A DNA stretch of 64,000 bases from Escherichia phage W22, in the sequence record PV159336; one strand, given 5' to 3'. Every line of letters begins with the position of its first letter. Position 1 is the stretch's first letter. The translations under genes were made by a program, and so were the position numbers. This document shows, piece by piece, positions 1 through 64,000 of the stretch. The notes beneath the pieces were generated by a model. It saw nothing but the letters and a program-made list of their open reading frames with translations. It did no database searches and was not told where the DNA came from.

Positions 1-18
1 GTCGTTCTAAAAAATAAC

Positions 19-47
19 TTGCAATAAGTCTGTTTTTGATGTATACT
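19..47 (+). promoter_or_regulatory. sigma70-like promoter candidate upstream of first structural gene
   Basis: -35 TTGCAA (19-24), 17-nt spacer, -10 TATACT (42-47), followed by AAGGAG RBS and ATG at 62. Confidence 0.3.
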
Positions 48-61
48 AAAAAGGAGATACA

Positions 62-478
62 ATGCTATTAGACCAATTTACTCTCCTTGATCTTACAACG
101 TATCAGGGTCGTAAAAGAACCTATGTTCAAGATCCTGATTCGCCAATTTCCAATATGGGTAATACAGTAGCATACGAAGACTTTACAATAGAGGCTGCAA
201 GTTTGCAACCAATATCAGGTAGAACACTTCAAGCACTGCCAGAAGGATACAGATCTAAGGCACAATATAGCTTCTGGACAAAAACAGAAATCAGAGGCAT
301 TCAGCAAGGATCAGATCAATTATCTGACCAAATACTAATAGATGGACAATGGTTTTCCATTTATTCTTTGAAAGACTGGACAAGAACATCTTTCTTAATA
401 CACACACATTGTGTTGCTATTCTAGATGACCAGAATAACACCTATTCTTATTCTGAGGAGGGTGGTAATTTTGGCTAA
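62..478 (+). CDS. hypothetical virion/tail-associated protein
   Basis: 138-aa ORF with strong RBS (AAAGGAG), immediately upstream of tail sheath operon; no recognisable motif. Confidence 0.4.
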   Translation: MLLDQFTLLDLTTYQGRKRTYVQDPDSPISNMGNTVAYEDFTIEAASLQPISGRTLQALPEGYRSKAQYSFWTKTEIRGIQQGSDQLSDQILIDGQWFSIYSLKDWTRTSFLIHTHCVAILDDQNNTYSYSEEGGNFG

Positions 479-1127
479 TATCTACGAACAAATTGAATTG
501 TATGAAAATACGATATTATTAAATGTCGCTAAGTTCTTACAAAGACTCGTGGGGCTTCCGGTTTATGTTATGGATAAGCCATTTGTTAAACCAACAACCC
601 CATATCTGACATTACGTATTGTATCATCTGATGATTCAGGTGGTTGGTCACAAAAATATTCTTTTAGTGAAGATGCGTTTTCATATCTAATGGACAATAA
701 GTATGAAATAGAACTTATGGCTTTTAGAGGAAGACCAATGACACTTTTAAGTTATGTTCTTGCGGCACTTCGTGGTGCAGATGAATTAAAATACCAGTAT
801 CTTTATTCCAAAGGTATTAGCTTTCTATCTGCAACAAATGTTGCACAAGCTAACACTGTTCTGGATGGAGATAAAACTGAACAAAGAGCGAGAATATTTC
901 TTACATTCAATACTACGATGGTTATTGAGGATTTAGTAACTACCGAAATTGAAGCAATTAATATGAACATTCATTCGTTCAGAGATGATTACGATGATCC
1001 TACTCCAATAGATCTTCCTTTGGACAAGATTTACATTGTTGCTCACAGAAGTAAAACTTATTACTTTACGACGACTGATGATGGATCATTAATTAAGTAT
1101 ATCCCAACGGATAATTCATTGGAATAA
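426..1127 (+). CDS. hypothetical structural protein (possible tail completion/neck)
   Basis: 233-aa ORF overlapping previous gene, same strand, position before sheath gene. Confidence 0.4.
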   Translation: MTRITPILILRRVVILANIYEQIELYENTILLNVAKFLQRLVGLPVYVMDKPFVKPTTPYLTLRIVSSDDSGGWSQKYSFSEDAFSYLMDNKYEIELMAFRGRPMTLLSYVLAALRGADELKYQYLYSKGISFLSATNVAQANTVLDGDKTEQRARIFLTFNTTMVIEDLVTTEIEAINMNIHSFRDDYDDPTPIDLPLDKIYIVAHRSKTYYFTTTDDGSLIKYIPTDNSLE

Positions 1128-1147
1128 AGTTTCTAACAGGAGCATAA

Positions 1148-2554
1148 ATGGCAACTTTTCGTGATAAGGTAGTTTCCGTAACCCTTACCTACGGTGCTAC
1201 TTCAATTAGTGAAACACAGTTTGATATCCCTCTAATTCTTACAGGGCATAATGTTACTGGCAATCTTGTAGATTATTTCACTTCTTCAGACGCACTTCTG
1301 CAAGCAGGTTTTGGCACTGCCGATCCAGCTTATAAAATGGCAAAACTACTATTTGACGGTCTGTTCGCACCAGAACAAGTTATCGTCGGTAAGCGTGATG
1401 TTTCTAAAACAACTCTAACTCCAGTAGTTGAATATAGTGCAACTTACGTTATCACTATTAAAGCAAATTCAAAAAGCAAGGACTTCAAGTTTGTTGCCGA
1501 TGATACTGCAACTGCTCAAGAGATTGTTGTTGGTTTAACAGAAATGATCAACGCAGACATGGTGTATAAAGAATTCTTCACTGTGTCAAACGATGGTAGT
1601 GTTATCACTGTAACCCCAGTTGCAGGTAAATACGCTACTATGGATAGTTCAGGATTCACAACTAAAGTAGAATATGCAAATGATATCTTAGAAGATATTG
1701 CTAAAATTGCAGATTATGAAAACAGTTGGTTCTGGTTACTATCTGATTCTCACGCAGAACAAGATATTATCGATCTAGCAGGTTATGTAGAAGAGCACGA
1801 TAAAGTGTATTTCTTCTCTACCTCGCAACCAGGTGTTCTAACTAAAGAAGAAGATAACATTCTAGAACGCTTAGGTGATATGGGCTACAATAACACTTGT
1901 ATGGCATTGTGGATGACTAACGCTGATACAGTGTTCCCAGAGGCTGCTGTAGTTGGTTCTATCTGCTCTGCAACACCAGGTACTACTACCCTGCATGGTA
2001 AAACCCTTGTTGGTATCGAGATTGAAAAACTTGGTCAGACAGCAGAAAACTTTATCGTTCAACAGAATGGTAATATTTACCGTAAAGAACACGGTGTTCT
2101 GTTCTACCGTGATGGTTTCATGGTTAGTGGTTTCTATGTTGACTATGTGGTACACGCTCTGTGGTTCAAAGCTCGTGTAGAAGAATCTCTGTTCGCTCTA
2201 TTTAAACAGCAATCTATGCTTGGTAGTGGTGTTAGAGCAACTTCTGCTGGTCTTGCTTTGATTCGTCAGGCTGTTACTGCAAACCCAATCCAAGTAGGTA
2301 TTAACAATGGTTCTATTGCCAATGAGGTAGTAACTTCAGAGGAAACAGGACTTCTGGTAAGCCTTAAACCTACTATCTATATCCCATCTCGTGCAGATAT
2401 GACTGATGCTCAAATCAATGCACGTTTGGTTGATGGTATGGTTATTGAATACGTATATGCTGGATTCTTCCACTATGTTAAAGTGCAGGTAAACGTTCTG
2501 ACGAACCGCACTGCAAATAGCCAGAATTCCAATAGCTCTACTGTATCTTCATAA
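1148..2554 (+). CDS. tail sheath protein (contractile tail)
   Basis: 468-aa protein directly upstream of tube gene; N-terminal region resembles sheath proteins; gene order sheath-tube-chaperone-tape measure. Confidence 0.6.
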   Translation: MATFRDKVVSVTLTYGATSISETQFDIPLILTGHNVTGNLVDYFTSSDALLQAGFGTADPAYKMAKLLFDGLFAPEQVIVGKRDVSKTTLTPVVEYSATYVITIKANSKSKDFKFVADDTATAQEIVVGLTEMINADMVYKEFFTVSNDGSVITVTPVAGKYATMDSSGFTTKVEYANDILEDIAKIADYENSWFWLLSDSHAEQDIIDLAGYVEEHDKVYFFSTSQPGVLTKEEDNILERLGDMGYNNTCMALWMTNADTVFPEAAVVGSICSATPGTTTLHGKTLVGIEIEKLGQTAENFIVQQNGNIYRKEHGVLFYRDGFMVSGFYVDYVVHALWFKARVEESLFALFKQQSMLGSGVRATSAGLALIRQAVTANPIQVGINNGSIANEVVTSEETGLLVSLKPTIYIPSRADMTDAQINARLVDGMVIEYVYAGFFHYVKVQVNVLTNRTANSQNSNSSTVSS

Positions 2555-2562
2555 TTAAAAGC

Positions 2563-2583
2563 AGCGGGGGAAACCCCGCTTAT
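2563..2583 (+). terminator. rho-independent terminator-like hairpin after sheath gene
   Basis: AGCGGGG-GAAA-CCCCGCT stem-loop immediately after stop codon. Confidence 0.45.
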
Positions 2584-2612
2584 ATGAAAAGTAGTATAAA
2601 AGGAGATCCACT

Positions 2613-3092
2613 TTGGATAAAATGCTTACTGGCGTAATGGCCTATGATCCTTCTCAAGTAATCCTGTCTTTGGGTGGTTGGGAACCTTGGGGTTTCGCCG
2701 CAGATACCAAAATTGTTATTAACAAAACTAACGATATCATCAACCCATATTCAGGTACTGATGGTGACGTTTCCTTGGCGCTTAGTCGTAACCGTTTAGG
2801 TACGCTAACAATGTCACTGCAACGTACTTCTCCAGCAAACGAAGTTCTTGCTGCTTATGCACAAACGATGTATTCTACTCGTCAAGTAGCATTTAGCGTA
2901 TATCTGGAAGACCCTCGCGGATATTATATCAGCACAATTGGTTGGATTCAAAGCCAACCGGACGATACTATTGGTGAAACTATTCAAGAAAACCAATGGG
3001 TAATTGGTCTTAAAGATGCAAGCCTACTTCGTTCTACTGTAGGTGTTGGTGTTAACGCACTTAACTCTATTAGTGCTCTAACTATTCAGTAA
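2613..3092 (+). CDS. tail tube protein
   Basis: 159-aa ORF after sheath; probable TTG start 7 nt after AAGGAG; size and position typical of tube protein. Confidence 0.55.
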   Translation: MDKMLTGVMAYDPSQVILSLGGWEPWGFAADTKIVINKTNDIINPYSGTDGDVSLALSRNRLGTLTMSLQRTSPANEVLAAYAQTMYSTRQVAFSVYLEDPRGYYISTIGWIQSQPDDTIGETIQENQWVIGLKDASLLRSTVGVGVNALNSISALTIQ

Positions 3093-3094
3093 TA

Positions 3095-3121
3095 AAAAGG
3101 GCAGAAATGCCCTTTATTTTT
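3095..3121 (+). terminator. rho-independent terminator after tube gene
   Basis: AAGGGCA-GAAA-TGCCCTT hairpin followed by TATTTTT. Confidence 0.5.
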
Positions 3122-3135
3122 AAAGAGAGGAAATA

Positions 3136-3618
3136 ATGGAACAACAAAAAGATAATACTATTGCAAAATTTGCTCGTCCAGAAGTAATGGTTGAAATTGA
3201 TCTGGATGAAGGACGCAGTGTAAAATTTAGAGTTCTCAAGTGGAGTCCAACTAAAGTTTTTGAAAGGATTCCAGAACTAGGTAGTGTACTGGCTGTTCCT
3301 ATGACAATGTATAATACTGCTCTTATGTCAGCAGACGAAGATCTAGAAGCTCGTATTGCTATGGCACTGATCCAATTATTCAGTGGTCTGGAAGAAAAAA
3401 ACTTAGCCGCATTCTTACGTAAAATTTTAGATGAAGTTTACACAGAAGCAGGACACAGTGTTTCCGATAATTTTGATGAATTGTTTTTTGCTCACCCAGA
3501 ATTAGTTGTTGACTTAGCTGCAAAAGTTCTTGAGGTGAACTATGCCCCTTTTTTCAAACGAGGTTTCGGAAAACTGTTGACCCAATTTCAAGGAATAGAG
3601 ACTCTAGCGAAGAGTTAA
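3136..3618 (+). CDS. tail assembly chaperone (gpG-like)
   Basis: 160-aa acidic protein immediately upstream of tape measure gene; followed by overlapping -1 frame ORF. Confidence 0.45.
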   Translation: MEQQKDNTIAKFARPEVMVEIDLDEGRSVKFRVLKWSPTKVFERIPELGSVLAVPMTMYNTALMSADEDLEARIAMALIQLFSGLEEKNLAAFLRKILDEVYTEAGHSVSDNFDELFFAHPELVVDLAAKVLEVNYAPFFKRGFGKLLTQFQGIETLAKS

Positions 3619-3893
3619 GTCCGGCAATTAAATCAGCAATTGAAATTGCCTCACAAACCCTTAGCTTGACATGGTATGAAGTAATTCTTTGTAAGGTAAT
3701 TAAGAATACCTCCGAAACCTTGTCCTCGTTAGATAATTATGGTGTAGATTATCTACTTAAAATTTATGAATATTTAACATTTGAAGACTATGTACAAGAT
3801 CTTCACGTTAAAGATGCGGATATTAAACGTGGTCAACAGAGAACAATAAGAGAACTGGATACGGCTATGAAAAAATTAATTCCAGATTCATAA
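3534..3893 (+). CDS. frameshift extension of tail assembly chaperone (gpGT-like), -1 frame
   Basis: Open -1 frame overlapping last 85 nt of chaperone ORF and running to 3893; ORF track reports only a TTG-initiated 75-aa piece (3666..3893). Confidence 0.35.
   Translation, partial: GELCPFFQTRFRKTVDPISRNRDSSEELSPAIKSAIEIASQTLSLTWYEVILCKVIKNTSETLSSLDNYGVDYLLKIYEYLTFEDYVQDLHVKDADIKRGQQRTIRELDTAMKKLIPDS
3549..3555 (+). other. candidate -1 programmed ribosomal frameshift slippery heptamer T_TTT_TTC
   Basis: Run of six T then C in zero frame of chaperone ORF (codons CCT TTT TTC); the -1 frame is open from 3534 to 3893. Confidence 0.35.
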
Positions 3894-3912
3894 GTAATAC
3901 GGAGGATTACCC

Positions 3913-5892
3913 TTGTTAGAAATTAACACTTCCAAGATTAAGAATACAGTAACGTTTACTGTAGATAAAGACAGTTTAAAAAATACTAAAGACGCAATTA
4001 AAAACCTTAAAACTTTTACAGAATCTATTGAACCATCTTTAAATATGACTAAAATGCGTCGTCAATTTAAAAGTATGGAAGAGTATGCTAAAAGAATAAG
4101 GCAGCAAATGTCAGGTCTTGGCGGCGGTAATCCTCCACCAATCCCACCAACCGGAGGTTCAAGAGGTGGTGGAAAAGGAGGAAGTGGTAGAGGTGGTTCT
4201 GGATCTTCTGGAGGACGTAAAACACCAGAGGAAAGAGCCGCAGAAGCCGCCGCTAAACGTGCAGCACTTGCTAATATGAAGCAAGACGATTTTAGTTTTA
4301 AAGCTATGCCTTTTACAAAAGCAGACAGCAGAATTCTAGAAAAATCTAAAAAGATTGTAGAAGAAACTGTTGAACTTTATCGTAAAGGTGTAATCACTAG
4401 CCAACAAATGAATAATACTTTGGCTAGACAGTTAGAAGAACTACGAAGATCTCATAGAGAGAAGAATGCACAACTTCTTGATGAAGAGAGAGCTAGACGT
4501 AGAATTGCCCGTCTGCAAGAAGCAGAAGATAAAAGAAGACAGCGTATCCGAGAAAGAGAAAGAAAGGATTTCGAACGTCAGCAAAGAAGAGAGAAAGAAG
4601 CAAGACAACGAGATAGACAACGTAAGCTATCTGGTGTAGGTAATGCTGCTATTGCTCTTAACCCTGCTATGTTTGGTGCTGCTCTTTTAGGTGCTGGTTT
4701 ATATCAAGGTATAAGCAAAATAGCTGAAAATATTACAGCGGCGGCAGAACGTATTAATATGGTTAGTAAAGGTGGTCAGAACGTACAGGTAAACCCTAAC
4801 GCAATTTTAACAATGCGTACTTGGGGTGAAATGAACGGTGTAGACTCTGCCAGCATTATTAAAGCCATTGACAATATTAAAGACGTTCGTGAACGTTTAG
4901 GTAATACTGTACTCCACTCTGAATTTGATGAAAAATCAGGTAAATGGAAAGGTGGAGACAGTGGTATTAATGAAATCATGAACCAATTTGGTTGGTCGAA
5001 AGAAGATGTTGCTAAATTCCAGAACAGACCTCTAGACTTTGTTCAAGCACTTGTTAATGAAGGTCAAAAAAGAGGAATGAACTCCGCGCAAATTGGTCGT
5101 TTGATGGAAAACCTTGGTGATGACTTAATGCACTACCAACGTATGTTTTTGGATAACGGTAAAGAGTATATGAAAGTCTTGGATATGTTAAAAAATTCAG
5201 GAGCAACTCTTAACGATGAAAACATCAAAGCAGCACAAGATTTTGTTAAACTAAGAGCAGAAATTAGTGCAGCAGGAGAAGGTTTTACCAATAACTTACT
5301 TGTAGGTTTTATGGATGGTTTAAAATCTGCACCAGATTTTGCAGAAAATATGAAAACTTTCCAAGAAGCTGCTCGTGGTCTTGGTGAAATGTCTGGTAGT
5401 ATTGTAAGTAGCCTTGCAAAAATTGCAAAATATTTCCTTGATTTTTCCAATAAGGTTGGGCCAAAAAACAATACTAAAGAAGCTGTAAGAGATTATTATA
5501 ATGGTACGCAGTATGGGTACGATGCACAGGTTGGTGGTAATCCTTGGGCTTATTGGCCTATTGGAAGAGATCAACATAAACCTGAAAATCAACCTTTAGG
5601 TGACTTTGATAGTAGTTTCTTAACTAGCGCCTTAAATCCAAGTGCTTCTAGTATTGGTTACAACAGACCTGATTTAACAGCATCTATGCTAACACCACGC
5701 CAAGGTGTTCCAGTACCGTTAAGTCTAGAGAATACGGTTGTTATCCCAGACAACGCATTCCAGATTAATGTTATTCCAGATGGTTATGGTTTTAGTAATT
5801 ATCTAGATGCGACAATGAATACCAGTTTTAGTAACTTCTCACAAGGTTTAACTCTTCAGTTAAGCAGTGGACAATCTTCTACTGGTGGTTAA
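3913..5892 (+). CDS. tail tape measure protein
   Basis: 659 aa; Gly-rich segment (GGGNPPPIPPTGGSRGGGKGGSGRGGSGSSGG), long Arg/Glu-rich coiled coil, position after chaperone pair; TTG start 6 nt after GGAGGA. Confidence 0.7.
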   Translation: MLEINTSKIKNTVTFTVDKDSLKNTKDAIKNLKTFTESIEPSLNMTKMRRQFKSMEEYAKRIRQQMSGLGGGNPPPIPPTGGSRGGGKGGSGRGGSGSSGGRKTPEERAAEAAAKRAALANMKQDDFSFKAMPFTKADSRILEKSKKIVEETVELYRKGVITSQQMNNTLARQLEELRRSHREKNAQLLDEERARRRIARLQEAEDKRRQRIRERERKDFERQQRREKEARQRDRQRKLSGVGNAAIALNPAMFGAALLGAGLYQGISKIAENITAAAERINMVSKGGQNVQVNPNAILTMRTWGEMNGVDSASIIKAIDNIKDVRERLGNTVLHSEFDEKSGKWKGGDSGINEIMNQFGWSKEDVAKFQNRPLDFVQALVNEGQKRGMNSAQIGRLMENLGDDLMHYQRMFLDNGKEYMKVLDMLKNSGATLNDENIKAAQDFVKLRAEISAAGEGFTNNLLVGFMDGLKSAPDFAENMKTFQEAARGLGEMSGSIVSSLAKIAKYFLDFSNKVGPKNNTKEAVRDYYNGTQYGYDAQVGGNPWAYWPIGRDQHKPENQPLGDFDSSFLTSALNPSASSIGYNRPDLTASMLTPRQGVPVPLSLENTVVIPDNAFQINVIPDGYGFSNYLDATMNTSFSNFSQGLTLQLSSGQSSTGG

Positions 5893-5897
5893 TGCAT

Positions 5898-5928
5898 AAA
5901 GCCTCGCTTCGGCGGGGCTTTTTATTTG
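5898..5928 (+). terminator. rho-independent terminator after tape measure gene
   Basis: AAGCCTCGC-TTCG-GCGGGGCTT hairpin followed by TTTATTTG. Confidence 0.55.
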
Positions 5929-5930
5929 TC

Positions 5931-5960
5931 TTGACAAAGAGTTGTTTTTCGTGATAAAAT
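5931..5960 (+). promoter_or_regulatory. sigma70-like promoter with extended -10
   Basis: -35 TTGACA (5931-5936), 18-nt spacer, TG at 5952-5953, -10 TAAAAT (5955-5960); same TGTGATAAAATGA string recurs at 17404. Confidence 0.4.
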
Positions 5961-6007
5961 GAGTGATAAGGGAGAATGTTTCTTATCACATTAAGAGGTA
6001 AAATTAT

Positions 6008-6718
6008 ATGGCAGCAAACACTCCAGAACAACACGTTCAAGCGGTTTATAAAGCGGAACAAGATATAAATTCTACAAAAAACACAAATAACTCTGCCTCT
6101 ACTGTGAAAGGGGAGAATGGTTTTTGTATTTTAGCAAGTGTTTACAATAGTGCAAGTGATCAATATATTCAAAACTACCAGGCTATAGTTTTTGATGCTG
6201 TGCCAAATATCGGTGTAAAACGCCAAGCAGATGTTACTAGCTATCCTGTAGAAAATGGTGCTAATGTATCGGATCACGTTCAAGTTAAAAATAATACTTT
6301 CTCTTTATCAGGAATGATTACAGAGACACCTGTAAGATTGATGCGAGATATGCTATATAGTGCTGGTGTTAACGGTACTCGTATCAGTCAAGCAATTACT
6401 TATTTAGATAAAATATTTGATGAAAGACAGCCTATCATTTTAATAACAGAACATAAGGTGTATGAGAATGTTATTTTGAAAGGCATATCATATGAATATC
6501 AAACAGAATATGCAATGCAATTTGACTTGGAATTTGAACAAGTAAGATTAGTTTCCTACGGGGAAACAAATGCTATTGCACTTAAGACAAAACCAAATAA
6601 GAATACAGGTGTTAAAAACAAGAAAGGTACTAGTCCAGATGCTGATTTGGATGCAAGAACAGGGAAAGCAACTGGTACAGAACATCTTAGTGATCACAGT
6701 GCAGATGGTAAAAAATAA
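6008..6718 (+). CDS. hypothetical tail/baseplate protein
   Basis: 236-aa ORF, first gene after tape measure terminator/promoter. Confidence 0.35.
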   Translation: MAANTPEQHVQAVYKAEQDINSTKNTNNSASTVKGENGFCILASVYNSASDQYIQNYQAIVFDAVPNIGVKRQADVTSYPVENGANVSDHVQVKNNTFSLSGMITETPVRLMRDMLYSAGVNGTRISQAITYLDKIFDERQPIILITEHKVYENVILKGISYEYQTEYAMQFDLEFEQVRLVSYGETNAIALKTKPNKNTGVKNKKGTSPDADLDARTGKATGTEHLSDHSADGKK

Positions 6719-6729
6719 GGAGAAAATTT

Positions 6730-7149
6730 TTGGCTATTTCATCTTATTCAAAGATCAGTAGAAGCACATCTAATAGTGGCTACAATGCAGTATTTATTGA
6801 TCGAAATTTAGGTTATTATTCTTGGTACTTACCTACAGAACAGTACCCAGACCAAACATATACGGTAACTCTCGATGGAGTAGATTATGATATACGTTTG
6901 AGATGGAATACAAGAGATCAAGCGTGGCAAATGCAATTAGGATTATCAGGAGACAATCCTAGTGTAACTTTTAAAGTAACTAATGGTTTAGATCTTCTAG
7001 AACCATATAAGTATATAGAATCTGTACCGGATGGTCAACTCTATTTGGTAGATACTGTTAAAATAAACGGTAGACCTAATTACTATGACACAGGTGTAGA
7101 TAAAAGATTTGCTTTGGTTTATATCGACGCTCTTCCATATCAAGCATGA
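6730..7149 (+). CDS. hypothetical tail/baseplate protein
   Basis: 139-aa ORF; TTG start 7 nt after AAGGAG. Confidence 0.35.
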   Translation: MAISSYSKISRSTSNSGYNAVFIDRNLGYYSWYLPTEQYPDQTYTVTLDGVDYDIRLRWNTRDQAWQMQLGLSGDNPSVTFKVTNGLDLLEPYKYIESVPDGQLYLVDTVKINGRPNYYDTGVDKRFALVYIDALPYQA

Positions 7150-7165
7150 TAAAAGGAGTTTTTAA

Positions 7166-8176
7166 ATGGCAGAAGAAAGAAATTACACAAAAGCTCCTGC
7201 ACCAAATCTAAACAGAGCATACAAACTGTTAATAGGTACAGCTACTAATACTAAAGAAAAAAGGACAAAAAATTCCTCTTTCAAATCTACAGTAGACTTA
7301 GATACTAAACTAGGGGATGCTAAAAAATCAACCCCTAATTTGTATGTTATTACGGAGCACCAAATATCTTTCACAATAAGAAAAGATAATAATAAAGATC
7401 CTAATCAAGCCGAGATAACTATTTATAACCTAAGTGATGATACTGTTAATTATATTAACAAAGGTATTCGTAACAACTTGGCTGTTGCTTTGGCAGTAGG
7501 TTATGAAGGTCAAGAGTTAATTATGATCTTTAAGGGAACGGTGCAGTGGGTGAGTGATACCTTTAACAATACAGACAGACGTACAGTGTTACATTGTCTG
7601 GATGGTGGTATTAACATCTCCGAAGCAAGGACAAGCAGAAGTTATCCGAAAGGTACAAAAGTAAGTAAGGTTGTTAAAGATTTAGTTAAAGATTTAGGTA
7701 CTACAGAAGGTAATATTCACGTAGATACAGAGAAAACTTTATCATCTGCAACAGCTATGTGTGGGAACACATCACATTACTTAGAAAGTATCTGTAAAGG
7801 TATTGATCATAATGTGTCAATACAAGACGGATCTGTTTACGTGACACCAAGATCACAAATGTCTAGTGCAAGATGTGCATATATTAGCGCAGAAACAGGT
7901 TTAATTGGTAGTCCAGAACCTTTCCACAATGATATTAAACCGACACAAAAAGTAACCAAATCTTCTAAGAAAGCTAAAAAGCCTACAGATGGTGTTAAGT
8001 TCAGATGTGAGATGAACGGTGCTATTTTACCAGAAAAAACTGTTTGGCTCAAGAGCCATAACTACGATGGTGGTTTTAAGGTGGTGTCTGTTGTTCATAC
8101 AGGCGATAGGGAAGGTAAAGACTGGACAACTGAAGTAGAGTCTGTATCTGTATCTGCAATTATTAAGAAGGGCTAG
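7166..8176 (+). CDS. putative baseplate hub/tail protein
   Basis: 336 aa, position between tape measure and spike gene; assignment by synteny only. Confidence 0.3.
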   Translation: MAEERNYTKAPAPNLNRAYKLLIGTATNTKEKRTKNSSFKSTVDLDTKLGDAKKSTPNLYVITEHQISFTIRKDNNKDPNQAEITIYNLSDDTVNYINKGIRNNLAVALAVGYEGQELIMIFKGTVQWVSDTFNNTDRRTVLHCLDGGINISEARTSRSYPKGTKVSKVVKDLVKDLGTTEGNIHVDTEKTLSSATAMCGNTSHYLESICKGIDHNVSIQDGSVYVTPRSQMSSARCAYISAETGLIGSPEPFHNDIKPTQKVTKSSKKAKKPTDGVKFRCEMNGAILPEKTVWLKSHNYDGGFKVVSVVHTGDREGKDWTTEVESVSVSAIIKKG

Positions 8177-8178
8177 AA

Positions 8179-8916
8179 ATGGATGCTTTAAATTTTGTAA
8201 CAGCAATCCGTGGATTAATCAACGAGCAAGTTGCGGAAGTACATACATCTTTACCTGTAAGGGTAATTGGTGTAGATTATGGATCTAAGACAGTAACTTT
8301 AGAATCTATCGTAAAGAATACCAGATCTACTGAAGATGAAATAGATTACCCAACATTCCACGATGTTCCTTTTATGGTAAATGGTGGTGGTACAGGTAGA
8401 ATTTCATTTCCAATTAAAGCAGGAGATATTGGTGTTGTTGTCTTTTCAGAAAGAGATCCGTCGAATGCTTTCCAGACAGACGGAGATACAGCCAGTAGCG
8501 GAACATTAATTCAACCTTGTGGTTTGTATCCAGCCTGTTTTATTCCTAAGATAGCAACAGCTACGGATTCTTCTGAAGAAGTAGATTCTGAAAAAGTTGT
8601 TATCTCAAATAATAAGCAAACTTACGCTTCGTTTGATCCTAACGGTAATATATCTGTGTACAACACACAAGGTATGAAAATAGATATGACACCAGACAGT
8701 ATCGTTCTTACTGATGCAGGAGGAGGAAAACTTACACTGCAAGGTGGGACTATGACATATAAAGGTGGTACTGTAAATTTAAACGGTTTAACAATCACAC
8801 CTGACGGTCGTATGAAAGATAGTGGTGGCATTGGTTTACACACACATACACACCCTGTACGCGGTGTTGAAACTGGTGGTAGCACTGTTACTTCCGACAA
8901 ACCAAATGGAGGTTAA
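8179..8916 (+). CDS. baseplate central spike protein (gpV/gp5-like)
   Basis: 245 aa; N-terminal region resembles gpV-type spikes, Gly-rich beta-rich C-terminus ending in His-rich tip (HTHTHP). Confidence 0.5.
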   Translation: MDALNFVTAIRGLINEQVAEVHTSLPVRVIGVDYGSKTVTLESIVKNTRSTEDEIDYPTFHDVPFMVNGGGTGRISFPIKAGDIGVVVFSERDPSNAFQTDGDTASSGTLIQPCGLYPACFIPKIATATDSSEEVDSEKVVISNNKQTYASFDPNGNISVYNTQGMKIDMTPDSIVLTDAGGGKLTLQGGTMTYKGGTVNLNGLTITPDGRMKDSGGIGLHTHTHPVRGVETGGSTVTSDKPNGG

Positions 8917-8919
8917 CAG

Positions 8920-9555
8920 ATGGGAATACCATTTGATTTAAAACTTGATGGTTCTAACGATTTAGTAATGGTGGATGGTGATTTAACACTAACCACAACT
9001 AAAAGTGAAATTGCAGCACAGACGCTTGGAATAACACTTAGAACTTTCCGTGGAGAATGGTTCCTCAATTCTAATTTTGGGGTTCCATATCTGCAAGAGA
9101 TTATTGGTGTTGCCAAGAAGAAAGAGATTGTTGATCGCATTTTCTTATCAACTATCGCAAGTAATGTTTATATAGATAATATTAATTCCTACACATCCTC
9201 TTATGATAGAGATGATAGGTATTACTCAATGAACGTTACTGTTACAGTTGGTGAACAAGTTGTTAGTGCGCTGTTCAGTACACAGCCGTCTGAAGAATAT
9301 ATCTATCCAGAAGCTGGTGATGATAATGCAGCAATCACTTGTGAAGCATTTGAAATTGTTGAATCTGCAAATAGACTCTATCGCTTTATTAACATTGTTG
9401 GTCTTCCTAGAAATACTTATTCTACTTGGTGGAATGAGTGGTCTAACGAGGCATTGATTGAAAAATACCTTGTTAACGAAGCCAATAAAGGTCTTGCAAC
9501 CAATTACAACTATGCTATAACAGCAACAATGGGAGCTACAAACAATAATGGCTGA
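8920..9555 (+). CDS. baseplate protein, GPW/gp25-like
   Basis: Motif TLRTFRGEWFLNSNFGVPY resembles GPW/gp25 family core (GER...P.FG); follows spike gene. Confidence 0.45.
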   Translation: MGIPFDLKLDGSNDLVMVDGDLTLTTTKSEIAAQTLGITLRTFRGEWFLNSNFGVPYLQEIIGVAKKKEIVDRIFLSTIASNVYIDNINSYTSSYDRDDRYYSMNVTVTVGEQVVSALFSTQPSEEYIYPEAGDDNAAITCEAFEIVESANRLYRFINIVGLPRNTYSTWWNEWSNEALIEKYLVNEANKGLATNYNYAITATMGATNNNG

Positions 9556-10021
9556 TTTAACTACAATCAAGGTGTCTGATCTACCTGTAACAACATCTGT
9601 TTCAGACACAGATTATTTTGTAACAGATCAATCGGGCATCACTAAGAAAACATCATTACGTGTTCTTCTTGCGGGTGCTGGTGTTACACGAAATCGTCTT
9701 TCTGCAAGGGGTACTGTTACAAACACCCTAGCTTTAGATATTAGTACGGCAGAGTATTTCTCTGCCACTTTATCTAGTCCAACTTGCAGTATTTCATTTA
9801 GTAATGTTCCAGTTACAACTAACATTGTTCAAAACTTTACTCTATCCCTACGTCAAGGAAGTGGAGCAAATAAAGTAACGTGGCCTCAATCTGTTAAATG
9901 GAGTTTTGGTCGCGCTCCTGTTTTGAGTTATAAACAGGGAGCTACAGATATTTTTGAATTTGTTAGTTATGATAATGGAGCTACCTGGATAGGTAGTTTA
10001 GTGATGGCAGGAGTGATTTAA
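9548..10021 (+). CDS. tail fiber-related protein with conserved N-terminal anchor motif
   Basis: N-terminus (TTIKVSDLPVTTSVSDTDYFVTDQSGITKKTS) parallels N-terminus of the EEP fiber at 15074. Confidence 0.4.
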   Translation: MADLTTIKVSDLPVTTSVSDTDYFVTDQSGITKKTSLRVLLAGAGVTRNRLSARGTVTNTLALDISTAEYFSATLSSPTCSISFSNVPVTTNIVQNFTLSLRQGSGANKVTWPQSVKWSFGRAPVLSYKQGATDIFEFVSYDNGATWIGSLVMAGVI

Positions 10022-12897
10022 TGTCAAGAATTAAGCACAGAATTGACAATGTTTTTCAACTGATCGATGGACATATTCAGTTCTTAGATCGTAATACAGG
10101 TTTAACTGTAGATCCTACAGTGCAACACTATGTATTAAACCCACAAAACGTTCTAGCTAATAACAGACACTTTATAAACTGGACTGCTCAAGAAGGGCAA
10201 CCAAACGGGGATGCTACAACAGAAGGTCAATCCGTGCTTATTCTTGGTTGCGCTTATGCATACCTAGCTTCCGGCGATACAAAGTATTTAGACTCTGCTA
10301 AAAAATATTGGCAAGCCTATATAGATTACTTCTTTGGTGGTCAGCCTATTCCAGATCCGCCAGCAAAATATCGCCCTAACTGGATTATTAACGGTAAAGA
10401 ACCACGTCTTGCGCACTATCCTCTTACAGATGATGGCTACCCTACACACGGAGGTTTTAAGGGTAGCTTAATGACGTGGACTAACGGTAGAACAGTTATT
10501 CCTCATGGTGCTCCACATTGGGGAGAATACCTTGACAAAGCATGGTTTGCTTTTAATGGTAATCTAGGATGGAACTCTGTAAACGCTACAGTATATGCTG
10601 TTAATGCAGATGGAACAACAGATTGGTCTAAGAATGGAGATCAATGGGATGTTGATTGGATCATTGATCGTCTAGGACGTAAAGTTGATTGGGATGGAAA
10701 TATCTTAGAAGAAGGTTTTCCAACATCTCAATACGGAACAGTTCAACTAAAAAATACTTCTGTAAACGGTACATATAAATTTAACTACGCGACTTGTAAC
10801 CCTGTTGAACACGGTGGTTATTTAATGGAGCGTAACACTATGTGGCATAACAGACCAGTTAACGTTCCGGTAGAAATGGGCTTTCAGGATAATGCGTCAG
10901 ATGCCGAAACTTGGTGGTGTGATGCTAATTACCTGATGTACCAAATTACAGGAGAAAGAAAATATTGGCTATGCTGGCAGTCTTCACTGTTAGTGTGTCA
11001 AGATTACTCAAACATTGATATGTTTGATAAATTCTTCCGTAAATCTACATATGCAACTATTCCGTTTACAGATGGCATCTCTTACGATTATTCGTATCCA
11101 TCTACAGCAATACCTAAATATTCAAGAGATACTTTAGGTTATATTGTTATTAGACAAGATGTTGCTGCTCAAACAACATTAGAACAGCAAGCCATTTGGT
11201 TTAAAGTGGATCAGAACTCTAAGTTACGAGTTCAGTTTCAAGGTGTAGATGACGCAGGACATGGTATTCTTTTCCGTCCAGAGTTGGAACTAAGTAAGAC
11301 CAAAGATGAAAATAACACAGTAACTTACCGTTGTGGCTTACCACTGGGTACAGCTAGTATGACAAGCATGGATATTCCATTATCCAGCTTTATGAGAAGC
11401 ACCCCTCCGAATGGTGGAACATATATTATCGCAGATCCGCGAATTATTGTTGACTGGGGTGGCAATACTGTGGTACAATTTAAGTATGTAACAGGTATTG
11501 CTGGAACTAATAATGACCAGATTGTTACTGCATCAATGGATACGGATGGTGGTATTACTGTTGGTTTTTGGTTAACTCCTACATCAAAAGCTAATGTTAA
11601 GTCTATTACATATAGAACATATGAAGATGACTTTAACATGACTATCACGGATGCTCAAGGTTGGAGATGGTGGGCTATGCTTCCTAAAACGCAAGGGGCA
11701 TGGAGTACGAAGACTTTATCAGCTTCTGATTTTAAGTTAAGTGCTTACCAGCCTAATCATCCAGAAACAGATCCTAAACCTTCAGCAATAAATCTTACTG
11801 CGGTAGACCAGGTAAATTTAGTTCTCGATACGGCTCCTGTCAATGGTTTAACAGGAACAATAGATTTCTATTGTATTAACGATGTACCTGAAAGATATTC
11901 GTCATCTTCTGGTGATGATTATACCATGTACTTCCGTATCACTGTACAGGCTTCAAGTCCTCATACTGCTAAATTAGGTGATTGTACTATTATTGACTAT
12001 AAGTTAAATAGTCTTAATTACACACCAGGAATAATTCCATTCTCTAATATCAGTGACCCAAACACTGCATTGTATGATGGCTGGCGTGGTATTCCATACC
12101 CAGGATACCAATACCCTTCCTTATACTGTTTTGCAGGTAGAGATATTGATTGGACGCGTTTAAATAACAGTATCAATTTCTTGTATGATGCTCAAATGTG
12201 GTTTTATAACACGTTTGATCCTGTGATGCCTGGGCCTATGGCACAAGCATATGTGTGGGATCGTTGGGATGCAAGAAAATACGGTGAACCTAATACGTTT
12301 ACAATGAAACACTGGAATGAAAAAGCGTGGGATGGTTATGAAGCTCGTGCATTCTACTGTGCTTGTCATGCTGTATACGAACTTGTACAAAGAGGAGAAA
12401 CACCTCCTGAAAAACTAGTAACTGTTTGTAAAAATTGGATCAACTACCTTAAATGGTTCCAAGACAATAATGATGGAAGAACACCAACTATCTTTAACCC
12501 AGATGGTACAGTTCTTGCACCTATAGATGACTTTACTAGTCATATGTCTGCACTGTTTATGGCGGGTTGTTCAATCATGGGCTTGGCAGGTTATGATTCA
12601 CAAATTCCAAACATTGGTATTGTAGCAGACAGATGTTTTGATCTGATTCAGCAAAACTATATTGTGCTTTCCCCTAACCATCCGATGAATGGTTCCTGGA
12701 GTGTTGCACCACGCCCAGATTCAGATAACGGAATGTTCTTTGGTTTCCATGCTGGAGAACTATTACGTGGTTTTGGTTTATATGCCTTGTATCGTAAACT
12801 AAACCCTCAAAACGCTTTACCAATTTTGGATAATAGTAACATACCAACACTAACTGTTCTAACTATGAATGATATTAGTGTTGATGTAACCAAATAA
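10021..12897 (+). CDS. large tail fiber/baseplate-associated protein (possible carbohydrate-active domain)
   Basis: 958 aa, Trp/Tyr-rich; N-terminal segment (GCAYAYLASGDTKYLDSAKKYW) loosely resembles (alpha/alpha)6-barrel glycosidase/lyase motifs. Confidence 0.4.
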   Translation: MSRIKHRIDNVFQLIDGHIQFLDRNTGLTVDPTVQHYVLNPQNVLANNRHFINWTAQEGQPNGDATTEGQSVLILGCAYAYLASGDTKYLDSAKKYWQAYIDYFFGGQPIPDPPAKYRPNWIINGKEPRLAHYPLTDDGYPTHGGFKGSLMTWTNGRTVIPHGAPHWGEYLDKAWFAFNGNLGWNSVNATVYAVNADGTTDWSKNGDQWDVDWIIDRLGRKVDWDGNILEEGFPTSQYGTVQLKNTSVNGTYKFNYATCNPVEHGGYLMERNTMWHNRPVNVPVEMGFQDNASDAETWWCDANYLMYQITGERKYWLCWQSSLLVCQDYSNIDMFDKFFRKSTYATIPFTDGISYDYSYPSTAIPKYSRDTLGYIVIRQDVAAQTTLEQQAIWFKVDQNSKLRVQFQGVDDAGHGILFRPELELSKTKDENNTVTYRCGLPLGTASMTSMDIPLSSFMRSTPPNGGTYIIADPRIIVDWGGNTVVQFKYVTGIAGTNNDQIVTASMDTDGGITVGFWLTPTSKANVKSITYRTYEDDFNMTITDAQGWRWWAMLPKTQGAWSTKTLSASDFKLSAYQPNHPETDPKPSAINLTAVDQVNLVLDTAPVNGLTGTIDFYCINDVPERYSSSSGDDYTMYFRITVQASSPHTAKLGDCTIIDYKLNSLNYTPGIIPFSNISDPNTALYDGWRGIPYPGYQYPSLYCFAGRDIDWTRLNNSINFLYDAQMWFYNTFDPVMPGPMAQAYVWDRWDARKYGEPNTFTMKHWNEKAWDGYEARAFYCACHAVYELVQRGETPPEKLVTVCKNWINYLKWFQDNNDGRTPTIFNPDGTVLAPIDDFTSHMSALFMAGCSIMGLAGYDSQIPNIGIVADRCFDLIQQNYIVLSPNHPMNGSWSVAPRPDSDNGMFFGFHAGELLRGFGLYALYRKLNPQNALPILDNSNIPTLTVLTMNDISVDVTK

Positions 12898-12905
12898 GGA
12901 AAATA

Positions 12906-15065
12906 ATGAAACAGGCTATTTTTACTGTAACTCGAAATACGAGAGTAAATGCCAGTTCATTCAGCTATAAGACCGTCGATGGAACGGCGGTCGCTGGTAG
13001 AGATTATGTAGCTAAACAGGGAACAGTAACGTTCCCTTCTGATGCAGATTCTGCTACTGTAGTGGTTGATGTATATGAACGTCCGGCAAACTCTTTAGAT
13101 CTTTATTTTACTCTTGAGATTACTAGCATAAGTCAAAATAACATGATGATCAACGAAGAAATTCGTTGTGTTATTACGACTGATCAATCGAATACAACCC
13201 CGCTAACTTGGCCTGTTGTGAAGTCTAGAATGTTTGATCCTAAGTTTTGGACAATAGATTCTCAAGCAACAGAAAGTTGTTCTATTATCTCTAATGGTGA
13301 TTCTTTCACAGCAAGAATGGTTAATAGGACAGTGGCTGGTCTTGCTGGGATTATTTGGTCAACTTACGATAAATATGATCACAAAGGATTAGGCTACCAA
13401 GAACATTCTGACTTAAGTAAAGAGAAACTTTGGTTTAAAATGGAACTTAGTCAAGGTGTTCCTGGATTAAAAGAAGAAAAATTAATACCATCCTTAACAG
13501 TGACACTGAAGGATGAAACAGTTCATTATGTATCTCTAAACTTTTATGCAGAAGAAGTTTCAGAGGATGGTAAAACAGCAACAATCAAACTAGATTTCTC
13601 AAATTTAAAATCTGGGCCAGAAAATGATATTGTTGTTGACACTACACAGATAGATAATATGTTCTTCTCCTTGATCTCAACGAGGTATCAAGAAATTGAA
13701 GATATTATTCCTGTAGACAATGAGGATCTTTCCTTTAAGTTTACCATACTGGAGCCTGATACTGGTTACAGTATGATGAATATGGGTAATTTAAATGTTC
13801 CAGCACACACCATAAGAATGTGTACATCTTATGATGATATGTATAACCTGACCCCAGAGCGAGTTATTTCTAACACCTACAGATTAGGTTATAGGGATAT
13901 GATTAACCACTATAATGGTATGTCACACTATTATCAGTTTAGTTGGGATGCTGGTTCTAATAAATGGGCTTTGAATAGAACAGAATATTTAAACCCAGCA
14001 ACAGAAGCATGGTTTGATAATTTCCACGCTAATGCAAAAGCTATGGGCTACACAGTAATGAATTCCTTAAGTTTTGAACTTATGAGTACAGTGTGTCCTG
14101 TAGAATGGGTACAACATACTTGGAATGATAATCTTGCTGCTACAGGTTATGAGCCACCAAGTTATGTTTTATCTCCTTCAATTGATGAAGGGATGAATTA
14201 TTTACAAGGTGTAATAAATAAGATAGCTTCTATATCCGCTGCTAATGATCTTCCGGTTATTATTCAGGTTGGTGAACCGTGGTGGTGGTATAACACAGCT
14301 ACCAATCTACCGTGTATTTATGATTATACAACCAAAGTTGCATTTAATAATGAAACTGGATTGTATGCACAAGATGTTGGTACAGTTAAAAATTATAAAA
14401 CTGGTACACCATATGATGAATATTATGCATTCCTATCTAAAACATTAGGACTGCGTGTTGCTAAATTTGCAACAGATACCAGATTAGCATATCCTGGAGC
14501 TAAAGTTACATTGTTACCATTTGTGCCATCCATTTTGGGTAACGGTATGATGGAATTTGTTAACTTCCCTAAAGATTATTATATCCCAGAAAACTTTGAC
14601 TTTTATTGTTCAGAATGTTATGATTGGTTGTTGGAAGGTAAGATGGAAAGATCTTTCGACGCTATCACAATACCTAATGAGCAACTAGGTTTTAGTTATG
14701 ATAAGATACATTATCTTGCAGGGTTTGTTCCAGATGCAACTCTAGCACCATTATATGGCTTTGATCCTGAATCAGACTACAGAACATATTTGTGGAAAAT
14801 GATTATAGGTAATATTGTATTGAATGACCAGAAGTTTGTTGGTTTATATCAATACATATGGGCTTATCCACAAATAATGCATGATTCAATAACTGTTCTT
14901 AATTCAAAATCCCAAGTTTTTTATATGGGTAATGTGCCTTTGAATTGCTATTTGCAAGATATCACTCTTAAACAGGTAAATGTTACGATTGCTACTATAA
15001 GCGGAATTACATTAGCCACTAAATCTGGAGAAGATTTAGTAACAACACAAAAATTTTATATATAG
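12906..15065 (+). CDS. large tail-associated protein with N-terminal Calx-beta-like domain
   Basis: 719 aa; N-terminal VDGTAVAGRDYVAKQGTVTFPSDADSATVVVDV...LYFTLEI fits Calx-beta pattern (G.A..G.DY...G.l.F). Confidence 0.4.
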   Translation: MKQAIFTVTRNTRVNASSFSYKTVDGTAVAGRDYVAKQGTVTFPSDADSATVVVDVYERPANSLDLYFTLEITSISQNNMMINEEIRCVITTDQSNTTPLTWPVVKSRMFDPKFWTIDSQATESCSIISNGDSFTARMVNRTVAGLAGIIWSTYDKYDHKGLGYQEHSDLSKEKLWFKMELSQGVPGLKEEKLIPSLTVTLKDETVHYVSLNFYAEEVSEDGKTATIKLDFSNLKSGPENDIVVDTTQIDNMFFSLISTRYQEIEDIIPVDNEDLSFKFTILEPDTGYSMMNMGNLNVPAHTIRMCTSYDDMYNLTPERVISNTYRLGYRDMINHYNGMSHYYQFSWDAGSNKWALNRTEYLNPATEAWFDNFHANAKAMGYTVMNSLSFELMSTVCPVEWVQHTWNDNLAATGYEPPSYVLSPSIDEGMNYLQGVINKIASISAANDLPVIIQVGEPWWWYNTATNLPCIYDYTTKVAFNNETGLYAQDVGTVKNYKTGTPYDEYYAFLSKTLGLRVAKFATDTRLAYPGAKVTLLPFVPSILGNGMMEFVNFPKDYYIPENFDFYCSECYDWLLEGKMERSFDAITIPNEQLGFSYDKIHYLAGFVPDATLAPLYGFDPESDYRTYLWKMIIGNIVLNDQKFVGLYQYIWAYPQIMHDSITVLNSKSQVFYMGNVPLNCYLQDITLKQVNVTIATISGITLATKSGEDLVTTQKFYI

Positions 15066-15073
15066 GAGTAAAA

Positions 15074-15988
15074 ATGTCAACTACAATTACTAATTTACCC
15101 GAAACATCAAAAGTTAATGGTTCAGATTACCTGGTTTTAGATCAATCTGATAAAACTGTTAAAAGCACAGTTTCCAACTTTCTTACTGACACTGGGGTGG
15201 TTAAAGATTACACTCGTCCTAATATCCGTCAGTTGATCCGCGACCGTGAGGAAGCATTGATCGGAAACAAGGTTCGCTTTGTAACATGGAACACTCAAGG
15301 ATATAACAGTGTGTACAAGTATTATGGAAAAGACTTCGCTAACCAACAACGTGTAACAGACTTGACAGAGTGGTTCCTTCGCATAGGGGCTGATTTTGTG
15401 GGATCACAAGAAGTCTGGTCTGTGCCAGATCAACCGGATAGATTCTTCGCACAATATCCGTATATTTCTGCTTTCCAGTCTATCTCTCTTTGGGAATCAT
15501 CGCTAGGACGCCGCTACGGAAACCTGGCAGTAGCTACACGCGCTTTGAACAACAGTACGTTTAAGATTTATGACTCTCAGCCTATCCCTGGTGACACCGA
15601 TAAGGAACTCCGTTCATATATCCGAACGGAAATGACGGTAGCAGGAACGACCATCGCAATCTACGTCACACACTTGTCTCTTAATCAGACACGCATAAAT
15701 GAAGAGATTGCCGAGTTGGGGCTGGCAATGCAGAACGACACAGCGACGCACATCGTTGTCATGGGGGACTGGAACACTAACACTGATACTGACTTCGCGC
15801 CGTTCACCGATCATGGATTCACTATGGTGAACAGGTTCGGTGAATTTAACACCAACAACGTTGGCAATACCTGGTATCTCGACCGAATTTTCTACAAAGG
15901 TTTCTCGGCTGAAGATGATCGCGGGGTCTTTGATACTCCTGTGTCACTTGGCGACCACAAGGCTCTCTATGTAGATCTGGTAATTTAA
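15074..15988 (+). CDS. tail fiber protein with endonuclease/exonuclease/phosphatase (EEP) domain
   Basis: Tail-fiber N-terminal anchor motif, then EEP-type motifs RFVTWNTQG, VVMGDWNT and C-terminal GDHKALYVDL. Confidence 0.6.
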   Translation: MSTTITNLPETSKVNGSDYLVLDQSDKTVKSTVSNFLTDTGVVKDYTRPNIRQLIRDREEALIGNKVRFVTWNTQGYNSVYKYYGKDFANQQRVTDLTEWFLRIGADFVGSQEVWSVPDQPDRFFAQYPYISAFQSISLWESSLGRRYGNLAVATRALNNSTFKIYDSQPIPGDTDKELRSYIRTEMTVAGTTIAIYVTHLSLNQTRINEEIAELGLAMQNDTATHIVVMGDWNTNTDTDFAPFTDHGFTMVNRFGEFNTNNVGNTWYLDRIFYKGFSAEDDRGVFDTPVSLGDHKALYVDLVI

Positions 15989-16000
15989 GGGGAAAGGAAA

Positions 16001-17308
16001 ATGAATTTACATACAATTGACGCAAACATACTTGACATGCAGGGGCTGCCTTTGGATCTCCGCATCAACAAGATGCTGTCAGACATCAACCGCCTGTATC
16101 AACGAGGGCAGGTTATACTGCTTACTAAGTTTGCTGATTTAGGTCTTGCTGACACCGAAGCTACAATGGCAAATGTGTTCGCTCGTATGCCTAATAACAC
16201 CATCTTTATGACTGAAGTTTACCGTGGTGTTCACACCAATTTCGACATGCCGACACTAATCAACGGTGCGAGATTATCTGGACGGTTGATTGTCTATGGT
16301 TCGTCCGAGTCAAGTAACAAATTGACTGCATACTTTCAGCAAGAAACAGGTTTGTGGACACGCCACCTGAACAAAGGTGCTGCCACAAATTATACCGATA
16401 CGGGATGGCATAAGATTGAAGTTCATGGTTTGCAAGAGGATCTAACCACAAGCTCTGTGACTAATCTTGAAAACAAGCTGTCAAACCTAAAAACGCCAGG
16501 CATCTATTACATAGCTGGTAGCATAATGTCACAATTCACAGACGTGCCCACAACAGGTTCAGGAGCATCACTGTGTGAAGTGACCTATATTCACCATCTG
16601 GCTGACACAATACAGACTTTGCGTACCAACGGGGTTGCTCAGACCGGGTGGCGTAGACAAATTTCTAACAATGGAACTGTTGGGGAATGGAAACAGGAGT
16701 TTGTTAGTGGCTCTCCTATGAATAGTTCGTCTACTATAAGTTTCGCCGGGGGAACTGTTTCTGGGACATTAACTACAAGGACGCTCCAACCTGAAAAAAC
16801 AGCAACCCACAACATCGGTTATGCTTCTGCTGCATACAATCAAGCGTATTTTCAGAATGCGCCCACAGTTGTTTCTGATGTGAATTATAAACTATTCATA
16901 GACGATATTCCTGACGATGTTTTGGATGCGTGGAGCACGGTTAACTACTATCAGTGGAAAATGAAAACTGCTGTTGCGGAGAAAGGTGAGGAAAAAGCGC
17001 GCCTTCATGTAGGTGTCCTTGCACAAGAAATCAAAGAGAAGTTTGAAGCTGCTGGTTTGGATGCAACCAAGTATGGCATTCTTATCTATGATTGTTGGGA
17101 AGCTGTTGAGGCTGTTGAATATAAACCTGCTGTATACGATCCAGATACTAACGAATTAATCTCTGAAGAAGTTCAGGCTGTTGAAGGACGTGAAGCAGGT
17201 GAGATCTGGATGGTGCGAATGGAAGAGTGTCTTGCTTTAGAAGCGGCACTGATGCGCCGGACTACAAAACGACTGGAAGATCGCATGGCTGCTCTGGAAG
17301 GCAAGTAA
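16001..17308 (+). CDS. tail fiber protein with C-terminal intramolecular chaperone (S74-like) domain
   Basis: 435 aa; C-terminal ARLHVGVLAQEIKEKFEAAGLD...YGIL segment resembles autoproteolytic chaperone domain of endosialidase-type fibers. Confidence 0.5.
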   Translation: MNLHTIDANILDMQGLPLDLRINKMLSDINRLYQRGQVILLTKFADLGLADTEATMANVFARMPNNTIFMTEVYRGVHTNFDMPTLINGARLSGRLIVYGSSESSNKLTAYFQQETGLWTRHLNKGAATNYTDTGWHKIEVHGLQEDLTTSSVTNLENKLSNLKTPGIYYIAGSIMSQFTDVPTTGSGASLCEVTYIHHLADTIQTLRTNGVAQTGWRRQISNNGTVGEWKQEFVSGSPMNSSSTISFAGGTVSGTLTTRTLQPEKTATHNIGYASAAYNQAYFQNAPTVVSDVNYKLFIDDIPDDVLDAWSTVNYYQWKMKTAVAEKGEEKARLHVGVLAQEIKEKFEAAGLDATKYGILIYDCWEAVEAVEYKPAVYDPDTNELISEEVQAVEGREAGEIWMVRMEECLALEAALMRRTTKRLEDRMAALEGK

Positions 17309-17311
17309 ATA

Positions 17312-17331
17312 AAGCCCCGCTTCGGCGGGGA
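17312..17331 (+). terminator. terminator-like hairpin after fiber gene
   Basis: CCCCGC-TTCG-GCGGGG perfect hairpin; weak T-tract on + strand. Confidence 0.4.
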
Positions 17332-17403
17332 ATTATAAAGGTACTATCATGGTCTTCATTACGATTCACACAAACTATGTCCTGCAAGCGCATGTCATCG
17401 CCA

Positions 17404-17414
17404 TGTGATAAAAT
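17404..17414 (+). promoter_or_regulatory. extended -10 promoter-like element (TGTGATAAAAT)
   Basis: TG-n-TAAAAT identical to the element at 5950-5960; lies in 230-bp intergenic region before baseplate J operon. Confidence 0.3.
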
Positions 17415-17539
17415 GATGAAAACATATCGTAGCAGGGTTAATCTTGTCTTTAGTTACTATCGTACTAACTCAAAATGTTGTCACTACCACTGCAAACCCC
17501 TCCAAAGAGGGGCTTACTTAGAAAAACAAAGAGGTTGTT

Positions 17540-17689
17540 ATGAACGAAATGTTCTCCCAAGGCGGTATTGCCCCAGGTACTACTGCCATTAGTCTTAGTG
17601 CTGCTGTACTTGTGCATTCAGCGGGTTCTGTAGACCTTGGGGAATTAGCTGTATATCGTGATTTAAAAAGTAATGAGAACGCACTATGA
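17540..17689 (+). CDS. small hypothetical protein (49 aa), not in ORF track
   Basis: ATG at 17540 preceded by AAAGAGG; stop TGA overlaps ATG of next gene (ATGA coupling). Confidence 0.3.
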   Translation: MNEMFSQGGIAPGTTAISLSAAVLVHSAGSVDLGELAVYRDLKSNENAL

Positions 17690-17931
17690 GAAAATTTTTA
17701 ATAGGTATGTTCTGTACATATCCTGATAATAAAGTCAGTTCTACTAAAGTTTGGAATGCTATTGGTATGATTGTTATGTCCAGTATGTTTATTTATTTGG
17801 GAATTGATAAAGAAATTCCTGAATGGATGGGCTGGGCTTTTGTTTTTATGATCACACCATCTAGACTAATGAAGAATTTAATAGATTTACGTTGGGGCAG
17901 ATCACCTGCCCCTGATAAGGAGGATAACTAA
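17686..17931 (+). CDS. small membrane protein
   Basis: 81 aa with hydrophobic segments (IGMIVMSSMFIYLGI, WMGWAFVFMI); coupled to downstream baseplate gene. Confidence 0.4.
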   Translation: MRKFLIGMFCTYPDNKVSSTKVWNAIGMIVMSSMFIYLGIDKEIPEWMGWAFVFMITPSRLMKNLIDLRWGRSPAPDKEDN

Positions 17932-19418
17932 TGGCAGATTATGGTTTAACAGATGCTGGTTTTGTCATTCCAACATTTGATGATATTCTAAATAATTATA
18001 TGACAGCATTGAAAAACACTTTCGGTGCAGATACAGCTACATCTGAAGATACTGTCTTTGGTCAACTGTTTCGTATTATTGCATATACAGATTACACCCT
18101 TTGGGAAGGTATGCAAGGTGTTTACAATACCCAAACCTTAGATGGTGCAGAAGGTATTTACCTTGATGAAATCTTCTCTAAAAGAGGTTTTTATCGTAAA
18201 GCTGCTTCTGCTGGTAGTGGTTATGCTTATGTTAAATCTAACAATAAGGCAGCTTGGACTTATGAACTAAGCACAGATGTTTATTTTAATGCCGATAACG
18301 ATTTGACATATTATGTCAGTGCACCAACAATGTTGAATGCTAAGATTGGAGCATATACCATTTCTAAAGCAAACGCAACAGCTTCTGGTGAAACTTCTAT
18401 TACTTTCTACATTCAAAGTGCTATTGATGGTGGTCTTAACAGTAAAACACTAAGTCCTAGCAATACAAACTTTATTGTAGATCTCACGAATTTCATTAAA
18501 GCTAACGTATCAACAACAGATCGTGCTTTAGTATGGAATGATGCTAGTAATGTTTACATGGGTTATAATCCAGAAGATAATGTTAACCCAATAGGTCTAG
18601 TAACACCAGTGAAATTTTATGCATCCATTGCAATTGGTACAAAATGGAGTGAAATTCCAGTTACGTGTTCAGACGTTGGTTATAATCCAGTAGGTACAGA
18701 AAGTATTACAGGTATTTCTTCAACGTTTACAGGCTTTTTAGATACAGGTAACTTCTATCCGTTCTCTCCAGGTACAGATGTTGAAACAGATGCAGAATTC
18801 CGTTCTCGTTTCAATGATAATATGGATGAAGCTAATGCTGCTACTCGTGCTGCTATTGTTAAAGCTCTATTACTGACAGATGGTGTGACAAAGGTTAAGA
18901 TTTATGATAACCCTACACTACACGATCAGGAACATGCTCCAGCTATGACATTCCAGACTATTGTGTATGGTGGTACAGCAGAAGAAGTTGCACAGGTTAT
19001 TTATAATACTAAGCCTATTAACACCTTAACTTATGGTACGACAGCAATTACTATCATAACAGAAGATGGTGGTCAAGAAGTAATTCGTTTTTCTCCTGGT
19101 GATAATGCGGAATACTCACTTAAACTGGTATATCAAACTGGCAATGGTAGTGTGTTAAGTACAACAGAAAGGGAAAATATTGTTTCTGCTCTTGCAAACT
19201 TACAGGCTTACTTTGAATTAGGCTCAACAGTAACTAACGATCAGATAAAAGGTGTAATTTATTCTGCACTTGCGTTCGGACGCTTGACTTCTCTCCGTGT
19301 TTATGTTAAACTTAATACTGAGGATGACAGTAAATATAATGAGGGAGATATTACTCCAGCGTACAATGTTGTACCATCCTTTGACCTTGATAATATTTCC
19401 TACGAGTACGGAGTCTAA
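17931..19418 (+). CDS. baseplate J-like protein (gpJ/gp6 family)
   Basis: 495 aa; N-terminal region (GFVIPTFDDILNNYMTALKNTFGAD...LDGAEGIYLDEIFSKRG) resembles baseplate J family. Confidence 0.5.
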   Translation: MADYGLTDAGFVIPTFDDILNNYMTALKNTFGADTATSEDTVFGQLFRIIAYTDYTLWEGMQGVYNTQTLDGAEGIYLDEIFSKRGFYRKAASAGSGYAYVKSNNKAAWTYELSTDVYFNADNDLTYYVSAPTMLNAKIGAYTISKANATASGETSITFYIQSAIDGGLNSKTLSPSNTNFIVDLTNFIKANVSTTDRALVWNDASNVYMGYNPEDNVNPIGLVTPVKFYASIAIGTKWSEIPVTCSDVGYNPVGTESITGISSTFTGFLDTGNFYPFSPGTDVETDAEFRSRFNDNMDEANAATRAAIVKALLLTDGVTKVKIYDNPTLHDQEHAPAMTFQTIVYGGTAEEVAQVIYNTKPINTLTYGTTAITIITEDGGQEVIRFSPGDNAEYSLKLVYQTGNGSVLSTTERENIVSALANLQAYFELGSTVTNDQIKGVIYSALAFGRLTSLRVYVKLNTEDDSKYNEGDITPAYNVVPSFDLDNISYEYGV

Positions 19419-19420
19419 AA

Positions 19421-20050
19421 ATGGCAGTGAGTGTTGACCATGTGACAACGTGGGATAGTATCAATGAAGATGTTAAAGACCTACTGATTGAAGATTTTAA
19501 ATCTTCTCCGAACATTGTCAAACTACTCTATATCATTTCTAGCGAAAAACAAAAGATAGATCAGGCAATGATCTATCTTGCCAAACACCGCTTAATCTCT
19601 ACTGCAACTGGTAAGTATTTAGATCTTATTGGTGAAGAGATGGGGATGGAAAGAAATGGTGCTACGGATGAAGAGTATCGTACAATATTAAAAATCAGGG
19701 CTTATCGTGTTGCGTCTTCTGGTACGCGAGATGATATCATTGATATGTTCGCTCGTTTTACAGGAACAGAAAAAGAAACGATTAATACATACGTTGGATT
19801 AAATAAAACATTCGACGTATTCTTTTATAATTTGTGTCTACAATCCGATCAGGCAGTAGCACAGTTACTTAACGTTTTCCCGATCCTAAGTAGTTATCGC
19901 TTAGGTGCGAAAGCGGGTGCAGCCTTTGGTTTCACTTCCTACTATGCCACAAAGCCACCTCATGGTATAGGTGGTTTAGGTTCTCTTTACACAGAGGCTG
20001 AAGGAGATGATACAGGGCGAATGACTATGCTGATAGCTCAAATAGAATAA
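19421..20050 (+). CDS. putative baseplate/tail protein (gpI-like position)
   Basis: 209 aa ORF directly after J-like gene; synteny only. Confidence 0.3.
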   Translation: MAVSVDHVTTWDSINEDVKDLLIEDFKSSPNIVKLLYIISSEKQKIDQAMIYLAKHRLISTATGKYLDLIGEEMGMERNGATDEEYRTILKIRAYRVASSGTRDDIIDMFARFTGTEKETINTYVGLNKTFDVFFYNLCLQSDQAVAQLLNVFPILSSYRLGAKAGAAFGFTSYYATKPPHGIGGLGSLYTEAEGDDTGRMTMLIAQIE

Positions 20051-20063
20051 GGAGTTACCCTTA

Positions 20064-21044
20064 ATGGCAAAGCCACAATACTACCCTGACTGGGCGACAC
20101 AAACAGTAACCCTCCCAGGAACGGGAAACACAAACAAGATTAGACCAAAAGAAACCATCCGTAATGTTGGTATGGACTTTGGTCAGATTATGACTTGTGA
20201 AGAAATGAACTGGATCTTAAACAATATTGGGTCTTGGATTCGCTATATGCAAGATGAATTCTTCCCAACATTGCCTACTACATATCTTCCTATAGTCGGT
20301 ACTAAAATTACAATGGCAGGTGATGCTACAGGTGAAGTTACATGGAATGGTAATGCTGCTGTAACATTATCTATTCAAGTCGTAGATAACAGCCATAATC
20401 ACTTATCAGCTAACATTACAGACGCAACATCAAACCAAGTTGTAGGGAATGTCCTTGTTAAACGTGATAATGGTGGTGCTATCTATGCAGGTGATATTTA
20501 CACTTGTGGTACAGGTGCTACAGATCCTGCAACATTATTTTTTAGAAACTATAATGGACAAACAGTAGGCAATATGTCTTCTGAACCAGGTGCAGGTGGT
20601 CAACTCTATATTTATAGAATAAATCCATCTACTGGAGGAACATCTTGTGGAGTTCGTTTGTATGATGCAGGTTATGTTTTAATAGACAACCCTCGCTCTA
20701 ATTCTGGTCAAGATACTGGCAATGGTAATGCTCTTGTAAGATTAGATTATCTTAACTCAAGACTAAACTCATTGCAAAGCACACTGCAAAATAACATTAA
20801 CAACGTTAATAGTAACTTGCAAGGCCAAATTAATAACATTAACAATAGAGTTTCTTCTGTTGTGTCTTCTATCCGTCTAGGTACACGTATTAAAGCTGGT
20901 GTATCTGAATCTCCTTTCTATGCTGGTCACGTGATCACAGGCTGGGGTTTTGGTGATAAGAAAGAACTTCGTGGTGCTTGGTATTGGTCTGCTCCGCTAC
21001 AATATTACATTAATGGTAGGTGGATAACAGTAACCAACGTTTAG
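20064..21044 (+). CDS. tail fiber protein
   Basis: 326 aa, Gly/Asn-rich with NINNVNSNLQGQINNINNR coiled segment; followed by putative assembly chaperone. Confidence 0.45.
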   Translation: MAKPQYYPDWATQTVTLPGTGNTNKIRPKETIRNVGMDFGQIMTCEEMNWILNNIGSWIRYMQDEFFPTLPTTYLPIVGTKITMAGDATGEVTWNGNAAVTLSIQVVDNSHNHLSANITDATSNQVVGNVLVKRDNGGAIYAGDIYTCGTGATDPATLFFRNYNGQTVGNMSSEPGAGGQLYIYRINPSTGGTSCGVRLYDAGYVLIDNPRSNSGQDTGNGNALVRLDYLNSRLNSLQSTLQNNINNVNSNLQGQINNINNRVSSVVSSIRLGTRIKAGVSESPFYAGHVITGWGFGDKKELRGAWYWSAPLQYYINGRWITVTNV

Positions 21045-21056
21045 TAAGGAGAACAC

Positions 21057-21608
21057 ATGAAAAAAGATGTTATTTACACTGGCTTTGAACTATATCAACC
21101 AGAATTGACAGAAGAAAATGTCATGTATCTTTCAATAGGTGCTGGTTTTCTTAAAGATAAAGATGGTAATGATTGGTACGAAATTCAGAAATATTTATCC
21201 AAAAATTACCCTGATGCCTATTTCTTAACTCTAGATCACAACAATGTAGTTGTTGCAGTTACGAAAGATGTTTCTACATATTTTCCTGCTGGTCTTACTG
21301 TTCTTGTAACGTATAATGTTCCAGATAAAATAGAAGAAGAAAGCAATCTAGGATCGTGGAAATATGATAATGGTAAGTTTATTTCTTATAATGGGTTTGC
21401 AATAGAAGATGCCAACCTTAAAATGGAAAAAGAATTAACTTGGGCCACAAATCAAATATCTGCAATGCAAGATTTAGAGGAATTACAAGGTTTATCTGAA
21501 GAACAAAAAGATTGGTTAGGAAAAGTTAAACTATATCGTGCAACACTGATTCAAATTAACGTTGAAGATGCACCTAATATAACTTGGCCTACAAGACCTA
21601 AGAAATAG
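21057..21608 (+). CDS. putative tail fiber assembly chaperone
   Basis: 183 aa acidic protein immediately after fiber gene; synteny only. Confidence 0.3.
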   Translation: MKKDVIYTGFELYQPELTEENVMYLSIGAGFLKDKDGNDWYEIQKYLSKNYPDAYFLTLDHNNVVVAVTKDVSTYFPAGLTVLVTYNVPDKIEEESNLGSWKYDNGKFISYNGFAIEDANLKMEKELTWATNQISAMQDLEELQGLSEEQKDWLGKVKLYRATLIQINVEDAPNITWPTRPKK

Positions 21609-21617
21609 GGGTAATGT

Positions 21618-21959
21618 ATGGAGCTAACAGAAGTATGGGATATCGCTAAAGAGGCGATTATCCCTCTTATTGGTGTAATCTGGGTGGTCTTCAAACAGAA
21701 GATAGATGATATGGCAAGTGATTTGGATAAAATGGAAGACAAATACCGTGAACTAGAAAAGAAGTTGGTGTTTGTTGAATCCACTTATGCTACCAAAGCA
21801 GAACTTGCTCAAATGCTTAACCAGATCAACTCTACATTAATGGCAAATAATACTGCCTTAGAACAGAAGATTGAAAAAATAATGGATTTAAAAAATGCTC
21901 CTGTTCAATTAATGCTAGAGGAGATTACGAAGCGCACACAAAGTAAGGACAAAAATTAA
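21618..21959 (+). CDS. hypothetical coiled-coil protein
   Basis: 113 aa, N-terminal hydrophobic helix then coiled coil. Confidence 0.35.
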   Translation: MELTEVWDIAKEAIIPLIGVIWVVFKQKIDDMASDLDKMEDKYRELEKKLVFVESTYATKAELAQMLNQINSTLMANNTALEQKIEKIMDLKNAPVQLMLEEITKRTQSKDKN

Positions 21960-24373
21960 TGGCGAATTTTCCAACATATCCTGCTACGACACTAGAACAA
22001 GGTGTTGATCTGGTTATATTCTCGTCTAACCAGATGCATGATGTTATTAACGGGGATGCTACAGCAACTGTAGAAACCGAAACAGGTTTAATACCTACAC
22101 TGCGTAAAGCACTTGTTGATAACTTCTTCTTTAAGAGTCCTGTTGCTTGGTCAGCAGGATCAACTGAAACTGTATTTAACCAGTTACGTTATTTTGAAAA
22201 CGGTATCTTGAGTGGGTACTACTATGCCCCATCTGCCACTACTGCGAACCCTGTACCTATGCAGGGTACACCTGTAGGAGACAGTAACTGGACTCTGTAC
22301 GCTCTTAAAACTGAACAGTTAGCTTCAGATGTGTATCCTTGGTATTTTAAAGGTGCTACAGGATATGAAACAGAAATCAGTCCTCCTTATATCTTTGATA
22401 ATGCTATTGTCACCATTAACGGTGTAATTCAGATTCAAGGTGAAGCATTTACTATCAAAGATAGTAAAATTATTCTGGCAGAACCATTAGGTTTAGATCC
22501 GTCTACTGGGCTACCTAACAAATTGTTTGCTTTTATTGGTAAAACAACAGCCTCTACTTCTTACGTAGAGAAAAACCTTTTGTCATCTACCACTGGTGCA
22601 GCAATGGTTGGTCTTCCATCTGGAGGCAACCTGTTACAAGCTCAATACTTTGTAACGCCTGAACAGTTTGGTGCAATTGGTGATGGAGTTACCGATGATA
22701 CTCAAGCAATTTTAAAAACCATTACTTTCGCTAACACGAATAACATTCAAGTACGTGCAGATAAGAATTATAGATTCACAAGCTCAATTGCTATGTCTGG
22801 TATTCGTTGGTATGGTGGTACATTCACTGGTAACGGTGGAACAATGATTTCTACTGTGTCCTGTTGGATTGAAAACGTTCGCTTTGAAAAATGTTATGTT
22901 AAGATGTTAGGTGGGGATTGCCGATTCTATCGTAATATCTTCTCCAACGCAACATCTACAGCAGCATTCTTAATGCAAGCGATGACAAGTGAAGGTACGT
23001 TGGACTTCAGTTACAACGAAATGTATGGTTGTAAATATGCGATCCTGCAACAAGGTACTGGAGAAGTAATGACCTATGGGCGTTACTCTAACAACTACAT
23101 TCACGATATCAAAGGTGATGCTATTGAACTTAACGTAGTTCAAAAACACTACACTGAAGGTTTGATCATCGAGAATAACCACATTGCTAACGTAGATGCT
23201 TCTGGACAAGGGGCAAACTGGGGTATTGGTATTGGTGTAGCAGGTAGTGGCCCATATGGTGTTGATGCTCCTGATTCACAATATGTACGTAACTTCAGTA
23301 TCGTTGGGAATAGGGTTTACAATTGCCGTCAATGTTTACACGTTGAAATGGGTAAAAACTTTACGATACGTGATAATGAAGTTTATCCTAACACAGCAGT
23401 TTCAACAGGTACAGGTTTAACTACTTGTGGTGTTGCATTATACGGATGCCAAGACTTTGAAGTTGATGGTTTAACTGGTTATCTGCTTAATGATCCGTCT
23501 GTTTCAACACGCATGGTCTTTATTGACTGGGGTGTTAACAGTGGAAGATATGCGGGGCCACCAATTAACTTTACAATTAAGAATTTGGATATTCCAGAAT
23601 CTTCAATTGAAATTGCAACGGCTGGATCAGATGCCTGGGAAAACTCTACAATTGTTAGTAACATCAATTGTAATGTTTTTAAATGGCGTGGACTACCATC
23701 TAGCTCTACCTTTAATAATATTCGTTGCCGTAGTATTGACTTTATTGGTCAACACGGAAGCGGAGAAGGAAGTGGTGGCGGTTTCTATACTCGCAGCCAA
23801 TTCACTTATATGAAGTGGGTAGGATGTACAGCACTTAGCGGAGATGAAACAACAGTTTCTTTTGCTAAAATCTACACGGATCGTTGCGATCAGGTTGGAA
23901 ATAACTTTGGTGTTCCAACTGCTGTTGATGGTACAGGTCATCGTGGGCCAGTCTTAACCACTATTTCTGAACAATATTTTACAGATTATGATGAATTCCC
24001 AGGTGGGCGTGACTTCCCTACTGGAACAGTTATTCATTGTGCAAGCGGTAAAAAACACGTTGTTACAGTAGGTGGTGCTTTCTTTAGTAATAATGAGAAA
24101 ATAAAAGCAACTGTTACAGGTCAAACCTATCTACAGTCTAATGCTTTAAACTGGGCTAGTAATGGCTACGCTAAAGCGGCAGGTACTAAGATTGTTATTC
24201 CAGGTGCAGGAGCAAATGGTGGCGATCTTGTGACAACTATAGCACGTGCTACGTATGTGACAAATAGTTTGTACACAATAGATATTGCAGATCCAATTGT
24301 AACACCTACAGCAGAGAATACACAAATTAAAGCTCTGAACCCTGTTACTTTTGTTACTGTCAATAATGCTTAA
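21959..24373 (+). CDS. tailspike with pectate-lyase-like right-handed beta-helix (putative polysaccharide depolymerase)
   Basis: 804 aa; motif VTPEQFGAIGDGVTDDTQAIL characteristic of pectate_lyase_3-type tailspikes. Confidence 0.6.
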   Translation: MANFPTYPATTLEQGVDLVIFSSNQMHDVINGDATATVETETGLIPTLRKALVDNFFFKSPVAWSAGSTETVFNQLRYFENGILSGYYYAPSATTANPVPMQGTPVGDSNWTLYALKTEQLASDVYPWYFKGATGYETEISPPYIFDNAIVTINGVIQIQGEAFTIKDSKIILAEPLGLDPSTGLPNKLFAFIGKTTASTSYVEKNLLSSTTGAAMVGLPSGGNLLQAQYFVTPEQFGAIGDGVTDDTQAILKTITFANTNNIQVRADKNYRFTSSIAMSGIRWYGGTFTGNGGTMISTVSCWIENVRFEKCYVKMLGGDCRFYRNIFSNATSTAAFLMQAMTSEGTLDFSYNEMYGCKYAILQQGTGEVMTYGRYSNNYIHDIKGDAIELNVVQKHYTEGLIIENNHIANVDASGQGANWGIGIGVAGSGPYGVDAPDSQYVRNFSIVGNRVYNCRQCLHVEMGKNFTIRDNEVYPNTAVSTGTGLTTCGVALYGCQDFEVDGLTGYLLNDPSVSTRMVFIDWGVNSGRYAGPPINFTIKNLDIPESSIEIATAGSDAWENSTIVSNINCNVFKWRGLPSSSTFNNIRCRSIDFIGQHGSGEGSGGGFYTRSQFTYMKWVGCTALSGDETTVSFAKIYTDRCDQVGNNFGVPTAVDGTGHRGPVLTTISEQYFTDYDEFPGGRDFPTGTVIHCASGKKHVVTVGGAFFSNNEKIKATVTGQTYLQSNALNWASNGYAKAAGTKIVIPGAGANGGDLVTTIARATYVTNSLYTIDIADPIVTPTAENTQIKALNPVTFVTVNNA

Positions 24374-24376
24374 TTA

Positions 24377-24399
24377 AAAGGGGCGAAAGCCCCTTTATA
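24377..24399 (+). terminator. rho-independent terminator
   Basis: AAAGGGGC-GAAA-GCCCCTTT hairpin after stop. Confidence 0.5.
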
Positions 24400-24413
24400 A
24401 AAGGAGTAGTAAA

Positions 24414-26375
24414 GTGATTTTAACACGTCCAAATAGTGCCATTGCAGACATGGTAGAGTCTCGCTATAGAAAGCGTAGAAGTTTTGCAAGTGGTTTTACC
24501 TTAAGAGATGCTCGTGAAGCATTGCTCTTTGAAGCTGACGGTAACTACTATCAGTGGAAAGGCTCTCTACCTAAAGTTGTACCTGCTAACTCTACTCCTA
24601 CATCTACTGGAGGGATTTCAGATACAGCTTGGAAAAATGTGGGTAATGCAGATGACATTGCTCAAATAGAATCAGAATTAGATGCTATTGAAGCTGAAAT
24701 TGAAGATCTTAGAGAATCCATCCCAGAAGCTGGTAAATCAGCTTACCAGATTGCCGTAGACAATGGTTTCCAAGGTACTGAGACACAGTGGTTGGCTTCT
24801 TTAAAAGGTGATCCAGGTGCTCCATTAAAGCTATTAGGGACACTATCTAATACCAACCAATTACCTACAAGTGGAAACAATGCAGGGGATGCATGGATTG
24901 TAGGCGAGAATATGTATGCTTGGGATGGTACTGCTTGGAGAAAAGTAAACTCACAGGGGCCAGAAGGTAAATCTGCTTATGAAGTATGGCTTGCAGCAGG
25001 AAATGAAGGTACAGAACTAGATTATCTTGCTTCAATTAAAGGTGATAAAGGGGAGCCTGGCCCAGAGGGGCCACAAGGTGTGCCAGGTAATAATGCTAAT
25101 GGTTTTGATTACCAAGGCGCAGCTAATTCCGTTTCAGATCTTCCTTCTGCATCTCATGGAAACACATCTCAAGCATGGAGTGTTGGTACATATCTATACG
25201 TGTCAAACGGTGTAGAATGGATCAATATGGGTGCTATAGTGGGGCCAAAAGGAGATAAAGGCGACAAAGGTGATAAGGGTAACACTGGTGATTCAGCTTA
25301 TCAAGTCTGGTTAAATGCTGGTAACGTTGGTACTATTGATGAATATATTGCCTCTCTGAAAGGAGAAAAAGGTGATAAGGGAGACAAGGGTGATCAAGGT
25401 GCACAGGGTATACAAGGCTTGACGGGGCCAACTGGTGCAGGGTTGACCATTATTGACATTCTTACTAGCACTTCTGAACTACCACAAACTGGAGAAGAGG
25501 GTGATGGTTATCTAATCAATAATGAACTTTGGGTCTGGTTGCAAGGAGCCACAGAGTGGACAAATGTTGGTCGTTTAGCTGGTACTCCAATCACTGCAAA
25601 AGGACACGTTGCGTCTGCAAGTGCACTTCCTCCTACAGCTAATTACGGTGATGCTTATCTGACGGAAGATACAGGTCATCTTTACATTTACACCTATGAT
25701 GAACAAACTCAAACTGCTGAATATGTAGATATGGGTAGTTTGAAAGGTGATAAGGGTGAAAAAGGTGACGCTGGTACTAACGGTACAGACGGTGCAACTT
25801 GGATTGTTAAAACAACAGATCCAATCTCTAGTGATGGTAAACAAGGTGATTATGCCTTTAATATCTCCACTGGCGAGGTGTTCTTAAAAACATCTGCAAC
25901 TGTCTGGACTTCTCAAGGTACACTACCTAGTATCACAGATGCACCTAGTGATGGTAAGACTTATGCTCGTAAAGATGGGGCATGGGAAGAACTCACTAAT
26001 TCTGTAGATGGTCAAGATATAGTTCCAACAAAAGTAACAACTAATTTTATAGAGGTTACAGCATATACCAACAATTCTGTTACAGGCGACTGGACACCTC
26101 CAGGAACACATAACATGAATGTGTTGAATCTTACTGGTAACTCTACTATAAAAGCATGGCCTGGTGTCGAAGATAGCACAAAACCTAAACCATTCTCTGC
26201 AATAGTTTATCTTATCCAAGATGCCACTGGAGGTCATACTGTTACTTTAGATCCATCTTACAAAGTAATTGGTTCTAGTGATATTAATACAGATCCTAAC
26301 GGAGTAACAATACTACAACTAACATATTGTGGTGTTGGCGATTACGTGGATGCTATTGTTGCTAAACGCACATAA
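24414..26375 (+). CDS. tail fiber protein with collagen-like triple-helix repeats
   Basis: 653 aa, GTG start after AAAGGAG; Gly-X-Y runs (GPKGDKGDKGDKGNTGD; KGEKGDKGDKGDQGAQGIQGLTGPTGAG) and three copies of a ~25-aa motif SAYq.w...G.eGT...YLASlKGd. Confidence 0.6.
   Translation: MILTRPNSAIADMVESRYRKRRSFASGFTLRDAREALLFEADGNYYQWKGSLPKVVPANSTPTSTGGISDTAWKNVGNADDIAQIESELDAIEAEIEDLRESIPEAGKSAYQIAVDNGFQGTETQWLASLKGDPGAPLKLLGTLSNTNQLPTSGNNAGDAWIVGENMYAWDGTAWRKVNSQGPEGKSAYEVWLAAGNEGTELDYLASIKGDKGEPGPEGPQGVPGNNANGFDYQGAANSVSDLPSASHGNTSQAWSVGTYLYVSNGVEWINMGAIVGPKGDKGDKGDKGNTGDSAYQVWLNAGNVGTIDEYIASLKGEKGDKGDKGDQGAQGIQGLTGPTGAGLTIIDILTSTSELPQTGEEGDGYLINNELWVWLQGATEWTNVGRLAGTPITAKGHVASASALPPTANYGDAYLTEDTGHLYIYTYDEQTQTAEYVDMGSLKGDKGEKGDAGTNGTDGATWIVKTTDPISSDGKQGDYAFNISTGEVFLKTSATVWTSQGTLPSITDAPSDGKTYARKDGAWEELTNSVDGQDIVPTKVTTNFIEVTAYTNNSVTGDWTPPGTHNMNVLNLTGNSTIKAWPGVEDSTKPKPFSAIVYLIQDATGGHTVTLDPSYKVIGSSDINTDPNGVTILQLTYCGVGDYVDAIVAKRT
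25038..25439 (+). repeat. collagen-like Gly-X-Y triplet repeats (interrupted) inside tail fiber CDS
   Basis: Repeated GGTGATAAAGG/GGAGAAAAAGG codon units encoding G-D-K/G-E-K triplets. Confidence 0.55.
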
Positions 26376-26377
26376 TC

Positions 26378-26404
26378 AAAGCCCCTTCGGGGGCTTATTA
26401 TTTA
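26378..26404 (+). terminator. rho-independent terminator
   Basis: AAAGCCCC-TTCG-GGGGCTT hairpin followed by ATTATTT. Confidence 0.5.
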
Positions 26405-26414
26405 AGGAGATTAA

Positions 26415-29234
26415 ATGTATCCTATTCCTTTATTTATGTCAACAACATCAGCTTCAGTAGTAACAGCTACATCTATAACCACTTCCTCTATTGGTATTGC
26501 AATAGTTGGTAGTAAAAAGCAACTGACATACACAGTTTCACCGGAAGATGGTGCGTTATTTGATATAGCTTTTTCATCTTCAGATAATACCAAAATGGTT
26601 ATAGATAATAACGGTATGATGGAGTTTGTTGCTGAAGGCGGTTTTGATGCAATAATGACAGCTAAAAATAATTTAGGTGCTGTCTTAACTGATCAGTCTG
26701 GTGGCTATGCTTCAGAATTAAGTGTGTACACTGAAAGTCTGTCTGCTATGGATGCAGGAACTACTCAACAATTGGTTGCTACAATCAGTCCAGAAGGTGC
26801 TAAAGACCTTCCAGACATGGTAATTACGTACACCACAACAGATCCAGAAGTAGCTACTGTAAGCCCTACAGGATTAATAACTGCTCTTAAAGATGGCAGT
26901 TGCCGTATAGGTTGCACTGCAACTTATCAAGGAACAGTGGTGGCCTCTGATAGTTCTTATTTAGGTGTTAATGCTGTTCCTGTTATTTCTAATGTAACAG
27001 CCGTGGCAAACAGCTATGGAGACATTCGTGTTGCTTGGGATGTAGCTGATCCGCTAGATGGTGATACTTATACTGTAGAAGTATTAGATTTAAGTAATAA
27101 CAGTGTCCAGTGGACTACAACAACCACGAATACTTACGCCTACTTTGATATCTCTGACTCTATTCCTCTTTATGGGTTTGCTCCAACATACCTTAAAATT
27201 AGCGTTAAGAGCACCAAAGCAGCAGCCGTTATCTTTAATAACTCAATAGCTACAGATGATTCATTCATTAAAGAAGTTATTGTCTTTGCTGGACAAGATA
27301 ACGTAAATGCACACTTTACAGAACTATCTGGTGCAAATAAAGCAGCAATGAGTAGCACAACAGCCCGTAATGCATATGCTACGCAACGTGGTTTAGCAAA
27401 TGCTGAAGTTCTCCCGTTAAATACAGCTTCTGGATCATCAGCAGCAGATAAATATGCAGATGATAAAGCCGGAACAGGTACACCAGACAACTACTGGTAT
27501 GATCTGGATAACACAGCAGATGGGCCATGCTTAACTAACTTTATCACTAAAGTCACACCTTATGCAAGTAAGGTTAAAGCAATTATTTGGGGACAAGGTG
27601 AAAATGATGCTGTATCAGCATCTTCGACTGTTGCAGGAAGATACAGTAACACTACACGTTACCATGATGCTACGATAGCTATCTTTGATAAGATGCGTAC
27701 AATAGTTCCTGCTTCTCAAGCAAAAATTGTTTGGCAGATCCTAGGACGTTCTTATCTGTATGGTGTAGAAGTTAATGGTGTGGATTGGCAGAAATACAGA
27801 AATGTACAAAGAACCATCTCTACAGCACGTGACGATGTTATCATTGGTTCTTGGGTAGATGGTGCTGAACGTTACAGTGGTTATGTTTATGAAGAAGGTA
27901 TTGATGGTCGTATCCATTATATTTCTTCTGTATACCAGACAGCAGCTACAAAACTTGCTAAATCAGCAGCAGACGGTACAGACCTAACATCAACGTCACC
28001 TGTTTGGGTTGATATGGCTGTTCCAACTGGAGCAACAGCTACTTCCCAACCTAATCAAGATACAATCTTAGCATGGGATGCTCAAGGTTATAGTAAACAC
28101 TACTTCCGTAATATTAACGTCTTAACAGCATCTGTATTAACTGAACAAACGCTTAATACGAACAGTTATACGTTTACCTATGCAGATCAAGTAGAACAAT
28201 ATGGTTTTGCAGCAGGTACTACGATATTTGATGTTGCATATTATGACGAAGCAAATGATGTGTTATCTCCTTTAGTACGTTTTAATGTTAGCGTTACAGC
28301 AGGAAAAGTAGAAGATAAACCTGTCGTGATGGACTATGATTTGACGCAAGAAACTCTCCCATCAGATGTTAAGGTTAATGGTGGAAACTCTTTTGCTCGT
28401 GCTTCTGGAGATACACTTGTAGCCACTAACACCTTGGTTGCTCCGTTGGAGTATGTTGGCACTACCCCTGTAGGTAGACGTGTAACAGCTAACACAGCTA
28501 CACAAATTTTTGTCAACAACGCCTTAACAAGCGCAAGCCCGTGGGTAAAGACCAACTTAACTGTTGCAGCTTCATCTGATAAATCTCCGGCTGGAACTAC
28601 TGCTAATGTATTCAAATTAACTCCGACTACAACCTCTGGTAGTCATATCTTAACTGCAACATATACTAACGCGTACAACATATCTGCCGGACGTAACTGG
28701 TCTGCCTCTGTTTTCTTGAAAGCGAACGGGATTACTAAGGCCAAACTAAGATTAAAAGCAGGGACTGAAGTTAATGAAGGTACTTTTGATTTAGCAGCAG
28801 GTACATTCACAGGAAGTGAAGCTAATATTATATCTATGGGCAACGGTTGGTATCGTGCTATTCTGCATAAAACAGGGATAGCCAAACAGTCCTCCATAAG
28901 TTTTGAAATAATTGCCTTGGATGCTACTGGTGCGGAGATTTTCGCTGGGGATGGTACTAGTAACCTTGCAGTTTGGTTGCCACAGCTTGAAGGTGCTTCT
29001 ACAGGAGAAACATCAAAAGCTGGATCGCCTTATGTCTGCACATATCCTGGAAATTTAGGAGGAGTATCCTTCACTATACCAAGGAACGGACATACTGGTG
29101 TGGATGTTTACTATTCCAACGGAGACGTTGTTCGTGACGTATTCTCTGGTACGGCATCTACTTGGACAATAAACTACTCCAGCTTGTACGATTGGGGATC
29201 AGTCTTTATTACAGGTTTGAAATATTACGACTAA
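26415..29234 (+). CDS. tail fiber protein with SGNH/GDSL-type esterase-like domain
   Basis: 939 aa; blocks FAGQDNVNAHF (GxSN-like block I), IIWGQGENDA (GxND block III), DGRIHY (DxxH block V); flanked by beta-rich regions. Confidence 0.5.
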   Translation: MYPIPLFMSTTSASVVTATSITTSSIGIAIVGSKKQLTYTVSPEDGALFDIAFSSSDNTKMVIDNNGMMEFVAEGGFDAIMTAKNNLGAVLTDQSGGYASELSVYTESLSAMDAGTTQQLVATISPEGAKDLPDMVITYTTTDPEVATVSPTGLITALKDGSCRIGCTATYQGTVVASDSSYLGVNAVPVISNVTAVANSYGDIRVAWDVADPLDGDTYTVEVLDLSNNSVQWTTTTTNTYAYFDISDSIPLYGFAPTYLKISVKSTKAAAVIFNNSIATDDSFIKEVIVFAGQDNVNAHFTELSGANKAAMSSTTARNAYATQRGLANAEVLPLNTASGSSAADKYADDKAGTGTPDNYWYDLDNTADGPCLTNFITKVTPYASKVKAIIWGQGENDAVSASSTVAGRYSNTTRYHDATIAIFDKMRTIVPASQAKIVWQILGRSYLYGVEVNGVDWQKYRNVQRTISTARDDVIIGSWVDGAERYSGYVYEEGIDGRIHYISSVYQTAATKLAKSAADGTDLTSTSPVWVDMAVPTGATATSQPNQDTILAWDAQGYSKHYFRNINVLTASVLTEQTLNTNSYTFTYADQVEQYGFAAGTTIFDVAYYDEANDVLSPLVRFNVSVTAGKVEDKPVVMDYDLTQETLPSDVKVNGGNSFARASGDTLVATNTLVAPLEYVGTTPVGRRVTANTATQIFVNNALTSASPWVKTNLTVAASSDKSPAGTTANVFKLTPTTTSGSHILTATYTNAYNISAGRNWSASVFLKANGITKAKLRLKAGTEVNEGTFDLAAGTFTGSEANIISMGNGWYRAILHKTGIAKQSSISFEIIALDATGAEIFAGDGTSNLAVWLPQLEGASTGETSKAGSPYVCTYPGNLGGVSFTIPRNGHTGVDVYYSNGDVVRDVFSGTASTWTINYSSLYDWGSVFITGLKYYD

Positions 29235-29237
29235 TAA

Positions 29238-29266
29238 AAAAGGAGCCATTAGGCTCCTTTTCTTTT
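29238..29266. terminator. bidirectional terminator between convergent late (+) and early (-) modules
   Basis: AAAAAGGAGCC-ATTA-GGCTCCTTTTCTTTT hairpin with A-run upstream and T-run downstream. Confidence 0.6.
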
Positions 29267-29269
29267 ATC

Positions 29270-29701
29270 TTAATCAGTGAAAATTACGCTCACATCTTCT
29301 TTAGAGAAGAGTTTATGATCTTCGCCTTTTGTCTCAAGAGTTTCATACAGGTTAAGAAGTTCTGAAACATCTTTCTCTACCAGTTTCTTCAATGTTGCAA
29401 TTTTCTGTTTGCGACTCTTAATACGTTCAGCTACAACCTTACGTTGGTATCCAGCAGTACGATAACCTGAGAAAGTTACACCAGTAAGACTTGCAGTTAC
29501 AGGATCGTAGTGACGTTCAATCTGAAATTTATTAAAAGGTACAGCGTCATCACGAATAATCTTACCGCCATTACTTACTTGACGAAGACCAGTAACTTGT
29601 TCCAGTCGTGCCATAGAAATCTTTGGAGACAGACCAGAGTCCAAATTCATACCGTTGTTAATCAGTGCTTTCAGGGTGATTTTGCTGTTCATTGTACTCA
29701 T
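29270..29701 (-). CDS. hypothetical protein linked to DNA methyltransferase
   Basis: 143 aa; own strong RBS (GGAGGA) embedded in 3' end of MTase gene, 44-nt overlap. Confidence 0.45.
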   Translation of the reverse strand: MSTMNSKITLKALINNGMNLDSGLSPKISMARLEQVTGLRQVSNGGKIIRDDAVPFNKFQIERHYDPVTASLTGVTFSGYRTAGYQRKVVAERIKSRKQKIATLKKLVEKDVSELLNLYETLETKGEDHKLFSKEDVSVIFTD

Positions 29702-30389
29702 TTAGTCGTTCCTCCGCTTGCTTAAAAATATTTACATCGGCTTCACAGCCTAAGTATTCTCTACCTGTTAAAAGTGCCGCAACTTGTGTTGTTGCACTTC
29801 CAGAGAAGAAGTCTAAGACTACATCTCCTTCGTTGGTATGTATATTAATAAGGTCACAAAACAAAGTCAAGTGTTTTTGTGTTGGATGAAAACGATCTGC
29901 TCCTTGATAGATAGGATACTCAAACACACCCTTATGGTAGGAAGCATTGAAGGTTGGCTTCGAACCTTTAACACAAACAATAGCCATCTCTTTAGCGTTA
30001 CTAAGGTAGTTAACACCACTGTTGATGGGTACAGGGTTTGTTTTAATCCATTCAATAGTACGGAACATACGAAAACCAAGCGGTTCAAGGATTTCACGTA
30101 GCTCCTGGATCTTCCAGATATCATACCAAACTATGCAAGTACCACCTTTTCTAAGCACCCTATAGGCTTCTTTGAATACTTCTTTAAAGTAAGGAATATC
30201 TACAACGTCCCAGTCACCAAAGTTGTAAGATACACGGAATCTATCCGTATCTTTTCCAGTAGGCTCTCCAGATTGAAAATTTGTGTCACGAGAAATAGCA
30301 TATGGTGGGTCAGTAAGAATCAAATCTACACTATTGCTTTCGAGGGTTTGCAGGTAGTTTAATGCAGTGTTGTTTACAAATTCGCTCAT
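29658..30389 (-). CDS. DNA methyltransferase (beta-class N6-adenine/N4-cytosine, DPPY type)
   Basis: Catalytic motif LILTDPPYA near N-terminus and AdoMet-binding motif FFSGSATT near C-terminus (order IV then I = beta class). Confidence 0.75.
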   Translation of the reverse strand: MSEFVNNTALNYLQTLESNSVDLILTDPPYAISRDTNFQSGEPTGKDTDRFRVSYNFGDWDVVDIPYFKEVFKEAYRVLRKGGTCIVWYDIWKIQELREILEPLGFRMFRTIEWIKTNPVPINSGVNYLSNAKEMAIVCVKGSKPTFNASYHKGVFEYPIYQGADRFHPTQKHLTLFCDLINIHTNEGDVVLDFFSGSATTQVAALLTGREYLGCEADVNIFKQAEERLNEYNEQQNHPESTD

Positions 30390-30405
30390 TATATCTCCTT
30401 CAAAG

Positions 30406-30430
30406 AAAAGGAGCCGTTAGGCTCCTTATA
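30406..30430 (-). terminator. rho-independent terminator after ssDNA-binding protein gene
   Basis: AAAAGGAGCC-GTTA-GGCTCCTT; near-identical stem to hairpin at 29241-29258. Confidence 0.5.
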
Positions 30431-30449
30431 TTCACACAATATTTAACTA

Positions 30450-31397
30450 TTAGAAACAGTGCAGGAAGTTTCGACCATATTGCAAACCAATAGGAGCAAA
30501 CGGGATATCATCATCGAAATCTTGAACAACAGGTTCTGGTTCTTTCGGTGCTGGCTCTTTCTTCTCTACTTTTTTAGTTTCTTTCTTAACATCTTGTACT
30601 GGAGTAGACATTCCACGGATAGCAGCAGCTACTTTATCAGACAAAGCAAGAACTTCACGAGCAGCTTCAATAATCTCTTCTGCCGTTACAGTTTTACCTG
30701 TATGATCACGACAAGCGTTAAGAATTGCGTGTCCAACTGAAGCACCAAGATCATAGTCAGTCACATCAACACCACGATCTTTAGCAATTTCAGCTTTCAG
30801 AGTAACAGTTGCAGATTGTACCACACCAGCCAAATCGAAAGCATCACCTTTCACACCAGCACGTAGAAGCTCCAGAGCGCCGTTTACAGCGTGTCCTGTT
30901 TCAATCCCTACGGTATCACGTTTTTTGTAGTTAGGCTTGTTACCGTCATTATTAGATGGCTTATTTCCACCTTTTGAAGAGGATTGCGCTTGCTGAACAC
31001 CTTCTGTTGAAAGAATAGTGATTTTACCTTTAGAGGAGTTGTAGTATGTTTTACCATTCCATTCGGAAGGTTTAACATCCATAGTTAGTTCTACGCCTTT
31101 TTCGATAGTAACCCACTTATCACCATCTTTAACTTGCAGGTTTTCATGTTCTGGGTGCAGTTTAACTTCACCTAGGCTAACCCAAACACCTTTATCATCA
31201 GCACCAGCACCTTTCTCTTTAATAAGCAGAGATGCTTTGTGAGTTGATTCAATTTTCTTATCTGGCTGACCTGCAACCTTAATATAAGAGACTTTCATTT
31301 CATCAAACTTATCTAGCTTGACATATTCGACAATACCTTCAGCCCAGAATGCTTCTTTTTTAGTACGACGGTCGATTTCAGAATTAATTACTGGCAT
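30450..31397 (-). CDS. putative ssDNA-binding protein with SSB-like acidic DDDIPF motif
   Basis: 315 aa; beta-rich N-terminal domain, helical middle domain, C-terminal FDDDIPF followed by 15 extra residues (APIGLQYGRNFLHCF). Confidence 0.4.
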   Translation of the reverse strand: MPVINSEIDRRTKKEAFWAEGIVEYVKLDKFDEMKVSYIKVAGQPDKKIESTHKASLLIKEKGAGADDKGVWVSLGEVKLHPEHENLQVKDGDKWVTIEKGVELTMDVKPSEWNGKTYYNSSKGKITILSTEGVQQAQSSSKGGNKPSNNDGNKPNYKKRDTVGIETGHAVNGALELLRAGVKGDAFDLAGVVQSATVTLKAEIAKDRGVDVTDYDLGASVGHAILNACRDHTGKTVTAEEIIEAAREVLALSDKVAAAIRGMSTPVQDVKKETKKVEKKEPAPKEPEPVVQDFDDDIPFAPIGLQYGRNFLHCF

Positions 31398-31413
31398 AAA
31401 TTCTCCTCTATAA

Positions 31414-31812
31414 TTACATTACTTTAACACAAAACTCTCGTAAAAGAGTAGCGTCAGTTTCTTCCAACAGGTATTTACCAAGACCAATACCAAATCCTAT
31501 TTCACCACTTTCAAAATGGAGAATTTGTATCTTTTCTCCACCAAGGTTAATTACTTTTGCTTTTCCAGGATTGTCCAAAACATCTCGTATTGTGTCCTGT
31601 AGTAGCATTAGTTCACGTTTTGTGATAGTGGTTTCAGATATCTCTTTGTCTTCTACCCGCACTGTTAAACGGTTGTATCCACCAAAGAGACATAGTATTT
31701 GAATAAAAAAGGTATTATCTTGAGGTTCAACATCTTTTTTAGTTAGTTCAAGACGATTAGTTTCTCTACTGTAGAACGTCTCGACTAAGATTTTAGAACG
31801 ATTGTCTGTCAT
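31414..31812 (-). CDS. hypothetical protein
   Basis: 132-aa ORF on same strand in replication module. Confidence 0.4.
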   Translation of the reverse strand: MTDNRSKILVETFYSRETNRLELTKKDVEPQDNTFFIQILCLFGGYNRLTVRVEDKEISETTITKRELMLLQDTIRDVLDNPGKAKVINLGGEKIQILHFESGEIGFGIGLGKYLLEETDATLLREFCVKVM

Positions 31813-31855
31813 TCAAGTCCTCATAATAACACATAATTGTAAGGTTTGTCAACAC

Positions 31856-32470
31856 TTAAATCTTAAATTCTTCGTTGTTAAATGAATCCAGTGTACGTAC
31901 TTCTGGTTCTTTGGGAATGAAAACGTCTTTTACAAAGCGGAACATAGGGAAACGTTCTGCCATTTTACGGACGTGTGCTTCTTTACCTGTGTATCGGTGA
32001 TTAATAGTGCAAATATTAGTTTTCAATGCAAATTCAAAATCTGGATGATATACATAATTTTGACCATCCCAGTAACACAGGCAAATAGCTACGTCAAAGT
32101 TCCATACGATTTCACTGCGTACACCTTCTTCCATGATCATAAAGTTAAACTTAAGGTCTTTATAGTATGCTTCAAATACCCATTTCAAATGTGGTAGTTC
32201 GGCATAAGTGTGTTCTGTTTGCTTAGTAAGTTGTTTAACATTACGTGCACCAACACCCAACATCAAAAATTTCTCTACTAGCACGAGTGTATTGTGGTTA
32301 GGCATACGCAAGTAAATGTCAATGTTTTGTGCAGGTTTCTCTAATCGCCAATCACGTACAGCGCCGCCAGCTACAATTGCAAACGGATCTACCAGTTGGC
32401 ACATACGTAATACTTCTAAAGCGCGTACTTTTTGATCTTCAATATTCATATTTTCTCCTATCGTGTCCAC
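31856..32470 (-). CDS. minimal nucleotidyltransferase (CCA-adding/poly(A) polymerase head-domain-like)
   Basis: Motif FAIVAGGAVRDWRLEKPAQNIDIYL matches GGxVRD...DxD of class II tRNA nucleotidyltransferase head domain; only 204 aa. Confidence 0.4.
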   Translation of the reverse strand: MDTIGENMNIEDQKVRALEVLRMCQLVDPFAIVAGGAVRDWRLEKPAQNIDIYLRMPNHNTLVLVEKFLMLGVGARNVKQLTKQTEHTYAELPHLKWVFEAYYKDLKFNFMIMEEGVRSEIVWNFDVAICLCYWDGQNYVYHPDFEFALKTNICTINHRYTGKEAHVRKMAERFPMFRFVKDVFIPKEPEVRTLDSFNNEEFKI

Positions 32471-33054
32471 TCTTTATGTTGTTCTACATGCTCAAGCATT
32501 TCATTATACAGTGCTTTAAGATGTGGAACAACTCTTTCATCTTCAGTTTCAAAGAATTTTGTAAGCTGTTCTGCTTTAGCTTTCAACCAGCAAAGATGCG
32601 CTTCAATTTCAGTATTAAAACGCCCCAGCGTTTTCATGCGACCGTCTACTTTTATATTGGCTTTGTATTTATTACGATCTTTTTCGTAACTACAGCCTAC
32701 CATAGTTCCATGAGATCTTTTACTTACTCTATAAGCTAAGAACTTATTAAGATCTCCTGTTACTAAAAGACAGGTATCGGGAGAGTAAACCCTCCCTCCT
32801 ATAATATCTTTATCAAGTTCTAAGTTTTCCCAGTTTTCCCAAGTTTGCAACCAGGAGTAGAAATTTGAGAACAGTTTCCATTCTTCACAAACCGTCACCC
32901 CCTTATAACAAGGATCACGTTCTTGTTGGCAAGGGGAGTAACACCTCCCCAACATAGCCATCCATTTCATATAATGCGGCGTTAGTTTCTTACTACCAGG
33001 TAGTGTACTCTCGCCTTCCAAATCATTAATACCTTCACCATATACGGTAAGCAT
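32458..33054 (-). CDS. AP2-domain / HNH-type homing endonuclease-like protein
   Basis: N-terminal Cys-rich region (YKGVTVCEEWKLFSNFYSW) and AP2-like segment (KYKANIKVDGRMKTLGRFNTEIEAHLCWLKA). Confidence 0.45.
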   Translation of the reverse strand: MLTVYGEGINDLEGESTLPGSKKLTPHYMKWMAMLGRCYSPCQQERDPCYKGVTVCEEWKLFSNFYSWLQTWENWENLELDKDIIGGRVYSPDTCLLVTGDLNKFLAYRVSKRSHGTMVGCSYEKDRNKYKANIKVDGRMKTLGRFNTEIEAHLCWLKAKAEQLTKFFETEDERVVPHLKALYNEMLEHVEQHKEWTR

Positions 33055-33081
33055 AAAAACTCCTTTAAAATCAAAGAGATG

Positions 33082-35661
33082 TCAGTGACAAGTTGACCAT
33101 GAACTACCAACATCGTAACCAGCAGTGAGAGGTACATTAAGATTGTAATACTCACCAGCTTTATTAACAGCGATAGATGCTAATTCTCCAGCACGACTGT
33201 AGGCTGTAAACCAACCACCTTTCGGAGATTCATGTACGTTAGCCCAAATCTTGCCAGTACGTTTCTCTTCCTCTTCTTTCCAGGCGTTAACTTTATCCAA
33301 ACATTCTTTATCAATTTTCTTTTGTTCTTCTGGATCATCAACTTGAGTCCAACCTAAAGATTCTTTAGAGAACCATTTAAAATGCACCAGATCACGAGTT
33401 ACTTCAAGCTGTGCTTCATCGTGATATGCAATCATTTGTTGAACGAATGACTTATTTTTCCAGTCATCAACAAAAAAGTCAACAGCTAATCCTTCTTCTT
33501 CGATAAGATCATCGTAGATAACCATTGCTCTTTTTGCACAAATAACACCACCACTCTGGAACAGAGAGTTAAGTATTGCGTGTGCAGATCGTGTAGGTAC
33601 TTTCCTACCATCAATACCAAGAATGTATTTCTTACCTGTTTTAACCCAAAAATCATGCAGACGTTCTTTAAGAAGAGCAAGAGGCTTTGCAGCTTCCCAG
33701 AAAGCATCGTATACAAGCTGTCCTGTATACATATCACTACCAATAGTTTTTGCTACTTTTGCAGCTTGAGCACCATAAGTAATGCCATACTTAACAGATT
33801 TAGCAGGGCTTCGTTCAAACTTGCGACCAATAGTGTCAGAAATACGTCGAGCCATCATTGTATGAACATCATTAGGTTTTTCCAACAATAGAGCATTACA
33901 ATATTCGTGTGGTTCCTGCTCGTACCGCCAACAGTAGTGTGATTCTATTTTTGCCTCAAGAGAATCAAAATCATAACCAATTTGGAAGTATTTTGGAACT
34001 TCTACACCAAATAAGTTACGCATTTCATATCCGTACAGAGATGTTACACGTGGGATATTTGCTACTAGCCTATGCTTCATACGAGACGTAGCTGCATCAC
34101 ACGTTGCAGCAGGAGTTGGTATACGACCATCAGCCCTTACTGCCGCCAGATAACCTTTATCGTAATCCTCTTCATCTTCTTCCCAATCAGCGCCACCACC
34201 TAGAATAGAGTTTCTACGATGTTTATACGTAAGATACTGCACAATCTGCGTAGCATAAGGAAACTTTTCACCTAGTGCTTCCAAGTTAGGACAAATATCC
34301 TTCTCTTGCCCTTTTGTAAAGGAAGGGTTAGTAAGCACTTTAACACCACGACCTTTAGCTTTAGCAATACGATCTCTTAGTTTCCATTCCAAAGTTTCTG
34401 GTGTGCACTCCAGATGATCACATCTGTCCTGGCAGAAATTAGATGCTAATGTTTGATCAACATAGTCACGAATAGCCTTCTCCATTTGTGCTTCATCTTT
34501 CTTAATCTTAGTGCCAGATTTAAGAGTGATATCTTTATCTTTATATTCAGATGGACTCCAACCTAAACCAACTAACCAATTTTTAATATGTGTAGTGTCG
34601 TCTAAAGTAGCAGGTACTGTAGGATCACAAATAGGTTCTTCTGCTGGAATAGGTAGTTTAAACTCTTTACCTAATGCAAATAACCACCAACCATCTTCTT
34701 TTTGTACAAGTTCACCAGAATGTTTCTCTGCAAACTTTATCATGTTACTTGAAGGTTCACCATTCTTTTTAAACTGTAGTTTAGGTGGAATGAATGATTT
34801 CAAATAACCTTTAGTAGCAGGTTTAGGAGGTAGCACAGGTTCTGCCTCTAAACGACATGCTTCCATTCGAGCATCCAGATCACGAATATTATCTTCTGCT
34901 TGTTTCATATTGAAAGCAAAGCCACGGTGCTCTTGACGTGTAATAATATCAGCTACACGTTGTTCTAAGTTAAATGGTTCAGACCACTTGTTATAATCAC
35001 CCCACTCTTCCATCAAATAACGGAACACTGCGGTGTTAGCTTTGTTATCGTAAATACAGTAATACAGCATATCTGCTGCAAATGTTCTAAATCTTTCAGT
35101 TTCAGGAATGTTTTTTCTAAAATCAATTTTAACATCCCCTCCAGCTTTCTTAGATAACTCTGCCAGACTATGACCACCGAAGCGATCAGGGTTTAGTGTC
35201 TTACTTAAGATCATAGTATCACAAATTTCAATGTTACTATTACCCCAAGTATTGTACTTAATACTGTAGTTGAGTTTAAAAAATAATTTAATTGCCAGTA
35301 AGTCGAAGTTAATGATGTTGTGTCCAACTACTTTGGTAATTTTATAGTTTGAATTACCTTTAAATTTACCTGTTCCATTTACAAAATCAGGAAAATCTTT
35401 AAGAGGGAAATGGGTATATTCTAAATGCTCATATTCCTCCAGTCGGTATTCATACTTTCCGTCAGTCTCAATATACGGACGACCATCGAAAAGATATTTA
35501 TCACCATCATGGAAAGCAATAATCTCTCCAGTATCATGACTTTCGCACACAATACAGTGCATTGCAAAACTATCTTTTAAACGATATGGACTTGCCAAGT
35601 AATCTACACTTTCGTCATTAAGCAAGTTGTTACTTTCAATGTCGAAAGTAAAAGCTCCCAT
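33082..35661 (-). CDS. DNA polymerase, family A (T7-like) with 3'-5' exonuclease
   Basis: 859 aa; N-terminal Exo I motif FDIES, motif B KSVKYGITYGAQ, motif C AYHDEAQ. Confidence 0.8.
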   Translation of the reverse strand: MGAFTFDIESNNLLNDESVDYLASPYRLKDSFAMHCIVCESHDTGEIIAFHDGDKYLFDGRPYIETDGKYEYRLEEYEHLEYTHFPLKDFPDFVNGTGKFKGNSNYKITKVVGHNIINFDLLAIKLFFKLNYSIKYNTWGNSNIEICDTMILSKTLNPDRFGGHSLAELSKKAGGDVKIDFRKNIPETERFRTFAADMLYYCIYDNKANTAVFRYLMEEWGDYNKWSEPFNLEQRVADIITRQEHRGFAFNMKQAEDNIRDLDARMEACRLEAEPVLPPKPATKGYLKSFIPPKLQFKKNGEPSSNMIKFAEKHSGELVQKEDGWWLFALGKEFKLPIPAEEPICDPTVPATLDDTTHIKNWLVGLGWSPSEYKDKDITLKSGTKIKKDEAQMEKAIRDYVDQTLASNFCQDRCDHLECTPETLEWKLRDRIAKAKGRGVKVLTNPSFTKGQEKDICPNLEALGEKFPYATQIVQYLTYKHRRNSILGGGADWEEDEEDYDKGYLAAVRADGRIPTPAATCDAATSRMKHRLVANIPRVTSLYGYEMRNLFGVEVPKYFQIGYDFDSLEAKIESHYCWRYEQEPHEYCNALLLEKPNDVHTMMARRISDTIGRKFERSPAKSVKYGITYGAQAAKVAKTIGSDMYTGQLVYDAFWEAAKPLALLKERLHDFWVKTGKKYILGIDGRKVPTRSAHAILNSLFQSGGVICAKRAMVIYDDLIEEEGLAVDFFVDDWKNKSFVQQMIAYHDEAQLEVTRDLVHFKWFSKESLGWTQVDDPEEQKKIDKECLDKVNAWKEEEEKRTGKIWANVHESPKGGWFTAYSRAGELASIAVNKAGEYYNLNVPLTAGYDVGSSWSTCH

Positions 35662-35726
35662 TCTCCCTCCTTAAAATATTTCTAAAGTCTTAATTTGTTA
35701 ATACTGTACCATAAATTAATTGTTTT

Positions 35727-35750
35727 GTAAAGGGGCTTTCGCCCCTTCTT
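35727..35750 (-). terminator. terminator-like hairpin upstream of DNA polymerase gene
   Basis: AAGGGGC-TTTC-GCCCCTT hairpin between convergently adjacent same-strand genes. Confidence 0.4.
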
Positions 35751-35751
35751 G

Positions 35752-36147
35752 TTATTTATTGTCAGCACTTAATTGTACTTTAATAAGGCAATTAGGGACA
35801 CCATTGGTATTTCTCAAGCCTACACGTTCAATTTTAACTGTCCCTGTTAAGCCACTAAAAGTGGAAACAATGTTATTAATGTTTTCATCCTTACTAGCTA
35901 TATCAAGAACAACCTTATCACTAACATTTTTCAGCATACGATCTACAAGCTCTCCCACAAAACCACTGGTAGTTTGAATGAGAAGGTATAGGCAACCATC
36001 CTCAAACCACAAATGTTCACCATAAGCATAACCGTATGGTTCTAACTCCGATCCATCTTGAAATTTAAACTTAGCAACAGTTTTCGTATAATCATACCCT
36101 AACGCAGAAGGGGATACCCCATAAAGGATATTTTCGTTGTCTTTCAT
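35752..36147 (-). CDS. hypothetical protein
   Basis: ORF track gives 35752..36276; ATG at 36147 with GGAG RBS right after primase stop is the more likely start (131 aa). Confidence 0.4.
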   Translation of the reverse strand: MKDNENILYGVSPSALGYDYTKTVAKFKFQDGSELEPYGYAYGEHLWFEDGCLYLLIQTTSGFVGELVDRMLKNVSDKVVLDIASKDENINNIVSTFSGLTGTVKIERVGLRNTNGVPNCLIKVQLSADNK

Positions 36148-36157
36148 ATTTCTCTCC

Positions 36158-37930
36158 TTAATAAGAACCATCAGGAATATTCTCTGGGTTACTTGTGTAT
36201 TGATCGTAATCGTGAAGTGTAGCTGTTTTAATCTCATAGAAGAAACTACCTGCTGCACCAGTTTCTGAGAACTCACGGTTCTTTAGAATGTAGCAATATG
36301 TGCGGTTACGTTCCATAGGATCTTCAGCTTGTTTATCACGCTCCAGCGCAATTGTGATACCAGCACCTTTAGCAAGGAAGCTACTACCCATTGCATCATC
36401 TTCTACAATATGTTCATTACTATTGTTAGAAGACTTTTTAACGTGTGAAATTACAACAATGGTAATTGCGTACTCTTTCATAATGCGTTTGAGCCACGTC
36501 GCAAGTTCCTCTTGTTGTGACACGTCCATACCAGAAAGCAAGTCAGAATAAGGGTCGATAACAAGAATGGTTACTCCGAAATAAATAATCATTTCCAGAA
36601 CCTTCTCTTTAATCACATCTACGTTAGCTCCACGATCATCACAAACATAGAAACGTGGTGTTCCATCTTCTCGTTCGTAAAAATCACGAATCTTTTCTTC
36701 ATTATCTTTTAAAATCTTTTCCTTCTCTTCTTTTGTTTTACGGTGAAGAGGGATGTGCAAGAATGAAGACAGTAAGTTACGAGAATACTTCTTATACGTT
36801 GCCTCCAAAGATAAAATACCAAGAGTATGTTCTGGGTGTGCAAGAATAATGTGCTTCGTAATCTCGTTAACCAACAGTGTTTTACCGATACTTGTTTTTG
36901 CAAGTATAACAGTAATTTCTTCTTCTACCAAGCCTCCACCTAACATATTAGAAGCAACACGCATGAATGGAGGAAGGGTGATCATTTTAGCTTCCAGGCA
37001 TTCCAAGGCTGCTTCATACAGTACGTTAGAAGCATAAACACCAGCAGGTGTGTACAGTTTAGCTTTGAAAAAGCGATCAAGAAAGTGATCAATTTTTCCT
37101 TCTACTAGTGCCTGGTTAGGATCTTTAACATCCGTTAGTTCCATCACGTAAACTTTATTACGTGGTAAGATTTTAACACATTTCTCAACTGCTGCACGTC
37201 CAGCTTCATCATTATCCATACACAGAACAATCTTTTTAAATTGATCTAAGAATTTATAACGATGTTGAAGCTGCTTATGCAGAGATGTTTCGCCACAAGT
37301 ACCAGATACTACAGCAGGAACAGGATATTTACCGCCCTTGTTATAATCTTTTAGCATCTGTGTTGCAGCCAGCATATCGTGTTCACCACCAACAATTAGA
37401 ATAGTACCGCTGTGGTTACGATATTTAAACTCACCAAAAAGATCACAATCCTTTCCTGTTTCACCAATAGGATGCGAAAAATCTTTTGGATCGATACGTT
37501 GTTTATACCCAGCAATATTGTAATCTTTAGTTGTAGGGTATAATGTTGAAATTACTTCGCCAGTAGCTTCATCGTACATATAGCGTACACCGAAAGGTTT
37601 AGAGATATCTTCACGAATACCGCGATAACCTTTTGGATTAGTTCCAGTGCTGGCTTTTAGTTTATCATGTACTTCTGGATTAAACTCACTACCCAAGATA
37701 TCCTCCTCTTCAATTTCTTCGCCGTGTGCATTTAACCATTTTTGATCAGGGATAGTAAAGCCACAAGAAAAACAATGTGCGCCTCGATGGTCTTCATCGG
37801 CATCTAAGCCATATACCATCAAATTGTTTTGTGATCGATCACGCCCTCCTTTCATACAACGAGGACACCCAGTATGTCCTTCTTGACTTAGATCAATGTT
37901 ATACCCATATTTATTTACAACATAAGACAC
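36158..37930 (-). CDS. bifunctional DNA primase-helicase (T7 gp4-like)
   Basis: 590 aa; N-terminal zinc ribbon (CPRC...CFSCGF), TOPRIM-like acidic motif (LCMDNDEAG), C-terminal P-loop (AKTSIGKT). Confidence 0.8.
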   Translation of the reverse strand: MSYVVNKYGYNIDLSQEGHTGCPRCMKGGRDRSQNNLMVYGLDADEDHRGAHCFSCGFTIPDQKWLNAHGEEIEEEDILGSEFNPEVHDKLKASTGTNPKGYRGIREDISKPFGVRYMYDEATGEVISTLYPTTKDYNIAGYKQRIDPKDFSHPIGETGKDCDLFGEFKYRNHSGTILIVGGEHDMLAATQMLKDYNKGGKYPVPAVVSGTCGETSLHKQLQHRYKFLDQFKKIVLCMDNDEAGRAAVEKCVKILPRNKVYVMELTDVKDPNQALVEGKIDHFLDRFFKAKLYTPAGVYASNVLYEAALECLEAKMITLPPFMRVASNMLGGGLVEEEITVILAKTSIGKTLLVNEITKHIILAHPEHTLGILSLEATYKKYSRNLLSSFLHIPLHRKTKEEKEKILKDNEEKIRDFYEREDGTPRFYVCDDRGANVDVIKEKVLEMIIYFGVTILVIDPYSDLLSGMDVSQQEELATWLKRIMKEYAITIVVISHVKKSSNNSNEHIVEDDAMGSSFLAKGAGITIALERDKQAEDPMERNRTYCYILKNREFSETGAAGSFFYEIKTATLHDYDQYTSNPENIPDGSY

Positions 37931-37942
37931 ATGATTCTCCTA

Positions 37943-38212
37943 CTAAAATGATTCGTTTGTCTCCATAATATATTGCATTTCCAAATCTTCCATATGTTTC
38001 TTAAATTGGTAAACAATTTCCGATGGGGAAATATCTATATCAAAAAGTTCTTTTGTACCAGAATAAAACCTAATACCGTCAACAATAAGTCCACCATAAT
38101 AATCCCAATCACTTTCTCGTGAGAAAGGATTAGGTTCTTCATAATAGTAATCTACTTCAACAATAATAGGTTCTTTATTATCTTGTTTATACTCAAAATC
38201 AAAAGTGTTCAT
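37943..38212 (-). CDS. hypothetical protein
   Basis: 89-aa acidic ORF coupled upstream of glycosyltransferase gene. Confidence 0.35.
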   Translation of the reverse strand: MNTFDFEYKQDNKEPIIVEVDYYYEEPNPFSRESDWDYYGGLIVDGIRFYSGTKELFDIDISPSEIVYQFKKHMEDLEMQYIMETNESF

Positions 38213-39156
38213 TATAAATCCTCGATAAGCAGTCTGCGGGTTTCATTTAAATCATCAATATTGTAGTTATCTCTTACATATTTAGCAAGAGCCAATCCTT
38301 TCTCAATACAAACATCAGGAGATTCGATTAAGTATTCTACAATATCTTTCCACTCTTTAACTGAATCAGCAAAGAAGATTAGATCTTTAAATTCTTCAGT
38401 ATAGTAGTTCTCTCGTGGAGAACAAACGAGTGGCAAACCTTTAGCACCAGCCTCAAGAATTTTTAAATTACTTTTGGCATTATTAAAATGATTATTTACT
38501 AATGGAGCTATGGAGATTTGATGACCATCGTATGCTTCCATATAACACTCATAAGGACGAATACCTTCATAAACACAATCTGGTTGAATCTCTTCTTTAA
38601 TTTGCAACCATTGAGCACTACTTAACTCTTCGTGATCTCTACGAAATCCACATAAAGTTAAATCTTTACCAAAAGCAGGAAGAATTGCTAAATCATGTTT
38701 ATGTGTTTCACTTCCCGCCCAAACCAGTGGGCTTTTAGAATAACGATCTTTAGTAAGAACAAACTGCCCTTCATCAAAAGGTAGTCCGTTAGGCACAATA
38801 TGTACATTATCATTGTATTGGCTTAATTCAACCTTTAATGCTGGAGTTGTTGTAGTTACAAGATCGCTTCTTTCAAGGAACCATTTTAGGTCATCTCGGA
38901 TTTGACTTTCAAATAATCCTTCCAGCATATGCCCTTCAGGAATAATTAAAGAATCATCCAGATCCATTACCAATTTAAACCCAAGTTGTTTAAGAGCCAG
39001 GAAACCTGGCTTTCCACGAGTTGGTACTCCATTGAATACAAAAATATTATGCTTAGGATTAATAGTCAGTTTGCGTTTATATGGCAAAATGATTCTATGA
39101 AAATCACATACACTATACCTTTCATGTCCACGTGTGTCAAGAATAATATTAGGCAT
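38212..39156 (-). CDS. glycosyltransferase, GT-B fold (GT4-like), paralog 1
   Basis: C-terminal KILEAGAKGLPLVCSP resembles GT4 donor-binding motif; clear paralog of adjacent gene. Confidence 0.5.
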   Translation of the reverse strand: MPNIILDTRGHERYSVCDFHRIILPYKRKLTINPKHNIFVFNGVPTRGKPGFLALKQLGFKLVMDLDDSLIIPEGHMLEGLFESQIRDDLKWFLERSDLVTTTTPALKVELSQYNDNVHIVPNGLPFDEGQFVLTKDRYSKSPLVWAGSETHKHDLAILPAFGKDLTLCGFRRDHEELSSAQWLQIKEEIQPDCVYEGIRPYECYMEAYDGHQISIAPLVNNHFNNAKSNLKILEAGAKGLPLVCSPRENYYTEEFKDLIFFADSVKEWKDIVEYLIESPDVCIEKGLALAKYVRDNYNIDDLNETRRLLIEDL

Positions 39157-39167
39157 ATGGCTCCTTG

Positions 39168-40181
39168 TTAAAGACTTTCAATAACTTGACGACGCAGTTC
39201 ATTGGCATCTGCAAGATTATAATTAAGACGAACGTGTTCTGCAAGCATCATACCACGATCTTCTGTGTATCTAGGGTTCCTCATTAGCTTGACAACTTCA
39301 TAATGCCAAGATGCTTTAGAGTCTGCATAAATAACAGCCTTTGCATCTACCGGATTGAAGTACGGCAGCACAGGAGAACAGATAATAGGAAGACCCTTTG
39401 CACCTGCTTCCAAAATCTTCAAATTGCTTTTACAGTTGTTGAAGTCATTATCTACCAGAGGAGCAATTGCAATACTGTGACCGTCATACACAGACATATA
39501 CTCACCTAAATTTTTAATAGCTGGTTTATACTGTGCATTTGGAATTTTACGTTTTACTTTAACCCACTCCGCAGTAGTTAGATACTGACTATTATTTCCA
39601 ACAGGTGCAGAAGGATACACTTCATACCCTGCAATTGTCAATAGCGTATCATCAAATGTGTTAGCTACAAGAGATAAATCAGGTTCATGGCTTGCTCCTC
39701 CAGCCCAAACGATAGGCGTGTCAGAATAACGGTCTTTTGTCAAAGTAAATTGACCTTCATCGTAAGGTAGTGCGTTTCTAATAACGACAACATTACGATT
39801 TAAATGACGAATTTTGTAAGCTAGGTATTCTGTTGTTACAGTAACAACATCTGCTAACTTAACCATCTCTACAATAGTCTTTGAGTGATTAGTAAATACG
39901 CCAGCCATATAATGTTCAGGATTAAGCGAATAAAAGTCATCTAAATCAACAATAATCTTAACACCTTGTGCCTTCAGGCGTTTAACTTCGTCTGATCCAC
40001 GAGAATACACTCTATTAAAAACTAAAACGTCTTTCTTAGGCTTAAACGTATTTCCCGCAAATGGCATTACAATACGATGGTAATCACAACCACTGCCTAA
40101 CTTATTATCACACTTAAGTACAGGAGTATTAGGATTTACCATATTTTTGAGCCTCCTCATAAGAGATAAAAGTTTTACCAT
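39168..40181 (-). CDS. glycosyltransferase, GT-B fold (GT4-like), paralog 2
   Basis: Shares blocks with 38212..39156 (LTKDRYS..P.VWAG, YDGH.I.IAPLV.N.FNN.KSNLKILEAGAKGLP); tandem duplication. Confidence 0.5.
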   Translation of the reverse strand: MVKLLSLMRRLKNMVNPNTPVLKCDNKLGSGCDYHRIVMPFAGNTFKPKKDVLVFNRVYSRGSDEVKRLKAQGVKIIVDLDDFYSLNPEHYMAGVFTNHSKTIVEMVKLADVVTVTTEYLAYKIRHLNRNVVVIRNALPYDEGQFTLTKDRYSDTPIVWAGGASHEPDLSLVANTFDDTLLTIAGYEVYPSAPVGNNSQYLTTAEWVKVKRKIPNAQYKPAIKNLGEYMSVYDGHSIAIAPLVDNDFNNCKSNLKILEAGAKGLPIICSPVLPYFNPVDAKAVIYADSKASWHYEVVKLMRNPRYTEDRGMMLAEHVRLNYNLADANELRRQVIESL

Positions 40182-40815
40182 TGCGAAGATCCTCCAGTGA
40201 TTGTTTATATTGTTCCCAGTTTACACCAATCCCCTGTTCTTTCTCTTCTTTTGACAGATTCGCAAAAGGTAAAGGGTTGTCTCCAAACACATCATCAGGA
40301 TGGATAAACGCCATAATTCGAATAGGACATGGTACGCCCTGAATACCTCGGTTCAAACCTGCTAGTGGAACGCGCTGAATCCACTCTGCATCTTCATATC
40401 CATAACCGTGGGTGTATGAGCGGAAATAGCCAGCTTTCTCAATAACTGCACGGGAATACATACCAAACTGGCACATACCTAGTTCCCAAATAACCACTTC
40501 ACCTTCAATACCTTTTACTTTATCTTTAAAGTATTCAGGCATACCAAAGAAATCCCAGCCATTTTCCTTAGCTTGTTTTACAAAATATGTTTCCCAACCT
40601 GGCACAACCGGATAGCAATCATCATCAAAAATAAACCAGTAATCATACCCTTCATCATAAAACTTTTTCATCAGTTCATTACGAGCATATGCAACACCTT
40701 TTCGTTCCCGATCATACTGTACAACAAAAGTAGCATTAGGATCAGTCACAAGATAATCTTTAAGAGGACGCTTACCTACAGTAATAACACCAACACCAAT
40801 TTTTGTATTTTCCAA
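40129..40815 (-). CDS. glycosyltransferase, GT-A fold (DXD motif)
   Basis: 228 aa; YDYWFIFDDDCYP (DXD) and downstream GYGYEDAEW motif. Confidence 0.5.
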   Translation of the reverse strand: MENTKIGVGVITVGKRPLKDYLVTDPNATFVVQYDRERKGVAYARNELMKKFYDEGYDYWFIFDDDCYPVVPGWETYFVKQAKENGWDFFGMPEYFKDKVKGIEGEVVIWELGMCQFGMYSRAVIEKAGYFRSYTHGYGYEDAEWIQRVPLAGLNRGIQGVPCPIRIMAFIHPDDVFGDNPLPFANLSKEEKEQGIGVNWEQYKQSLEDLRNGKTFISYEEAQKYGKS

Positions 40816-40824
40816 AATAACTCC

Positions 40825-41388
40825 TTAAATAATTTTATTCATGTCTTGACAATGTAAAAGGTGTGAAACAGCTTTTCTAGGATCATCATTACCTAAACGG
40901 TATGTGTGAAATAAATATAACCCACGTAGTAAACCTAGCCTTTTATTGTTAGCGTGTAATGCTTTAGAGAAAATTATATCAAACTGTATTGATCTTTCCT
41001 CAAAAGGGATTTCATTCCACAAACTCTTACGAAAGAGAAGAAAGAATCCTGCTAAGATAGCATCTGTAGGTACTTCCTCTATTGAGTTTCCCCATTCTAG
41101 ATGTGCTCTTTTTGCAATCTCAATGTGGTGTAATATATTTGGATCTTCACTTCTTTCATTATTAAATAATTGATATGTTGATCCCAGTCTATTACAAGAT
41201 GCACCAAGAACATCAAAATCAGGATTTGAACGGACTATTGATTCCAACCAAGCAGGTTGTTCTGGAAGAAGAAACATTGTATCAATGTCTCTTAGGCAAA
41301 TCCAACTATCTTCTGGTAAGACACTTATTGTGTCATTGATACCTTTTCCAATATCTCCAGAAAGATAGGGAGTTATGTGAAATATCAT
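40825..41388 (-). CDS. possible GT-A-like glycosyltransferase / hypothetical
   Basis: 187 aa; ICLRDIDTMF could be a DXD-type motif; weak. Confidence 0.3.
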   Translation of the reverse strand: MIFHITPYLSGDIGKGINDTISVLPEDSWICLRDIDTMFLLPEQPAWLESIVRSNPDFDVLGASCNRLGSTYQLFNNERSEDPNILHHIEIAKRAHLEWGNSIEEVPTDAILAGFFLLFRKSLWNEIPFEERSIQFDIIFSKALHANNKRLGLLRGLYLFHTYRLGNDDPRKAVSHLLHCQDMNKII

Positions 41389-41445
41389 ACTCCCTCCGTA
41401 TTATTACTTTAGCATTTTTAGACTAAAAAGTCCAAATGGTTTTAC

Positions 41446-41640
41446 CTATTGATTACGTTTTGCGAGTTCCATTTGGATAGCTAAACTGTGATCTCGTGCT
41501 TCCATATACTCTTTATATGTTTCATTAAGATGATCACGACAAACATCACGCAGTTTAATCAGTTTATCTGTAGGGATACCACTAAGATCATCCCAAGACT
41601 TTACAACTTCACCAGTATCATTGATCCCAATGGTTTTCAT
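41446..41640 (-). CDS. hypothetical small protein
   Basis: 64-aa ORF. Confidence 0.3.
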   Translation of the reverse strand: MKTIGINDTGEVVKSWDDLSGIPTDKLIKLRDVCRDHLNETYKEYMEARDHSLAIQMELAKRNQ

Positions 41641-41848
41641 CTACAACCTCCTTAATTGCTACAGCACAGTTTTTGCAGATACACTGCCCTTTACCTTTAG
41701 AAATCTGGATGTAAGGTTCATTTTCATTTTCGCCCTTACGTGAGTCATATATTACAGAATTGAAGCACACAACGCAAATATTTTTTAAGATTGTATACTT
41801 ATCAACTTTCTTTTTTGTTTTAAAGTTAACTTCAATAACATCAGCCAT
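41618..41848 (-). CDS. small zinc-ribbon protein
   Basis: CVVCFNS...CICKNC (two CxxC pairs); start moved to internal Met adjoining upstream stop. Confidence 0.35.
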   Translation of the reverse strand: MADVIEVNFKTKKKVDKYTILKNICVVCFNSVIYDSRKGENENEPYIQISKGKGQCICKNCAVAIKEVVDENHWDQ

Positions 41849-42126
41849 CAGTGTAACACTCCCAGTATGTTGTTTTGTGACATAACCATAGAACATTCAA
41901 CATTATCGTGACTACGTGAAAAACGTTCCCAAACATCTTCATCGACTCGTAAAGCTATACAAGGATAGACGTTATCATTGATCATTTCAATTGAATAAAC
42001 ATCCACATTGTCTTCGTCCTCGATGAACATCATTGCAAACTGTTCTAAATGTTTCCTAATGTAATGTACATCCTCTTCTGTAAGACCAATAACAAGATAA
42101 CTTGCAACGATAACGCCATCTTTCAT
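41848..42126 (-). CDS. hypothetical small protein
   Basis: 92-aa ORF coupled to neighbours. Confidence 0.3.
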   Translation of the reverse strand: MKDGVIVASYLVIGLTEEDVHYIRKHLEQFAMMFIEDEDNVDVYSIEMINDNVYPCIALRVDEDVWERFSRSHDNVECSMVMSQNNILGVLH

Positions 42127-42136
42127 CTATATCTCC

Positions 42137-42646
42137 TTAGCGATAGAATTGATGTTCTTTGTAGCGGTACACCAGAACCATATCTTTTTCCCAGTGTGCT
42201 CTTATTGTAGATTTTTTAAAGTATAATGCTCCTTTTGTAATATCTAATGCAATTCGTAATTCTGGAAAATGGTTATCGAGATAAAGTAGACGTTCTGCTA
42301 TAGCTTTAGCGTCTTTCCACTTATCGTGTTCCATAACGTTGAATGTCTTCGTGTAAGAGAATTGTCCTTTCTGAAACAAAACTTCTTTTATAGTATCAGG
42401 GAAATATGAATCTCTAGCCCTATTCAATACTACATTACCAACAGCAGACATACCGCGCTTTCCTTGATTACGACTTTCTGCATAGATTGCACAAGCTAAT
42501 AGATTTTCTTTACTATCACGCTTTGTACACTTGTGAACTACTTTAGCAGTTTTTACGTTTGCAGCTTCGGCTTGCGCCACAACAGGTGTAAATGTAAAAG
42601 CAGTTAAGGATAGTAACGCAATTGCGACAAAGGTTTTTATTGACAA
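42137..42646 (-). CDS. secreted cell wall hydrolase (SleB/Hydrolase_2-like), candidate endolysin
   Basis: N-terminal signal peptide (FVAIALLSLTAFTFTPVVAQA) and motif AIYAESRNQ...AVGNVVLNR typical of SleB-like hydrolases. Confidence 0.55.
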   Translation of the reverse strand: MSIKTFVAIALLSLTAFTFTPVVAQAEAANVKTAKVVHKCTKRDSKENLLACAIYAESRNQGKRGMSAVGNVVLNRARDSYFPDTIKEVLFQKGQFSYTKTFNVMEHDKWKDAKAIAERLLYLDNHFPELRIALDITKGALYFKKSTIRAHWEKDMVLVYRYKEHQFYR

Positions 42647-42705
42647 ACTTGCCTCCTATTTTGTTAAACGAACTTTTATTGTAACACAGAAGAGGCTATT
42701 TTGCA

Positions 42706-42730
42706 AGTGGAGGGGGACTATCCCCCTCTT
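42706..42730 (-). terminator. GC-rich hairpin (terminator-like, weak T-tract)
   Basis: GGAGGGGGA-CTA-TCCCCCTCT stem-loop downstream of 42739 gene. Confidence 0.3.
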
Positions 42731-42738
42731 ACACTCTG

Positions 42739-43341
42739 TTAGATATTGTAAACCTTTGTATGAGTTACTACACCATCTTCTACAAAATCAATACGTTCTT
42801 GATCCGTGACTAGTGCAGACAACACTTTAAATTTAATTTTTACACGTTCAAAAGCTGGTTGACCATCTTTAAGATAATTATGTTCGGTTGTCACTGTCTT
42901 GTTTACAAAATCAACTTTCGCTTTACCGTTTTCGCGTAGGTGGAATGTTTTTCCTGCTTTGTACACAATTTCAACATTACCTTCGAGAGTAATTCCTTCA
43001 AAAAGTTCACCCTCTTCTTCATTTTCTTCACTTTTGAACAGACGACGAAACTCTTCCATATCAAGATAAACAACATCTTCAGAAGAACTATCAGTAAGAT
43101 ATGTCTTACCCTCCATCAACCCGAAATATTGCCAGATTGCCGAATAAACATCACTAGATGATCCAAGGGTTTCTCTGAGTTTAGTTCCACGGATTACTTC
43201 ATAAACTTCAAAATTGAAACCAGACTGCAAAGCATCAAACAGCACATCACTAACTTCTAAAGCATAATCTTCATCGCTGTCAATATCTACAAGAAAATTG
43301 CCGCTACGAATAAGTTTTTGACCTTCTAAAGTAATACCCAT
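42739..43341 (-). CDS. hypothetical acidic protein
   Basis: 200-aa ORF between terminator hairpins. Confidence 0.4.
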   Translation of the reverse strand: MGITLEGQKLIRSGNFLVDIDSDEDYALEVSDVLFDALQSGFNFEVYEVIRGTKLRETLGSSSDVYSAIWQYFGLMEGKTYLTDSSSEDVVYLDMEEFRRLFKSEENEEEGELFEGITLEGNVEIVYKAGKTFHLRENGKAKVDFVNKTVTTEHNYLKDGQPAFERVKIKFKVLSALVTDQERIDFVEDGVVTHTKVYNI

Positions 43342-43366
43342 TGTTTTCTCCTCTTTTATTTCAAAT

Positions 43367-43390
43367 ATGCGCCCCGAAGGGCGCTATGAT
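43367..43390 (-). terminator. rho-independent terminator after TerD-like gene
   Basis: GCGCCC-CGAA-GGGCGC hairpin followed by T-rich tract on - strand. Confidence 0.45.
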
Positions 43391-43405
43391 TTATTACTTG
43401 ACGTC

Positions 43406-44002
43406 TTACTCGAACCAATCGTCGCCAGCGCCAAACGCTTTAACTACATCGTAAATGTCAAGCCCAGCTTTACCTACACCATATGCTTTCAGTTTCCATT
43501 CGCTATCTTCTCGCACCAGGGAGGCAACGTGGCAAATGGTGTTACCTGCAAGTTCTGGAGCCAAGAAGTCAAAGTCCAGCAGTTCAACATTACGTTCATC
43601 ATCGAAGATTTTAAGGAAACCTTCGGTAGCGTGACCAAGGCGTTTCTTACCCGTTTCGTCATCAATAGTAATTACGAATGCAATTTCCTGTGCTTCAGCA
43701 GAGATATTATCCAGTGTAACATCAATCTGCTCCATCTGTCCTACACCATCACGAACATCTTCACCTGCAAAAGTAGAACGTTCAGGATCAAATTTCTGCG
43801 CGTAGCACACCAGGTGACGAGGAGACAACAGTTCCGGCAGACCAGATGCATTGTGTCGGCAAATCAGAGCACTAACATCCAGATCCAGTTTTTCGTTAGA
43901 TTTCCAAGAGAATTCCAGACGAATGCGTTTCAGTGCTGGTGCGATCTTTTTCAGAGAAACTTTTTCGCTAGAACCTTTTTTCAGGGAAATTTTCTGAGTC
44001 AT
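43406..44002 (-). CDS. terD: TerD-domain protein (tellurite-resistance TerD/TerZ/TerE family)
   Basis: 198 aa; MTQKISLKKGSSEKVSLKK..., LDLDVSALI, IAFVITIDDE, EWKLKAYGVGKAGL track the TerD domain along its whole length (compared with E. coli TerD from memory). Confidence 0.85.
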   Translation of the reverse strand: MTQKISLKKGSSEKVSLKKIAPALKRIRLEFSWKSNEKLDLDVSALICRHNASGLPELLSPRHLVCYAQKFDPERSTFAGEDVRDGVGQMEQIDVTLDNISAEAQEIAFVITIDDETGKKRLGHATEGFLKIFDDERNVELLDFDFLAPELAGNTICHVASLVREDSEWKLKAYGVGKAGLDIYDVVKAFGAGDDWFE

Positions 44003-44074
44003 AATTTATTATCTCCTTTGTTGTTAATTTACGTTGTCTATTTTACTAATCTTTTCTACAAAGTCAAGCGTTTT

Positions 44075-44869
44075 TTACGCTTTTGCTCCGAATTTTTTAA
44101 CCCACTCACCAAACTCTTCGGATAACAGTTTATCGTAAAGTTCTTCATCAGACAAGGACAAATCTGCAATACCGATAAAATCAACATTATCGTACTCTTT
44201 TGCCAAGTCTTTCAGGAATTTAAAGTTTGCATTACCTACACCAACCATAAACCAGTAAACAGGCGTATTGCGGTGTTTGTTCAGTAAGCTACGTACTGCT
44301 GAAGTATCCATGTTTTCCCCGTCAGTTTGGAAGAAAATCATTGCAGGAGTACGATCAACTTGTGCATCAGTATCTACAACCTGTTCTACAACAGTACGTG
44401 TTACTTCTACAAGTTCTTTTTTACCAGTTAGTTTAGCAAGGAAACCCTTAGCCGGGACTTCTTCATACTCAACGACTTCACGTGTAATATTTTTCATAGG
44501 TACACTACCGAAGTATGTATCATAGATCTCTTGCATTACTGGAGCATAAGCAGTACCACCGTTGATGCAAACATTAGACATGCAAGAGCCGACATAATCA
44601 TCATACACATCAGCCGTTGCAGGAGGCAGTTCAAAAGAAGAACTATTGAAAGCCCACATGTCAATCTGTGCATTATCATCAAACTTCATACCAAACGGCA
44701 GCAGTTTACCTACAAAATCACTAACAGTGCCATCACGATACAGCTCACACATACTACCCGAAATATCTAAGGCGCTACCGACACGAAGAACAACATCGTT
44801 AATCTTTTTCTTACGCAGAGATACAGTAAGAGTTTCTTGACGTTTTTTAAGACTGATTTTATTGGACAT
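44075..44869 (-). CDS. von Willebrand factor A domain protein (TerY/TerF-C-like)
   Basis: MIDAS motif DISGSM, then GGTAY and FFQTDGENMD; N-terminus ISLKKRQETLTVSLRKK echoes TerD first strand. Confidence 0.65.
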   Translation of the reverse strand: MSNKISLKKRQETLTVSLRKKKINDVVLRVGSALDISGSMCELYRDGTVSDFVGKLLPFGMKFDDNAQIDMWAFNSSSFELPPATADVYDDYVGSCMSNVCINGGTAYAPVMQEIYDTYFGSVPMKNITREVVEYEEVPAKGFLAKLTGKKELVEVTRTVVEQVVDTDAQVDRTPAMIFFQTDGENMDTSAVRSLLNKHRNTPVYWFMVGVGNANFKFLKDLAKEYDNVDFIGIADLSLSDEELYDKLLSEEFGEWVKKFGAKA

Positions 44870-44870
44870 A

Positions 44871-45140
44871 TTATTTCTCCTTTCTGAGTGTAATGTTAGT
44901 AACTTCTAAATCCACTTCTACCACTTCTGTATCATATAAAATACAGTTAAGTTGACCTCTTTGTGAACCGTTCAGACACATTGCTTGGTTTGTATTAACT
45001 TTAATAAACACTAAGTTTCTGAACGTATCTAAACCAGAATCTTGATACGCAACATAATATACGAATGTATCACCTGCGTCAAGTTCTCCAAAACATTTAG
45101 GTTCATCTGATTTATCGTCTTTGATATTAAATTTAAGCAC
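44871..45140 (-). CDS. hypothetical protein
   Basis: 89-aa ORF coupled to vWA gene. Confidence 0.35.
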   Translation of the reverse strand: MLKFNIKDDKSDEPKCFGELDAGDTFVYYVAYQDSGLDTFRNLVFIKVNTNQAMCLNGSQRGQLNCILYDTEVVEVDLEVTNITLRKEK

Positions 45141-45696
45141 TGTCTTCTCCTTTACCTGCCATCCAGCCTAAATAGAAAGCCTCTCTGGTGATCTTTTGCA
45201 ACTCGTTTAAAGAGATAGTTACAACTAAATCATCTTCAATTTCTAGCTTTGAGTCTTCTTCTGTCTCAATGCAAGTATTATGCACTTTGTGGTAAGGATT
45301 GTCAACACGTTTAAATTTATTATTTTCAGTGCTGAAGAAGCAATCTGGATCTTCTTCTCCATCACCCCAACCCTGGTTAGGGTCTTCTTCAGATCTTTCT
45401 GTTGGGATCTCACCTGTAAAGTGCTCTTCTAATACCATAGCGATACCATCTCCAAGATCGGAAGAGAACATCAAATTACAAACTTCTTCCCAAGGCATAG
45501 ACCACTTAAATCTTTTACGATTGCCATGTTTATCTTCTTCGTTAGAGAAAACACTACCATAGCTATCATAATTGCCATACATCTCTTCAACAACTTTACC
45601 ACCTTTCAAAAGAAATAGGTAGCAAGGAGAACCATCGAAAGAGGTAGAAAGAGCAGCATTACCAGACTCTTTGCACAAGAAACTAAAACACCCCAT
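45133..45696 (-). CDS. hypothetical acidic protein
   Basis: 187-aa ORF, Cys-containing, very acidic. Confidence 0.35.
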   Translation of the reverse strand: MGCFSFLCKESGNAALSTSFDGSPCYLFLLKGGKVVEEMYGNYDSYGSVFSNEEDKHGNRKRFKWSMPWEEVCNLMFSSDLGDGIAMVLEEHFTGEIPTERSEEDPNQGWGDGEEDPDCFFSTENNKFKRVDNPYHKVHNTCIETEEDSKLEIEDDLVVTISLNELQKITREAFYLGWMAGKGEDSA

Positions 45697-45896
45697 TATA
45701 CACCAGCCTTAAGATCAATTAAAGCCAAAGTTGTTTCAGAATGTGTTTGCTCGTCTACAGGTGCAGTCATATGATAATACAAAAAGTCTTCGGCATCATA
45801 CCAATCTGACTCTTGACCTTGTTTCCAACCATCAATGAAAGCATCTTCCATAATGGTTTGTAATTCTTCACGAGTTAAGTGAATATCTTTATTCAT
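45696..45896 (-). CDS. hypothetical small protein
   Basis: 66-aa ORF, start/stop coupled to neighbours. Confidence 0.3.
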   Translation of the reverse strand: MNKDIHLTREELQTIMEDAFIDGWKQGQESDWYDAEDFLYYHMTAPVDEQTHSETTLALIDLKAGV

Positions 45897-46129
45897 TACA
45901 CATTCTCCTCTTTTACCAATTCCATCGTTGAACTATCAAAACCATCTTTAGAAGAATAGGTATAGACAGAACGTAGTTCTCGCAGGACAGTAAATACATT
46001 AGGATCATCTAACCAAGCATCCTGGAGGAGAACATAACGATCTTCATTGTCGTACTGGACAGCGATCATAGAACCAGACAGTTTGTAAATTTTAATATTC
46101 ATAATATATTGCTCCTTAAAGTAGACCAC
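45896..46129 (-). CDS. hypothetical small protein
   Basis: 77-aa ORF overlapping upstream gene end. Confidence 0.3.
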   Translation of the reverse strand: MVYFKEQYIMNIKIYKLSGSMIAVQYDNEDRYVLLQDAWLDDPNVFTVLRELRSVYTYSSKDGFDSSTMELVKEENV

Positions 46130-47219
46130 GTTTAACAGTTTGAATCATACCATCTTCAAGAGATTGCACTTCTTGAATATAATCAATACGAGCAGCACGG
46201 GCTTCAGTGTTGATTCGGTTAGTTTCTTCCAACATTTTAACTAAGTTTTCTTGATCGCGACGTAATGTTTCAATATCCAATACTTGACGATTAGCAAGTT
46301 GCGTAGCTTCAATTTGGTTTTGTGAAGCCAGATCACTACCCATTGCAATAGCAGCATTAAATTCATTCAGTACATTGTTCTGTGTATCGGCTGCTTTCTT
46401 CTGGCGTAGACTTTCAATATACATAGAAAAGTTTGCAGAGTAAGCAGGGATAACATTATTCACAATGTTACGTGCTGATCGCATCAAACTTGCAGATACT
46501 TTCTGCATACTTTGTACACGTGGCCCCATCTGAACACACAGTAAACGCAAGGCTTTCAGGTCTGCAATACGAATTTCAAGCAGATCCATAGTATCACGAG
46601 TACGTTGACGCTCTTCTACTTCATTTTCAGGTAGTGTATTAAGGCGAACTTCTTCTTTTTCATAAGTAGCTGTTAGAAGCTCTATATCCCTGTTTAAGCT
46701 AAGAGCATATTTTGCAATAGCCTCTTCTAAACGTTGCAGATATCGTAAAGAATCTTCTTCTTTTTTCAAGTCTGTTTGGAGTGTCTTTACCAAACCTTCA
46801 ATACGATTATTGATGGTGTCAAATTCACCAAACAAATCTTCTTTCATACCTAATACTTTCTTAACTAGTTTACCTAAGCCTTTAGATTGTTTAATAGAGT
46901 TAGGATCAAGTTGCTTTGCTTGCTTAATAAGTGCAGTTAAACGTTCACTCATTTCATCTCCCTGAGATGAACGCTGGTGTTTAAGCACTTCAGCATTAAG
47001 GTTACGAAGAGTAAGTCCTGCATCAGCACCAACTTGTTCAATCTCTTCACGAGACATTGGAGGCAGCATTTGTACAGGTCGTGCAACAGCAGGGGCATAT
47101 ACAGGGCTTGCATCCATAGCACTTGGAGCAAACAAAGACTTACTTTTTTCTGTTGTTGCCGTGAATACACTCATTTCAGACGGTTTGCTTTTTACGGCAC
47201 TGATAAAAGGACTGGACAT
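46116..47219 (-). CDS. TelA-like (toxic anion resistance) coiled-coil protein, tentative
   Basis: 367 aa, predominantly helical/coiled-coil; call rests largely on size, composition and neighbourhood with TerD/TerC/vWA. Confidence 0.4.
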   Translation of the reverse strand: MSSPFISAVKSKPSEMSVFTATTEKSKSLFAPSAMDASPVYAPAVARPVQMLPPMSREEIEQVGADAGLTLRNLNAEVLKHQRSSQGDEMSERLTALIKQAKQLDPNSIKQSKGLGKLVKKVLGMKEDLFGEFDTINNRIEGLVKTLQTDLKKEEDSLRYLQRLEEAIAKYALSLNRDIELLTATYEKEEVRLNTLPENEVEERQRTRDTMDLLEIRIADLKALRLLCVQMGPRVQSMQKVSASLMRSARNIVNNVIPAYSANFSMYIESLRQKKAADTQNNVLNEFNAAIAMGSDLASQNQIEATQLANRQVLDIETLRRDQENLVKMLEETNRINTEARAARIDYIQEVQSLEDGMIQTVKRGLL

Positions 47220-47287
47220 TCAATTTCCTCCATATTCTTTAGTAGATGGTGATACCTCTGTACCACCATCATAACACAAATTAAGTA

Positions 47288-48139
47288 TTAAACAAACATA
47301 TCTAAATAATTTGTAGTAATAAATGCTCCATCTGCTTCCAGATTAACATAACCAGTAGCATTAGTGGTTAAGAAATCCAGATCGAAGGATTCTTTAACAC
47401 CCCGTACCTCAACACGAGAGATATCGAATACAGGTAGTGTAACAGCCTCTTCGTGCAATACCGTACCTTTGTAGGTTGCCTTAATGATAAACTTGATATT
47501 ACCCGTTCCCGCATCATACAAAACACTTTCAAACCCTTTGAGAGTATACTTATCACCAGAAGTGAAGTGCAAAGTGGCTTTGTTTACAGTACGTTTTTTA
47601 CGAGGAGTTCCTTTCACACGTTTATGATCACTACGTTTTTTGTATTTAGGAGTGAATACAAACGATACACTCTCAAGAAAGGTATCAACATCAAGGATTT
47701 CAATATCCTCTGTTGCAGCAAATTTTGAAGTCGTTGCATCAAAATGCTTTCCCCTGCGATCATACATAAAGATATCAAACCGATCTTCTACATCAAACAA
47801 ATTATGTATCTTAATTTCAGAATGCTTGCACATTGCAGCAACCTTAAACTCTTCAAAACGTGGGTGTTCTACAAGCTCTTCAAGTTTTACACCAAAGACA
47901 GTATATTGTTTCGAAGTTTTTTCTGGCGTTGGCATTACAGAAGCATAATCACCGATTGCGCTTTTAAAGCAAAATTGTTCTTGACCTGTATTTTTACCAA
48001 CGAATTTACAGTATTCGTCATCGTGCATACTTTCTTTGGTAGTACCAACAAACTCAAAACCATCTTTATTCTTCTCAAGAATTTCTTGATTAAAGATCCA
48101 ACCTTCCAGGCGATACACTTTACCAACTTCTAGTTTCAT
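47288..48139 (-). CDS. hypothetical protein
   Basis: 283-aa ORF with Lys/Arg-rich linker (KYKKRSDHKRVKGTPRKKRTVNK). Confidence 0.4.
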   Translation of the reverse strand: MKLEVGKVYRLEGWIFNQEILEKNKDGFEFVGTTKESMHDDEYCKFVGKNTGQEQFCFKSAIGDYASVMPTPEKTSKQYTVFGVKLEELVEHPRFEEFKVAAMCKHSEIKIHNLFDVEDRFDIFMYDRRGKHFDATTSKFAATEDIEILDVDTFLESVSFVFTPKYKKRSDHKRVKGTPRKKRTVNKATLHFTSGDKYTLKGFESVLYDAGTGNIKFIIKATYKGTVLHEEAVTLPVFDISRVEVRGVKESFDLDFLTTNATGYVNLEADGAFITTNYLDMFV

Positions 48140-48174
48140 CTGTTTCTCCTTCTTATTTAATCTGTATTAAATTA

Positions 48175-48780
48175 TTAACGACGACGTGAGCTACTAAAAC
48201 TACGTTTCGACGAAGAATAACTTTTCGAAGACTTACTATAAGAGCTAATAGGGCTTGAGTAAGACTTACGAGCAGAGTAATTACTATTCACTTTTGTTGT
48301 TGATGGGCGTGAATACGTTTGTACACTTTGCTGCTTAATTGTGTTTTGTTTAGTGGTTGTATATGTATTCCCTTGTTTATCATAAAAACTATGCTTTTGT
48401 GTTGTATATGCTTTACTGTTAGTTGTAGGAGCAGCGTTGTTATTAATAATTGTTGTATTGCTACCGCCATCTCTATAACCACCACCGCCACTATTACCAC
48501 TCAACATATGACCAAGAAGCATACCTGTAGCAAACTCACCTACACCAGAAGAACCACTGCCGCCTCCTTGCACAACAACTGTTGAAGGTTGTGCAGGTGC
48601 TGCTTGAACAACTTGAGGTGCAGGTTGATTTACATATTGTTCATCTACCATCTGATTTGGTGTTTGTTGGTAACGTTGGTTTTGTACATTTTCAGAATCA
48701 TCACAACCTACCAGCAATGCACTGCCTAAAACAACTGCAACAATAAAAGATTTAATGTTTTTCATTTGTAACCCTCTCAT
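48175..48780 (-). CDS. putative lipoprotein with low-complexity Q/P- and S-rich regions
   Basis: Signal peptide plus lipobox-like LLVGC; Gly-rich centre; S/K-rich C-terminus ending RRR. Confidence 0.45.
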   Translation of the reverse strand: MRGLQMKNIKSFIVAVVLGSALLVGCDDSENVQNQRYQQTPNQMVDEQYVNQPAPQVVQAAPAQPSTVVVQGGGSGSSGVGEFATGMLLGHMLSGNSGGGGYRDGGSNTTIINNNAAPTTNSKAYTTQKHSFYDKQGNTYTTTKQNTIKQQSVQTYSRPSTTKVNSNYSARKSYSSPISSYSKSSKSYSSSKRSFSSSRRR

Positions 48781-48958
48781 TTAAAGTCTCAACACAATTT
48801 TTAAAATCTCTAGAGAAACAATACATCTGTTCTCCGTTCCTGTTGATAGTAATTGTATGGTTATCAATATATGTTGTCAATATAAAAATCAAACAAAATA
48901 GCCCTAAAGCAAAACAAATATTTTCAAACAGAATCCAAAGAACACGTAAAACCACCAT
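48752..48958 (-). CDS. small membrane protein
   Basis: 68 aa with one long hydrophobic segment (VLWILFENICFALGLFCLIFILTTYI). Confidence 0.3.
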   Translation of the reverse strand: MVVLRVLWILFENICFALGLFCLIFILTTYIDNHTITINRNGEQMYCFSRDFKNCVETLNERVTNEKH

Positions 48959-48972
48959 CAGATCACCTCAAC

Positions 48973-48993
48973 AAAGCCCCCGAAGGGGCTTAA
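48973..48993 (-). terminator. rho-independent terminator after TerC gene
   Basis: AAAGCCCC-CGAA-GGGGCTT hairpin; T-rich on - strand. Confidence 0.5.
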
Positions 48994-48997
48994 TGAA

Positions 48998-49975
48998 TTA
49001 AGCAACAGCCTGGTCTTCTTTTTCAGGGAAGATTAAACTTGCAATAACACCCAGCCCCAGAGTACCTAACACAATATACATACTGATCGTCGGATCAATG
49101 TGTGCTGGCAGGAAACTCACTTTTGCGTGCAGAGTTTCTGCAAACGGGTGATACATCAGTTTTACACCCACAAATACCAGGACTACGATAACTGCTTTCT
49201 CCAGATGAACCAAATATTTCAGTGCAACACTAAGGACAAAGAACAGAGCACGTAGACCTAAAATTGCACACAGCATTGAAGAAAATACAAGCAGAGGTTC
49301 TTGTGTCACTGCAATTACTGCTGGAACAGAGTCTACTGCAAAGATTACGTCAACCATTTCCATTACAAACACACAAACCAATGCAGGAGTTGCTACACGA
49401 ACACCATTTTTGATTGTGAAGAACTTCTCACCATCCATCTGATCAGATACAGGGAACAGCTTACGAACAATGCGAGTAGCCCAGTGTTTAGAGTAATCAA
49501 CTTCTGCGTCATTATCTCCAGCGAATACCATTTTAGCTGCACAGAAAAGGATGACCGCACCGAAGAAGATATTAACATACCAGCCCAAACTCAACAAGTA
49601 AGTACCTACTGCTACAAACACACCTCGGAAGACAATCGCACCTGCAATACCCCAAAGTAGAATCTTGTGTTGCAAGTGTGTACTTTTAATACCAAAACTT
49701 GCGAATACTGCCACAAATACTACTAAGTTATCTACAGAAAGAGATTTCTCCAACACATACCCACTCAAGAACAAGCTCGCAAAATCAGCACCGTGTTGGA
49801 AGTATACAAAACCATAGTAGGCTAATGATACCCCAATCCAGAAAATTGACCAGCCAATTGCAGATTTAAATGAAATTTCTTTGTTTTCCCTGTGTCCAAA
49901 GAAATCAATACAAATCGACAAGACTAAAATACCCACTAAAACAACCACATCAATAATTGGGAAACCCAGTTGCAT
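48998..49975 (-). CDS. terC: TerC-family integral membrane protein
   Basis: 325 aa, multiple TM helices; signature motifs LEKSLSVDN and second-repeat FAVDSVPA characteristic of TerC family. Confidence 0.8.
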   Translation of the reverse strand: MQLGFPIIDVVVLVGILVLSICIDFFGHRENKEISFKSAIGWSIFWIGVSLAYYGFVYFQHGADFASLFLSGYVLEKSLSVDNLVVFVAVFASFGIKSTHLQHKILLWGIAGAIVFRGVFVAVGTYLLSLGWYVNIFFGAVILFCAAKMVFAGDNDAEVDYSKHWATRIVRKLFPVSDQMDGEKFFTIKNGVRVATPALVCVFVMEMVDVIFAVDSVPAVIAVTQEPLLVFSSMLCAILGLRALFFVLSVALKYLVHLEKAVIVVLVFVGVKLMYHPFAETLHAKVSFLPAHIDPTISMYIVLGTLGLGVIASLIFPEKEDQAVA

Positions 49976-49992
49976 TCTTTTCTCCTCTTTAA

Positions 49993-50012
49993 TGCGGAGG
50001 ACAATCCTCCGC
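49993..50012 (-). other. GC-rich hairpin upstream of TerC start
   Basis: GCGGAGGA-CAAT-CCTCCGC stem-loop between 50053 gene and TerC RBS; no T-tract. Confidence 0.3.
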
Positions 50013-50052
50013 TCTATGTCGTATACTATAAACTGTTTTTAAAGAAAGTCAA

Positions 50053-50301
50053 CTAGTTCAGTTCTGTAATTTTAAGTTTATCTTCTTTGTTAATGATAGG
50101 GAAAGCTACAGCATCACCTACATCATCAATAAAGCAAACAGCAAGACCACCTTCCACTTTGCTAACCTGGCCATTAAAGGCGTGATACGGGGCAGGAACA
50201 ATATCTCCATCTTCAAGGAGAATAGCCTCATAAACCTTACCAACAGTACAATCACGAGTGTTTATAAATTTTTCAAGCACTTCAACATTTACTTTACGCA
50301 T
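50053..50301 (-). CDS. hypothetical small protein
   Basis: 82-aa ORF. Confidence 0.35.
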   Translation of the reverse strand: MRKVNVEVLEKFINTRDCTVGKVYEAILLEDGDIVPAPYHAFNGQVSKVEGGLAVCFIDDVGDAVAFPIINKEDKLKITELN

Positions 50302-50315
50302 ATAAAAATCCTCTC

Positions 50316-50522
50316 TTATTTGTTAGATTGAAAGATACCACGAAGTACCGCAAGAATGAACGTCACACAGACTACACTCCAAAACGTTACAGGAACATGA
50401 TGCCAGTCTAAACCGATAATGTCAATCATATAGTTGTATGCTAAAAGCAGTAGCCAACTAGGGATTAACACAATCAAGAATACAACAATAAAACAACCTA
50501 ATACTGCTAAAACACCTGCCAT
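50316..50522 (-). CDS. small membrane protein
   Basis: 68 aa, two hydrophobic helices. Confidence 0.35.
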   Translation of the reverse strand: MAGVLAVLGCFIVVFLIVLIPSWLLLLAYNYMIDIIGLDWHHVPVTFWSVVCVTFILAVLRGIFQSNK

Positions 50523-50531
50523 ACTTTCTCC

Positions 50532-51248
50532 TTATTTCAGTTTGTAAACAATTACATTTAAACCTTTGTTTACTAGAGTTTCTTCGATCATAAGTTTTAC
50601 AATATTCCAAGAACCTCCAGCCAAACCACAACCAAGCATTGGTAAACCTACAATTTTACCGCCTGAAGATACAACATCGTCTCCCATACTATCTAACGCA
50701 TTGTAGATAGCTTCATAATTCAGGTCACGCTTACCTTCCTCACGACGACTATAACCATATTGTCCATATAAATTATAAATTGTCAAATTGTTTTCTGTAT
50801 ACTTAGTAAACGTACCTAATTTTTTATAATCACCACGTTTAGTGGCACAATCTGCTTTAAACGCACCAGGCCACTTGCTTTTAATTTTTGGTGCAATACC
50901 ACTACCCATAGTGCAAAAACAGTTACAGCAGTGTGCTATAGCGTCTATATCGCCTCTCTCGGCTGCTGCTAAAAGATCACCGTATACCTCAATGATACCT
51001 GCTGGATAACTTGTTACAATTTCATCTTCCCAGTACATTTGCTCTACACCACCGATCAGTGCAAAGTTTTGTGTAATGCGATCATCAATATAATTAAGAC
51101 CTGAAACATACACAGCATATTCATCCTGTGCTGTAATGCCTTGTACACGAATTCTTAAGACACCATCTTTATCTGTTGCTACACGCCCAAAATCTTTTTC
51201 TGTAATATTGGTGATAGGATCTCCGAAAGTCGTCACTTTATTAGACAT
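50532..51248 (-). CDS. macro domain protein (ADP-ribose binding/processing)
   Basis: DAIAHCCNCFCTMGSGIAPKI and VGLPMLGCGLAGGSW resemble macro-domain blocks; start taken at internal ATG 51248 overlapping PRTase stop. Confidence 0.5.
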   Translation of the reverse strand: MSNKVTTFGDPITNITEKDFGRVATDKDGVLRIRVQGITAQDEYAVYVSGLNYIDDRITQNFALIGGVEQMYWEDEIVTSYPAGIIEVYGDLLAAAERGDIDAIAHCCNCFCTMGSGIAPKIKSKWPGAFKADCATKRGDYKKLGTFTKYTENNLTIYNLYGQYGYSRREEGKRDLNYEAIYNALDSMGDDVVSSGGKIVGLPMLGCGLAGGSWNIVKLMIEETLVNKGLNVIVYKLK

Positions 51249-52098
51249 AATAATCCCCTTTAACATTAGATTTGTTGATAATGTTGCTTTCAAAAAATTG
51301 ACGCAGGAAATCAAAGTTCTCTTTGTATTTTTCAATATTATTGTAACCTTCTGCAAGGCAACCAAAGAACAGTTGTTCTACATAATACAAAGGAAGTTGT
51401 GAAAGTGCAATTTTAAAATCAACTTCGCTTTGACTCATTAGATACTTAATAGGACGAACCAAACATTTAGCATCAGTTTCTTGCTTAATCATTTTAATAA
51501 AAGCTGCCAGGTTATTGATATAGTTGAAGTTAAGTGCAGCTTCGGTGTTGGCTTCTGTACCTTCATACTTTGCAAAGTACAGGAAAAACGTATCGTTTTC
51601 AACACCTTCTTTGTCTAAAATTTCAATAAGTTTTTCTTCGTGTGTTCCTGTAATATTAACATCATCAATGAAAATCAGAGTTTTATTACCCCAGAAATCA
51701 CGATTGATAGAGAAAGTGTCACCATCGATCAAAGCCTTACGATCTTCTTTGCTAAGAAATCCATAATCATTGATATAACTCACTTTACGATGAACGATAT
51801 CCCACTCTACTGCTTTACCTCCTTTGATAGAGATTAGGTAGTTGAGGTGATCTACAAAATGTTCAGATAACACTGTAGCTGCATTTTTCACATAGTTATA
51901 TGGAGATGGAATAACAACAAAACTTTCATTTACTAGTCGTTCTTCATATTTAGAAAAGAAACTTTCAGCCAGAATGCGTCCCATTCTTTTTGCTGCCTGG
52001 TTACTACCAAACTTTAGTTTGGAATAATCTGCAATGTTAAATTTTGCTTCCTTCAGGTTAGTAAAAGTATTAGCAAAATGTTGAATTTGATTACGCAT
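51241..52098 (-). CDS. phosphoribosyltransferase (type I PRTase fold) domain protein
   Basis: PRPP-binding motif TLIFIDDVNITGTHEE (hydrophobic-DD-hydrophobic-x-TG); 285 aa with uncharacterised C-terminal half. Confidence 0.55.
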   Translation of the reverse strand: MRNQIQHFANTFTNLKEAKFNIADYSKLKFGSNQAAKRMGRILAESFFSKYEERLVNESFVVIPSPYNYVKNAATVLSEHFVDHLNYLISIKGGKAVEWDIVHRKVSYINDYGFLSKEDRKALIDGDTFSINRDFWGNKTLIFIDDVNITGTHEEKLIEILDKEGVENDTFFLYFAKYEGTEANTEAALNFNYINNLAAFIKMIKQETDAKCLVRPIKYLMSQSEVDFKIALSQLPLYYVEQLFFGCLAEGYNNIEKYKENFDFLRQFFESNIINKSNVKGDYYV

Positions 52099-52747
52099 TA
52101 ATAAGTTCCTCTTTTTTAAGTTTAGCCAACAAGTCTTCTGGATTAATAATATGACAGAACTTCATCCCTATGTCAACAGCTTTTCCATCATAAATCAAAC
52201 TATCTCCAACGTGTAAAATCTCCTCTGGTGCGAGATCAAACGTTACCATTTCATCAAAAGAGAGTTTAAAAAACCTAGGATCTGGTTTACACAAGCAAAA
52301 CTCATCAGAAAAATGCATAAAGTCAAATGGTAATTTTGTTAAGCCAGAATATACAGCTAAGAAACTACCTGGTACAAAATTAGTATTGCTCTTAATACTC
52401 AAAGAATAGATTGAACTTAGCTCTTCCAACTTCTTGCAAAGCTCAGGGTTCAATATTGGAGGATGTTTTATAAACATTGCTAAACAGTCTCTTTTTAACC
52501 CATCTACTTTATCAAGATCAATGTTCAAACGAGTAGAAAGTGTTTCCCAAGCATTCCTAGACGTTCCACAAATGCCTTTTTCTGCTTTTAAATCCAGGAG
52601 AGTTTTTACCTCTTTATATACAGTAGCTGCTTCTGCCTCAGAACAAGAGGCATACTCGGCAATAACCTTGTTGCGTTCTTCTGCATACAAAGGATTAGCA
52701 GTAATAAGAGTATTCCATACATCAAAAGAAATATGCTTAACAGTCAT
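52091..52747 (-). CDS. HAD-superfamily hydrolase
   Basis: Motif I HISFDVWNTLI (DxxxT(L), dehalogenase-like variant) and motif IV HVGDSLIYD; start set at ATG 52747 with GGAGGA RBS. Confidence 0.55.
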   Translation of the reverse strand: MTVKHISFDVWNTLITANPLYAEERNKVIAEYASCSEAEAATVYKEVKTLLDLKAEKGICGTSRNAWETLSTRLNIDLDKVDGLKRDCLAMFIKHPPILNPELCKKLEELSSIYSLSIKSNTNFVPGSFLAVYSGLTKLPFDFMHFSDEFCLCKPDPRFFKLSFDEMVTFDLAPEEILHVGDSLIYDGKAVDIGMKFCHIINPEDLLAKLKKEELINA

Positions 52748-52749
52748 TT

Positions 52750-52905
52750 TTAATCCTCCGTCCAAAAGAATATCATCTGCTTAATTTTATTGATCTCTTG
52801 ATGTAGTAACTTTCCAGCATGTGATTGATCTTTAATATTGATAGCAAGAATTTCAAGCTCCGTTAGTTTTTCTTGGATAGCTTTATATTCATCATCTGTA
52901 AGCAT
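52750..52905 (-). CDS. small hypothetical protein (51 aa), not in ORF track
   Basis: ATG at 52905 to TAA at 52750-52752; stop abuts HAD RBS; coiled-coil-like sequence. Confidence 0.25.
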   Translation of the reverse strand: MLTDDEYKAIQEKLTELEILAINIKDQSHAGKLLHQEINKIKQMIFFWTED

Positions 52906-52916
52906 TTTCTTCCCCT

Positions 52917-53120
52917 TTAGAATGGTAATCTTTGTATGTCACTTATCCCCACACCCAGAAGTCTAGCAATATCCTTATCTAAAAGCAACTCTTTTTGTTC
53001 TAAAATGTTAATCAAATCTCCTAATACTTCTTTAATGTCACGATCATTTTTAGCAACGTGACCACCTGCGGTATCAACTTTATCTTTAAAAACAAAATAA
53101 TGATCCATAATACCCTCCAT
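52917..53120 (-). CDS. hypothetical small protein
   Basis: 67-aa ORF preceded by terminator and RBS. Confidence 0.35.
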   Translation of the reverse strand: MEGIMDHYFVFKDKVDTAGGHVAKNDRDIKEVLGDLINILEQKELLLDKDIARLLGVGISDIQRLPF

Positions 53121-53126
53121 ATAAAT

Positions 53127-53150
53127 AAAGGAGGCTTTCGCCTCCTTTTA
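53127..53150 (-). terminator. rho-independent terminator after AAA ATPase gene
   Basis: AAAGGAGGC-TTTC-GCCTCCTTT hairpin then TTTATTTAT on - strand. Confidence 0.5.
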
Positions 53151-53154
53151 TCAC

Positions 53155-54315
53155 TTAGTAAGAACGACCACCAAACACATACTCTGTGTAGTTTTTACGT
53201 TCTTTGTTTTTAATAACAACTTCAATGTTGTTACCTTTATCATCGGTGAACATAAAGTGATAACCGTCACCACCCATTGTACGAATGTGTTTTTCATCAT
53301 ACGTTAGCAAGATACGGTCTACACCCCAGTAGTAGTCACCTTCTTCATCTTTATCTTCTACGGTAACAATCCCTTCCATTTCAGGAAGATGCTCTTCTCC
53401 TGACTTATGATCTACAGCTACAACATAACGATTACCGCTAAACAAACCTTGTGCTGTCATACCGTCAATATCGGTATCTGACGAAACATCTGCTGTACGA
53501 TCTACACCGTTAACTTTCAGAAGTTTAACTTCTTTTGCAGCATAGCGGTGTTCAGTAATACTGATACCCATTAATGCAAGTGCATCAGAGAATTTGTCAT
53601 TAGGATAACGGTTAAGTTCTTCTACTAATGACTGAACAATATCAAAGTTCAAATCCACGGAGAGATTATAAAGCGTTTCAAAATCTGGTAAGAAGGCTTT
53701 GTTCTCCAGATTTTTAGCCAGATAATCATCCATAGTAGCTTTAGGTAGTTTCTTATAACTAAAACTGTAGAAAATACGGCTAGGACGATTACGCAAAAAT
53801 TCTGATACATAACCATCATTTTTAGTCAATACAAACAGCTTGTCATAACCACCAACACCATCCAGCAGGGTAAGCAAACCGTCTTGTGCATCTTTTTCAG
53901 CATACAGTTTATCAAATTCATCGATCATAATCATCACAGGTTGTGTGATTTTAGACATAAAATTGATAAAGCCTTCACCATTAAAAGCACTACCGATAGA
54001 AATAGTAGGAATACCCATTTCACGAAGAGCAGAAGACAGCATTTTAGCTTGCAAAGTTTTACCGCTACCTTTCGTACCCTCAAGGAGAACACCTGTGTTT
54101 TTACCTTTGCGGCTAAGGAACGTCTTGATAATACGTTCTGATTTATCATCAGTATCACCGTATGTTACTGAAGGGACTTCCATATCGTTTTTAGGATACA
54201 GGAAGAACTCGCCACTTTGAGTAACACCTACACCAAAAGTTCCTGCTGGAATTTCTTCAATATCTGTACCAGACTTCTGACGCAGGAAGATTTGATTGCC
54301 GAATACTGTAAACAT
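53155..54315 (-). CDS. AAA+-type ATPase
   Basis: Walker A GTKGSGKT and Walker B VMIMIDEFD; 386 aa. Confidence 0.6.
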   Translation of the reverse strand: MFTVFGNQIFLRQKSGTDIEEIPAGTFGVGVTQSGEFFLYPKNDMEVPSVTYGDTDDKSERIIKTFLSRKGKNTGVLLEGTKGSGKTLQAKMLSSALREMGIPTISIGSAFNGEGFINFMSKITQPVMIMIDEFDKLYAEKDAQDGLLTLLDGVGGYDKLFVLTKNDGYVSEFLRNRPSRIFYSFSYKKLPKATMDDYLAKNLENKAFLPDFETLYNLSVDLNFDIVQSLVEELNRYPNDKFSDALALMGISITEHRYAAKEVKLLKVNGVDRTADVSSDTDIDGMTAQGLFSGNRYVVAVDHKSGEEHLPEMEGIVTVEDKDEEGDYYWGVDRILLTYDEKHIRTMGGDGYHFMFTDDKGNNIEVVIKNKERKNYTEYVFGGRSY

Positions 54316-54335
54316 AGTTTTCTCCTCTATTTAAT

Positions 54336-54806
54336 TTAGTCAGATTCCCAAATGTTGTCTTTCTTAACCCACATTCGTTGATTATCTGAACCTCTATAAC
54401 GTTTCGTTGTTGGTTGATTCATATCATACTTACCATCTATCACTATGTCAACCAGTTTTTTAATTTTCTCTGGAATTTCTTCAAAAAGATATCCTGTATA
54501 TAAGACAATATCTTTTTTGTTTCCAAAACAATCTCTTACCTTCTCAAGAACATACTCTACAGTGTCAATGTTCTCTTTGTCAAGAGGTTCACCACCTAAA
54601 ACTGTTAATCCTTTAATGAAAGGTCGAGATAAATCTTCCAAGATAAGATCTAATGTTTCAGCAGTGAACTCTTGTCCGTAATTATACGACCAGGCTTTCT
54701 GGTTAAAGCAGCCACGGCAACCGTGGCTACAACCGCTCACCCACAAAGAGCATCTTACACCGTCACCGTTGAGCATGTCAACAGGTTCATATCCGGCGTA
54801 ATTCAA
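54336..54806 (-). CDS. nrdG: anaerobic ribonucleotide reductase activating protein (radical SAM)
   Basis: CSHGCRGC (CxxxCxxC) near N-terminus; 156 aa; overlaps NrdD stop. Confidence 0.8.
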   Translation of the reverse strand: MNYAGYEPVDMLNGDGVRCSLWVSGCSHGCRGCFNQKAWSYNYGQEFTAETLDLILEDLSRPFIKGLTVLGGEPLDKENIDTVEYVLEKVRDCFGNKKDIVLYTGYLFEEIPEKIKKLVDIVIDGKYDMNQPTTKRYRGSDNQRMWVKKDNIWESD

Positions 54807-56602
54807 AAATGTTTCTCCCTTTCTAGTACCTCTTGCATTTTACCTTTGTTATAAGGGCGAGAGTTAGGGGCAGAAAGGTATCCTGACACTCTTCTGATCA
54901 CAGATATGGATTCTTCTTCATGATTACCACAACTTGGACACTCGAAGCCTTTAGCTGTTGCCTTAAATTCACCATGAAAACCACATTTGAAACACTGATC
55001 TACAGGTTGGTTCACGCCAAAATAAGGAATTTTATTGTAGGCATAATCTACAAGAGTTTCCAGTGCTTGCAAGTTATTTTTAAGGTTTGGTGTTTCTACA
55101 TAACCTATGTTCCCACCATTACTAATTTGTGCAAAACCTTCCTCATAATCCCACTTTTGGAACGGGGTAGTGTGCATCCATACAGGTTGATGGAAAGAGT
55201 TTGTCAAGTAGTCACGATCAATAGAGCCAGGATAGCGATCATTTAACGCTTTGGCAAATTTATAGCACAAGGATTCTGCTGGTGTTCCATACAAACTAAA
55301 AGCTAAACCAGAACGTTCTTTAAATGTGCAACAGATATCCTTCATATATTGAAGGATGTTTTTACCCATTGCTTTTGGATTGGTGTTATTTGGGTATAAA
55401 ATCTCCATAGCTTCTGCTAAACCTACATAACCGATACTAATAGAGGCATAACCACCTTCAAATAGTTTACCAATCTCTTCATTAGCTTCTAGTCGAGCTA
55501 AAGCACCTTCCATAAACAATGTAGGGTTTTGAGATGCTTTGGTATGTCTAATACGGTTAACACGTAGCATATGTGCCTTATACGCCATCTCCATATGTTG
55601 TTCCAACAGTTCAGTAAATAAGATGCCCTTTTCACGGGACTCTGCTGCAATGATAGGTAAGTTTAAAGAAACTACGCCTAAGTTGAAACGACCATCATAT
55701 TTTTCACCTTGCTCTGTTGCATAGTATGACAAGAAACTACGGCAACCCATGCTTGTGACGCGACCATCTGAAGATCCTGTAACTTCTTTGTTTAAAGGTA
55801 CAGAGATAAAATCAGGATAAATGCGTTCAGCACAACACTCCATTGCCAGTTGCTTCAAATCATAGTTTGGATCGCCAGCTTTCATGTTAACACCATCTTC
55901 CAAGAAGAAGATAACTTTAGGAAACACAGGAGTTACCCTATCTTTTCCTAATCCTTGTTTGTGCACCATTAGGTAGTTTTTAGTGATCATTCTACCAAAA
56001 GCAGAGGTATCCAAACCTAAACTAATTGTTATAAAAGGTGACTGACCATTTACACTCATTAGAGTGTTCACCTGGTAGATTAAAGTTTGCATTGCATCAT
56101 AGACCTGTTTATCTACCATACGCATAGCAATATCATAATCGCCAACATCGGCATATATTTTATTAAAACTTGCTTTAACGTATTGACTAAGCCCAGTATC
56201 AACATGTGCACAAGTTTGTCCACCATATTGGCTAGAGGCTACTGCTTGAATAATTTGAGTTAGGACAGTAGTCGCTACACCGATAGATTTTGGTTTTTCA
56301 ATATGTGCATTACCAATACGGAAACCGTTCTCAAGCATATCTTGGTAATTTACCAGGCAACAATTAGTTAAAGGTGAGAGTAAATAATCTAAATCGTGAA
56401 TGTGACCATACCCACTTTTATGCCATTCTGCTAAATCTTCAGGTAAAATATGGGTCATTGCCATGTGCTTGCTTAGGATACCTGCTAGTAAATCTCGGTG
56501 AGTATTAACAATCATTGCAGGTTTGTTTGCATTTTCACGAGTAAATTCTTCGGATGTTTGTTCGAGGAATCCGATTACATCCTCATATAGTTTTTGGGTC
56601 AT
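54803..56602 (-). CDS. nrdD: anaerobic ribonucleoside-triphosphate reductase (class III)
   Basis: 599 aa; C-terminal Zn ribbon CFKCGFHGE...CPSCG and glycyl-radical motif RVSGYL. Confidence 0.85.
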   Translation of the reverse strand: MTQKLYEDVIGFLEQTSEEFTRENANKPAMIVNTHRDLLAGILSKHMAMTHILPEDLAEWHKSGYGHIHDLDYLLSPLTNCCLVNYQDMLENGFRIGNAHIEKPKSIGVATTVLTQIIQAVASSQYGGQTCAHVDTGLSQYVKASFNKIYADVGDYDIAMRMVDKQVYDAMQTLIYQVNTLMSVNGQSPFITISLGLDTSAFGRMITKNYLMVHKQGLGKDRVTPVFPKVIFFLEDGVNMKAGDPNYDLKQLAMECCAERIYPDFISVPLNKEVTGSSDGRVTSMGCRSFLSYYATEQGEKYDGRFNLGVVSLNLPIIAAESREKGILFTELLEQHMEMAYKAHMLRVNRIRHTKASQNPTLFMEGALARLEANEEIGKLFEGGYASISIGYVGLAEAMEILYPNNTNPKAMGKNILQYMKDICCTFKERSGLAFSLYGTPAESLCYKFAKALNDRYPGSIDRDYLTNSFHQPVWMHTTPFQKWDYEEGFAQISNGGNIGYVETPNLKNNLQALETLVDYAYNKIPYFGVNQPVDQCFKCGFHGEFKATAKGFECPSCGNHEEESISVIRRVSGYLSAPNSRPYNKGKMQEVLEREKHF

Positions 56603-56620
56603 TAATCCTCCGTGGAAAAT

Positions 56621-56645
56621 AAAAGCCAGCTTAATGCTGGCTTTA
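56621..56645 (-). terminator. rho-independent terminator upstream of nrdD
   Basis: AAAGCCAGC-TTAAT-GCTGGCTTT hairpin then TTTTATTTT on - strand, followed by GGAGGA RBS. Confidence 0.5.
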
Positions 56646-56691
56646 GGGTGGATCTTTATTTTAAATCTTTTTCGTAAGATTGTCCTTGATC

Positions 56692-57642
56692 TTAGTCAAG
56701 GTTTTTGGTAATACGTGTACAACCGTCAGAAGTCAAACCGTCAACTTGAGTTTCCCAAGTGCCATGAATATTTCGGAACAATGTTGTTACACCTTTTGGT
56801 TCATTAATAATGATTGCCATAACAAGTTTAGGATCGATAACAGACATAATCTTTTCCTCAATACCCTCTGTAATAACATTATTGCGCACAATATTAATTG
56901 CATCTTCTTGTACAGTAAGAGCACTTACGTTCTTAAGAGTATATACCTGCTGTGTAGTGTAAATGATACGAACATAACTTACAGAACGAGTAGGCACAGG
57001 TTTACGCGGTCGGCGAAAACGTGATTTTGGTGAAGATTCAGTCTTACTTTCATGTTTTGAATAATACTCCTCAAACAGTTTAGTAAATGTTTTTACATCA
57101 ACTACAAACCGATCTTTCCGGTATGGAGAATTCTTATGTGCACCATTAATACCACTGTTTTCATCGAAGAAAGTAATGTTTTCTTCAGTTGAATACATTA
57201 GATAATGATCTGCATTTTTCCAATGTGGTTGTGGACAACGAGAATTACAAACGGAAAGCAGATAATTAATATTTTCTTCCGTGGCCTCAGTATCCAGGAA
57301 ACACGTATTATGCACAGTCAGTTGTACTTTTTCAGCCATATCTTTTTCTTTATCCTCTTTAGCAAGATATTCAGTACGAATAATCTCCAGAAAACCTTCA
57401 GGTGTTACTTCCATAAATGTATATTCAGGATGAAGTTCCATATATTCAAATCCACAACCATCTAATTGCTGTAGAAAGTTAGGGTAGAAGAACAAATCAT
57501 TAACACTGTGAATCAGATCATTGATTTCTGCTTCAGTTGTGTAACCAAAACTCTTGTGAATTGCTTCGTTAAGAACATGCAGGATACCCATCTCTTCTGC
57601 TGCTTTTTTAACTTCCAGTTTATTAGCGTAAAATGCAATCAT
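56692..57642 (-). CDS. hypothetical protein
   Basis: 316-aa ORF, no recognisable motif. Confidence 0.4.
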   Translation of the reverse strand: MIAFYANKLEVKKAAEEMGILHVLNEAIHKSFGYTTEAEINDLIHSVNDLFFYPNFLQQLDGCGFEYMELHPEYTFMEVTPEGFLEIIRTEYLAKEDKEKDMAEKVQLTVHNTCFLDTEATEENINYLLSVCNSRCPQPHWKNADHYLMYSTEENITFFDENSGINGAHKNSPYRKDRFVVDVKTFTKLFEEYYSKHESKTESSPKSRFRRPRKPVPTRSVSYVRIIYTTQQVYTLKNVSALTVQEDAINIVRNNVITEGIEEKIMSVIDPKLVMAIIINEPKGVTTLFRNIHGTWETQVDGLTSDGCTRITKNLD

Positions 57643-57659
57643 TATGTTTTCCTTCTAAA

Positions 57660-58094
57660 TTAGTTTAAAATTTCTTTTGCAATGGTAGAAGCAAGTTTTC
57701 CATCGTATTGATTCGGATACTCTGCTTTAAGGTGTTTCATCATATCTGGCATTTTCTTGCCTGTCAAGGCAAATTCTTCAGCAATAGCTCGAAGATCATC
57801 TTCAGATAGCATTTCTGGCAAATATTTTTCCAGAGTGGTGATATCACGCATAGCTCGCTCACATTTGCTAATGGAGGCATTAACTTTCTTAAGCGAGTCT
57901 AGTTCCTCTTTAGCGTGTGCAATACCAATCTTAACAATGTTAATCATAATATCGTCTTCTGATTTGTTTAGATTTGCCTTTTGAGTACGAGCAAGGTCAA
58001 ACTCACCAATAATATTAGTTAACAAAGCAAAAGCACCCTTATCGGTTGTACGTGCTAAGATACGATCTGCTTTCATTTGTGTCACAATAGACAT
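57660..58094 (-). CDS. GatB/YqeY-domain protein
   Basis: 144 aa; helical; central LEKYLPEMLSEDDL and overall pattern resemble YqeY/GatB C-terminal domain. Confidence 0.45.
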   Translation of the reverse strand: MSIVTQMKADRILARTTDKGAFALLTNIIGEFDLARTQKANLNKSEDDIMINIVKIGIAHAKEELDSLKKVNASISKCERAMRDITTLEKYLPEMLSEDDLRAIAEEFALTGKKMPDMMKHLKAEYPNQYDGKLASTIAKEILN

Positions 58095-58106
58095 TCTATT
58101 CTCCTC

Positions 58107-58679
58107 TTATTTGCTAATGCTTTGAATGTTATTTACAACACGGTTTATTGCCAGTGAAGCCCTAGGCTCCGCAATACCTGTTGCATAGATATAAGGATGA
58201 CCTTTTGGAGACTCCCTCATACCGAATGAACCTAATTCTAAACCATATTCATCCTCTACGTCAACCCCAATATTAGTGGGTACTAAATATGTTTTAACTC
58301 CATAATAAGTAGAGAAGAAACAGCGCATAGCGTTAGCATACTCTTCAATTGTAGCATCAGGGTAGAACTCAATCAACTCCAATTTCAAGAAAATATTAAA
58401 ATGGGTATCATCTAAATTTTCTTCTGTACGGTAACATGGCGTTAGTGCCATATACGGATTACCTGCTGCAAATTCAAAACCATCCTTCTCCATTTGCAGG
58501 AAAGATTGTTCTGCACTAGCTACATAGTATTTACCGTTAGGATGCCCTAATGGGCGATCCTCTTTATTTTCTGGTAGTGTGTACGCCAGTATATCAGCAT
58601 CCACGAGATATGGAACTTCCAACATTTGTGCAAACCGACCATAGTAATCAATAGCTTGAGCTATTACTGCAACATTCAT
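58107..58679 (-). CDS. class II aminoacyl-tRNA synthetase-like minimal catalytic domain, tentative
   Basis: Motif-2-like CYRTEENLDDTHFNIFLKLELIEFY and motif-3-like ATGIAEPRA; only 190 aa. Confidence 0.3.
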   Translation of the reverse strand: MNVAVIAQAIDYYGRFAQMLEVPYLVDADILAYTLPENKEDRPLGHPNGKYYVASAEQSFLQMEKDGFEFAAGNPYMALTPCYRTEENLDDTHFNIFLKLELIEFYPDATIEEYANAMRCFFSTYYGVKTYLVPTNIGVDVEDEYGLELGSFGMRESPKGHPYIYATGIAEPRASLAINRVVNNIQSISK

Positions 58680-58927
58680 GATCGACCTCCATTGCGGAAT
58701 GCACGTTTAGTAATGTTTGACATAGTGATCAAATCTTGAAGCGTCATATCAGGAAAATGCTGTTCAAGAACACCTTCAACAGCGCCTACAATATCTGATA
58801 ACTCAATAAGTTGCATCAGCTTGCAATCTTGATCAATAGCATCTTGAAGTTCATAAAGCTCTTCTTGAATCTTAGCAACAGAACCATATTCCTCTTTGCT
58901 AATCTCCTTCAAATGATACCCTGCCAC
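58676..58927 (-). CDS. MazG-like nucleotide pyrophosphohydrolase, tentative
   Basis: 83 aa all-alpha; EELYELQDAI...LIELSDIVGAVEGVLEQ resembles MazG/HisE-type NTP-PPase helix pair. Confidence 0.35.
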   Translation of the reverse strand: MAGYHLKEISKEEYGSVAKIQEELYELQDAIDQDCKLMQLIELSDIVGAVEGVLEQHFPDMTLQDLITMSNITKRAFRNGGRS

Positions 58928-58937
58928 TTTAACCCCC

Positions 58938-61712
58938 TTAGTTTACCAGTTTATTTATGTCTGGTAAAAGATTTATTTCACCTAAGAAATCACCTTCACC
59001 TTCCTCTAGCCAACTCTCATATGCTTGTGCATGATTATAGTTACCATCAAAAGAATCTGCAACAAATTTTTCTACAGTTTTTCGAGATGTGCCAGCGCCA
59101 AATACACCAAGTTTAATACCATTGATCGGTAAAGTAGGGCTTGTTGGTACTTTCTCTGTTGCAACACGGTTGATATCTATAATCTCCTGTACGGTTGTAT
59201 TCCATTGTAAGCATTTAACACAACGGGTGTGCGCTACATACAGTAGGTTTCGCTCTGCCTCTTCTAGTCCTACCCATTCACCAGTCTTTTTATCATAGTT
59301 GGAAGGAAAATCATTAGCAACAATAACCTGATCCCACTCCAAACCTTTAGACTTATGTGCTGTAGTCAGTGTGACTTTTGCTGTAGGAGAATTTCTATGC
59401 GTTCTAAGTGTATGTGCTATAGTGTTTGCCTTACCAGAAACTACAATGTTTAACAAGCGTTTAGCATCTGGATCAGCCTCTGCACACTCAACAAATTCAT
59501 TCCAGTCTGCGTAAGGTAATACAGTTTCATGTTTTACTTTCTCAATATCTCCTCTCCGAAGAGCATTAACACTATCTACCATAGAGATAAAATCCCTGGT
59601 ATCTACGTTAATAATAATTTCTTCCCCATCTGCAATACGATCCATTGCCTCCATAAGCAAGGTTAAATTCTTGCGAAAGATGATAGTGTAAGGTTTTGTA
59701 TAGTCTACAACATCTGATTTGTAGCTACCTACTACAGTATCAAAGCCTTTACCAACCAAAGGATGACGCAAAGGTTCTTTATCACTTAAAATCATATTCG
59801 CAATGTTTGCCACTTTGGGGCCAAAACGGAAGCAAGCAGTTAATGGAAGCTCTGCCCCATACTTAGCTGTTTCAATCATCATATTAGAGCTACCTCTAAA
59901 TTGATAAATGCAGTTATGGCTAAGAATTTCATTGCCAAAGAAGTTAGCAGTATCCTCTACTTCAATATCATAATAGATACCATCACTATCTACAATGTCC
60001 ACAATTTCTTCTGCCGTTACAGTATCACCATCTTTTACTAACACAGACATGCCTTTAAACAAACCCGCTGCCGGAATTAAATTATATTTGGCAGTGTTCA
60101 CAGAGGACATGCATTCTTTTAAAGATGCAAACGGAACTATTTCAAGGATCTTTTGTGCAAAACTCAATGCTTCACGATAAGAATTGAAATATTTACGTAC
60201 ACGGTAACGACCTTCCAATTTAGCAACACTTACGCTTACACCTGCTTCAATGAGTGAGGCATAGATTGGCATTTCACTTTCTGTCCACTCAAAGCTAACT
60301 TGTGTTCCTTTACAACCTTGTGCTCGCAAAGTCACTGTTAACATTTTTCTTGCATCTACTGTACAATTGATGCTGTGCCAATGTGGATAAGCAAAATGAT
60401 AATCTTTATCCTCTAAAAGTTTAAAACCATTTTGTCCGAATTGTTCAAAGATATTGTTGATCCTTTCTTGATTAATACCGCGTGAACTTGCCTCAAATAC
60501 ACAAGTAGGAATGCCATATTGTAAACTGTATGCCATTTCTTTTTCCATAGCAGCTTCACGGTTTTCAACAATATCCAACACCCACAACTTCTGTGCTTTT
60601 TCAGAACGTGTACGTTGCCCCAGTTTAGAAAAACCTTCTTTATCATCGAATTTGTTAGTGATCCCTACTCGGAAACCTAAATCTTTTCTCCACATTAGGT
60701 ATACCACCATCTGATCATCTTTCAGAACATAAGGTGAAGCCCAAATACGATGGTTATGTGTCATATCTAAAGTCTTACCTTTAGCAGTAATAATATTCCT
60801 ACCTTTTGTACGTGTAGATAAAGTTTTATTTGTTACTTTTCTAAATGTAACTTTACCGTTAGAATAAGACTCTACCTTATCACCGATTTGCAGGTCTTTC
60901 ATTGTAACCTGACCATTTTCGGTATTAAGTACCGTGTTTTCTGACACACATTGGAATTCATCACCAACTACCACAATTTGTTTGGCAGATTTAGCATTCC
61001 GCAGAATAGACAAGAATGCAGGGTTAACATCCTGGAATTCATCCCCAAAAATAATGTCATAACCAAGATCAGCACCAGACAATTCAAACAATTTTACATA
61101 GGTGTCATGCGTCATCAAAGTATCTGTGTTAGGGTCAATGCGCTCTCGCCACAATTGTTTTGCATACTTAACTACTTCTGTAATTAGTTTGTGTTCGTTA
61201 ATACCTTTTCTTTTAATATCTGCAAGATGTACACTAGGAAAATGTTTACGGCTGATAAAAGGATCATCCGAAAATTCAAACTTACCTACGGTTTGCTTGA
61301 TCATTAAACCAATCATAGCACGAGTTAAAAGTGTTTTCCCTCGTTTATCAATAAGATTATTAATCTTAAATTTCTTTGCTATCTCACTACCTGTACCTGC
61401 AACGTTAACATACTGTCCTTCTGGTCGTGACAGTTTTGCACGTAAACGATGATCCAGGAATTGATAGCAAATGGAATGCAATGTACGGCATTCTACATTT
61501 GGTGGCATCTTACGCCGTGCTTCTTCTGCCATGCTTTTATTGAAAGCTAAGTAAAGAATGCGATCTTCTGTACTGTTAGCCAGCAAATAAAGTGTTGACG
61601 TTTTTCCTGATCCAGATTTAGCTTGGATAGTTAAAAACCGATGATCTGGAAAAGCCTCCTTAATAGCTGTTTGCTCTTCTGTTGGAGTAAAACTCAACTC
61701 TTTCTTAGCCAT
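58938..61712 (-). CDS. UvrD/PcrA/Rep-like SF1 DNA helicase, intein-containing
   Basis: Walker A AKSGSGKT, motif II FGDEFQD, split motif III VVGDEFQ / CIYQFRGSS, motif VI TAHKSKGLEWDQV; start moved to ATG 61712. Confidence 0.75.
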   Translation of the reverse strand: MAKKELSFTPTEEQTAIKEAFPDHRFLTIQAKSGSGKTSTLYLLANSTEDRILYLAFNKSMAEEARRKMPPNVECRTLHSICYQFLDHRLRAKLSRPEGQYVNVAGTGSEIAKKFKINNLIDKRGKTLLTRAMIGLMIKQTVGKFEFSDDPFISRKHFPSVHLADIKRKGINEHKLITEVVKYAKQLWRERIDPNTDTLMTHDTYVKLFELSGADLGYDIIFGDEFQDVNPAFLSILRNAKSAKQIVVVGDEFQCVSENTVLNTENGQVTMKDLQIGDKVESYSNGKVTFRKVTNKTLSTRTKGRNIITAKGKTLDMTHNHRIWASPYVLKDDQMVVYLMWRKDLGFRVGITNKFDDKEGFSKLGQRTRSEKAQKLWVLDIVENREAAMEKEMAYSLQYGIPTCVFEASSRGINQERINNIFEQFGQNGFKLLEDKDYHFAYPHWHSINCTVDARKMLTVTLRAQGCKGTQVSFEWTESEMPIYASLIEAGVSVSVAKLEGRYRVRKYFNSYREALSFAQKILEIVPFASLKECMSSVNTAKYNLIPAAGLFKGMSVLVKDGDTVTAEEIVDIVDSDGIYYDIEVEDTANFFGNEILSHNCIYQFRGSSNMMIETAKYGAELPLTACFRFGPKVANIANMILSDKEPLRHPLVGKGFDTVVGSYKSDVVDYTKPYTIIFRKNLTLLMEAMDRIADGEEIIINVDTRDFISMVDSVNALRRGDIEKVKHETVLPYADWNEFVECAEADPDAKRLLNIVVSGKANTIAHTLRTHRNSPTAKVTLTTAHKSKGLEWDQVIVANDFPSNYDKKTGEWVGLEEAERNLLYVAHTRCVKCLQWNTTVQEIIDINRVATEKVPTSPTLPINGIKLGVFGAGTSRKTVEKFVADSFDGNYNHAQAYESWLEEGEGDFLGEINLLPDINKLVN
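59913..60950 (-). mobile_element. intein (346 aa) inserted in helicase motif III
   Basis: Starts Cys (CVSENTVLNTENG), block B TLDMTHNH, C-terminal YYDIEVEDTANFFGNEILSHN followed by extein Cys. Confidence 0.55.
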
Positions 61713-61713
61713 T

Positions 61714-62190
61714 TCAACCTCTCTTAATTTGTTTAACAAGCATAGGAACAAAATCTCGTTTTAAAATTTGTTCAATAATATGATCAGGTAGCTGTTGGAA
61801 ATTATAATTAAACGCTACTGTTTCACCTTTAGGTGTTTCTACCCGCACATATAACATGTTGCGAAGTTTATCCACTTGTGCTGTATATTCTAAACCACGT
61901 AATTGATGCATTGCAAACATCAAATCATCAGTTTCAGTTTGGAATCTATCCCTTGTCTGCATCAAGGATAAGGCAAAAGGTAGATTTTCCCTAAGAGCCA
62001 CCTTCTTAGGCACTAGTGAAGGGAAATACTCCCCAATAACTTCCTGTGTAAGCTGAATACACTCTTTTTCAAGCTGGTTTTGTTCCTTGAGTTCACAAAC
62101 ACTTTTTTGTAAAGTGTTAACCTCTTTTTGCAAAGCTGCTAGTTGAGCACTTAACTTTCTTTTTTGATTACGACCGAAACGTTTAGACAT
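61714..62190 (-). CDS. hypothetical coiled-coil protein
   Basis: 158-aa ORF; stop overlaps helicase start. Confidence 0.4.
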   Translation of the reverse strand: MSKRFGRNQKRKLSAQLAALQKEVNTLQKSVCELKEQNQLEKECIQLTQEVIGEYFPSLVPKKVALRENLPFALSLMQTRDRFQTETDDLMFAMHQLRGLEYTAQVDKLRNMLYVRVETPKGETVAFNYNFQQLPDHIIEQILKRDFVPMLVKQIKRG

Positions 62191-62198
62191 ATTTCCCC

Positions 62199-62714
62199 CT
62201 AGTAAAACCCCTTAACAATTTGTATTAACTCGGCACAACGGTTGACCAACTTTTCATCGTACAATACACGTTGTGGCATATGTTGTATAATATACTCCAT
62301 TTGCTCATGCCATGTCCACTTTTCTTTTTTGTCTGGGATAACATCACTAGCACGAGAATTATCTTTTAATGTTTGTATAATCCAATTACTTGGAAAGTGC
62401 TCTCCACCTTTCTTAAATGGTTTATAGTGGCCTAGAGTGAATTGAGAATCCCCTGTTAGAGCACCCAATTTATTTAGATGGATAATCAAACTACGAAACA
62501 CATAATATTCATAGATGTTATCCACCGTATAGCAAGCATAATATTTCAAGATACCCTTATCTCGCGGATACTTACCAACATCCAGATTACACCAGTTGAC
62601 ATTTTCTGGATCATAGTGGTGTTCCTTAAGCCATATTTCTCTTTCATCAAAGTCTGGATATATTACCGCCCTACTTACAGAGTCAACAAGTGGAGATTGA
62701 GCATCAAAAAACAT
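62199..62714 (-). CDS. hypothetical protein
   Basis: 171-aa ORF. Confidence 0.4.
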   Translation of the reverse strand: MFFDAQSPLVDSVSRAVIYPDFDEREIWLKEHHYDPENVNWCNLDVGKYPRDKGILKYYACYTVDNIYEYYVFRSLIIHLNKLGALTGDSQFTLGHYKPFKKGGEHFPSNWIIQTLKDNSRASDVIPDKKEKWTWHEQMEYIIQHMPQRVLYDEKLVNRCAELIQIVKGFY

Positions 62715-62736
62715 TATATTTTTCCTTATTGGTTTA

Positions 62737-63102
62737 TTAAACGTTTTCTAAATCTTTTAAGGCATTACCCAACGTTAGAACAATAACATCGTTTGCTGCC
62801 TCTTCCCCATTGATATTGGTGAAATTTGGTGTGACAAAAGTAACCATATAAAACTCGTCCACCTGGAAGACAGCAATAACACCGTCCATCTTAACATCTT
62901 GACGAAAGGAAAAACCAATCATCTTCTCTTGCAAAGGCATATCCCCTTCCTTCATTACTGCCAGGGAGTTTTCAGGAATGTTATATTTATCTGCTCCGAT
63001 GTAGATGTACGTAATGTTATCTTTATCGTGATGATACAGGGTTGCTTTTTCCATATCTAAACCTGACAGATCAAATACGTTAATTTCTTGTGTAGTCTTC
63101 AT
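62737..63102 (-). CDS. hypothetical protein
   Basis: ORF track 62737..63177; ATG at 63102 with GGAGGA RBS preferred. Confidence 0.35.
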   Translation of the reverse strand: MKTTQEINVFDLSGLDMEKATLYHHDKDNITYIYIGADKYNIPENSLAVMKEGDMPLQEKMIGFSFRQDVKMDGVIAVFQVDEFYMVTFVTPNFTNINGEEAANDVIVLTLGNALKDLENV

Positions 63103-63466
63103 AAATATCCTCCCAAATCCAATAATCATCTGTGTAAGTAGGATGCCTTTTATCCCACTCTGTTCTAGCCCAAGCAACCGCTGCTACCAATACATCACCA
63201 TGACAAGGTTGAGGTGAGCAGAAGCAAACTAAGTCTTTCCCTTCTAATTCTAACAAATCCTCAAGAGTGATTTTACCACAACGAATTTGTTCCCACAACC
63301 ACTCTTTATATCTTTGTATAGTTGATCCTCGTGGTTCATCATCCTTTAACTTAAAAGGATTTGCAAACTTTGAGGCTTTTAACCCCATATGAGGCATAGC
63401 TCTGCCAATGTACACTGCACCTTCAGGTATTACTTTACCTAAATGGTAGAAATTTAATACTTTCAT
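63080..63466 (-). CDS. DUF4326-like protein
   Basis: Motif KDLVCFCSPQPCHGDVL resembles DUF4326 core (C.C.P..CHgdvL); ATG 63466 coupled to upstream stop. Confidence 0.4.
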   Translation of the reverse strand: MKVLNFYHLGKVIPEGAVYIGRAMPHMGLKASKFANPFKLKDDEPRGSTIQRYKEWLWEQIRCGKITLEDLLELEGKDLVCFCSPQPCHGDVLVAAVAWARTEWDKRHPTYTDDYWIWEDIYEDYTRN

Positions 63467-63467
63467 A

Positions 63468-63818
63468 TTAACCCAAACACATCTGTGCAATCAAGCCCTG
63501 TATAAATTTATTAGCTTCTTTACTGTCGTAATCAGTTTCTTCTGGATATCCATCTTCATCGTACACAACTGTACCTTCAATATACCCTGCCTCAATTAAG
63601 GCACGGATCATATCAAATTGCCAGCATGAGTTACCAAATGGACGTTTACCATTAAAACACTCTTCTTCTCTCCATAACGTAGAGAGTAGTTGTCGGAAAT
63701 ATTCCCGTACAGTGACAGTACCAAGATCTGAATCCTCAAACATAACATCCAGGGCATCAGGATTGCTTTTCTCTACATAAGGAATATATTTAACACCATT
63801 AATAGTTACATCAAGCAT
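63468..63818 (-). CDS. hypothetical protein
   Basis: 116-aa ORF with AAGGAG RBS. Confidence 0.4.
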   Translation of the reverse strand: MLDVTINGVKYIPYVEKSNPDALDVMFEDSDLGTVTVREYFRQLLSTLWREEECFNGKRPFGNSCWQFDMIRALIEAGYIEGTVVYDEDGYPEETDYDSKEANKFIQGLIAQMCLG

Positions 63819-64000
63819 TTATTTCTCCTTATCATCATATTCTAGGAACATATCTGCACGATATGCTTTACGCTCTTCAAACTTAGCAGGATCTACAACA
63901 ATAAGCAATACAAGGTTAACATCTAAATACTTCTTAACAAATAGAAATAAATCTTTTCCACAGTTAAAACCTACACCAGTATAGGCATCCCCATATTGAT
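63819..64000 (-). CDS. hypothetical protein, 3' portion only (gene begins beyond window end)
   Basis: Open frame ending TAA at 63819-63821 overlapping next start (TAAATG); C-terminal ...AYTGVGFNCGKDLFLFVKKYL... Confidence 0.3.
   Translation of the reverse strand, partial: QYGDAYTGVGFNCGKDLFLFVKKYLDVNLVLLIVVDPAKFEERKAYRADMFLEYDDKEK

Follow-up and report, generated by a model that had tools for sequence, protein, structure and literature searches.

The minus-strand gene pair at positions 43406-44869 of the 64,000-nucleotide stretch of Escherichia phage W22 analysed here (PV159336; the whole stretch is referred to as the window) raises the question of what a TerD-domain protein and a neighbouring vWA protein with a similar N-terminus do together, and whether the latter derives from a TerF-type fusion of the two domains. 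Two ORFs occupy this interval, one encoding a stand-alone TerF-type vWA protein of 264 amino acids (44075..44869, minus strand; PF10138 vWA-TerF-like, E 1e-38) and the other a TerD-domain protein of 198 amino acids from a divergent phage clade (43406..44002, minus strand; PF02342, E 5e-28; 2KXT, E 9e-15). Pfam matches and coordinates bear out the initial annotation of a full-length TerD adjoining a TerF-type vWA protein. The vWA gene had been placed downstream of TerD, but the order of transcription is vWA then TerD, with vWA upstream. The two are separated by a 72 nt spacer and are separate ORFs, so the pair is not TerF proper, there being no single TerD+vWA polypeptide. Just 3' of the TerD stop codon lies a GC-rich hairpin (GCGCCC-UUCG-GGGCGC; 43369..43384, minus strand), possibly a terminator or an mRNA-stabilising hairpin; the T tract behind it on the minus strand is weak. 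The window shares 99% DNA identity with a phi92-like E. coli myophage, the vWA protein is 100% identical in phi92-like phages, and matching phages already label the two genes as terD family and vWA of TerF C-terminus. The gene pair is an ordinary and already known one, the annotated TerD and TerF-type vWA of phi92-like phages.

The vWA protein scored 133.8 bits against PF10138 (cut-off 29.4 bits), with the match split into two stretches by an insertion, and the TerF-type identity assigned to it is correct, this Pfam family being defined on the TerF C-terminus. An AF2 model of the protein shows a vWA fold (pLDDT 89.8, pTM 0.80), and Foldseek matched the model to vWA structures with a probability of 1.00, the vWA domains of RGLG, copine/BON1 and CMG2 among them; the best structural match was the vWA protein of phage ME3. 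All elements of the MIDAS were found to be intact, as had been proposed. Comparison with 56 homologues showed that the DxSxS motif (D35 I S37 G S39; 44753..44767, minus strand) is invariant, as are D183 and G184 of the TDG motif that carries the MIDAS Asp (44318..44326, minus strand), and that the GGT motif with MIDAS Thr106 (44552..44560, minus strand) is nearly so, T106 being substituted in the insert-less subgroup of P0057 and P0060.

The TerD protein matches its domain from end to end, as originally described, with residues 5-180 aligning to positions 3-178 of the 187 in the PF02342 profile (98.2 bits, cut-off 25.3) and with the solved TerD structures 2KXT and 3IBZ matching along the same residues. 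Only 22 word-sharing homologues were found, identity to bacterial TerDs being about 30%. The N-terminal hairpin KISLKKGSSEKVSLKK (residues 4-19; 43946..43993, minus strand) aligns to beta1-beta2 of solved TerD and its turn contains a Gly, as in all TerDs sampled. Klebsiella pneumoniae TerD (2KXT), which binds two Ca2+, has the same fold at about 29% identity, whereas the C-terminal tail FGxxxxW[FY] of the phage clade is unlike that of the Klebsiella protein. The Ca2+ sites were compared using the list of Klebsiella TerD site residues (PMC8779313). At Ca1 five of the six positions are kept in the aligned sequences, the ligands D40, L41, D42, D78 and E89 having counterparts in phage TerD. Two of the four Ca2 positions are lost in the same alignment (G82 deleted, the acidic D88 replaced by Met); N79 corresponds to Val. 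The phage loop GEDVRDGVGQME (residues 80-91; 43730..43765, minus strand) appears degenerate, the canonical Klebsiella loop GDNRTGEGDGDDE aligning to a shorter GEDVR--DGVGQME; in the TerD family the two Ca2+ sites are made up of DxD and a GDN(R)TGEGDGDDE loop. Phage TerD is thus predicted to retain one of the two Klebsiella Ca2+ sites, with the other degraded. The proposal that both proteins of the pair bind metal has to be qualified for TerD, whose Ca2+ loop is shortened and less acidic.

The insertion that splits the PF10138 match had been described as being of some 50 amino acids and lying between MIDAS elements, which is exact: it comprises 53 amino acids (residues 123-175; 44345..44503, minus strand) between the MIDAS Thr and Asp, or between alpha3 and beta4, and is predicted to form a long two-stranded beta-hairpin stalk (strands E125-139 and E151-165, pLDDT 76-91, AF2). 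It is not special to this protein, as most stand-alone members of the family have one, its length ranging from 0 to about 55 residues with classic plasmid TerF among those lacking it. The lengths of the left and right arms of the stalk co-vary (Spearman 0.92, n=115). At the tip is the motif KGFLAKLTGKK (residues 141-151; 44417..44449, minus strand), modelled by AF2 as a short helix (H143-148) resembling the membrane-targeting sequence (MTS) of MinD. The family consensus is GF[FL]xKLFGK; a strict pattern found the motif in at least 105 of 199 stand-alone members, and inspection by eye added many more. This motif occurs at three places across the family: at the insertion tip, at the extreme N-terminus (MGFFGFMKKG, MGLFDLFKKQ, MGFMSNLFGKK) and in the beta5-alpha5 loop (KKGFFARVFGG, P0064). 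The N-terminal and insertion versions never co-occur. An autonomous targeting module would be expected to show such a distribution. The E. coli MinD MTS, KGFLKRLFGG, is the same as the window tip KGFLAKLTGK at 7/10 positions; it is, however, C-terminal in MinD whereas the vWA motif is internal, and the vWA protein is not a MinD homologue. Because the motif recurs at three positions among members, we infer that it is a MinD-like membrane-binding motif carried on a stalk and acting as a membrane tether. The argument is drawn from family conservation and changing motif position and not from hydrophobic moment, as the helical moment fails to single out the tip in the window protein (0.19 for the phage tip, 0.38 for the family consensus and 0.45 for MinD), the phage-clade tip being less hydrophobic than the consensus with a T instead of F.

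Alternatively, the tip may be a short linear peptide that docks not on lipid but on a protein of the module, such as TelA, TerD or TerC at its cytoplasmic face, with the stalk as a spacer. Conservation of the motif independent of its position and the co-varying stalk arms are compatible with such docking, as is the location of the vWA gene, which is always alongside TelA, TerC or TerD, and the weak amphipathicity in the phage clade also speaks for it. Nevertheless, the tip is nearly identical to a proven lipid-binding sequence in the MinD MTS and the basic residues around it are typical of anionic-lipid binding. The N-terminal variants, moreover, resemble the N-terminal amphipathic membrane helices of the MGLFD type seen in PspA/Vipp1-type proteins. 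Peptide docking is considered rather unlikely, although it keeps a real chance.

The N-terminus of the vWA protein had been read as mimicking the TerD first strand, and the string given for it was exact. According to this reading it would be a relic or mimic of TerD beta-strand 1 left from a TerF-type fusion and could complement the TerD sheet as a beta-strand. Both proteins start M-x-x-K-I-S-L-K-K and contain a second VSL-x-K motif, and the echo is seen in other lineages (in L006, for example, MTISLEK in vWA and MSISLEK in TerD). The beta hydrophobic moment of the segment (0.35) exceeds the alpha moment (0.09), and at profile level hhalign gave vWA 4-36 against TerD 4-35 as the best local match between the families (P 4e-4, probability 35%). 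Pairwise similarity barely exceeds that of shuffled sequences, however, as Smith-Waterman comparison with composition-preserving shuffles gave p values of about 0.02 (N-termini) and 0.15 (full proteins), and it is too weak to show homology. The basic segment KISLKKRQETLTVSLRKKK (residues 4-22; 44804..44860, minus strand) contains two hxLxK motifs, in which L7, K9, L18 and K20 show little or no variation, and is predicted to be alpha-helical. Residues 7-20 form a helix (H7-20) in the AF2 model, and in an independent model of the natural fusion P0060 the equivalent region is again a helix (H219-235), with pLDDT about 90 in both, while the TerD N-terminus of the same model is a beta-hairpin. Of about 200 vWA-TerF-like members, nearly all have one to four hxLxK copies directly ahead of strand beta1, with heptad-like repeats in the multi-copy members. 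Their spacing is mostly 11 residues with a Gly between motifs in only 13/152 pairs, whereas TerD motifs, in the TerDs sampled, are spaced by 8 or 10 residues and always have the Gly. Furthermore, in fusions (P0060, P0063 and Klebsiella TerF) the motif is preceded by an entire TerD domain followed by a disordered linker, so splitting of a fusion would not place the TerD N-terminus there. Recent duplication or gene conversion of the 5' ends was also considered and rejected, since the codons at the two 5' ends differ in the DNA alignment. Derivation from the TerD strand is thus unsupported and regarded as improbable; the basic helix appears instead to be a family-wide and integral part of the vWA-TerF-like domain. 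A variant that treats the TerD-like hSLxK pair as a chameleon segment, able to leave its helical state and to join the TerD sandwich as an extra strand, is given very little credence.

Coupling between the two proteins was approached by modelling the natural TerD+vWA fusion P0060 as a stand-in for the complex; the AF2 model (pTM 0.54), in which the linker is disordered, lent no support to any fixed interface between TerD and vWA. That the insertion is merely a variable loop, tolerated but functionless, and that TerD and vWA are mere neighbours without physical coupling can hardly be credited, for although insertion length varies widely and some members lack it altogether, the core motif is kept among members only 25-40% identical and turns up elsewhere in those without an insertion, indels are symmetric in both stalk arms, and natural TerD+vWA fusions number in thousands.

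The surrounding genes identify the pair as part of a larger tellurite-resistance-like (Ter) stress module. By Pfam, genes for HAD, PRTase, macro, TerC/Alx, TelA, vWA and TerD proteins all lie on the same strand. TelA (46116..47219, minus strand; PF05816, E 4e-34) and a TerC/Alx-type integral membrane protein (48998..49975, minus strand; PF03741, E 1e-38; TIGR03718, 322.8 bits against an NCBIfam cut-off of 246.4 bits) are accompanied by two Ter-associated metabolite enzymes, a ComF-like PRTase_3 protein (51241..52098, minus strand; PF15610, E 1e-41) and a HAD phosphatase (52091..52765, minus strand; HAD-IA families), the latter scoring 26.6 bits against a PF00702 cut-off of 26.4 bits. Clustering of TerC, TelA, TerD and vWA with the nucleoside-metabolite enzymes PRTase and HAD, as seen here, characterizes a Ter stress-response system, going by the gene set of Anantharaman, Iyer and Aravind 2012 to the extent that it is summarised in PMC7824862. 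TerB, ATP-grasp and C-C lyase were not detected among 20 ORFs scanned. The TerC-TelA-vWA-TerD core was also found on a 340-kb phage-like contig and, as TelA-vWA-TerC-TerD, on another contig, and a Paenibacillus locus carries vWA-TerB-TerDx4-TerC together with C-C lyase, PRTase, StiP, HAD and ATP-grasp. These data show that the TerC/TelA/vWA/TerD core is conserved across unrelated phages and bacteria. A TerY-P defence triad (TerY vWA with a PP2C phosphatase and a kinase) was rejected as an identity for the locus because neither protein of the pair was matched by PADLOC or NCBIfam; the 20 ORFs scanned (42137-61751) encode neither a kinase nor a PP2C domain.

Phage Ter operons and a proposed sub-membrane role have been described in the literature (PMC7824862; PMC8386662). 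Taken together, the pair is probably the TerD and stand-alone TerF-type vWA of a phage Ter module in which the vWA protein is a membrane-proximal MIDAS adaptor and which serves in envelope protection or remodelling. The beta-hairpin stalk would present the amphipathic KGFLAKLTGKK to the inner membrane, and this tip motif would dip into its cytoplasmic leaflet beside TerC and TelA. A partner protein, perhaps TerD or TelA, would offer an acidic residue for capture by the MIDAS metal, the contact depending on a divalent cation, and TerD, with one Ca2+ site kept and one degraded, may act as a cation or ligand sensor. The module would most likely protect or remodel the infected cell's envelope. Candidate roles, which have been put forward for the Ter systems of plasmids and phages, are superinfection exclusion, resistance to colicins or xenobiotics, and metal homeostasis. 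More broadly, and tentatively, TerF-type vWA proteins could be prokaryotic and phage counterparts of copines, that is, inner-membrane MIDAS adaptors tethered by a mobile MinD-like motif at the stalk tip, the N-terminus or the beta5-alpha5 loop, a suggestion to which we give slightly less than an even chance. The analysis removes an attractive but wrong account of the vWA N-terminus and offers a modest new lead, namely a conserved, position-independent MinD-like motif in the TerF-type vWA family, which could explain how soluble Ter components are recruited to the membrane proteins TerC and TelA. If the copine-like reading is true, it would provide a concrete sub-membrane architecture for the long-enigmatic Ter systems, which confer resistance to phage, colicin and tellurite.

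Among known systems, TerF of the terZABCDEF operon has the same vWA family, MIDAS and pre-beta1 hxLxK segment as the window protein, this segment reading ISLEKK..LISLAKKASISLAKHK in Klebsiella TerF. TerF is, however, a fusion of TerD with a C-terminal vWA domain whereas the window vWA stands alone upstream of a separate TerD, and both classic TerF and P0060-type fusions are without the 53-amino-acid stalk insertion and its MinD-like tip. Ter operons with the same genes (TerC, TelA, TerF-type vWA, TerD, PRTase and HAD) are found in Acinetobacter phage ME3 and Caulobacter jumbo phages (Iyer et al. 2021, PMC7824862) and in Klebsiella phage phiKp34 (PMC8386662), and their vWA proteins are direct homologues of that of the window. 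The window phage, by contrast, belongs to the phi92-like E. coli phages, with a size of 146-149 kb, and is not a jumbo phage; its Ter genes are interspersed with small ORFs and one lipoprotein-like ORF, unlike the phage operons described. The closest solved structures, by both profile (6KXK, E 3e-6) and fold, are the eukaryotic vWA domains of copine/BONZAI1 and RGLG. Copines are membrane-binding vWA proteins. They reach the membrane via C2 domains, whereas the window vWA protein would do so through the short amphipathic motif that its hairpin stalk carries.

The vWA gene (44869..44075, minus strand) encodes a 264 aa protein matching Pfam PF10138, 'vWA found in TerF C terminus', in two stretches (E 1e-38), with weaker Pfam matches to VWA and Copine. 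Residues 5–180 of the 198 aa TerD protein (44002..43406, minus strand) cover positions 3–178 of the 187-position TerD profile (E 5e-28) and are matched across the same span by the solved TerD structures 2KXT and 3IBZ, confirming the full-length domain proposed in the initial annotation. There the vWA gene had been placed downstream of TerD; both genes lie on the minus strand and the direction of transcription puts vWA upstream. The 72 nt spacer between them contains a sigma-70-like site (TTGACT-16-TAAAAT, 44067..44040), and a perfect GC hairpin with a UUCG loop (GCGCCC-TTCG-GGGCGC, 43369..43384) directly follows the TerD stop codon. The T tract behind this hairpin is weak on the minus strand, and the structure could serve either to terminate transcription or to stabilise the 3' end.

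The N-terminal string, MIDAS residues and 53 aa insertion (residues 123–175) first noted in the vWA protein were all present as quoted. Among 56 homologues D35, S37, G38, S39, D183 and G184 were invariant and G104, G105 and T106 nearly so, demonstrating conservation of the MIDAS residues (D35, S37, S39, T106 and D183). The AlphaFold2 model was confident (pLDDT 89.8, pTM 0.80) and had vWA topology, the closest solved structures being RGLG1/2, copine-type BON1, CMG2 and integrin I domains, and the closest viral model that of the ME3 vWA. The insertion, located between helix alpha3 (109–120) and strand beta4 (176–182), was predicted by AlphaFold2 (pLDDT 76–91) to form a long two-stranded hairpin (125–139 and 151–165) tipped by a short helix (143–148, GFLAKL). 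Most stand-alone family members carry an insertion of variable length, unlike classic TerF and the subgroup of family members P0057 and P0060, which are without it. The segments on either side of the tip motif are strongly correlated in length (Spearman 0.92 for 115 members and 0.88 on 65 distinct length pairs), which fits a stalk growing and shrinking symmetrically.

The conserved tip motif, G[FL][FL]x[KRG][LM]FG[GK], takes the form KGFLAKLTGKK in this protein and is closely similar to the E. coli MinD membrane-targeting sequence KGFLKRLFGG (PMC5471200). In members without the insertion a like motif is present at the extreme N-terminus (MGFFGFMKKG, MGLFDLFKKQ, MGLFDGIF, MGFMSNLFGKK and MGFLEKINFGKK), and in another such member, P0064, within the beta5-alpha5 loop (KKGFFARVFGG). 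Counted with a strict pattern, 105 members had the insertion version only, 4 the N-terminal version only and none both. In changing its place within the family, this short conserved motif behaves like an autonomous module. Because the motif matches that of MinD and the TerC/TelA setting is a membrane one, we infer that it is a candidate membrane tether. Tempering this, the phage clade has Thr in place of the second Phe and a low helical moment at the tip (0.19; consensus 0.38, MinD 0.45), and the motif lies within the protein, not at the C-terminus as in MinD; the tip could bind a protein partner rather than the membrane.

The vWA N-terminus had been interpreted as a relic or mimic of the first TerD strand, as if derived from a TerF-type fusion. 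The similarity of MSNKISLKKRQETLTVSLRKK to MTQKISLKKGSSEKVSLKK is real; pairwise, vWA and TerD match weakly (shuffle p ~0.02 between the N-termini and 0.15 between the complete sequences) and codons differ between the 5' ends of the two genes. A family-level echo exists, the best hhalign local alignment of a 56-sequence vWA profile with a 15-sequence TerD profile joining vWA 4–36 to TerD 4–35 (P 4e-4, probability 35%), and is seen in other lineages too. Nearly all of the approximately 200 members examined, sampled from a family with 2348 cluster representatives (E below 1e-3), carry between one and four hxLxK motifs ahead of strand beta1. In TerD+vWA fusions (P0060, P0063, Klebsiella TerF and others) this motif sits behind a complete TerD and linker, so splitting of a fusion would not put a TerD N-terminus before the vWA domain. 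AlphaFold2 modelled the N-terminal segment of the vWA protein as an alpha-helix (7–20; mean pLDDT 75 for residues 1–10 and 92 for 11–20) and the motif segment of fusion P0060 as a helix (219–235) behind a disordered linker (193–216), the true TerD N-terminus of that fusion being a beta-hairpin (3–5 and 10–12). Successive vWA motifs are most often spaced by 11 residues (65 of 152 pairs), with Gly between them in only 13 of the 152, and multi-copy members show heptad-like repeats (e.g. VNLEKHV, VNLSKTI, VNLSKKN); TerD motifs are spaced by 8 or 10 residues, always with a Gly-containing turn. Favouring the initial annotation, hydrophobic residues of the segment alternate in a strand-like manner (beta moment 0.35 versus alpha moment 0.09), and because of this a chameleon segment is conceivable, if improbable. 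The family-wide hxLxK motif, its post-TerD position in fusions, the helical models and the differing spacer grammar all speak against a TerD-strand relic or mimic. The initial observation was largely correct; this interpretation of it is not supported.

Natural TerD+vWA fusions number in the thousands and, together with the constant co-occurrence of the two genes, speak for a functional link between them. The fusion model lends no support to a fixed TerD-vWA interface, having confident domains yet a pTM of 0.54 and a disordered linker; nor does it speak against a regulated one. On Klebsiella plasmid CP050276 (comparison locus L002, 9661..10901) terF is apparently split, its TerD part (223 aa) and vWA part (251 aa) lying in separate but overlapping ORFs, which represents either a frameshift/pseudogene or a sequencing error.

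A passage of PMC8779313, citing Pan et al. 2011, assigns residues 40, 41, 42, 78, 79 and 89 of Klebsiella TerD to Ca2+ site Ca1 and residues 29, 82, 84 and 88 to Ca2. In our TerD alignment the phage clade keeps D40, L41, D42 and counterparts of D78 (D82) and E89 (E91), with N79 changed to Val, G82 within a two-residue deletion and D88 changed to Met; the Klebsiella loop GDNRTGEGDGDDE corresponds to GEDVR--DGVGQME in the phage protein. By our reading of this alignment, the phage protein probably retains one Ca2+ site and has probably lost the other. Phage-clade TerDs also have an extra acidic and aromatic C-terminal tail, FG(A/G)xxxW(F/Y)(E/ECP), which bacterial TerDs are without; in the window (43409..43435, minus strand) this clade-specific tail reads GAGDDWFE, and a role as docking peptide, for example as a MIDAS ligand, is pure speculation.

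Upstream of the pair on the minus strand are genes for TelA (47219..46116, identified by Pfam), a TerC/Alx-type membrane protein (49975..48998), a macro-domain protein, PRTase_3 and a HAD phosphatase; this gene set is that of the Ter stress-response system. A 201 aa Ser/Gly/Gln-rich protein encoded between TerC and TelA (48175..48780, minus strand) begins like a lipoprotein (MKNIKSFIVAVVLGSALLVGC, lipobox LVGC) and is a possible envelope component of the Ter module; a Pfam search with it was empty and PHROG matches were to families of unknown function only. The macro-domain protein (50532..51365, minus strand), encoded directly downstream of PRTase in the direction of transcription, is similar to the DarG antitoxin macro domain (PADLOC, E 1.5e-13). 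From a TTG start its ORF overlaps the PRTase gene, and the start annotated in phage vB-Eco-KMB37 lies further downstream. The anaerobic ribonucleotide reductase NrdD (599 aa) and its radical-SAM activase (54336..56602, minus strand) are encoded immediately upstream of an AAA ATPase and the Ter-associated enzymes, and a 937 aa UvrD/Rep-type helicase (58938..61751, minus strand) has an intein inserted in it (Intein_splicing and Hint matches at residues ~267–613). Four consecutive ORFs at 38212..41388 (minus strand) are glycosyltransferases according to the annotation of the 99%-identical vB-Eco-KMB37, and a cell-wall hydrolase gene (42137..42646, Pfam Hydrolase_2) adjoins them. The cumulative curve of GC skew reaches its maximum near 28 kb (~28000..30000) and then declines, consistent with a switch of the predominant coding strand.

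The region is 98–99% DNA-identical to phi92-like/ECGD1-like E. coli myophages (Stephanstirmvirinae), several of which encode a 100% identical vWA protein (99.6% for phi92 gp173). Among the public records MG065639, MG065645, MG065656, MG065689 and PQ529420, those named 'Campylobacter phage' share 98–100% identity with this region of an E. coli phage, suggesting that the host was mislabelled or the material contaminated, and the label 'HNH endonuclease' given to the vWA gene in PQ529420 is probably an annotation error. A vWA homologue is encoded in 182 phage-collection records, including Caulobacter, Brevundimonas and Rhizobium phages and Acinetobacter phage ME3. The Ter core is arranged elsewhere as TerC-TelA-vWA-TerD (a 340-kb phage-like contig), as TelA-vWA-TerC-TerD (a second contig) and, in Paenibacillus, as vWA-TerB-TerDx4-TerC followed by C-C lyase, PRTase, StiP, HAD and ATP-grasp. 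Phage Ter operons comprise TerD, TerC, TerF and TelA, the fuller versions also carrying PRTase and HAD, and TelA and the TerF vWA have been proposed to build sub-membrane structures against superinfecting phages or xenobiotics (Iyer et al. 2021, PMC7824862); the same Ter cluster is reported for a Klebsiella phage (PMC8386662). In vB-Eco-KMB37 the two genes already carry the labels 'tellurite resistance protein, terD family' and 'vWA domain protein; vWA found in TerF C-terminus'; the pair is thus a known and annotated component of a phage Ter module that is itself known. The sole addition worth pursuit is the MinD-like stalk motif, position-independent in the family, as a testable route of TerF-type vWA proteins to the membrane.

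What the first reader, a model, noticed from the sequence alone, without database searches (positions are those of the whole stretch)
46116..49975. TelA-like and TerC proteins flanking a low-complexity lipoprotein and small membrane proteins
Between TelA-like and TerC genes lie a 283-aa unknown protein, a predicted lipoprotein with Gln/Pro-rich and Ser/Lys-rich low-complexity tails (48175..48780) and a single-TM protein (48752..48958). Two more small membrane proteins (50053..50522) follow TerC. This suggests an envelope-targeted sub-module; the lipoprotein composition (QQAPQ, SGNSGGGGY, S/K-rich end with RRR) is unusual for a phage.
Basis: partly seen in the sequence, partly recalled or inferred. 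Interest (0 to 1): 0.5.

Follow-up and report, generated by a model that had tools for sequence, protein, structure and literature searches.

The report
Phage Ter-cluster inner-membrane lipoprotein module
This stretch is the membrane-facing part of an already annotated tellurite-resistance-type (Ter) gene cluster of a phi92-like E. coli phage, and its odd low-complexity lipoprotein belongs to a large, uncharacterised, almost phage-only family rather than being unusual for a phage.

Summary
The window is a Justusliebigvirus (phi92-like) coliphage, 99% identical to published genomes. The TelA (PF05816, 4e-34) and TerC (PF03741, 1e-38) calls hold. They sit in a full phage Ter cluster: HAD, PRTase_3, Macro, TerC, TelA, vWA-TerF, TerD. 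The lipoprotein is real. It has lipobox LVGC and an invariant Cys, and Asp-Asp at +2/+3 predicts inner-membrane retention. Its start is more likely 48765 than 48780. The 68-aa ORF is a single-pass membrane protein. Of the "two small membrane proteins" after TerC, only 50316-50522 is one.

The lipoprotein is not unusual for a phage. A profile search finds 246 clusters with one architecture: lipid anchor, Gln/Pro spacer, one glycine-zipper helix (GxxxGxxxS), and a basic Ser-rich tail ending in RR(R/K). Most relatives lie in phage contigs without Ter genes, in accessory-gene slots. Within the phi92 clade and an uncultured sister lineage (TelA 46% identical), the trio of small membrane protein, lipoprotein and p283-like protein stays between TerC and TelA. 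It is not the spanin pair.

My best reading is a portable envelope lipoprotein recruited into an early TerC-TelA operon, acting in envelope protection or superinfection exclusion. The function is inferred, not shown. The 283-aa protein has no recognisable fold.

The parts
52091..52765 (-). HAD-family hydrolase, part of the metabolite-synthesis arm of the Ter cluster
   Evidence: PF00702, E 9e-6. Annotated as hydrolase in phi92 and PHB05.
51241..52098 (-). ComF-like phosphoribosyltransferase (PRTase_3), part of the metabolite-synthesis arm of the Ter cluster
   Evidence: PF15610, E 1.1e-41.
50532..51248 (-). Macro-domain protein, annotated as 'phosphatase'. The start at 51248 follows the reference annotations; the mechanical ORF runs on to 51365.
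   Evidence: PF01661, E 3.1e-7; annotations.
50316..50522 (-). 68-aa protein with two hydrophobic segments (Phi92_gp184). It is conserved upstream of TerC in all lineages and is called 'holin' in one record only.
   Evidence: Hydropathy; PHROG 16065, function unknown; homologues in phAPEC8 gp051, phiWec179, L014 and L044; annotated as holin only in BME3.
50053..50301 (-). 82-aa acidic soluble protein (Phi92_gp183). It is not a membrane protein.
   Evidence: No credible hydrophobic segment, pI 4.7; PHROG 17459, function unknown.
50025..50052 (-). Sigma-70-like promoter, TTGACT-16-TATAGT, upstream of TerC
   Evidence: 10 of 12 matches. It is at the same position as the 'host dependent promoter' annotated in phAPEC8. 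The scan as a whole is not enriched over shuffles.
49994..50012 (-). Hairpin GCGGAGGATTGTCCTCCGC in the TerC leader, just upstream of the ribosome-binding site
   Evidence: Read directly from the sequence. phAPEC8 has an equivalent hairpin, GCGGGGAGTGGTTCCCCGC. There is no Rfam match.
48998..49975 (-). TerC-family polytopic inner-membrane protein (Phi92_gp182)
   Evidence: PF03741, E 1.2e-38; multiple hydrophobic segments; PHROG 7180.
48752..48958 (-). 68-aa bitopic membrane protein (Phi92_gp181, 'tm68a'): an N-terminal transmembrane segment followed by about 37 residues with two conserved Cys. Its 3' end overlaps the lipoprotein gene by 14 nt.
   Evidence: Hydropathy. Homologues in phiWec179, phAPEC8 and TSP7 (unannotated there), L014, L044 and L053. 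Weak sub-threshold DUF6693 hit.
48175..48765 (-). 196-aa lipoprotein (Phi92_gp180). Features in order: signal peptide, lipobox LVGC (Cys21), Asp22-Asp23, Gln/Pro spacer, glycine-zipper helix G81xxxG85xxxS89, TTIINNN, basic Ser-rich tail ending in RRR.
47288..48139 (-). 283-aa protein of unknown fold (Phi92_gp179). It has a basic linker (about residues 163-183) and a beta-rich C-terminal domain that is conserved next to TelA in all lineages.
   Evidence: PHROGs 27504 and 27550; alignments; hhalign probability 97% to the L053 206-aa protein; AF2 pLDDT 64.5; no fold match.
46116..47219 (-). TelA-family protein (Phi92_gp178)
   Evidence: PF05816, E 4.2e-34; PHROG 5890, 'tellurite resistance'.
44075..44869 (-). 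vWA domain of the TerF C-terminal type
   Evidence: PF10138, E 1.2e-38.
43406..44002 (-). TerD-domain protein
   Evidence: PF02342, E 5.1e-28.

Best explanation
The region is the membrane-proximal core of a phage-borne Ter (tellurite-resistance-type) cluster in a phi92-like coliphage. TerC, a 68-aa bitopic protein, a lipoprotein, a 283-aa protein and TelA are probably transcribed together from a host-type promoter in front of TerC.

The lipoprotein is a member of a portable, essentially phage-restricted family. It looks like a 'minimal YgiB': a lipid anchor, a disordered Gln/Pro spacer, one short glycine-zipper helix, and a long polycationic Ser/Tyr-rich tail with a di- or tri-basic C-terminus.

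Proposed working:
1. Sec export and lipidation at Cys21.
2. In E. coli, retention in the outer leaflet of the inner membrane because of Asp at +2 and +3.
3. Self-association, or packing against neighbouring membrane helices, through the G81/G85/S89 face.
4. The basic tail reaches into the periplasm and binds anionic envelope material.

The likely net role is to remodel or stabilise the infected cell's envelope. That would mean exclusion of superinfecting phages or colicins, or protection from envelope stress, the same kind of role proposed for phage Ter systems. In the phi92 clade the family has been stably recruited next to TerC and TelA.

Shown: the gene identities, the family architecture, its distribution and its gene neighbourhoods. 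Inferred: localisation, oligomerisation, co-transcription and the biological role.
For: - The window is 99% identical to Justusliebigvirus genomes.
- Pfam gives TelA, TerC, TerD, vWA-TerF, PRTase_3, HAD and Macro.
- The lipobox and Cys are invariant, and DD at +2/+3 is near-invariant in the clade.
- The profile search finds 246 clusters. Over 174 representatives, 90% have a lipobox-like motif, 94% have GxxxGxxx[GSTA], and 88% have a dibasic C-terminus.
- G81 and G85 are invariant across the broad alignment, and S89 is also invariant within the clade.
- AF2 predicts disorder apart from the signal helix and a helix at residues 74-89.
- The tail has net charge +15.
- Gene neighbourhoods are phage accessory slots:
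  - between Q antiterminator and holin;
  - directly after Rz with an embedded Rz1;
  - next to an HTH gene and the tailspike in P22-like contigs;
  - between RNR small subunit and ThyX;
  - between helicase and ligase.
- Only 6 loci were found in 185,579 species genomes; the five with flanking sequence are a plasmid with phage lysis genes (2 loci), a prophage, a ThyX-adjacent site and a phage-like bin.
- The position between TerC and TelA is kept, together with tm68a and the p283 C-terminal domain, down to a lineage with 46% TelA identity.
- A sigma-70-like promoter precedes TerC at the site annotated as a host promoter in phAPEC8.
- The Aravind group has proposed that phage Ter systems act against superinfecting phages (PMC7824862).
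- E. coli YgiB aligns weakly to the family profile over the lipobox, linker and Met-rich Gly helix. In C. rodentium, ygiB is a Cpx envelope-stress gene (bioRxiv 10.1101/2022.08.05.503015).
Against: - No experiment bears on function.
- No curated family (Pfam, NCBIfam, PADLOC) matches the lipoprotein.
- The +2 residue is Asp in only about 41% of family members, so the membrane of residence may differ between hosts.
- The helix is too short and too polar to be a standard transmembrane segment. The glycine-zipper reading rests on a sequence pattern and on conservation, not on a Pfam Gly-zipper hit.
- The promoter scan is not enriched over shuffled sequence.
- Synteny within one viral clade may reflect descent rather than function.
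- phiWec179 keeps the Ter genes without the lipoprotein.
Confidence: 0.45

Rival explanations
1. Obligate Ter subunits. The 68-aa protein, the lipoprotein and p283 would be dedicated adaptor subunits that couple TerC in the membrane to TelA under the membrane. This is the first reader's 'sub-module' in its strong sense, and the lipoprotein would have no function outside the Ter complex.
For: - Conserved order TerC, tm68a, lipoprotein, p283 C-terminal domain, TelA in Justusliebigvirus, Phapecoctavirus, L014 and the distant L053, while other small ORFs in the interval come and go.
- Overlapping or tightly spaced genes.
- A Band_7/SPFH scaffold gene is inserted in the same interval in L053.
Against: - 25 of 28 IMG/VR loci carrying a family member have no TerC, TelA, TerD or vWA within 10 kb.
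- Other Ter-bearing phages (Vibrio PhiImVa-1, Proteus Privateer) have no such lipoprotein near TerC.
- phiWec179 has TerC, tm68a, p283 and TelA but no lipoprotein in the interval.
Confidence: 0.2
2. Lysis function. The overlapped pair of a bitopic membrane protein (48752-48958) and the lipoprotein would be a second, non-canonical spanin-like pair or a lysis-timing regulator. It would work with the secreted SleB-type endolysin 5.5 kb downstream and the two-segment membrane protein that one record calls a holin.
For: - The gene pair looks formally like an overlapped i-spanin/o-spanin arrangement.
- Family members sit immediately after endolysin-Rz in Mu-like contigs and immediately before holin-endolysin in lambdoid prophages.
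- The endolysin carries an N-terminal signal-like segment.
- 50316-50522 is annotated as holin in BME3.
Against: - Asp-Asp at +2/+3 predicts inner-membrane retention, whereas an o-spanin must reach the outer membrane.
- Canonical overlapped spanins of phi92 and phAPEC8 lie elsewhere (phi92 55669-56336; Kongari 2018 supplement).
- In the Mu-like loci the cassette already contains an embedded Rz1-type o-spanin.
- tm68a has only about 37 residues after its membrane segment; an i-spanin must reach across the periplasm.
- There is no PHROG holin or spanin hit for any of the three small proteins.
- The host-type promoter suggests early expression.
Confidence: 0.12
3. Metal handling. The Met/His-containing helix (M82, H86, M87; family consensus TGM..GHMMSGGG) would form a periplasmic metal-binding site. 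It would receive or buffer the cation moved by TerC, by analogy with TerC proteins that metalate exported enzymes.
For: - GH[ML][ML] is present in 110 of 174 representatives.
- The gene lies one small overlapping ORF downstream of TerC.
- TerC-family proteins act in Mn metalation during secretion (PMC10550928) and in Zn/tellurite resistance (PMC12054061).
Against: - Most family members are not linked to TerC.
- The His is not invariant.
- No known metal-binding family matches.
- The invariant residues are the Gly/Ser zipper positions, not the Met or His positions.
Confidence: 0.07
4. Artefact. The low-complexity ORF would not be a real gene, or would be a decaying one.
For: Strongly biased composition. 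Pfam, NCBIfam and PADLOC have no matching family; PHROGs lists it only as 'unknown function'.
Against: - 95-100% conserved in 54 phage genomes.
- Homologues at 40-60% identity keep the Cys, DD, the zipper residues and the RRR end.
- The broad family has one consistent architecture.
- A ribosome-binding site precedes the ATG at 48765.
Confidence: 0.02

Closest known systems
Ter (tellurite-resistance-type) stress-response systems, including phage-borne versions (Anantharaman, Iyer & Aravind 2012; Iyer et al. 2021, PMC7824862)
   Same: TerC, TelA, TerD, a TerF-type vWA domain, a PRTase and a HAD phosphoesterase are clustered on one strand. This is the component set described for relatively complete phage Ter systems.
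   Different: - No TerB or ATP-grasp was detected among the ORFs scanned.
- A Macro-domain protein is present.
- The TerC-TelA interval carries a clade-specific trio (bitopic 68-aa protein, lipoprotein, p283) that is absent from the two other Ter-bearing phages examined.
YgiB/YjfM (DUF1190) enterobacterial lipoproteins
   Same: - Both have a lipoprotein signal, a Gln/Ala/Pro-rich linker, a Met-rich Gly-containing helix (YgiB MPLMAGYMMGRLMGGG; phage TGMLLGHMLSG) and a Ser/Thr-rich tail.
- E. coli YgiB scores 20 bits against the phage-family profile.
- One DUF1190 protein (P0107) matched the profile search through its C-terminal half.
- A 'YgiB-like lipoprotein' of unknown role was noted in phage Moon (PMC4319498).
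   Different: - The phage protein lacks the Cys-rich DUF1190 domain and does not hit PF06693.
- It ends in RRR, whereas YgiB ends in ...SMGG.
- There is no adjacent YgiC-type ATP-grasp ligase gene in this phage.
- The similarity is weak and affected by composition (bias 13 bits).
Glycine-zipper lipoproteins (SlyB/Pcp/OsmB type; Pfam Gly-zipper_Omp, Gly-zipper_YMGG, Rick_17kDa_Anti)
   Same: Small lipoproteins in which a GxxxGxxx(G/S/T) motif forms the conserved core.
   Different: No Pfam Gly-zipper model matches. There is only one short helix rather than a hairpin, and the predicted location in E. coli is the inner membrane.
Two-component spanins (Rz/Rz1)
   Same: An overlapped gene pair encoding an N-terminally anchored inner-membrane protein and a lipoprotein. 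Relatives lie next to lysis cassettes.
   Different: An inner-membrane retention signal, no coiled-coil partner, and true spanins elsewhere in the genome. Relatives sit beside complete Rz/Rz1 pairs rather than replacing them.
Phage 'moron' lipoproteins (lambda Bor, T5 Llp, phi80/N15 Cor)
   Same: Phage-encoded lipoproteins carried in accessory slots. The slot after Rz/Rz1 is the position of bor in lambda, and the slot between Q and the holin is the position of the stx cargo; both statements are my own knowledge. Roles in exclusion or host-surface change are the precedent for the function proposed here.
   Different: No sequence relationship was detected: Pfam gave no hit at all. The architecture is different, disordered with a single helix.

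Membership tests
Ter system (phage-borne) | TerC-family integral membrane protein | tested here: met
   PF03741, E 1.2e-38, 133 bits against a cut-off of 27.8.
Ter system (phage-borne) | TelA-family protein | tested here: met
   PF05816, E 4.2e-34, 118.5 bits against a cut-off of 30, covering profile positions 13-330 of 332.
Ter system (phage-borne) | TerD-domain protein and TerF-type vWA protein in the same cluster | tested here: met
   PF02342, E 5.1e-28, and PF10138, E 1.2e-38, at 43406-44869.
Ter system (phage-borne) | Linked PRTase and HAD phosphoesterase (nucleoside-like metabolite arm) | tested here: met
   PF15610, E 1.1e-41, and PF00702, E 9e-6, at 51241-52765.
Ter system (phage-borne) | TerB ligand-binding protein | tested here: not met
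   No TerB hit in any ORF scanned between 42.1 and 54.3 kb. TerB is present in other phage Ter clusters. It is not required in all described variants.
Ter system (phage-borne) | Confers tellurite, phage or colicin resistance | not testable with these tools
   Requires experiments.
Bacterial lipoprotein (Lgt/LspA substrate) | Basic n-region, hydrophobic h-region and lipobox [LVI][ASTVI][GAS]C near residue 20 | tested here: met
   MKNIK / SFIVAVVLGSALL / LVGC, with Cys21. It is the only such ORF in the window. The Cys is invariant in relatives.
Bacterial lipoprotein (Lgt/LspA substrate) | Prediction by a dedicated tool, or demonstrated lipidation | not testable with these tools
   No LipoP or SignalP here. 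The phi92 record cites SignalP 3.0 with probability 0.844 for the orthologue.
Inner-membrane-retained lipoprotein (Lol avoidance) | Asp at +2 with Asp/Glu/Gln/Asn at +3 (the E. coli rule; my own knowledge) | tested here: met
   C21-D22-D23. D22 is invariant or nearly so and D23 nearly invariant in the Stephanstirmvirinae-type alignments; phAPEC8 has E-D. Localisation itself was not tested.
o-spanin / i-spanin pair | Outer-membrane lipoprotein (no Lol-avoidance signal) paired with an inner-membrane protein whose periplasmic domain spans the periplasm | tested here: not met
   DD at +2/+3. The partner has only about 37 residues after its membrane segment. There is no PHROG spanin hit. The spanins of phi92 and phAPEC8 were identified elsewhere.
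Pfam glycine-zipper lipoprotein families | Match to PF13488, PF13441, PF13436 or PF05433 | tested here: not met
   No Pfam family at E <= 0.01. The GxxxGxxxS pattern is present and conserved.
DUF1190 (YgiB/YjfM) | Cys-rich DUF1190 domain (PF06693) | tested here: not met
   The phage protein has no PF06693 hit. Only the linker, helix and tail region resembles YgiB.
Holin (for 50316-50522) | Match to a holin family, adjacency to the endolysin, charged C-terminal tail | tested here: inconclusive
   Two hydrophobic segments and 68 aa, but PHROG 16065 is 'unknown function'. The gene is about 7.7 kb from the endolysin, and its C-terminus is short.

The most novel reading that the evidence does not exclude
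The gp180 family would define a previously undescribed class of phage-encoded, intrinsically disordered glycine-zipper lipoproteins ('mini-YgiB'). These would oligomerise at the periplasmic face of a membrane and use a polycationic tail to tether or shield the envelope. In the phi92 clade, the bitopic gp181, the lipoprotein gp180 and gp179 would be the missing membrane adaptors through which TelA and TerC act. That would give a tractable entry point to the long-unresolved mechanism of Ter systems.
Probability: 0.2. Interest if true: 0.6.

Novelty: new variant of a known kind. Interest (0 to 1): 0.35.

Why it matters
Ter clusters are widespread and are linked to tellurite, colicin and phage resistance. 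How TelA and TerC act at the membrane is still unknown, and neither family has a sequence-detectable solved structure. A compact phage version with a small, conserved set of envelope partners is a convenient genetic system for that question.

Separately, the lipoprotein belongs to a large phage family that has no curated description. It repeatedly occupies accessory-gene slots, which marks it as a candidate superinfection-exclusion or envelope-modifying factor. That is relevant to phage-phage competition and to the behaviour of therapeutic phi92-like phages.

The genes themselves are already in public genomes, and the Ter annotation is not new.

Tried and rejected
- **Spanin hypothesis.** Rejected for three reasons: the Kongari 2018 supplement places the phi92 and phAPEC8 spanins elsewhere, the lipoprotein carries DD at +2/+3, and the Mu-like relatives have an embedded Rz1.
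- **AF2 of the lipoprotein.** It gave only a disordered chain with one helix, so no fold search was run on it.
- **Defence-system and RNA models.** PADLOC gave no hits. Rfam, including the Mn riboswitch often found upstream of terC genes, gave none in the window.
- **Promoter/terminator scan.** Counts equalled shuffled expectation. Only the site that coincides with the phAPEC8 annotation was used.
- **tblastn of the lipoprotein against phage genomes.** It returned only hits at 95% identity or above and missed the clear phAPEC8 homologue, probably because of low-complexity filtering. Distribution was therefore judged from profile searches instead.
- **The search for related loci with the broad alignment.** It failed for lack of a conserved stretch. 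A narrower alignment was used, whose strict pattern undercounts the family.
- **Literature.** Anantharaman et al. 2012 was not held. A search for phage lipoprotein exclusion papers gave nothing relevant.
- **Structures of TelA and TerC.** Neither has a sequence-detectable solved structure.

Full report
**Identity of the window.** A 4.6-kb query across the finding matches 74 phage records. The best are Escherichia phages vB_EcoM_PHB05 and ECGD1, at 99.2% identity over the full length, and the taxonomy is Stephanstirmvirinae, genus Justusliebigvirus (phi92-like). The genes of the finding correspond to phi92 as follows:
- TelA = gp178
- 283-aa protein = gp179
- lipoprotein = gp180
- 68-aa membrane protein = gp181
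- TerC = gp182
- 82-aa protein = gp183
- second 68-aa membrane protein = gp184

All are on the minus strand.

**Check of the observation.** Pfam confirms TelA (PF05816, 4.2e-34) and TerC (PF03741, 1.2e-38) well above the curated cut-offs. The 283-aa ORF has no Pfam match.

The lipoprotein ORF is real.
The ATG at 48765 has a GAGAGGG ribosome-binding site and is the annotated start in three reference genomes, giving 196 aa.
- The N-terminus reads MKNIK-SFIVAVVLGSALL-LVGC. That is a basic n-region, a hydrophobic core and a canonical lipobox with Cys21.
- A strict regular expression for this arrangement finds exactly one ORF in all six frames of the 64-kb window.
- The Cys is invariant in all alignments of relatives.
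- The composition described is present. The linker (residues 22-62) is 37% Gln+Pro, the core (63-110) is 31% Gly, and the tail (111-196) is 41% Ser+Thr with net charge +15 and ends in SSSRRR.

The ORF at 48752-48958 has one strong N-terminal hydrophobic segment.

One claim fails. The ORF at 50053-50301 is an acidic soluble protein (pI 4.7), not a membrane protein. The ORF at 50316-50522 does have two hydrophobic segments.

**Wider gene context.** The finding lies inside a larger cluster, all on one strand. In transcription order (from high to low coordinates) it contains:
- AAA ATPase
- HAD hydrolase
- ComF-like PRTase (PF15610, 1e-41)
- Macro domain
- gp184
- gp183
- TerC
- gp181
- gp180
- gp179
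- TelA
- four small ORFs
- TerF-type vWA (PF10138, 1e-38)
- TerD (PF02342, 5e-28)
- a 200-aa ORF
- a SleB-type endolysin with an N-terminal signal-like segment

This is the component list of the Ter systems described by the Aravind group. They reported such systems in jumbo and 'certain other related smaller' tailed phages and proposed a role in competition with superinfecting phages (PMC7824862). A Klebsiella phage paper makes a similar point (PMC8386662). The Ter assignment is therefore correct but not new.

A sigma-70-like promoter (TTGACT-16-TATAGT) followed by a hairpin lies just upstream of TerC. It sits where phAPEC8 has an annotated 'host dependent promoter' and an equivalent hairpin. 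This suggests early transcription of TerC through TelA. The promoter scan overall is no better than shuffled sequence, so I treat this as an inference. No Rfam family, including the Mn riboswitch common upstream of terC genes, matches.

**What the lipoprotein is.** A search of 5.8 billion proteins finds 29 relatives, most at 40-60% identity. Where long contigs are available they are about 140-155 kb. These relatives keep Cys21, Asp22-Asp23, a VxVQ strand, the segment SGVGDFATGMILGHMMSGGG, TTIINNN, and a Ser/Tyr/Lys/Arg tail ending in SSSRRR.

A profile of these sequences, searched against 1.84 billion cluster representatives, finds 246 proteins at E <= 1e-3. They are small (median 171 aa among those examined) and share one architecture. 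Over 174 representatives:
- 90% have a lipobox-like motif.
- 94% have GxxxGxxx[G/S/T/A].
- 88% end in two or more basic residues.
- Asp is the commonest +2 residue, at 41%.

In the broad alignment the only invariant positions are the lipidated Cys and G81 and G85. Within the clade S89 is also invariant. Together these form a GxxxGxxxS glycine-zipper pattern.

AlphaFold2 with 29 sequences predicts disorder throughout, except for the signal helix and a helix at residues 74-89.

No Pfam, NCBIfam or PADLOC family matches. PHROGs 21570, 32479 and 13808 cover the family as 'unknown function'.

The nearest cellular relatives are DUF1190 lipoproteins. One DUF1190 protein matched the profile through its C-terminal half. 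E. coli YgiB aligns weakly (20 bits, with a high composition bias) over the lipobox, the linker, the helix MPLMAGYMMGRLMGGG and the tail. The phage proteins lack the Cys-rich DUF1190 domain. In C. rodentium, ygiB is a Cpx envelope-stress gene. A 'YgiB-like lipoprotein' of unknown role has been noted in a T4-like phage.

**Is the lipoprotein part of the Ter system?** Two lines of evidence pull in different directions.

*Evidence against a strict link.* I recovered 28 IMG/VR loci with a strict core pattern. Only three carry TerC, TelA, TerD or vWA within 10 kb, and all three are Stephanstirmvirinae-type. The other neighbourhoods are:
- Lambdoid prophages: Q antiterminator, then the lipoprotein, then holin and endolysin.
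- Mu-like elements: SAR endolysin, then an Rz-like i-spanin with an embedded Rz1-type o-spanin, then the lipoprotein.
- P22-like contigs: ERF, SSB and an HTH gene, then the lipoprotein, next to the tailspike.
- Larger phage contigs, including 98-216-kb ones: between the RNR small subunit and ThyX.
- Smaller phage contigs, about 25-48 kb: between a DnaB-like helicase and DNA ligase.

A scan of one genome from each of 185,579 species found only six loci. The five with flanking sequence are a plasmid carrying phage lysis genes (two loci), a prophage lysis cassette, a ThyX-adjacent site and a phage-like bin.

Other Ter-bearing phages (Vibrio PhiImVa-1, Proteus Privateer) have no family member near TerC. 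phiWec179, a separate Stephanstirmvirinae lineage, keeps TerC, gp181, a full-length gp179 homologue and TelA but has no lipoprotein in the interval.

*Evidence for a link within the phi92 clade.*
- phAPEC8 and TSP7 have the lipoprotein (gp054, annotated with a wrong upstream start).
- They also have an unannotated gp181 homologue overlapping it in another frame, and a shorter gp179 homologue.
- L014 has the gp181 homologue, the lipoprotein and the gp179 C-terminal domain, flanked by TerC and TelA.
- An uncultured sister lineage, L053, has TelA 46%, TerD 52% and vWA 62% identical, with a different TerC subtype. No isolate in the phage collection is closer than 48%.
- L053 shows TerC, then a 57-aa gp181 homologue (BLASTP 7e-8), then a Band_7/SPFH protein, then the lipoprotein (C-D-D), then a 206-aa gp179 homologue (hhalign 97%, 1e-10), then TelA.

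Other small ORFs in the interval are lineage-specific, for example gp053 and the SprT-like gp056 of phAPEC8 (PF10263).

The family is therefore portable and not intrinsically a Ter component. In this clade it has been kept, together with two partners, between TerC and TelA over considerable divergence.

**Is it a spanin?** The overlapped pair of a bitopic protein and a lipoprotein invites that reading. I reject it for the following reasons:
- The curated spanin survey places the overlapped i-/o-spanin pair of phi92 at 55669-56336 of its genome, and that of phAPEC8 at 62013-62641 (PMC6139136 supplement). By my estimate from the phi92 match coordinates, the phi92 pair lies outside this window.
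- The Mu-like relatives sit next to a complete Rz/embedded-Rz1 pair rather than replacing it.
- Asp at +2 and +3 is the E. coli signal for inner-membrane retention (established rule, my own knowledge).
- gp181 has only about 37 residues beyond its membrane segment.
- No PHROG lysis family matches.

**Mechanism.** I commit to the following, at about 0.45 confidence.
1. gp180 is exported, lipidated at Cys21 and retained on the periplasmic face of the inner membrane.
2. Its single glycine-zipper helix mediates self-association or packing against neighbouring membrane helices. The bitopic gp181, whose two conserved Cys suggest a periplasmic disulfide-bonded tail, and TerC are the obvious candidates.
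3. Its long polycationic tail contacts anionic envelope material.

Together with TelA, TerC and the TerD/vWA proteins, it would condition the envelope of the infected cell early in infection. The most plausible purposes are to exclude competitors or to withstand envelope stress. The accessory slots the family occupies in other phages are those typically used by exclusion and surface-modifying genes.

Gene identities, architecture, distribution and synteny are shown. Localisation, oligomerisation, co-transcription and biological role are inferred.

The rivals, with my estimates, are obligate Ter subunit (0.2), lysis function (0.12), periplasmic metal partner of TerC (0.07) and artefact (0.02).

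**Verdict.** It is wrong that the lipoprotein is atypical for phages. The cluster and all its genes are already in public annotations. What is not described is the family-level nature of the lipoprotein and the conserved trio next to TelA. I rate this a new variant of a known kind, of moderate interest.

Noticed in passing
L003 (phAPEC8, NC_020079) 9365-9600 and 9477-9989; the same in L004 (TSP7): An unannotated ORF encodes a homologue of the 68-aa membrane protein gp181 (49% identity). It overlaps the lipoprotein gene in another frame. The annotated start of phAPEC8 gp054 adds a spurious 25-residue N-terminal extension upstream of the real signal peptide (MKKLALILIGCIFLTAC).
   Followed up: yes
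window 42137-42646 (-): The SleB-type endolysin (PF07486) starts at a TTG and carries an N-terminal hydrophobic signal-like or SAR-like segment (MSIKTFVAIALLSLTAFTFTPVVAQAEA). It lies at the end of the Ter cluster, far from the spanins. No holin is evident nearby. How lysis is triggered in this phage group looks unresolved.
   Followed up: partly
L053 4332-5213 (Logan SRR10097270 contig): In an uncultured sister lineage, a Band_7/SPFH membrane-scaffold gene is inserted between TerC and the lipoprotein. The TerC there is of a different subtype (PF03741 plus DUF475). A Band_7 gene also lies about 8 kb from the lipoprotein homologue in L009.
   Followed up: partly
L006 816-1935 (JGI 3300081410 contig): A family member is immediately followed by a phiEco32-like COOH-NH2 ligase (PF14395). 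This recalls E. coli ygiB followed by ygiC, which RefSeq annotates as a peptide--spermidine ligase. It raises the possibility that the conserved tail or C-terminus is enzymatically modified in some lineages. This is a single case.
   Followed up: no
window 49994-50052 (-); L003 7921-7985: A host-type promoter and a GC-rich hairpin sit in the short TerC leader, directly upstream of the ribosome-binding site. Both are conserved in position between Justusliebigvirus and phAPEC8 although the sequences differ. They may regulate translation or transcript stability.
   Followed up: partly
Phage collection records MG065639, MG065645, MG065656, MG065689 (and MG065650): Records labelled 'Campylobacter phage' with host Campylobacter jejuni are 98.5% identical to this E. 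coli phage region (MG065650 instead matches Phapecoctavirus-type sequences). The host labels look doubtful.
   Followed up: no
window 45133-45696 (-): A 187-aa protein beginning MGCFSFLCKESG is well conserved across Justusliebigvirus, phAPEC8 and L044 (about 79% identity over the first 121 residues in L044). It lies between TelA and the vWA gene and has no family match. It may be another conserved component of the cluster.
   Followed up: no
window 50532-51365 (-): The mechanical ORF for the Macro-domain protein begins at a TTG 117 nt upstream of the annotated ATG (51248) and would overlap the PRTase gene. The shorter annotated form (238 aa) is more likely. phAPEC8 has a much shorter Macro protein (157 aa), so the N-terminal 80-90 residues are an added domain in this genus.
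   Followed up: partly
L051 6508-6717: In one P22-like contig the lipoprotein homologue is followed by a gene with a Sequestin domain (PF21825). This places the family in an accessory region of that phage.
   Followed up: no

Follow-up and report, generated by a model that had tools for sequence, protein, structure and literature searches.

A widely conserved HAD-PRTase_3 gene pair and a predicted anti-DarT macrodomain protein packed together in a phi92-like Escherichia phage

Three overlapping genes on the minus strand of Escherichia phage W22, a phi92-like Justusliebigvirus of E. coli, encode a HAD-superfamily hydrolase, a phosphoribosyltransferase (PRTase) of the PRTase_3 family and a protein with a macrodomain. 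We propose that this trio consists of two functional units that were packed together in phi92-like phages, and not of one pathway; for this explanation as a whole we estimate a probability of roughly 55%. The first unit is the HAD + PRTase_3 pair, which is widely conserved as an ancient, translationally coupled two-enzyme cassette and is sometimes one fused protein. The second unit is the macro protein, a predicted anti-DarT factor, whose probable role is to counter DarTG2. Each of the two units is a further example of an already known kind. The evidence is computational, covers protein families, folds and motifs as well as the linkage, fusion and distribution of the genes, and is described below, unit by unit.

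Gene order and surroundings of the locus

The window, i.e. the whole stretch of 64,000 nucleotides that was analysed (record PV159336), contains the three open reading frames at the positions that a preliminary description of this DNA had given (Table 1). Reading of the sequence showed that both junctions are 8-nt overlaps of the form ATGnnTAA. Profile searches, which had been set as a check on the motifs and families read from the sequence, returned matches for all three families. Two small conserved ORFs are packed upstream of the HAD gene, and homologues of both are found in the same position in six related loci (L001, L006-L009 and L023); neither gave a Pfam match. A terminator-like hairpin at the 3' side of an AAA ATPase gene might mark the 5' limit of the trio's transcription unit; this is only suggestive, since terminator counts overall in the region were not above those of shuffled sequences. 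Downstream of the macro gene lie genes for a 68-aa and an 82-aa protein, again with no Pfam match for either; synteny of the 68-aa gene with the macro gene extends to relatives.

Table 1. Positions of the trio, its motifs and junctions, and neighbouring features in the window
Feature	Position	Strand	Remarks
HAD-superfamily hydrolase, subfamily IA-like, helical C1 cap	52747-52091	-	218 aa; ATG at 52747, stop ending 52091; PF00702, phrog_14393, AF2, Foldseek
HAD motif FDVWNTL	52726-52706	-	residues 8-14
HAD motif GDSLIYD	52207-52187	-	residues 181-187
HAD stop / PRTase start overlap ATGCGTAA	52098-52091	-	sequence read; translational coupling
PRTase_3 (PF15610, 'ComF-like'), type I phosphoribosyltransferase	52098-51241	-	285 aa
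PRPP-binding loop TLIFIDDVNITGT	51681-51643	-	PRTase residues 140-152
PRTase stop / macro start overlap ATGTCTAA	51248-51241	-	sequence read; phi92 lineage only
Macro protein, N-terminal domain + macrodomain fusion	51248-50532	-	238 aa; PF01661 2.2e-7
N-terminal domain of macro protein	50985-51248	-	residues 1-~85; lineage-specific
Glycine-rich macro block GCGLAGG	50633-50613	-
67-aa ORF	52917-53120	-	small conserved; packed upstream of HAD gene
51-aa ORF	52750-52905	-	small conserved; directly upstream of HAD gene
Terminator-like hairpin	53127..53148	-	9-bp stem + T-rich tail; 3' of AAA ATPase gene
68-aa predicted two-TM protein	50316-50522	-	downstream of macro gene
82-aa protein	50053-50301	-	downstream of macro gene; phrog_17459 match
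TerC/Alx-family integral membrane protein	48998..49975	-	PF03741 1.2e-38; TIGR03718 2.4e-96, above cutoff
TelA (toxic anion resistance protein)	46116..47219	-	PF05816 4.2e-34
vWA-TerF-like protein	44075..44869	-	PF10138 1.2e-38
TerD-domain protein	43406..44002	-	PF02342 5.1e-28

The PRTase_3 and HAD proteins

The PRTase matches PF15610 over profile positions 14-264 of 264 (1.1e-41; 143.5 bits with a cutoff of 28.7), and its rhizobial and Bacteroidetes relatives also match this family. It consists of a core of about residues 1-180 and a conserved all-helical C-terminal domain at about residues 185-280, in which R215, K218, E250 and Y252 are invariant. A C-terminal extension of ~130 aa had been described earlier; the region is about 100 aa long, is covered by the PF15610 model and is thus a conserved part of the family. 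The PRPP-binding loop that had been noticed is present and intact, LIFIDDVNITGT, with a hydrophobic strand and two acidic residues followed by T-G-T, and D145, D146, T150 and G151 are invariant across 55 homologues. Whether the enzyme is PRPP-synthetase-like or a base PRTase had been left to HMM and structure comparison. The AF2 model (pLDDT 92) has a ComF-like type I fold, and the nearest structures are ComF and purine PRTases. The core is structurally nearest to ComF, but identity is 12%, the N-terminal Cys cluster (zinc finger) is missing, there is an extra conserved C-terminal helical domain and the gene lies in a phage Ter cluster. With neither a zinc finger nor a competence context, the protein does not belong to ComF/ComFC. 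The database label 'orotate phosphoribosyltransferase' for this protein is misleading. The searchable literature yielded no biochemical data on a PF15610 protein or on the HAD paired with it, and no experimental study of the Ter-linked module.

The HAD protein matches PF00702 in a profile search (8.2e-6; 26.8 bits, cutoff 26.4) and phrog_14393 at 2.8e-119. The best Foldseek PDB matches of its AF2 model (pLDDT 96.4) are HAD-IA proteins (TMq 0.6-0.8), and the structural neighbours comprise dehalogenases, azetidine-carboxylate hydrolase and epoxysuccinate hydrolase, but also phosphatases. Both HAD motifs read from the sequence are present. The motif I Asp, the motif II Ser/Thr, the motif III Lys and the motif IV acidic pair of HAD phosphatases are all found on a capped Rossmannoid fold; D9, S120/N121/T122, K154 and G181-D182...D187 are invariant or nearly so among 31 homologues. 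Motif I reads sFD-V-W-N-TL, with the second Asp absent and Trp at Asp+2. This general acid (DxDxT) is likewise absent in the phage, rhizobial, Bacteroidetes and fused homologues, which have Trp, or Tyr in one case. Motif I thereby resembles the DxYGT of 2-haloacid dehalogenases, yet the Mg-type motif IV is kept. Because the clade has Trp or Tyr in place of the Asp+2 general acid, the phosphatase step is uncertain. Dephosphorylation by the HAD, as first suggested, is still plausible, but the suggestion is weakened by the Trp found throughout the clade. The protein carries the database label 'phosphatase', which is misleading.

Conservation of the HAD-PRTase_3 cassette

A HAD gene lies directly upstream of the PRTase_3 gene in all 38 related phage, plasmid and bacterial loci examined. 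This order was seen at 22/22 phage loci and 15/15 genome loci, and likewise for CcrColossus, Rhizobium phage Y65 and plasmid pRL10. The two genes overlap in 27 of the 38 loci, and the identical 8-nt form occurs in 10, which represent several distinct lineages; given this recurrence among loci, the overlap exceeds chance. Furthermore, three proteins (P0310, P0329 and P0416) are single-chain HAD-PRTase_3 fusions in which the order is kept. A fourth (P0355), in which Pfam calls PRTase_3 only, shares this HAD motif I at the N-terminus, and a fifth (P0306) has the domain order PRTase-HAD-PRTase_3. By adjacency, overlaps and fusions, PRTase_3 is thus obligately associated with a HAD fold. The PRTase was found in 156 phage records, and the PRTase_3 family has 858 cluster representatives.

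Ter genes and the possible function of the cassette

In the window, TerC is encoded 1.3 kb downstream, and TelA, vWA-TerF and TerD within 8 kb on the same strand. Ter genes lie within 10 kb of the pair in the window, in 12 of the 22 phage loci and in two Bacteroidetes MAGs. No Ter gene was found within 10 kb at any of the 12 rhizobial loci, nor at about half of the phage loci. Since many loci have no Ter gene within this distance, the cassette can work without Ter proteins, or at least without linked ones.

Anantharaman, Iyer and Aravind reportedly predicted in 2012 a Ter-linked module of PRTase and HAD that makes a 'nucleoside-like metabolite'. A biosynthetic role for Ter-linked PRTase and HAD has been described for bacteria and phages (PMC7824862, PMC8115787), and in 2021 Iyer et al. 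(PMC7824862) noted the module in Acinetobacter phage ME3 'and certain other related smaller tailed phages'. The window fits this description in that PF15610 and HAD genes lie inside a TerC-TelA-vWA(TerF)-TerD cluster of a large tailed phage. It differs in three ways. Firstly, the module is minimal, with a single PRTase and a single HAD; the neighbourhood of the pair in the window showed neither an ATP-grasp gene nor a TIM-barrel lyase, a second PRTase or TerB. Secondly, many phages and rhizobia have the cassette with no Ter gene inside 10 kb. Lastly, the HAD belongs to the clade with Trp at Asp+2.

From these comparisons we infer PRPP use, an acceptor, a HAD reaction and cooperation with Ter proteins. 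The PRTase would most likely transfer 5-phosphoribose from PRPP to a specific base-like acceptor, which the conserved helical C-terminal domain may help to bind. The HAD would then process the product of the PRTase, most likely by removing the phosphate, and the resulting riboside would be the 'nucleoside-like metabolite' of the Ter systems. This product would act with the co-encoded membrane-associated proteins TerD, vWA-TerF, TelA and TerC during infection; signalling, remodelling of the envelope and the exclusion of competing phages are possible roles.

The two-step logic of the cassette is experimentally proven for gPRT-PRP ribofuranosyltransferases, in which a PRPP-dependent gPRT is followed by a HAD-type phosphatase (PMC11231755). 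This raises the question whether the HAD and PRTase_3 act instead on a macromolecule (a glycan, a protein, DNA or an RNA end), by phosphoribosylation and then removal of the 5-phosphate, to yield a modified phage or host surface or a modified nucleic acid. The HAD-type domain of a gPRT-PRP protein (7shg) was Foldseek rank 7 for the window HAD model (E 1e-9), but this likeness is no better than that to many HAD-IA proteins, and the 50-60 best structural matches of the PRTase model did not include 7shg. The acceptor of gPRT-PRP is a glycan and its genes lie in O-antigen or capsule loci. The window does contain four glycosyltransferase-like genes at a distance of about 10 kb, ComF, the closest relative by structure, has its role in DNA handling and XaC1-like phages have the pair in an RNA-repair neighbourhood; still, the pair is not consistently linked to genes for glycan or nucleic-acid modification, and the many highly conserved polar residues of both proteins fit a defined small substrate. 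Action on a macromolecule seems quite improbable.

The loci without Ter genes could also imply that the pair is an autonomous conflict module for counter-defence, exclusion or toxicity, which works independently of Ter and makes or destroys a nucleotide-like signal or antimetabolite, or drains PRPP, with the Ter linkage reflecting frequent co-carriage. On Rhizobium plasmid pRL10 the pair is found by itself beside repA, and it also occurs alone in other rhizobial genomes and in about half of the phage lineages. Its carriers are phages, plasmids and, in a patchy pattern, bacteria, its family is small in terms of cluster representatives, and defence effectors with a PRTase domain exist (e.g. ShosT, 8zvb). 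Against this, PADLOC gave no match for the HAD or the PRTase, and several independent phage lineages, as well as Bacteroidetes, share the linkage to Ter. We consider a module of this kind unlikely. A more tentative extension of the two-unit explanation is that the HAD(Trp)-PRTase_3 pair is a mobile, self-contained machine that makes a novel ribotide or riboside by unusual HAD chemistry. The product might then be a Ter ligand or signal, or a signal for immune evasion or exclusion by the phage, and the macro protein of phi92-like phages might also act on it.

The macro protein as a relative of AdfM

The macrodomain proper (about residues 85-238) is of the SCO6735/Bt_1257/T4-Tk.4 (AdfM) type. It follows a lineage-specific N-terminal domain; most homologues are about 150 aa long and are without such a domain. 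The nearest solved relatives are SCO6735 (5e3b) and Bt_1257 (~4e-15), followed by TARG1 and DarG. BLASTP with Tk.4 of the T-even phage ime09 gave 34% identity over 155 aa (E 1e-20), and tblastn matched the tk.4 region in T-even phages.

The glycine-rich blocks that had been noticed are present as MGSGIA and GCGLAGG. N109, Q163, G206, G208 and G212 do not vary among 30 family members, one of them a T-even Tk.4, and N109, Q163 and the GCGLAGG loop correspond to N27, Q85 and the GCGLAGG loop of SCO6735. Alignments with 5e3b, 2fg1 and 4j5r place a Gln at the position of TARG1 K84 and DarG K80, together with the conserved Asn, the Gly-rich loop and a long mobile loop. Where SCO6735 has Val25 and Lys34, the window protein has Cys and Ser. 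The work that defined the active-site features of SCO6735 showed that this enzyme acts on ADPr-thymidine in DNA, which it cleaves, and that it rescues cells from DarT (PMC9411070). T4 Tk.4, named AdfM (anti-DarT factor Macrodomain), protects T4 from DarTG2 (bioRxiv 10.1101/2025.11.20.689424). The window protein is homologous to both and shares the Gln/Asn/GCGLAGG signature and the long mobile loop; it differs by its identity of only 34% to the T-even Tk.4 compared and by the extra N-terminal domain of ~85 aa that was acquired by fusion.

DarG was the best match in NCBIfam and PADLOC (5.5e-13 and 1e-13), both below cutoff, and the window protein is in the same ALC1/TARG1-like class. It scores 48.9 bits with a cutoff of 250, however, and only model positions 4-147 of 338 align. 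It has Gln for the catalytic Lys and lacks both a C-terminal DarT-binding domain and a DarT next to it; its neighbours are the PRTase and the 68-aa membrane protein. With a score below cutoff and the Lys, the DarT-binding domain and DarT all missing, it is not a DarG antitoxin. Orphan antitoxin-like enzymes, which it resembles, have been described in phages (PMC11481870, PMC11825919).

The sequence and structural relationships suggest that the macro protein is an ADP-ribosyl glycohydrolase of the AdfM type, which would most likely strip thymidine-linked ADP-ribose from phage DNA and so neutralise DarTG2-type defence; the DarT2 target is deduced from its relatives. Removal of ADP-ribosyl marks, one of several roles in the preliminary description, is thus the best reading for this domain, but as a separate counter-defence function.

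Linkage of the macro gene to the pair

The preliminary description had joined the three proteins in one pathway. In its fullest form, a PRPP step and dephosphorylation by the HAD would be followed by handling of an ADP-ribose derivative by the macro protein, either to rebuild NAD+ or to process an ADP-ribose metabolite against NAD-depleting defences. All three genes are indeed translationally coupled in the window phage. However, the macro gene adjoins the pair only in phages of the Stephanstirmvirinae type, and in all other lineages it either maps to a different part of the genome or is not contained in the flanks that were sequenced. Members of the macro family are present in 2,915 phage records, far more than the PRTase, and at least 94% of the macro-bearing records lack the PRTase.

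The overlap of the PRTase and macro genes is confined to the phi92 lineage. In one relative (L023) the macro gene begins 10 nt past the PRTase stop, and in two others (L008 and L009) one or two ORFs lie between the genes. The first ~75 aa of a 188-aa intervening ORF are homologous to the N-terminal domain of the window macro protein (BLASTP 2e-5). The overlap is therefore a side effect of a deletion by which the N-terminal domain of the upstream gene was joined to the macro gene, and as a recent, lineage-specific fusion it argues against a single pathway. Synteny of the macro gene and the pair is kept over three Stephanstirmvirinae lineages (65-100% PRTase identity). Because of this, and because the macro gene is now co-translated, a local functional link between them is conceivable.

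Known phage routes to NAD are NARP1, with a Prs-like Adps and a NadV-like Namat, and NARP2, with NadV/NadM; NARP1-AP adds a Poa1p-like macro protein (Adpp) to Adps and Namat. NARP1-AP is a real phage operon that joins a macrodomain with PRPP-type enzymes and is the closest analogue of the proposed NAD/ADP-ribose route. Here the enzyme is a ComF-like type I PRTase and the macro protein is SCO6735/AdfM-like, matching SCO6735 at 4e-15 but Poa1p only at 0.0097, and NARP1 has no HAD enzyme. None of the components of NARP1, NARP1-AP or NARP2 match the window proteins, so the locus does not belong to these systems and the idea of NAD salvage is not upheld. In Rhizobium phage Y65 the pair is near an NMN adenylyltransferase/NUDIX gene. 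Dephosphorylation of NMN would oppose NAD synthesis. Taken together, a single ADP-ribose/NAD pathway is very unlikely, and we retain the explanation by two units.

Implications

Ter and TelA genes have been tied for decades to resistance against tellurite, colicins and phages. The phi92-like and BASEL coliphages combine a stripped-down Ter set with a single HAD-PRTase cassette in a genetically tractable host. Since the cassette is also found by itself on plasmids and fused into one protein, it offers a simple route to the product and to its dependence on Ter. Lastly, the macro protein as a homologue of AdfM predicts that Stephanstirmvirinae would be resistant to DarTG2, which bears on their host range and on the choice of phages for therapy.

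Organization of the Gene Trio

The window comes from an E. coli myovirus of the phi92-like group (Justusliebigvirus, Stephanstirmvirinae) and encodes a HAD hydrolase, a phosphoribosyltransferase (PRTase) and a macro domain protein in genes joined by two 8-nt ATGnnTAA overlaps. The preliminary description had reported three ORFs with 8-nt overlaps and had named these families. Its coordinates were exact, and profile searches confirmed the families by matches to PF15610 (PRTase_3, ComF-like type I phosphoribosyltransferases; 1e-41), PF00702 (8e-6) and PF01661 (2e-7); PHROG matches of the trio were phrog_13415, phrog_14393 and phrog_335. The 2.2-kb trio is present in 67 phage records at 95-99.7% identity. 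Public annotations of these genes are inconsistent and partly misleading: among the labels are 'orotate phosphoribosyltransferase', 'phosphatase' (given to the macro gene) and, in one Klebsiella phage record, 'Zot-like toxin'. Several records named 'Campylobacter phage' share 98% identity with these coliphages, suggesting that their hosts are mislabelled or that they are contaminated.

The trio lies in a tightly packed minus-strand run with the order NrdD, NrdG, AAA ATPase, terminator-like hairpin, two small ORFs, HAD, PRTase, macro, a 68-aa two-TM ORF, an 82-aa ORF, TerC, further ORFs, TelA, vWA-TerF and TerD. The seven genes at 53120-50053 appear to form a single, tightly packed transcription unit. 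Counts in promoter and terminator scans were not above those of shuffles, the hairpin 3' of the AAA ATPase gene being the only noteworthy one, and a tRNA scan found none. The AAA ATPase gene is kept upstream of the trio in phi92-like loci (L001, L006, L007) and in the Klebsiella/Citrobacter-type relatives L008 and L009.

Elsewhere in the window, a UvrD-like SF1 helicase contains an intein (Pfam Intein_splicing/Hint) at about residues 267-613. The orthologue in phage KMB37 (L001 7073-8809) comprises only 579 aa and is therefore intein-free. Among four consecutive glycosyltransferase-like genes, one (40129-40815) has a weak, sub-threshold match to the TET-associated glycosyltransferase family TAGT (E 7e-5), which may hint at DNA or surface glycan modification.

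Coordinates of genes and other features in the window and in two related loci
Feature	Location	Strand	Remarks
AAA ATPase gene	53155-54315	minus	phrog_2376
Terminator-like hairpin	53127-53148	minus	strong; 3' of AAA ATPase gene
HAD gene	52747-52091	minus	218 aa
PRTase gene	52098-51241	minus	285 aa
Macro gene	51248-50532	minus	238 aa
TerC gene	48998-49975	minus	same-strand run downstream of trio
TelA gene	46116-47219	minus	downstream of TerC
vWA-TerF gene	44075-44869	minus	downstream of TelA
TerD gene	43406-44002	minus	downstream of vWA-TerF
UvrD-like SF1 helicase gene	58938-61751	minus	937 aa; intein
Glycosyltransferase-like genes	38212-41388	minus	four consecutive genes
188-aa ORF	L008 9505-10071; L009 4024-4590		between PRTase and macro genes; Klebsiella/Citrobacter-type relatives

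The HAD and PRTase_3 Genes Form One Unit

The HAD and PRTase genes are one unit. The comparison covered 22 phage and 15 genome loci, to which the annotated records of CcrColossus, Rhizobium phage Y65 and plasmid pRL10 were added. Every locus examined encodes a HAD homologue directly upstream of the PRTase, the HAD stop overlaps the PRTase start in 27 of 38 loci, and the identical 8-nt junction recurs in 10 loci from several lineages. An exhaustive profile search of the PRTase_3 family gave 858 cluster representatives (259 at E ≤ 1e-30). Metagenomic members include proteins with HAD and PRTase_3 fused in one chain, the domains following the gene order from N to C terminus (P0310, P0329, P0355, P0416), a PRTase-HAD-PRTase_3 fusion (P0306) and tandem forms that combine PRTase_3 with a second PRTase domain (P0318, P0340, P0398). 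All fused HAD domains retain the D-x-W-G-T motif.

The neighborhood of the trio is a phage-borne system of tellurite-resistance-type (Ter) genes, and Anantharaman et al. in 2012 reportedly predicted a Ter-linked nucleoside-like metabolite. This prediction is repeated in PMC8115787, and a role of phage Ter systems in competition with superinfecting phages has been proposed (Iyer et al., PMC7824862). A literature search found no experimental work on PF15610, phage Ter genes or Stephanstirmvirinae Ter genes. Of the 22 phage loci, 12 have Ter genes at most 10 kb from the pair, as do two Bacteroidetes MAGs. Ter genes were absent within 10 kb in the XaC1-like phages, several other phage lineages and all rhizobial loci; this is a statement of lower sensitivity, since Ter genes in related loci were sought by single-sequence phmmer with window proteins and divergent ones may escape.

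XaC1-like phages carry the pair between an RNA ligase gene and a gene for a DUF2828/DUF7788 protein, and its setting there is RNA repair and translation, not Ter. On plasmid pRL10 of Rhizobium johnstonii (NC_008381.1 107669-109142; L042 9670-11143) the pair is isolated, with a 14-nt overlap, beside repA and with no Ter genes nearby, and Sinorhizobium and Ensifer genomes contain comparable stand-alone pairs (L028-L039). As the cassette is found in Ter-free loci, whether XaC1-like, rhizobial or alone on pRL10, it is therefore regarded as older and more autonomous than the Ter context. PADLOC gave no match to a defence system for HAD or PRTase; a Ter-independent conflict role of the pair is a less probable reading.

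In XaC1-like jumbo phages (L002 10967-12562, L004 10941-12527) the protein encoded 3' of the pair has ~530 aa, and genes for RNA ligase, 2H-SAK, CCA-adding enzyme, NUDIX, PTH2 and a ribosome-hibernation factor are neighbors. In Rhizobium phage RHph_Y65 (L025 5834-6406, 10186-11436) the pair has a nucleotide-metabolism neighborhood without annotated Ter genes, with a gene annotated as NMN adenylyltransferase/NUDIX nearby and a PurZ-like '2-aminooxy adenylosuccinate synthetase' a few kb away.

Predicted Chemistry of the Cassette

The PRTase has a confident AF2 model (pLDDT 92) and an invariant PRPP loop. Its C-terminal region had been viewed as a novel extension, a view that does not hold: this helical domain of ~100 aa lies inside the PF15610 model and is conserved across the family, with R215, K218, E250 and Y252 invariant. 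Structural searches with it returned only generic helical-repeat matches, such as 5nr4, and no informative one. The domain probably helps to bind the acceptor.

The HAD (AF2 model, pLDDT 96) belongs to the HAD-IA enzymes and has a helical cap. It has structural neighbors among phosphatases (HDHD4/NANP), dehalogenases, azetidine-2-carboxylate hydrolase, cis-epoxysuccinate hydrolases and proteins of unknown function, and the seventh-ranked match is the HAD-type domain of the PRPP-dependent polysaccharide ribofuranosyltransferase 7shg. The nucleophile Asp is conserved, as are motifs II, III and IV. In HAD phosphatases the Asp+2 residue protonates the leaving group; dehalogenases have Tyr here instead, phosphonatase Ala and P-type ATPases Thr. 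In the cassette this position is Trp in all phage, bacterial and fused homologues, except for Tyr in one. The Mg-type motif IV favors phosphoryl chemistry, and the HAD would carry out a phosphatase step, with the real caveat that Trp stands in place of the Asp+2 general acid. Lack of this Asp may indicate an anomeric or anhydride phosphate as substrate. The gPRT-PRP enzymes are a proven precedent for phosphoribosylation from PRPP followed by removal of the 5-phosphate (PMC11231755). Ribosylation of a macromolecule by HAD and PRTase_3 is proposed with lower confidence.

The Macro Domain Protein

The macro gene is common in phages and separate from the pair. By tblastn the domain was found in 2,915 phage records versus 156 for the PRTase, and most homologues have ~150 aa. 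Only Stephanstirmvirinae-type loci (the window, L001, L006-L009 and L023) have the macro gene next to the pair. L002, L004 and L010 carry a homologue at a distance of 7-8 kb, the ±10-kb flanks in L013 have none, though a contig of equal length supplied one, and none was found in the remaining loci. The preliminary description had proposed that all three genes form a single pathway of nucleotide or ADP-ribose metabolism or NAD salvage. Its observations stand and its interpretation is partly supported, and the single three-gene pathway is what the distribution and family tests did not bear out. NAD/ADP-ribose salvage does have a genuine analogue in NARP1-AP, which consists of Adps, a Poa1p-like macro protein and Namat. 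However, no defining NARP1-AP component matches window proteins and the macro gene is unlinked to the pair outside one subfamily, and salvage by the trio is rejected in favor of two units.

The window macro protein has ~85 additional N-terminal amino acids that are homologous to the start of the 188-aa ORF of L008 and L009 (BLASTP 2e-5), the first ~75 aa of which match this domain. The macro gene of L023, which encodes 157 aa, begins 10 nt past the PRTase stop. Because of this homology and this spacing, the 8-nt PRTase/macro overlap is attributed to a lineage-specific deletion and fusion. The C-terminal half of the 188-aa ORF has an ExxE-rich motif and is MazG-like in appearance, a candidate assignment for which Pfam gave no match.

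The closest solved relatives of the macro domain are SCO6735 and Bt_1257 (about 4e-15), followed by TARG1 and DarG. Gln163 occupies the position of the catalytic Lys of TARG1 and DarG, Asn109 is the counterpart of SCO6735 Asn27, and the long mobile loop and the GCGLAGG loop are also present; across 30 family members Gln163, Asn109 and, in the GCGLAGG loop, G206, G208 and G212 do not vary. SCO6735 cleaves ADP-ribose from thymidine in DNA and rescues cells from DarT (PMC9411070). The macro domain shares 34% identity with T-even Tk.4 (E 1e-20), and T4 Tk.4, recently named AdfM (anti-DarT factor Macrodomain), was shown by a transposon screen and a clean knockout to protect T4 from the DNA ADP-ribosylating defence DarTG2 (bioRxiv 10.1101/2025.11.20.689424). 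Judged by these sequence relationships, the window protein is best read as a putative AdfM-type anti-DarTG2 enzyme. Both the HAD-PRTase_3 cassette and the macro protein belong to known kinds, the former predicted and the latter recently validated. The point of interest is what the HAD(Trp)-PRTase_3 cassette makes and by which chemistry, a question that phi92-like phages make experimentally accessible.
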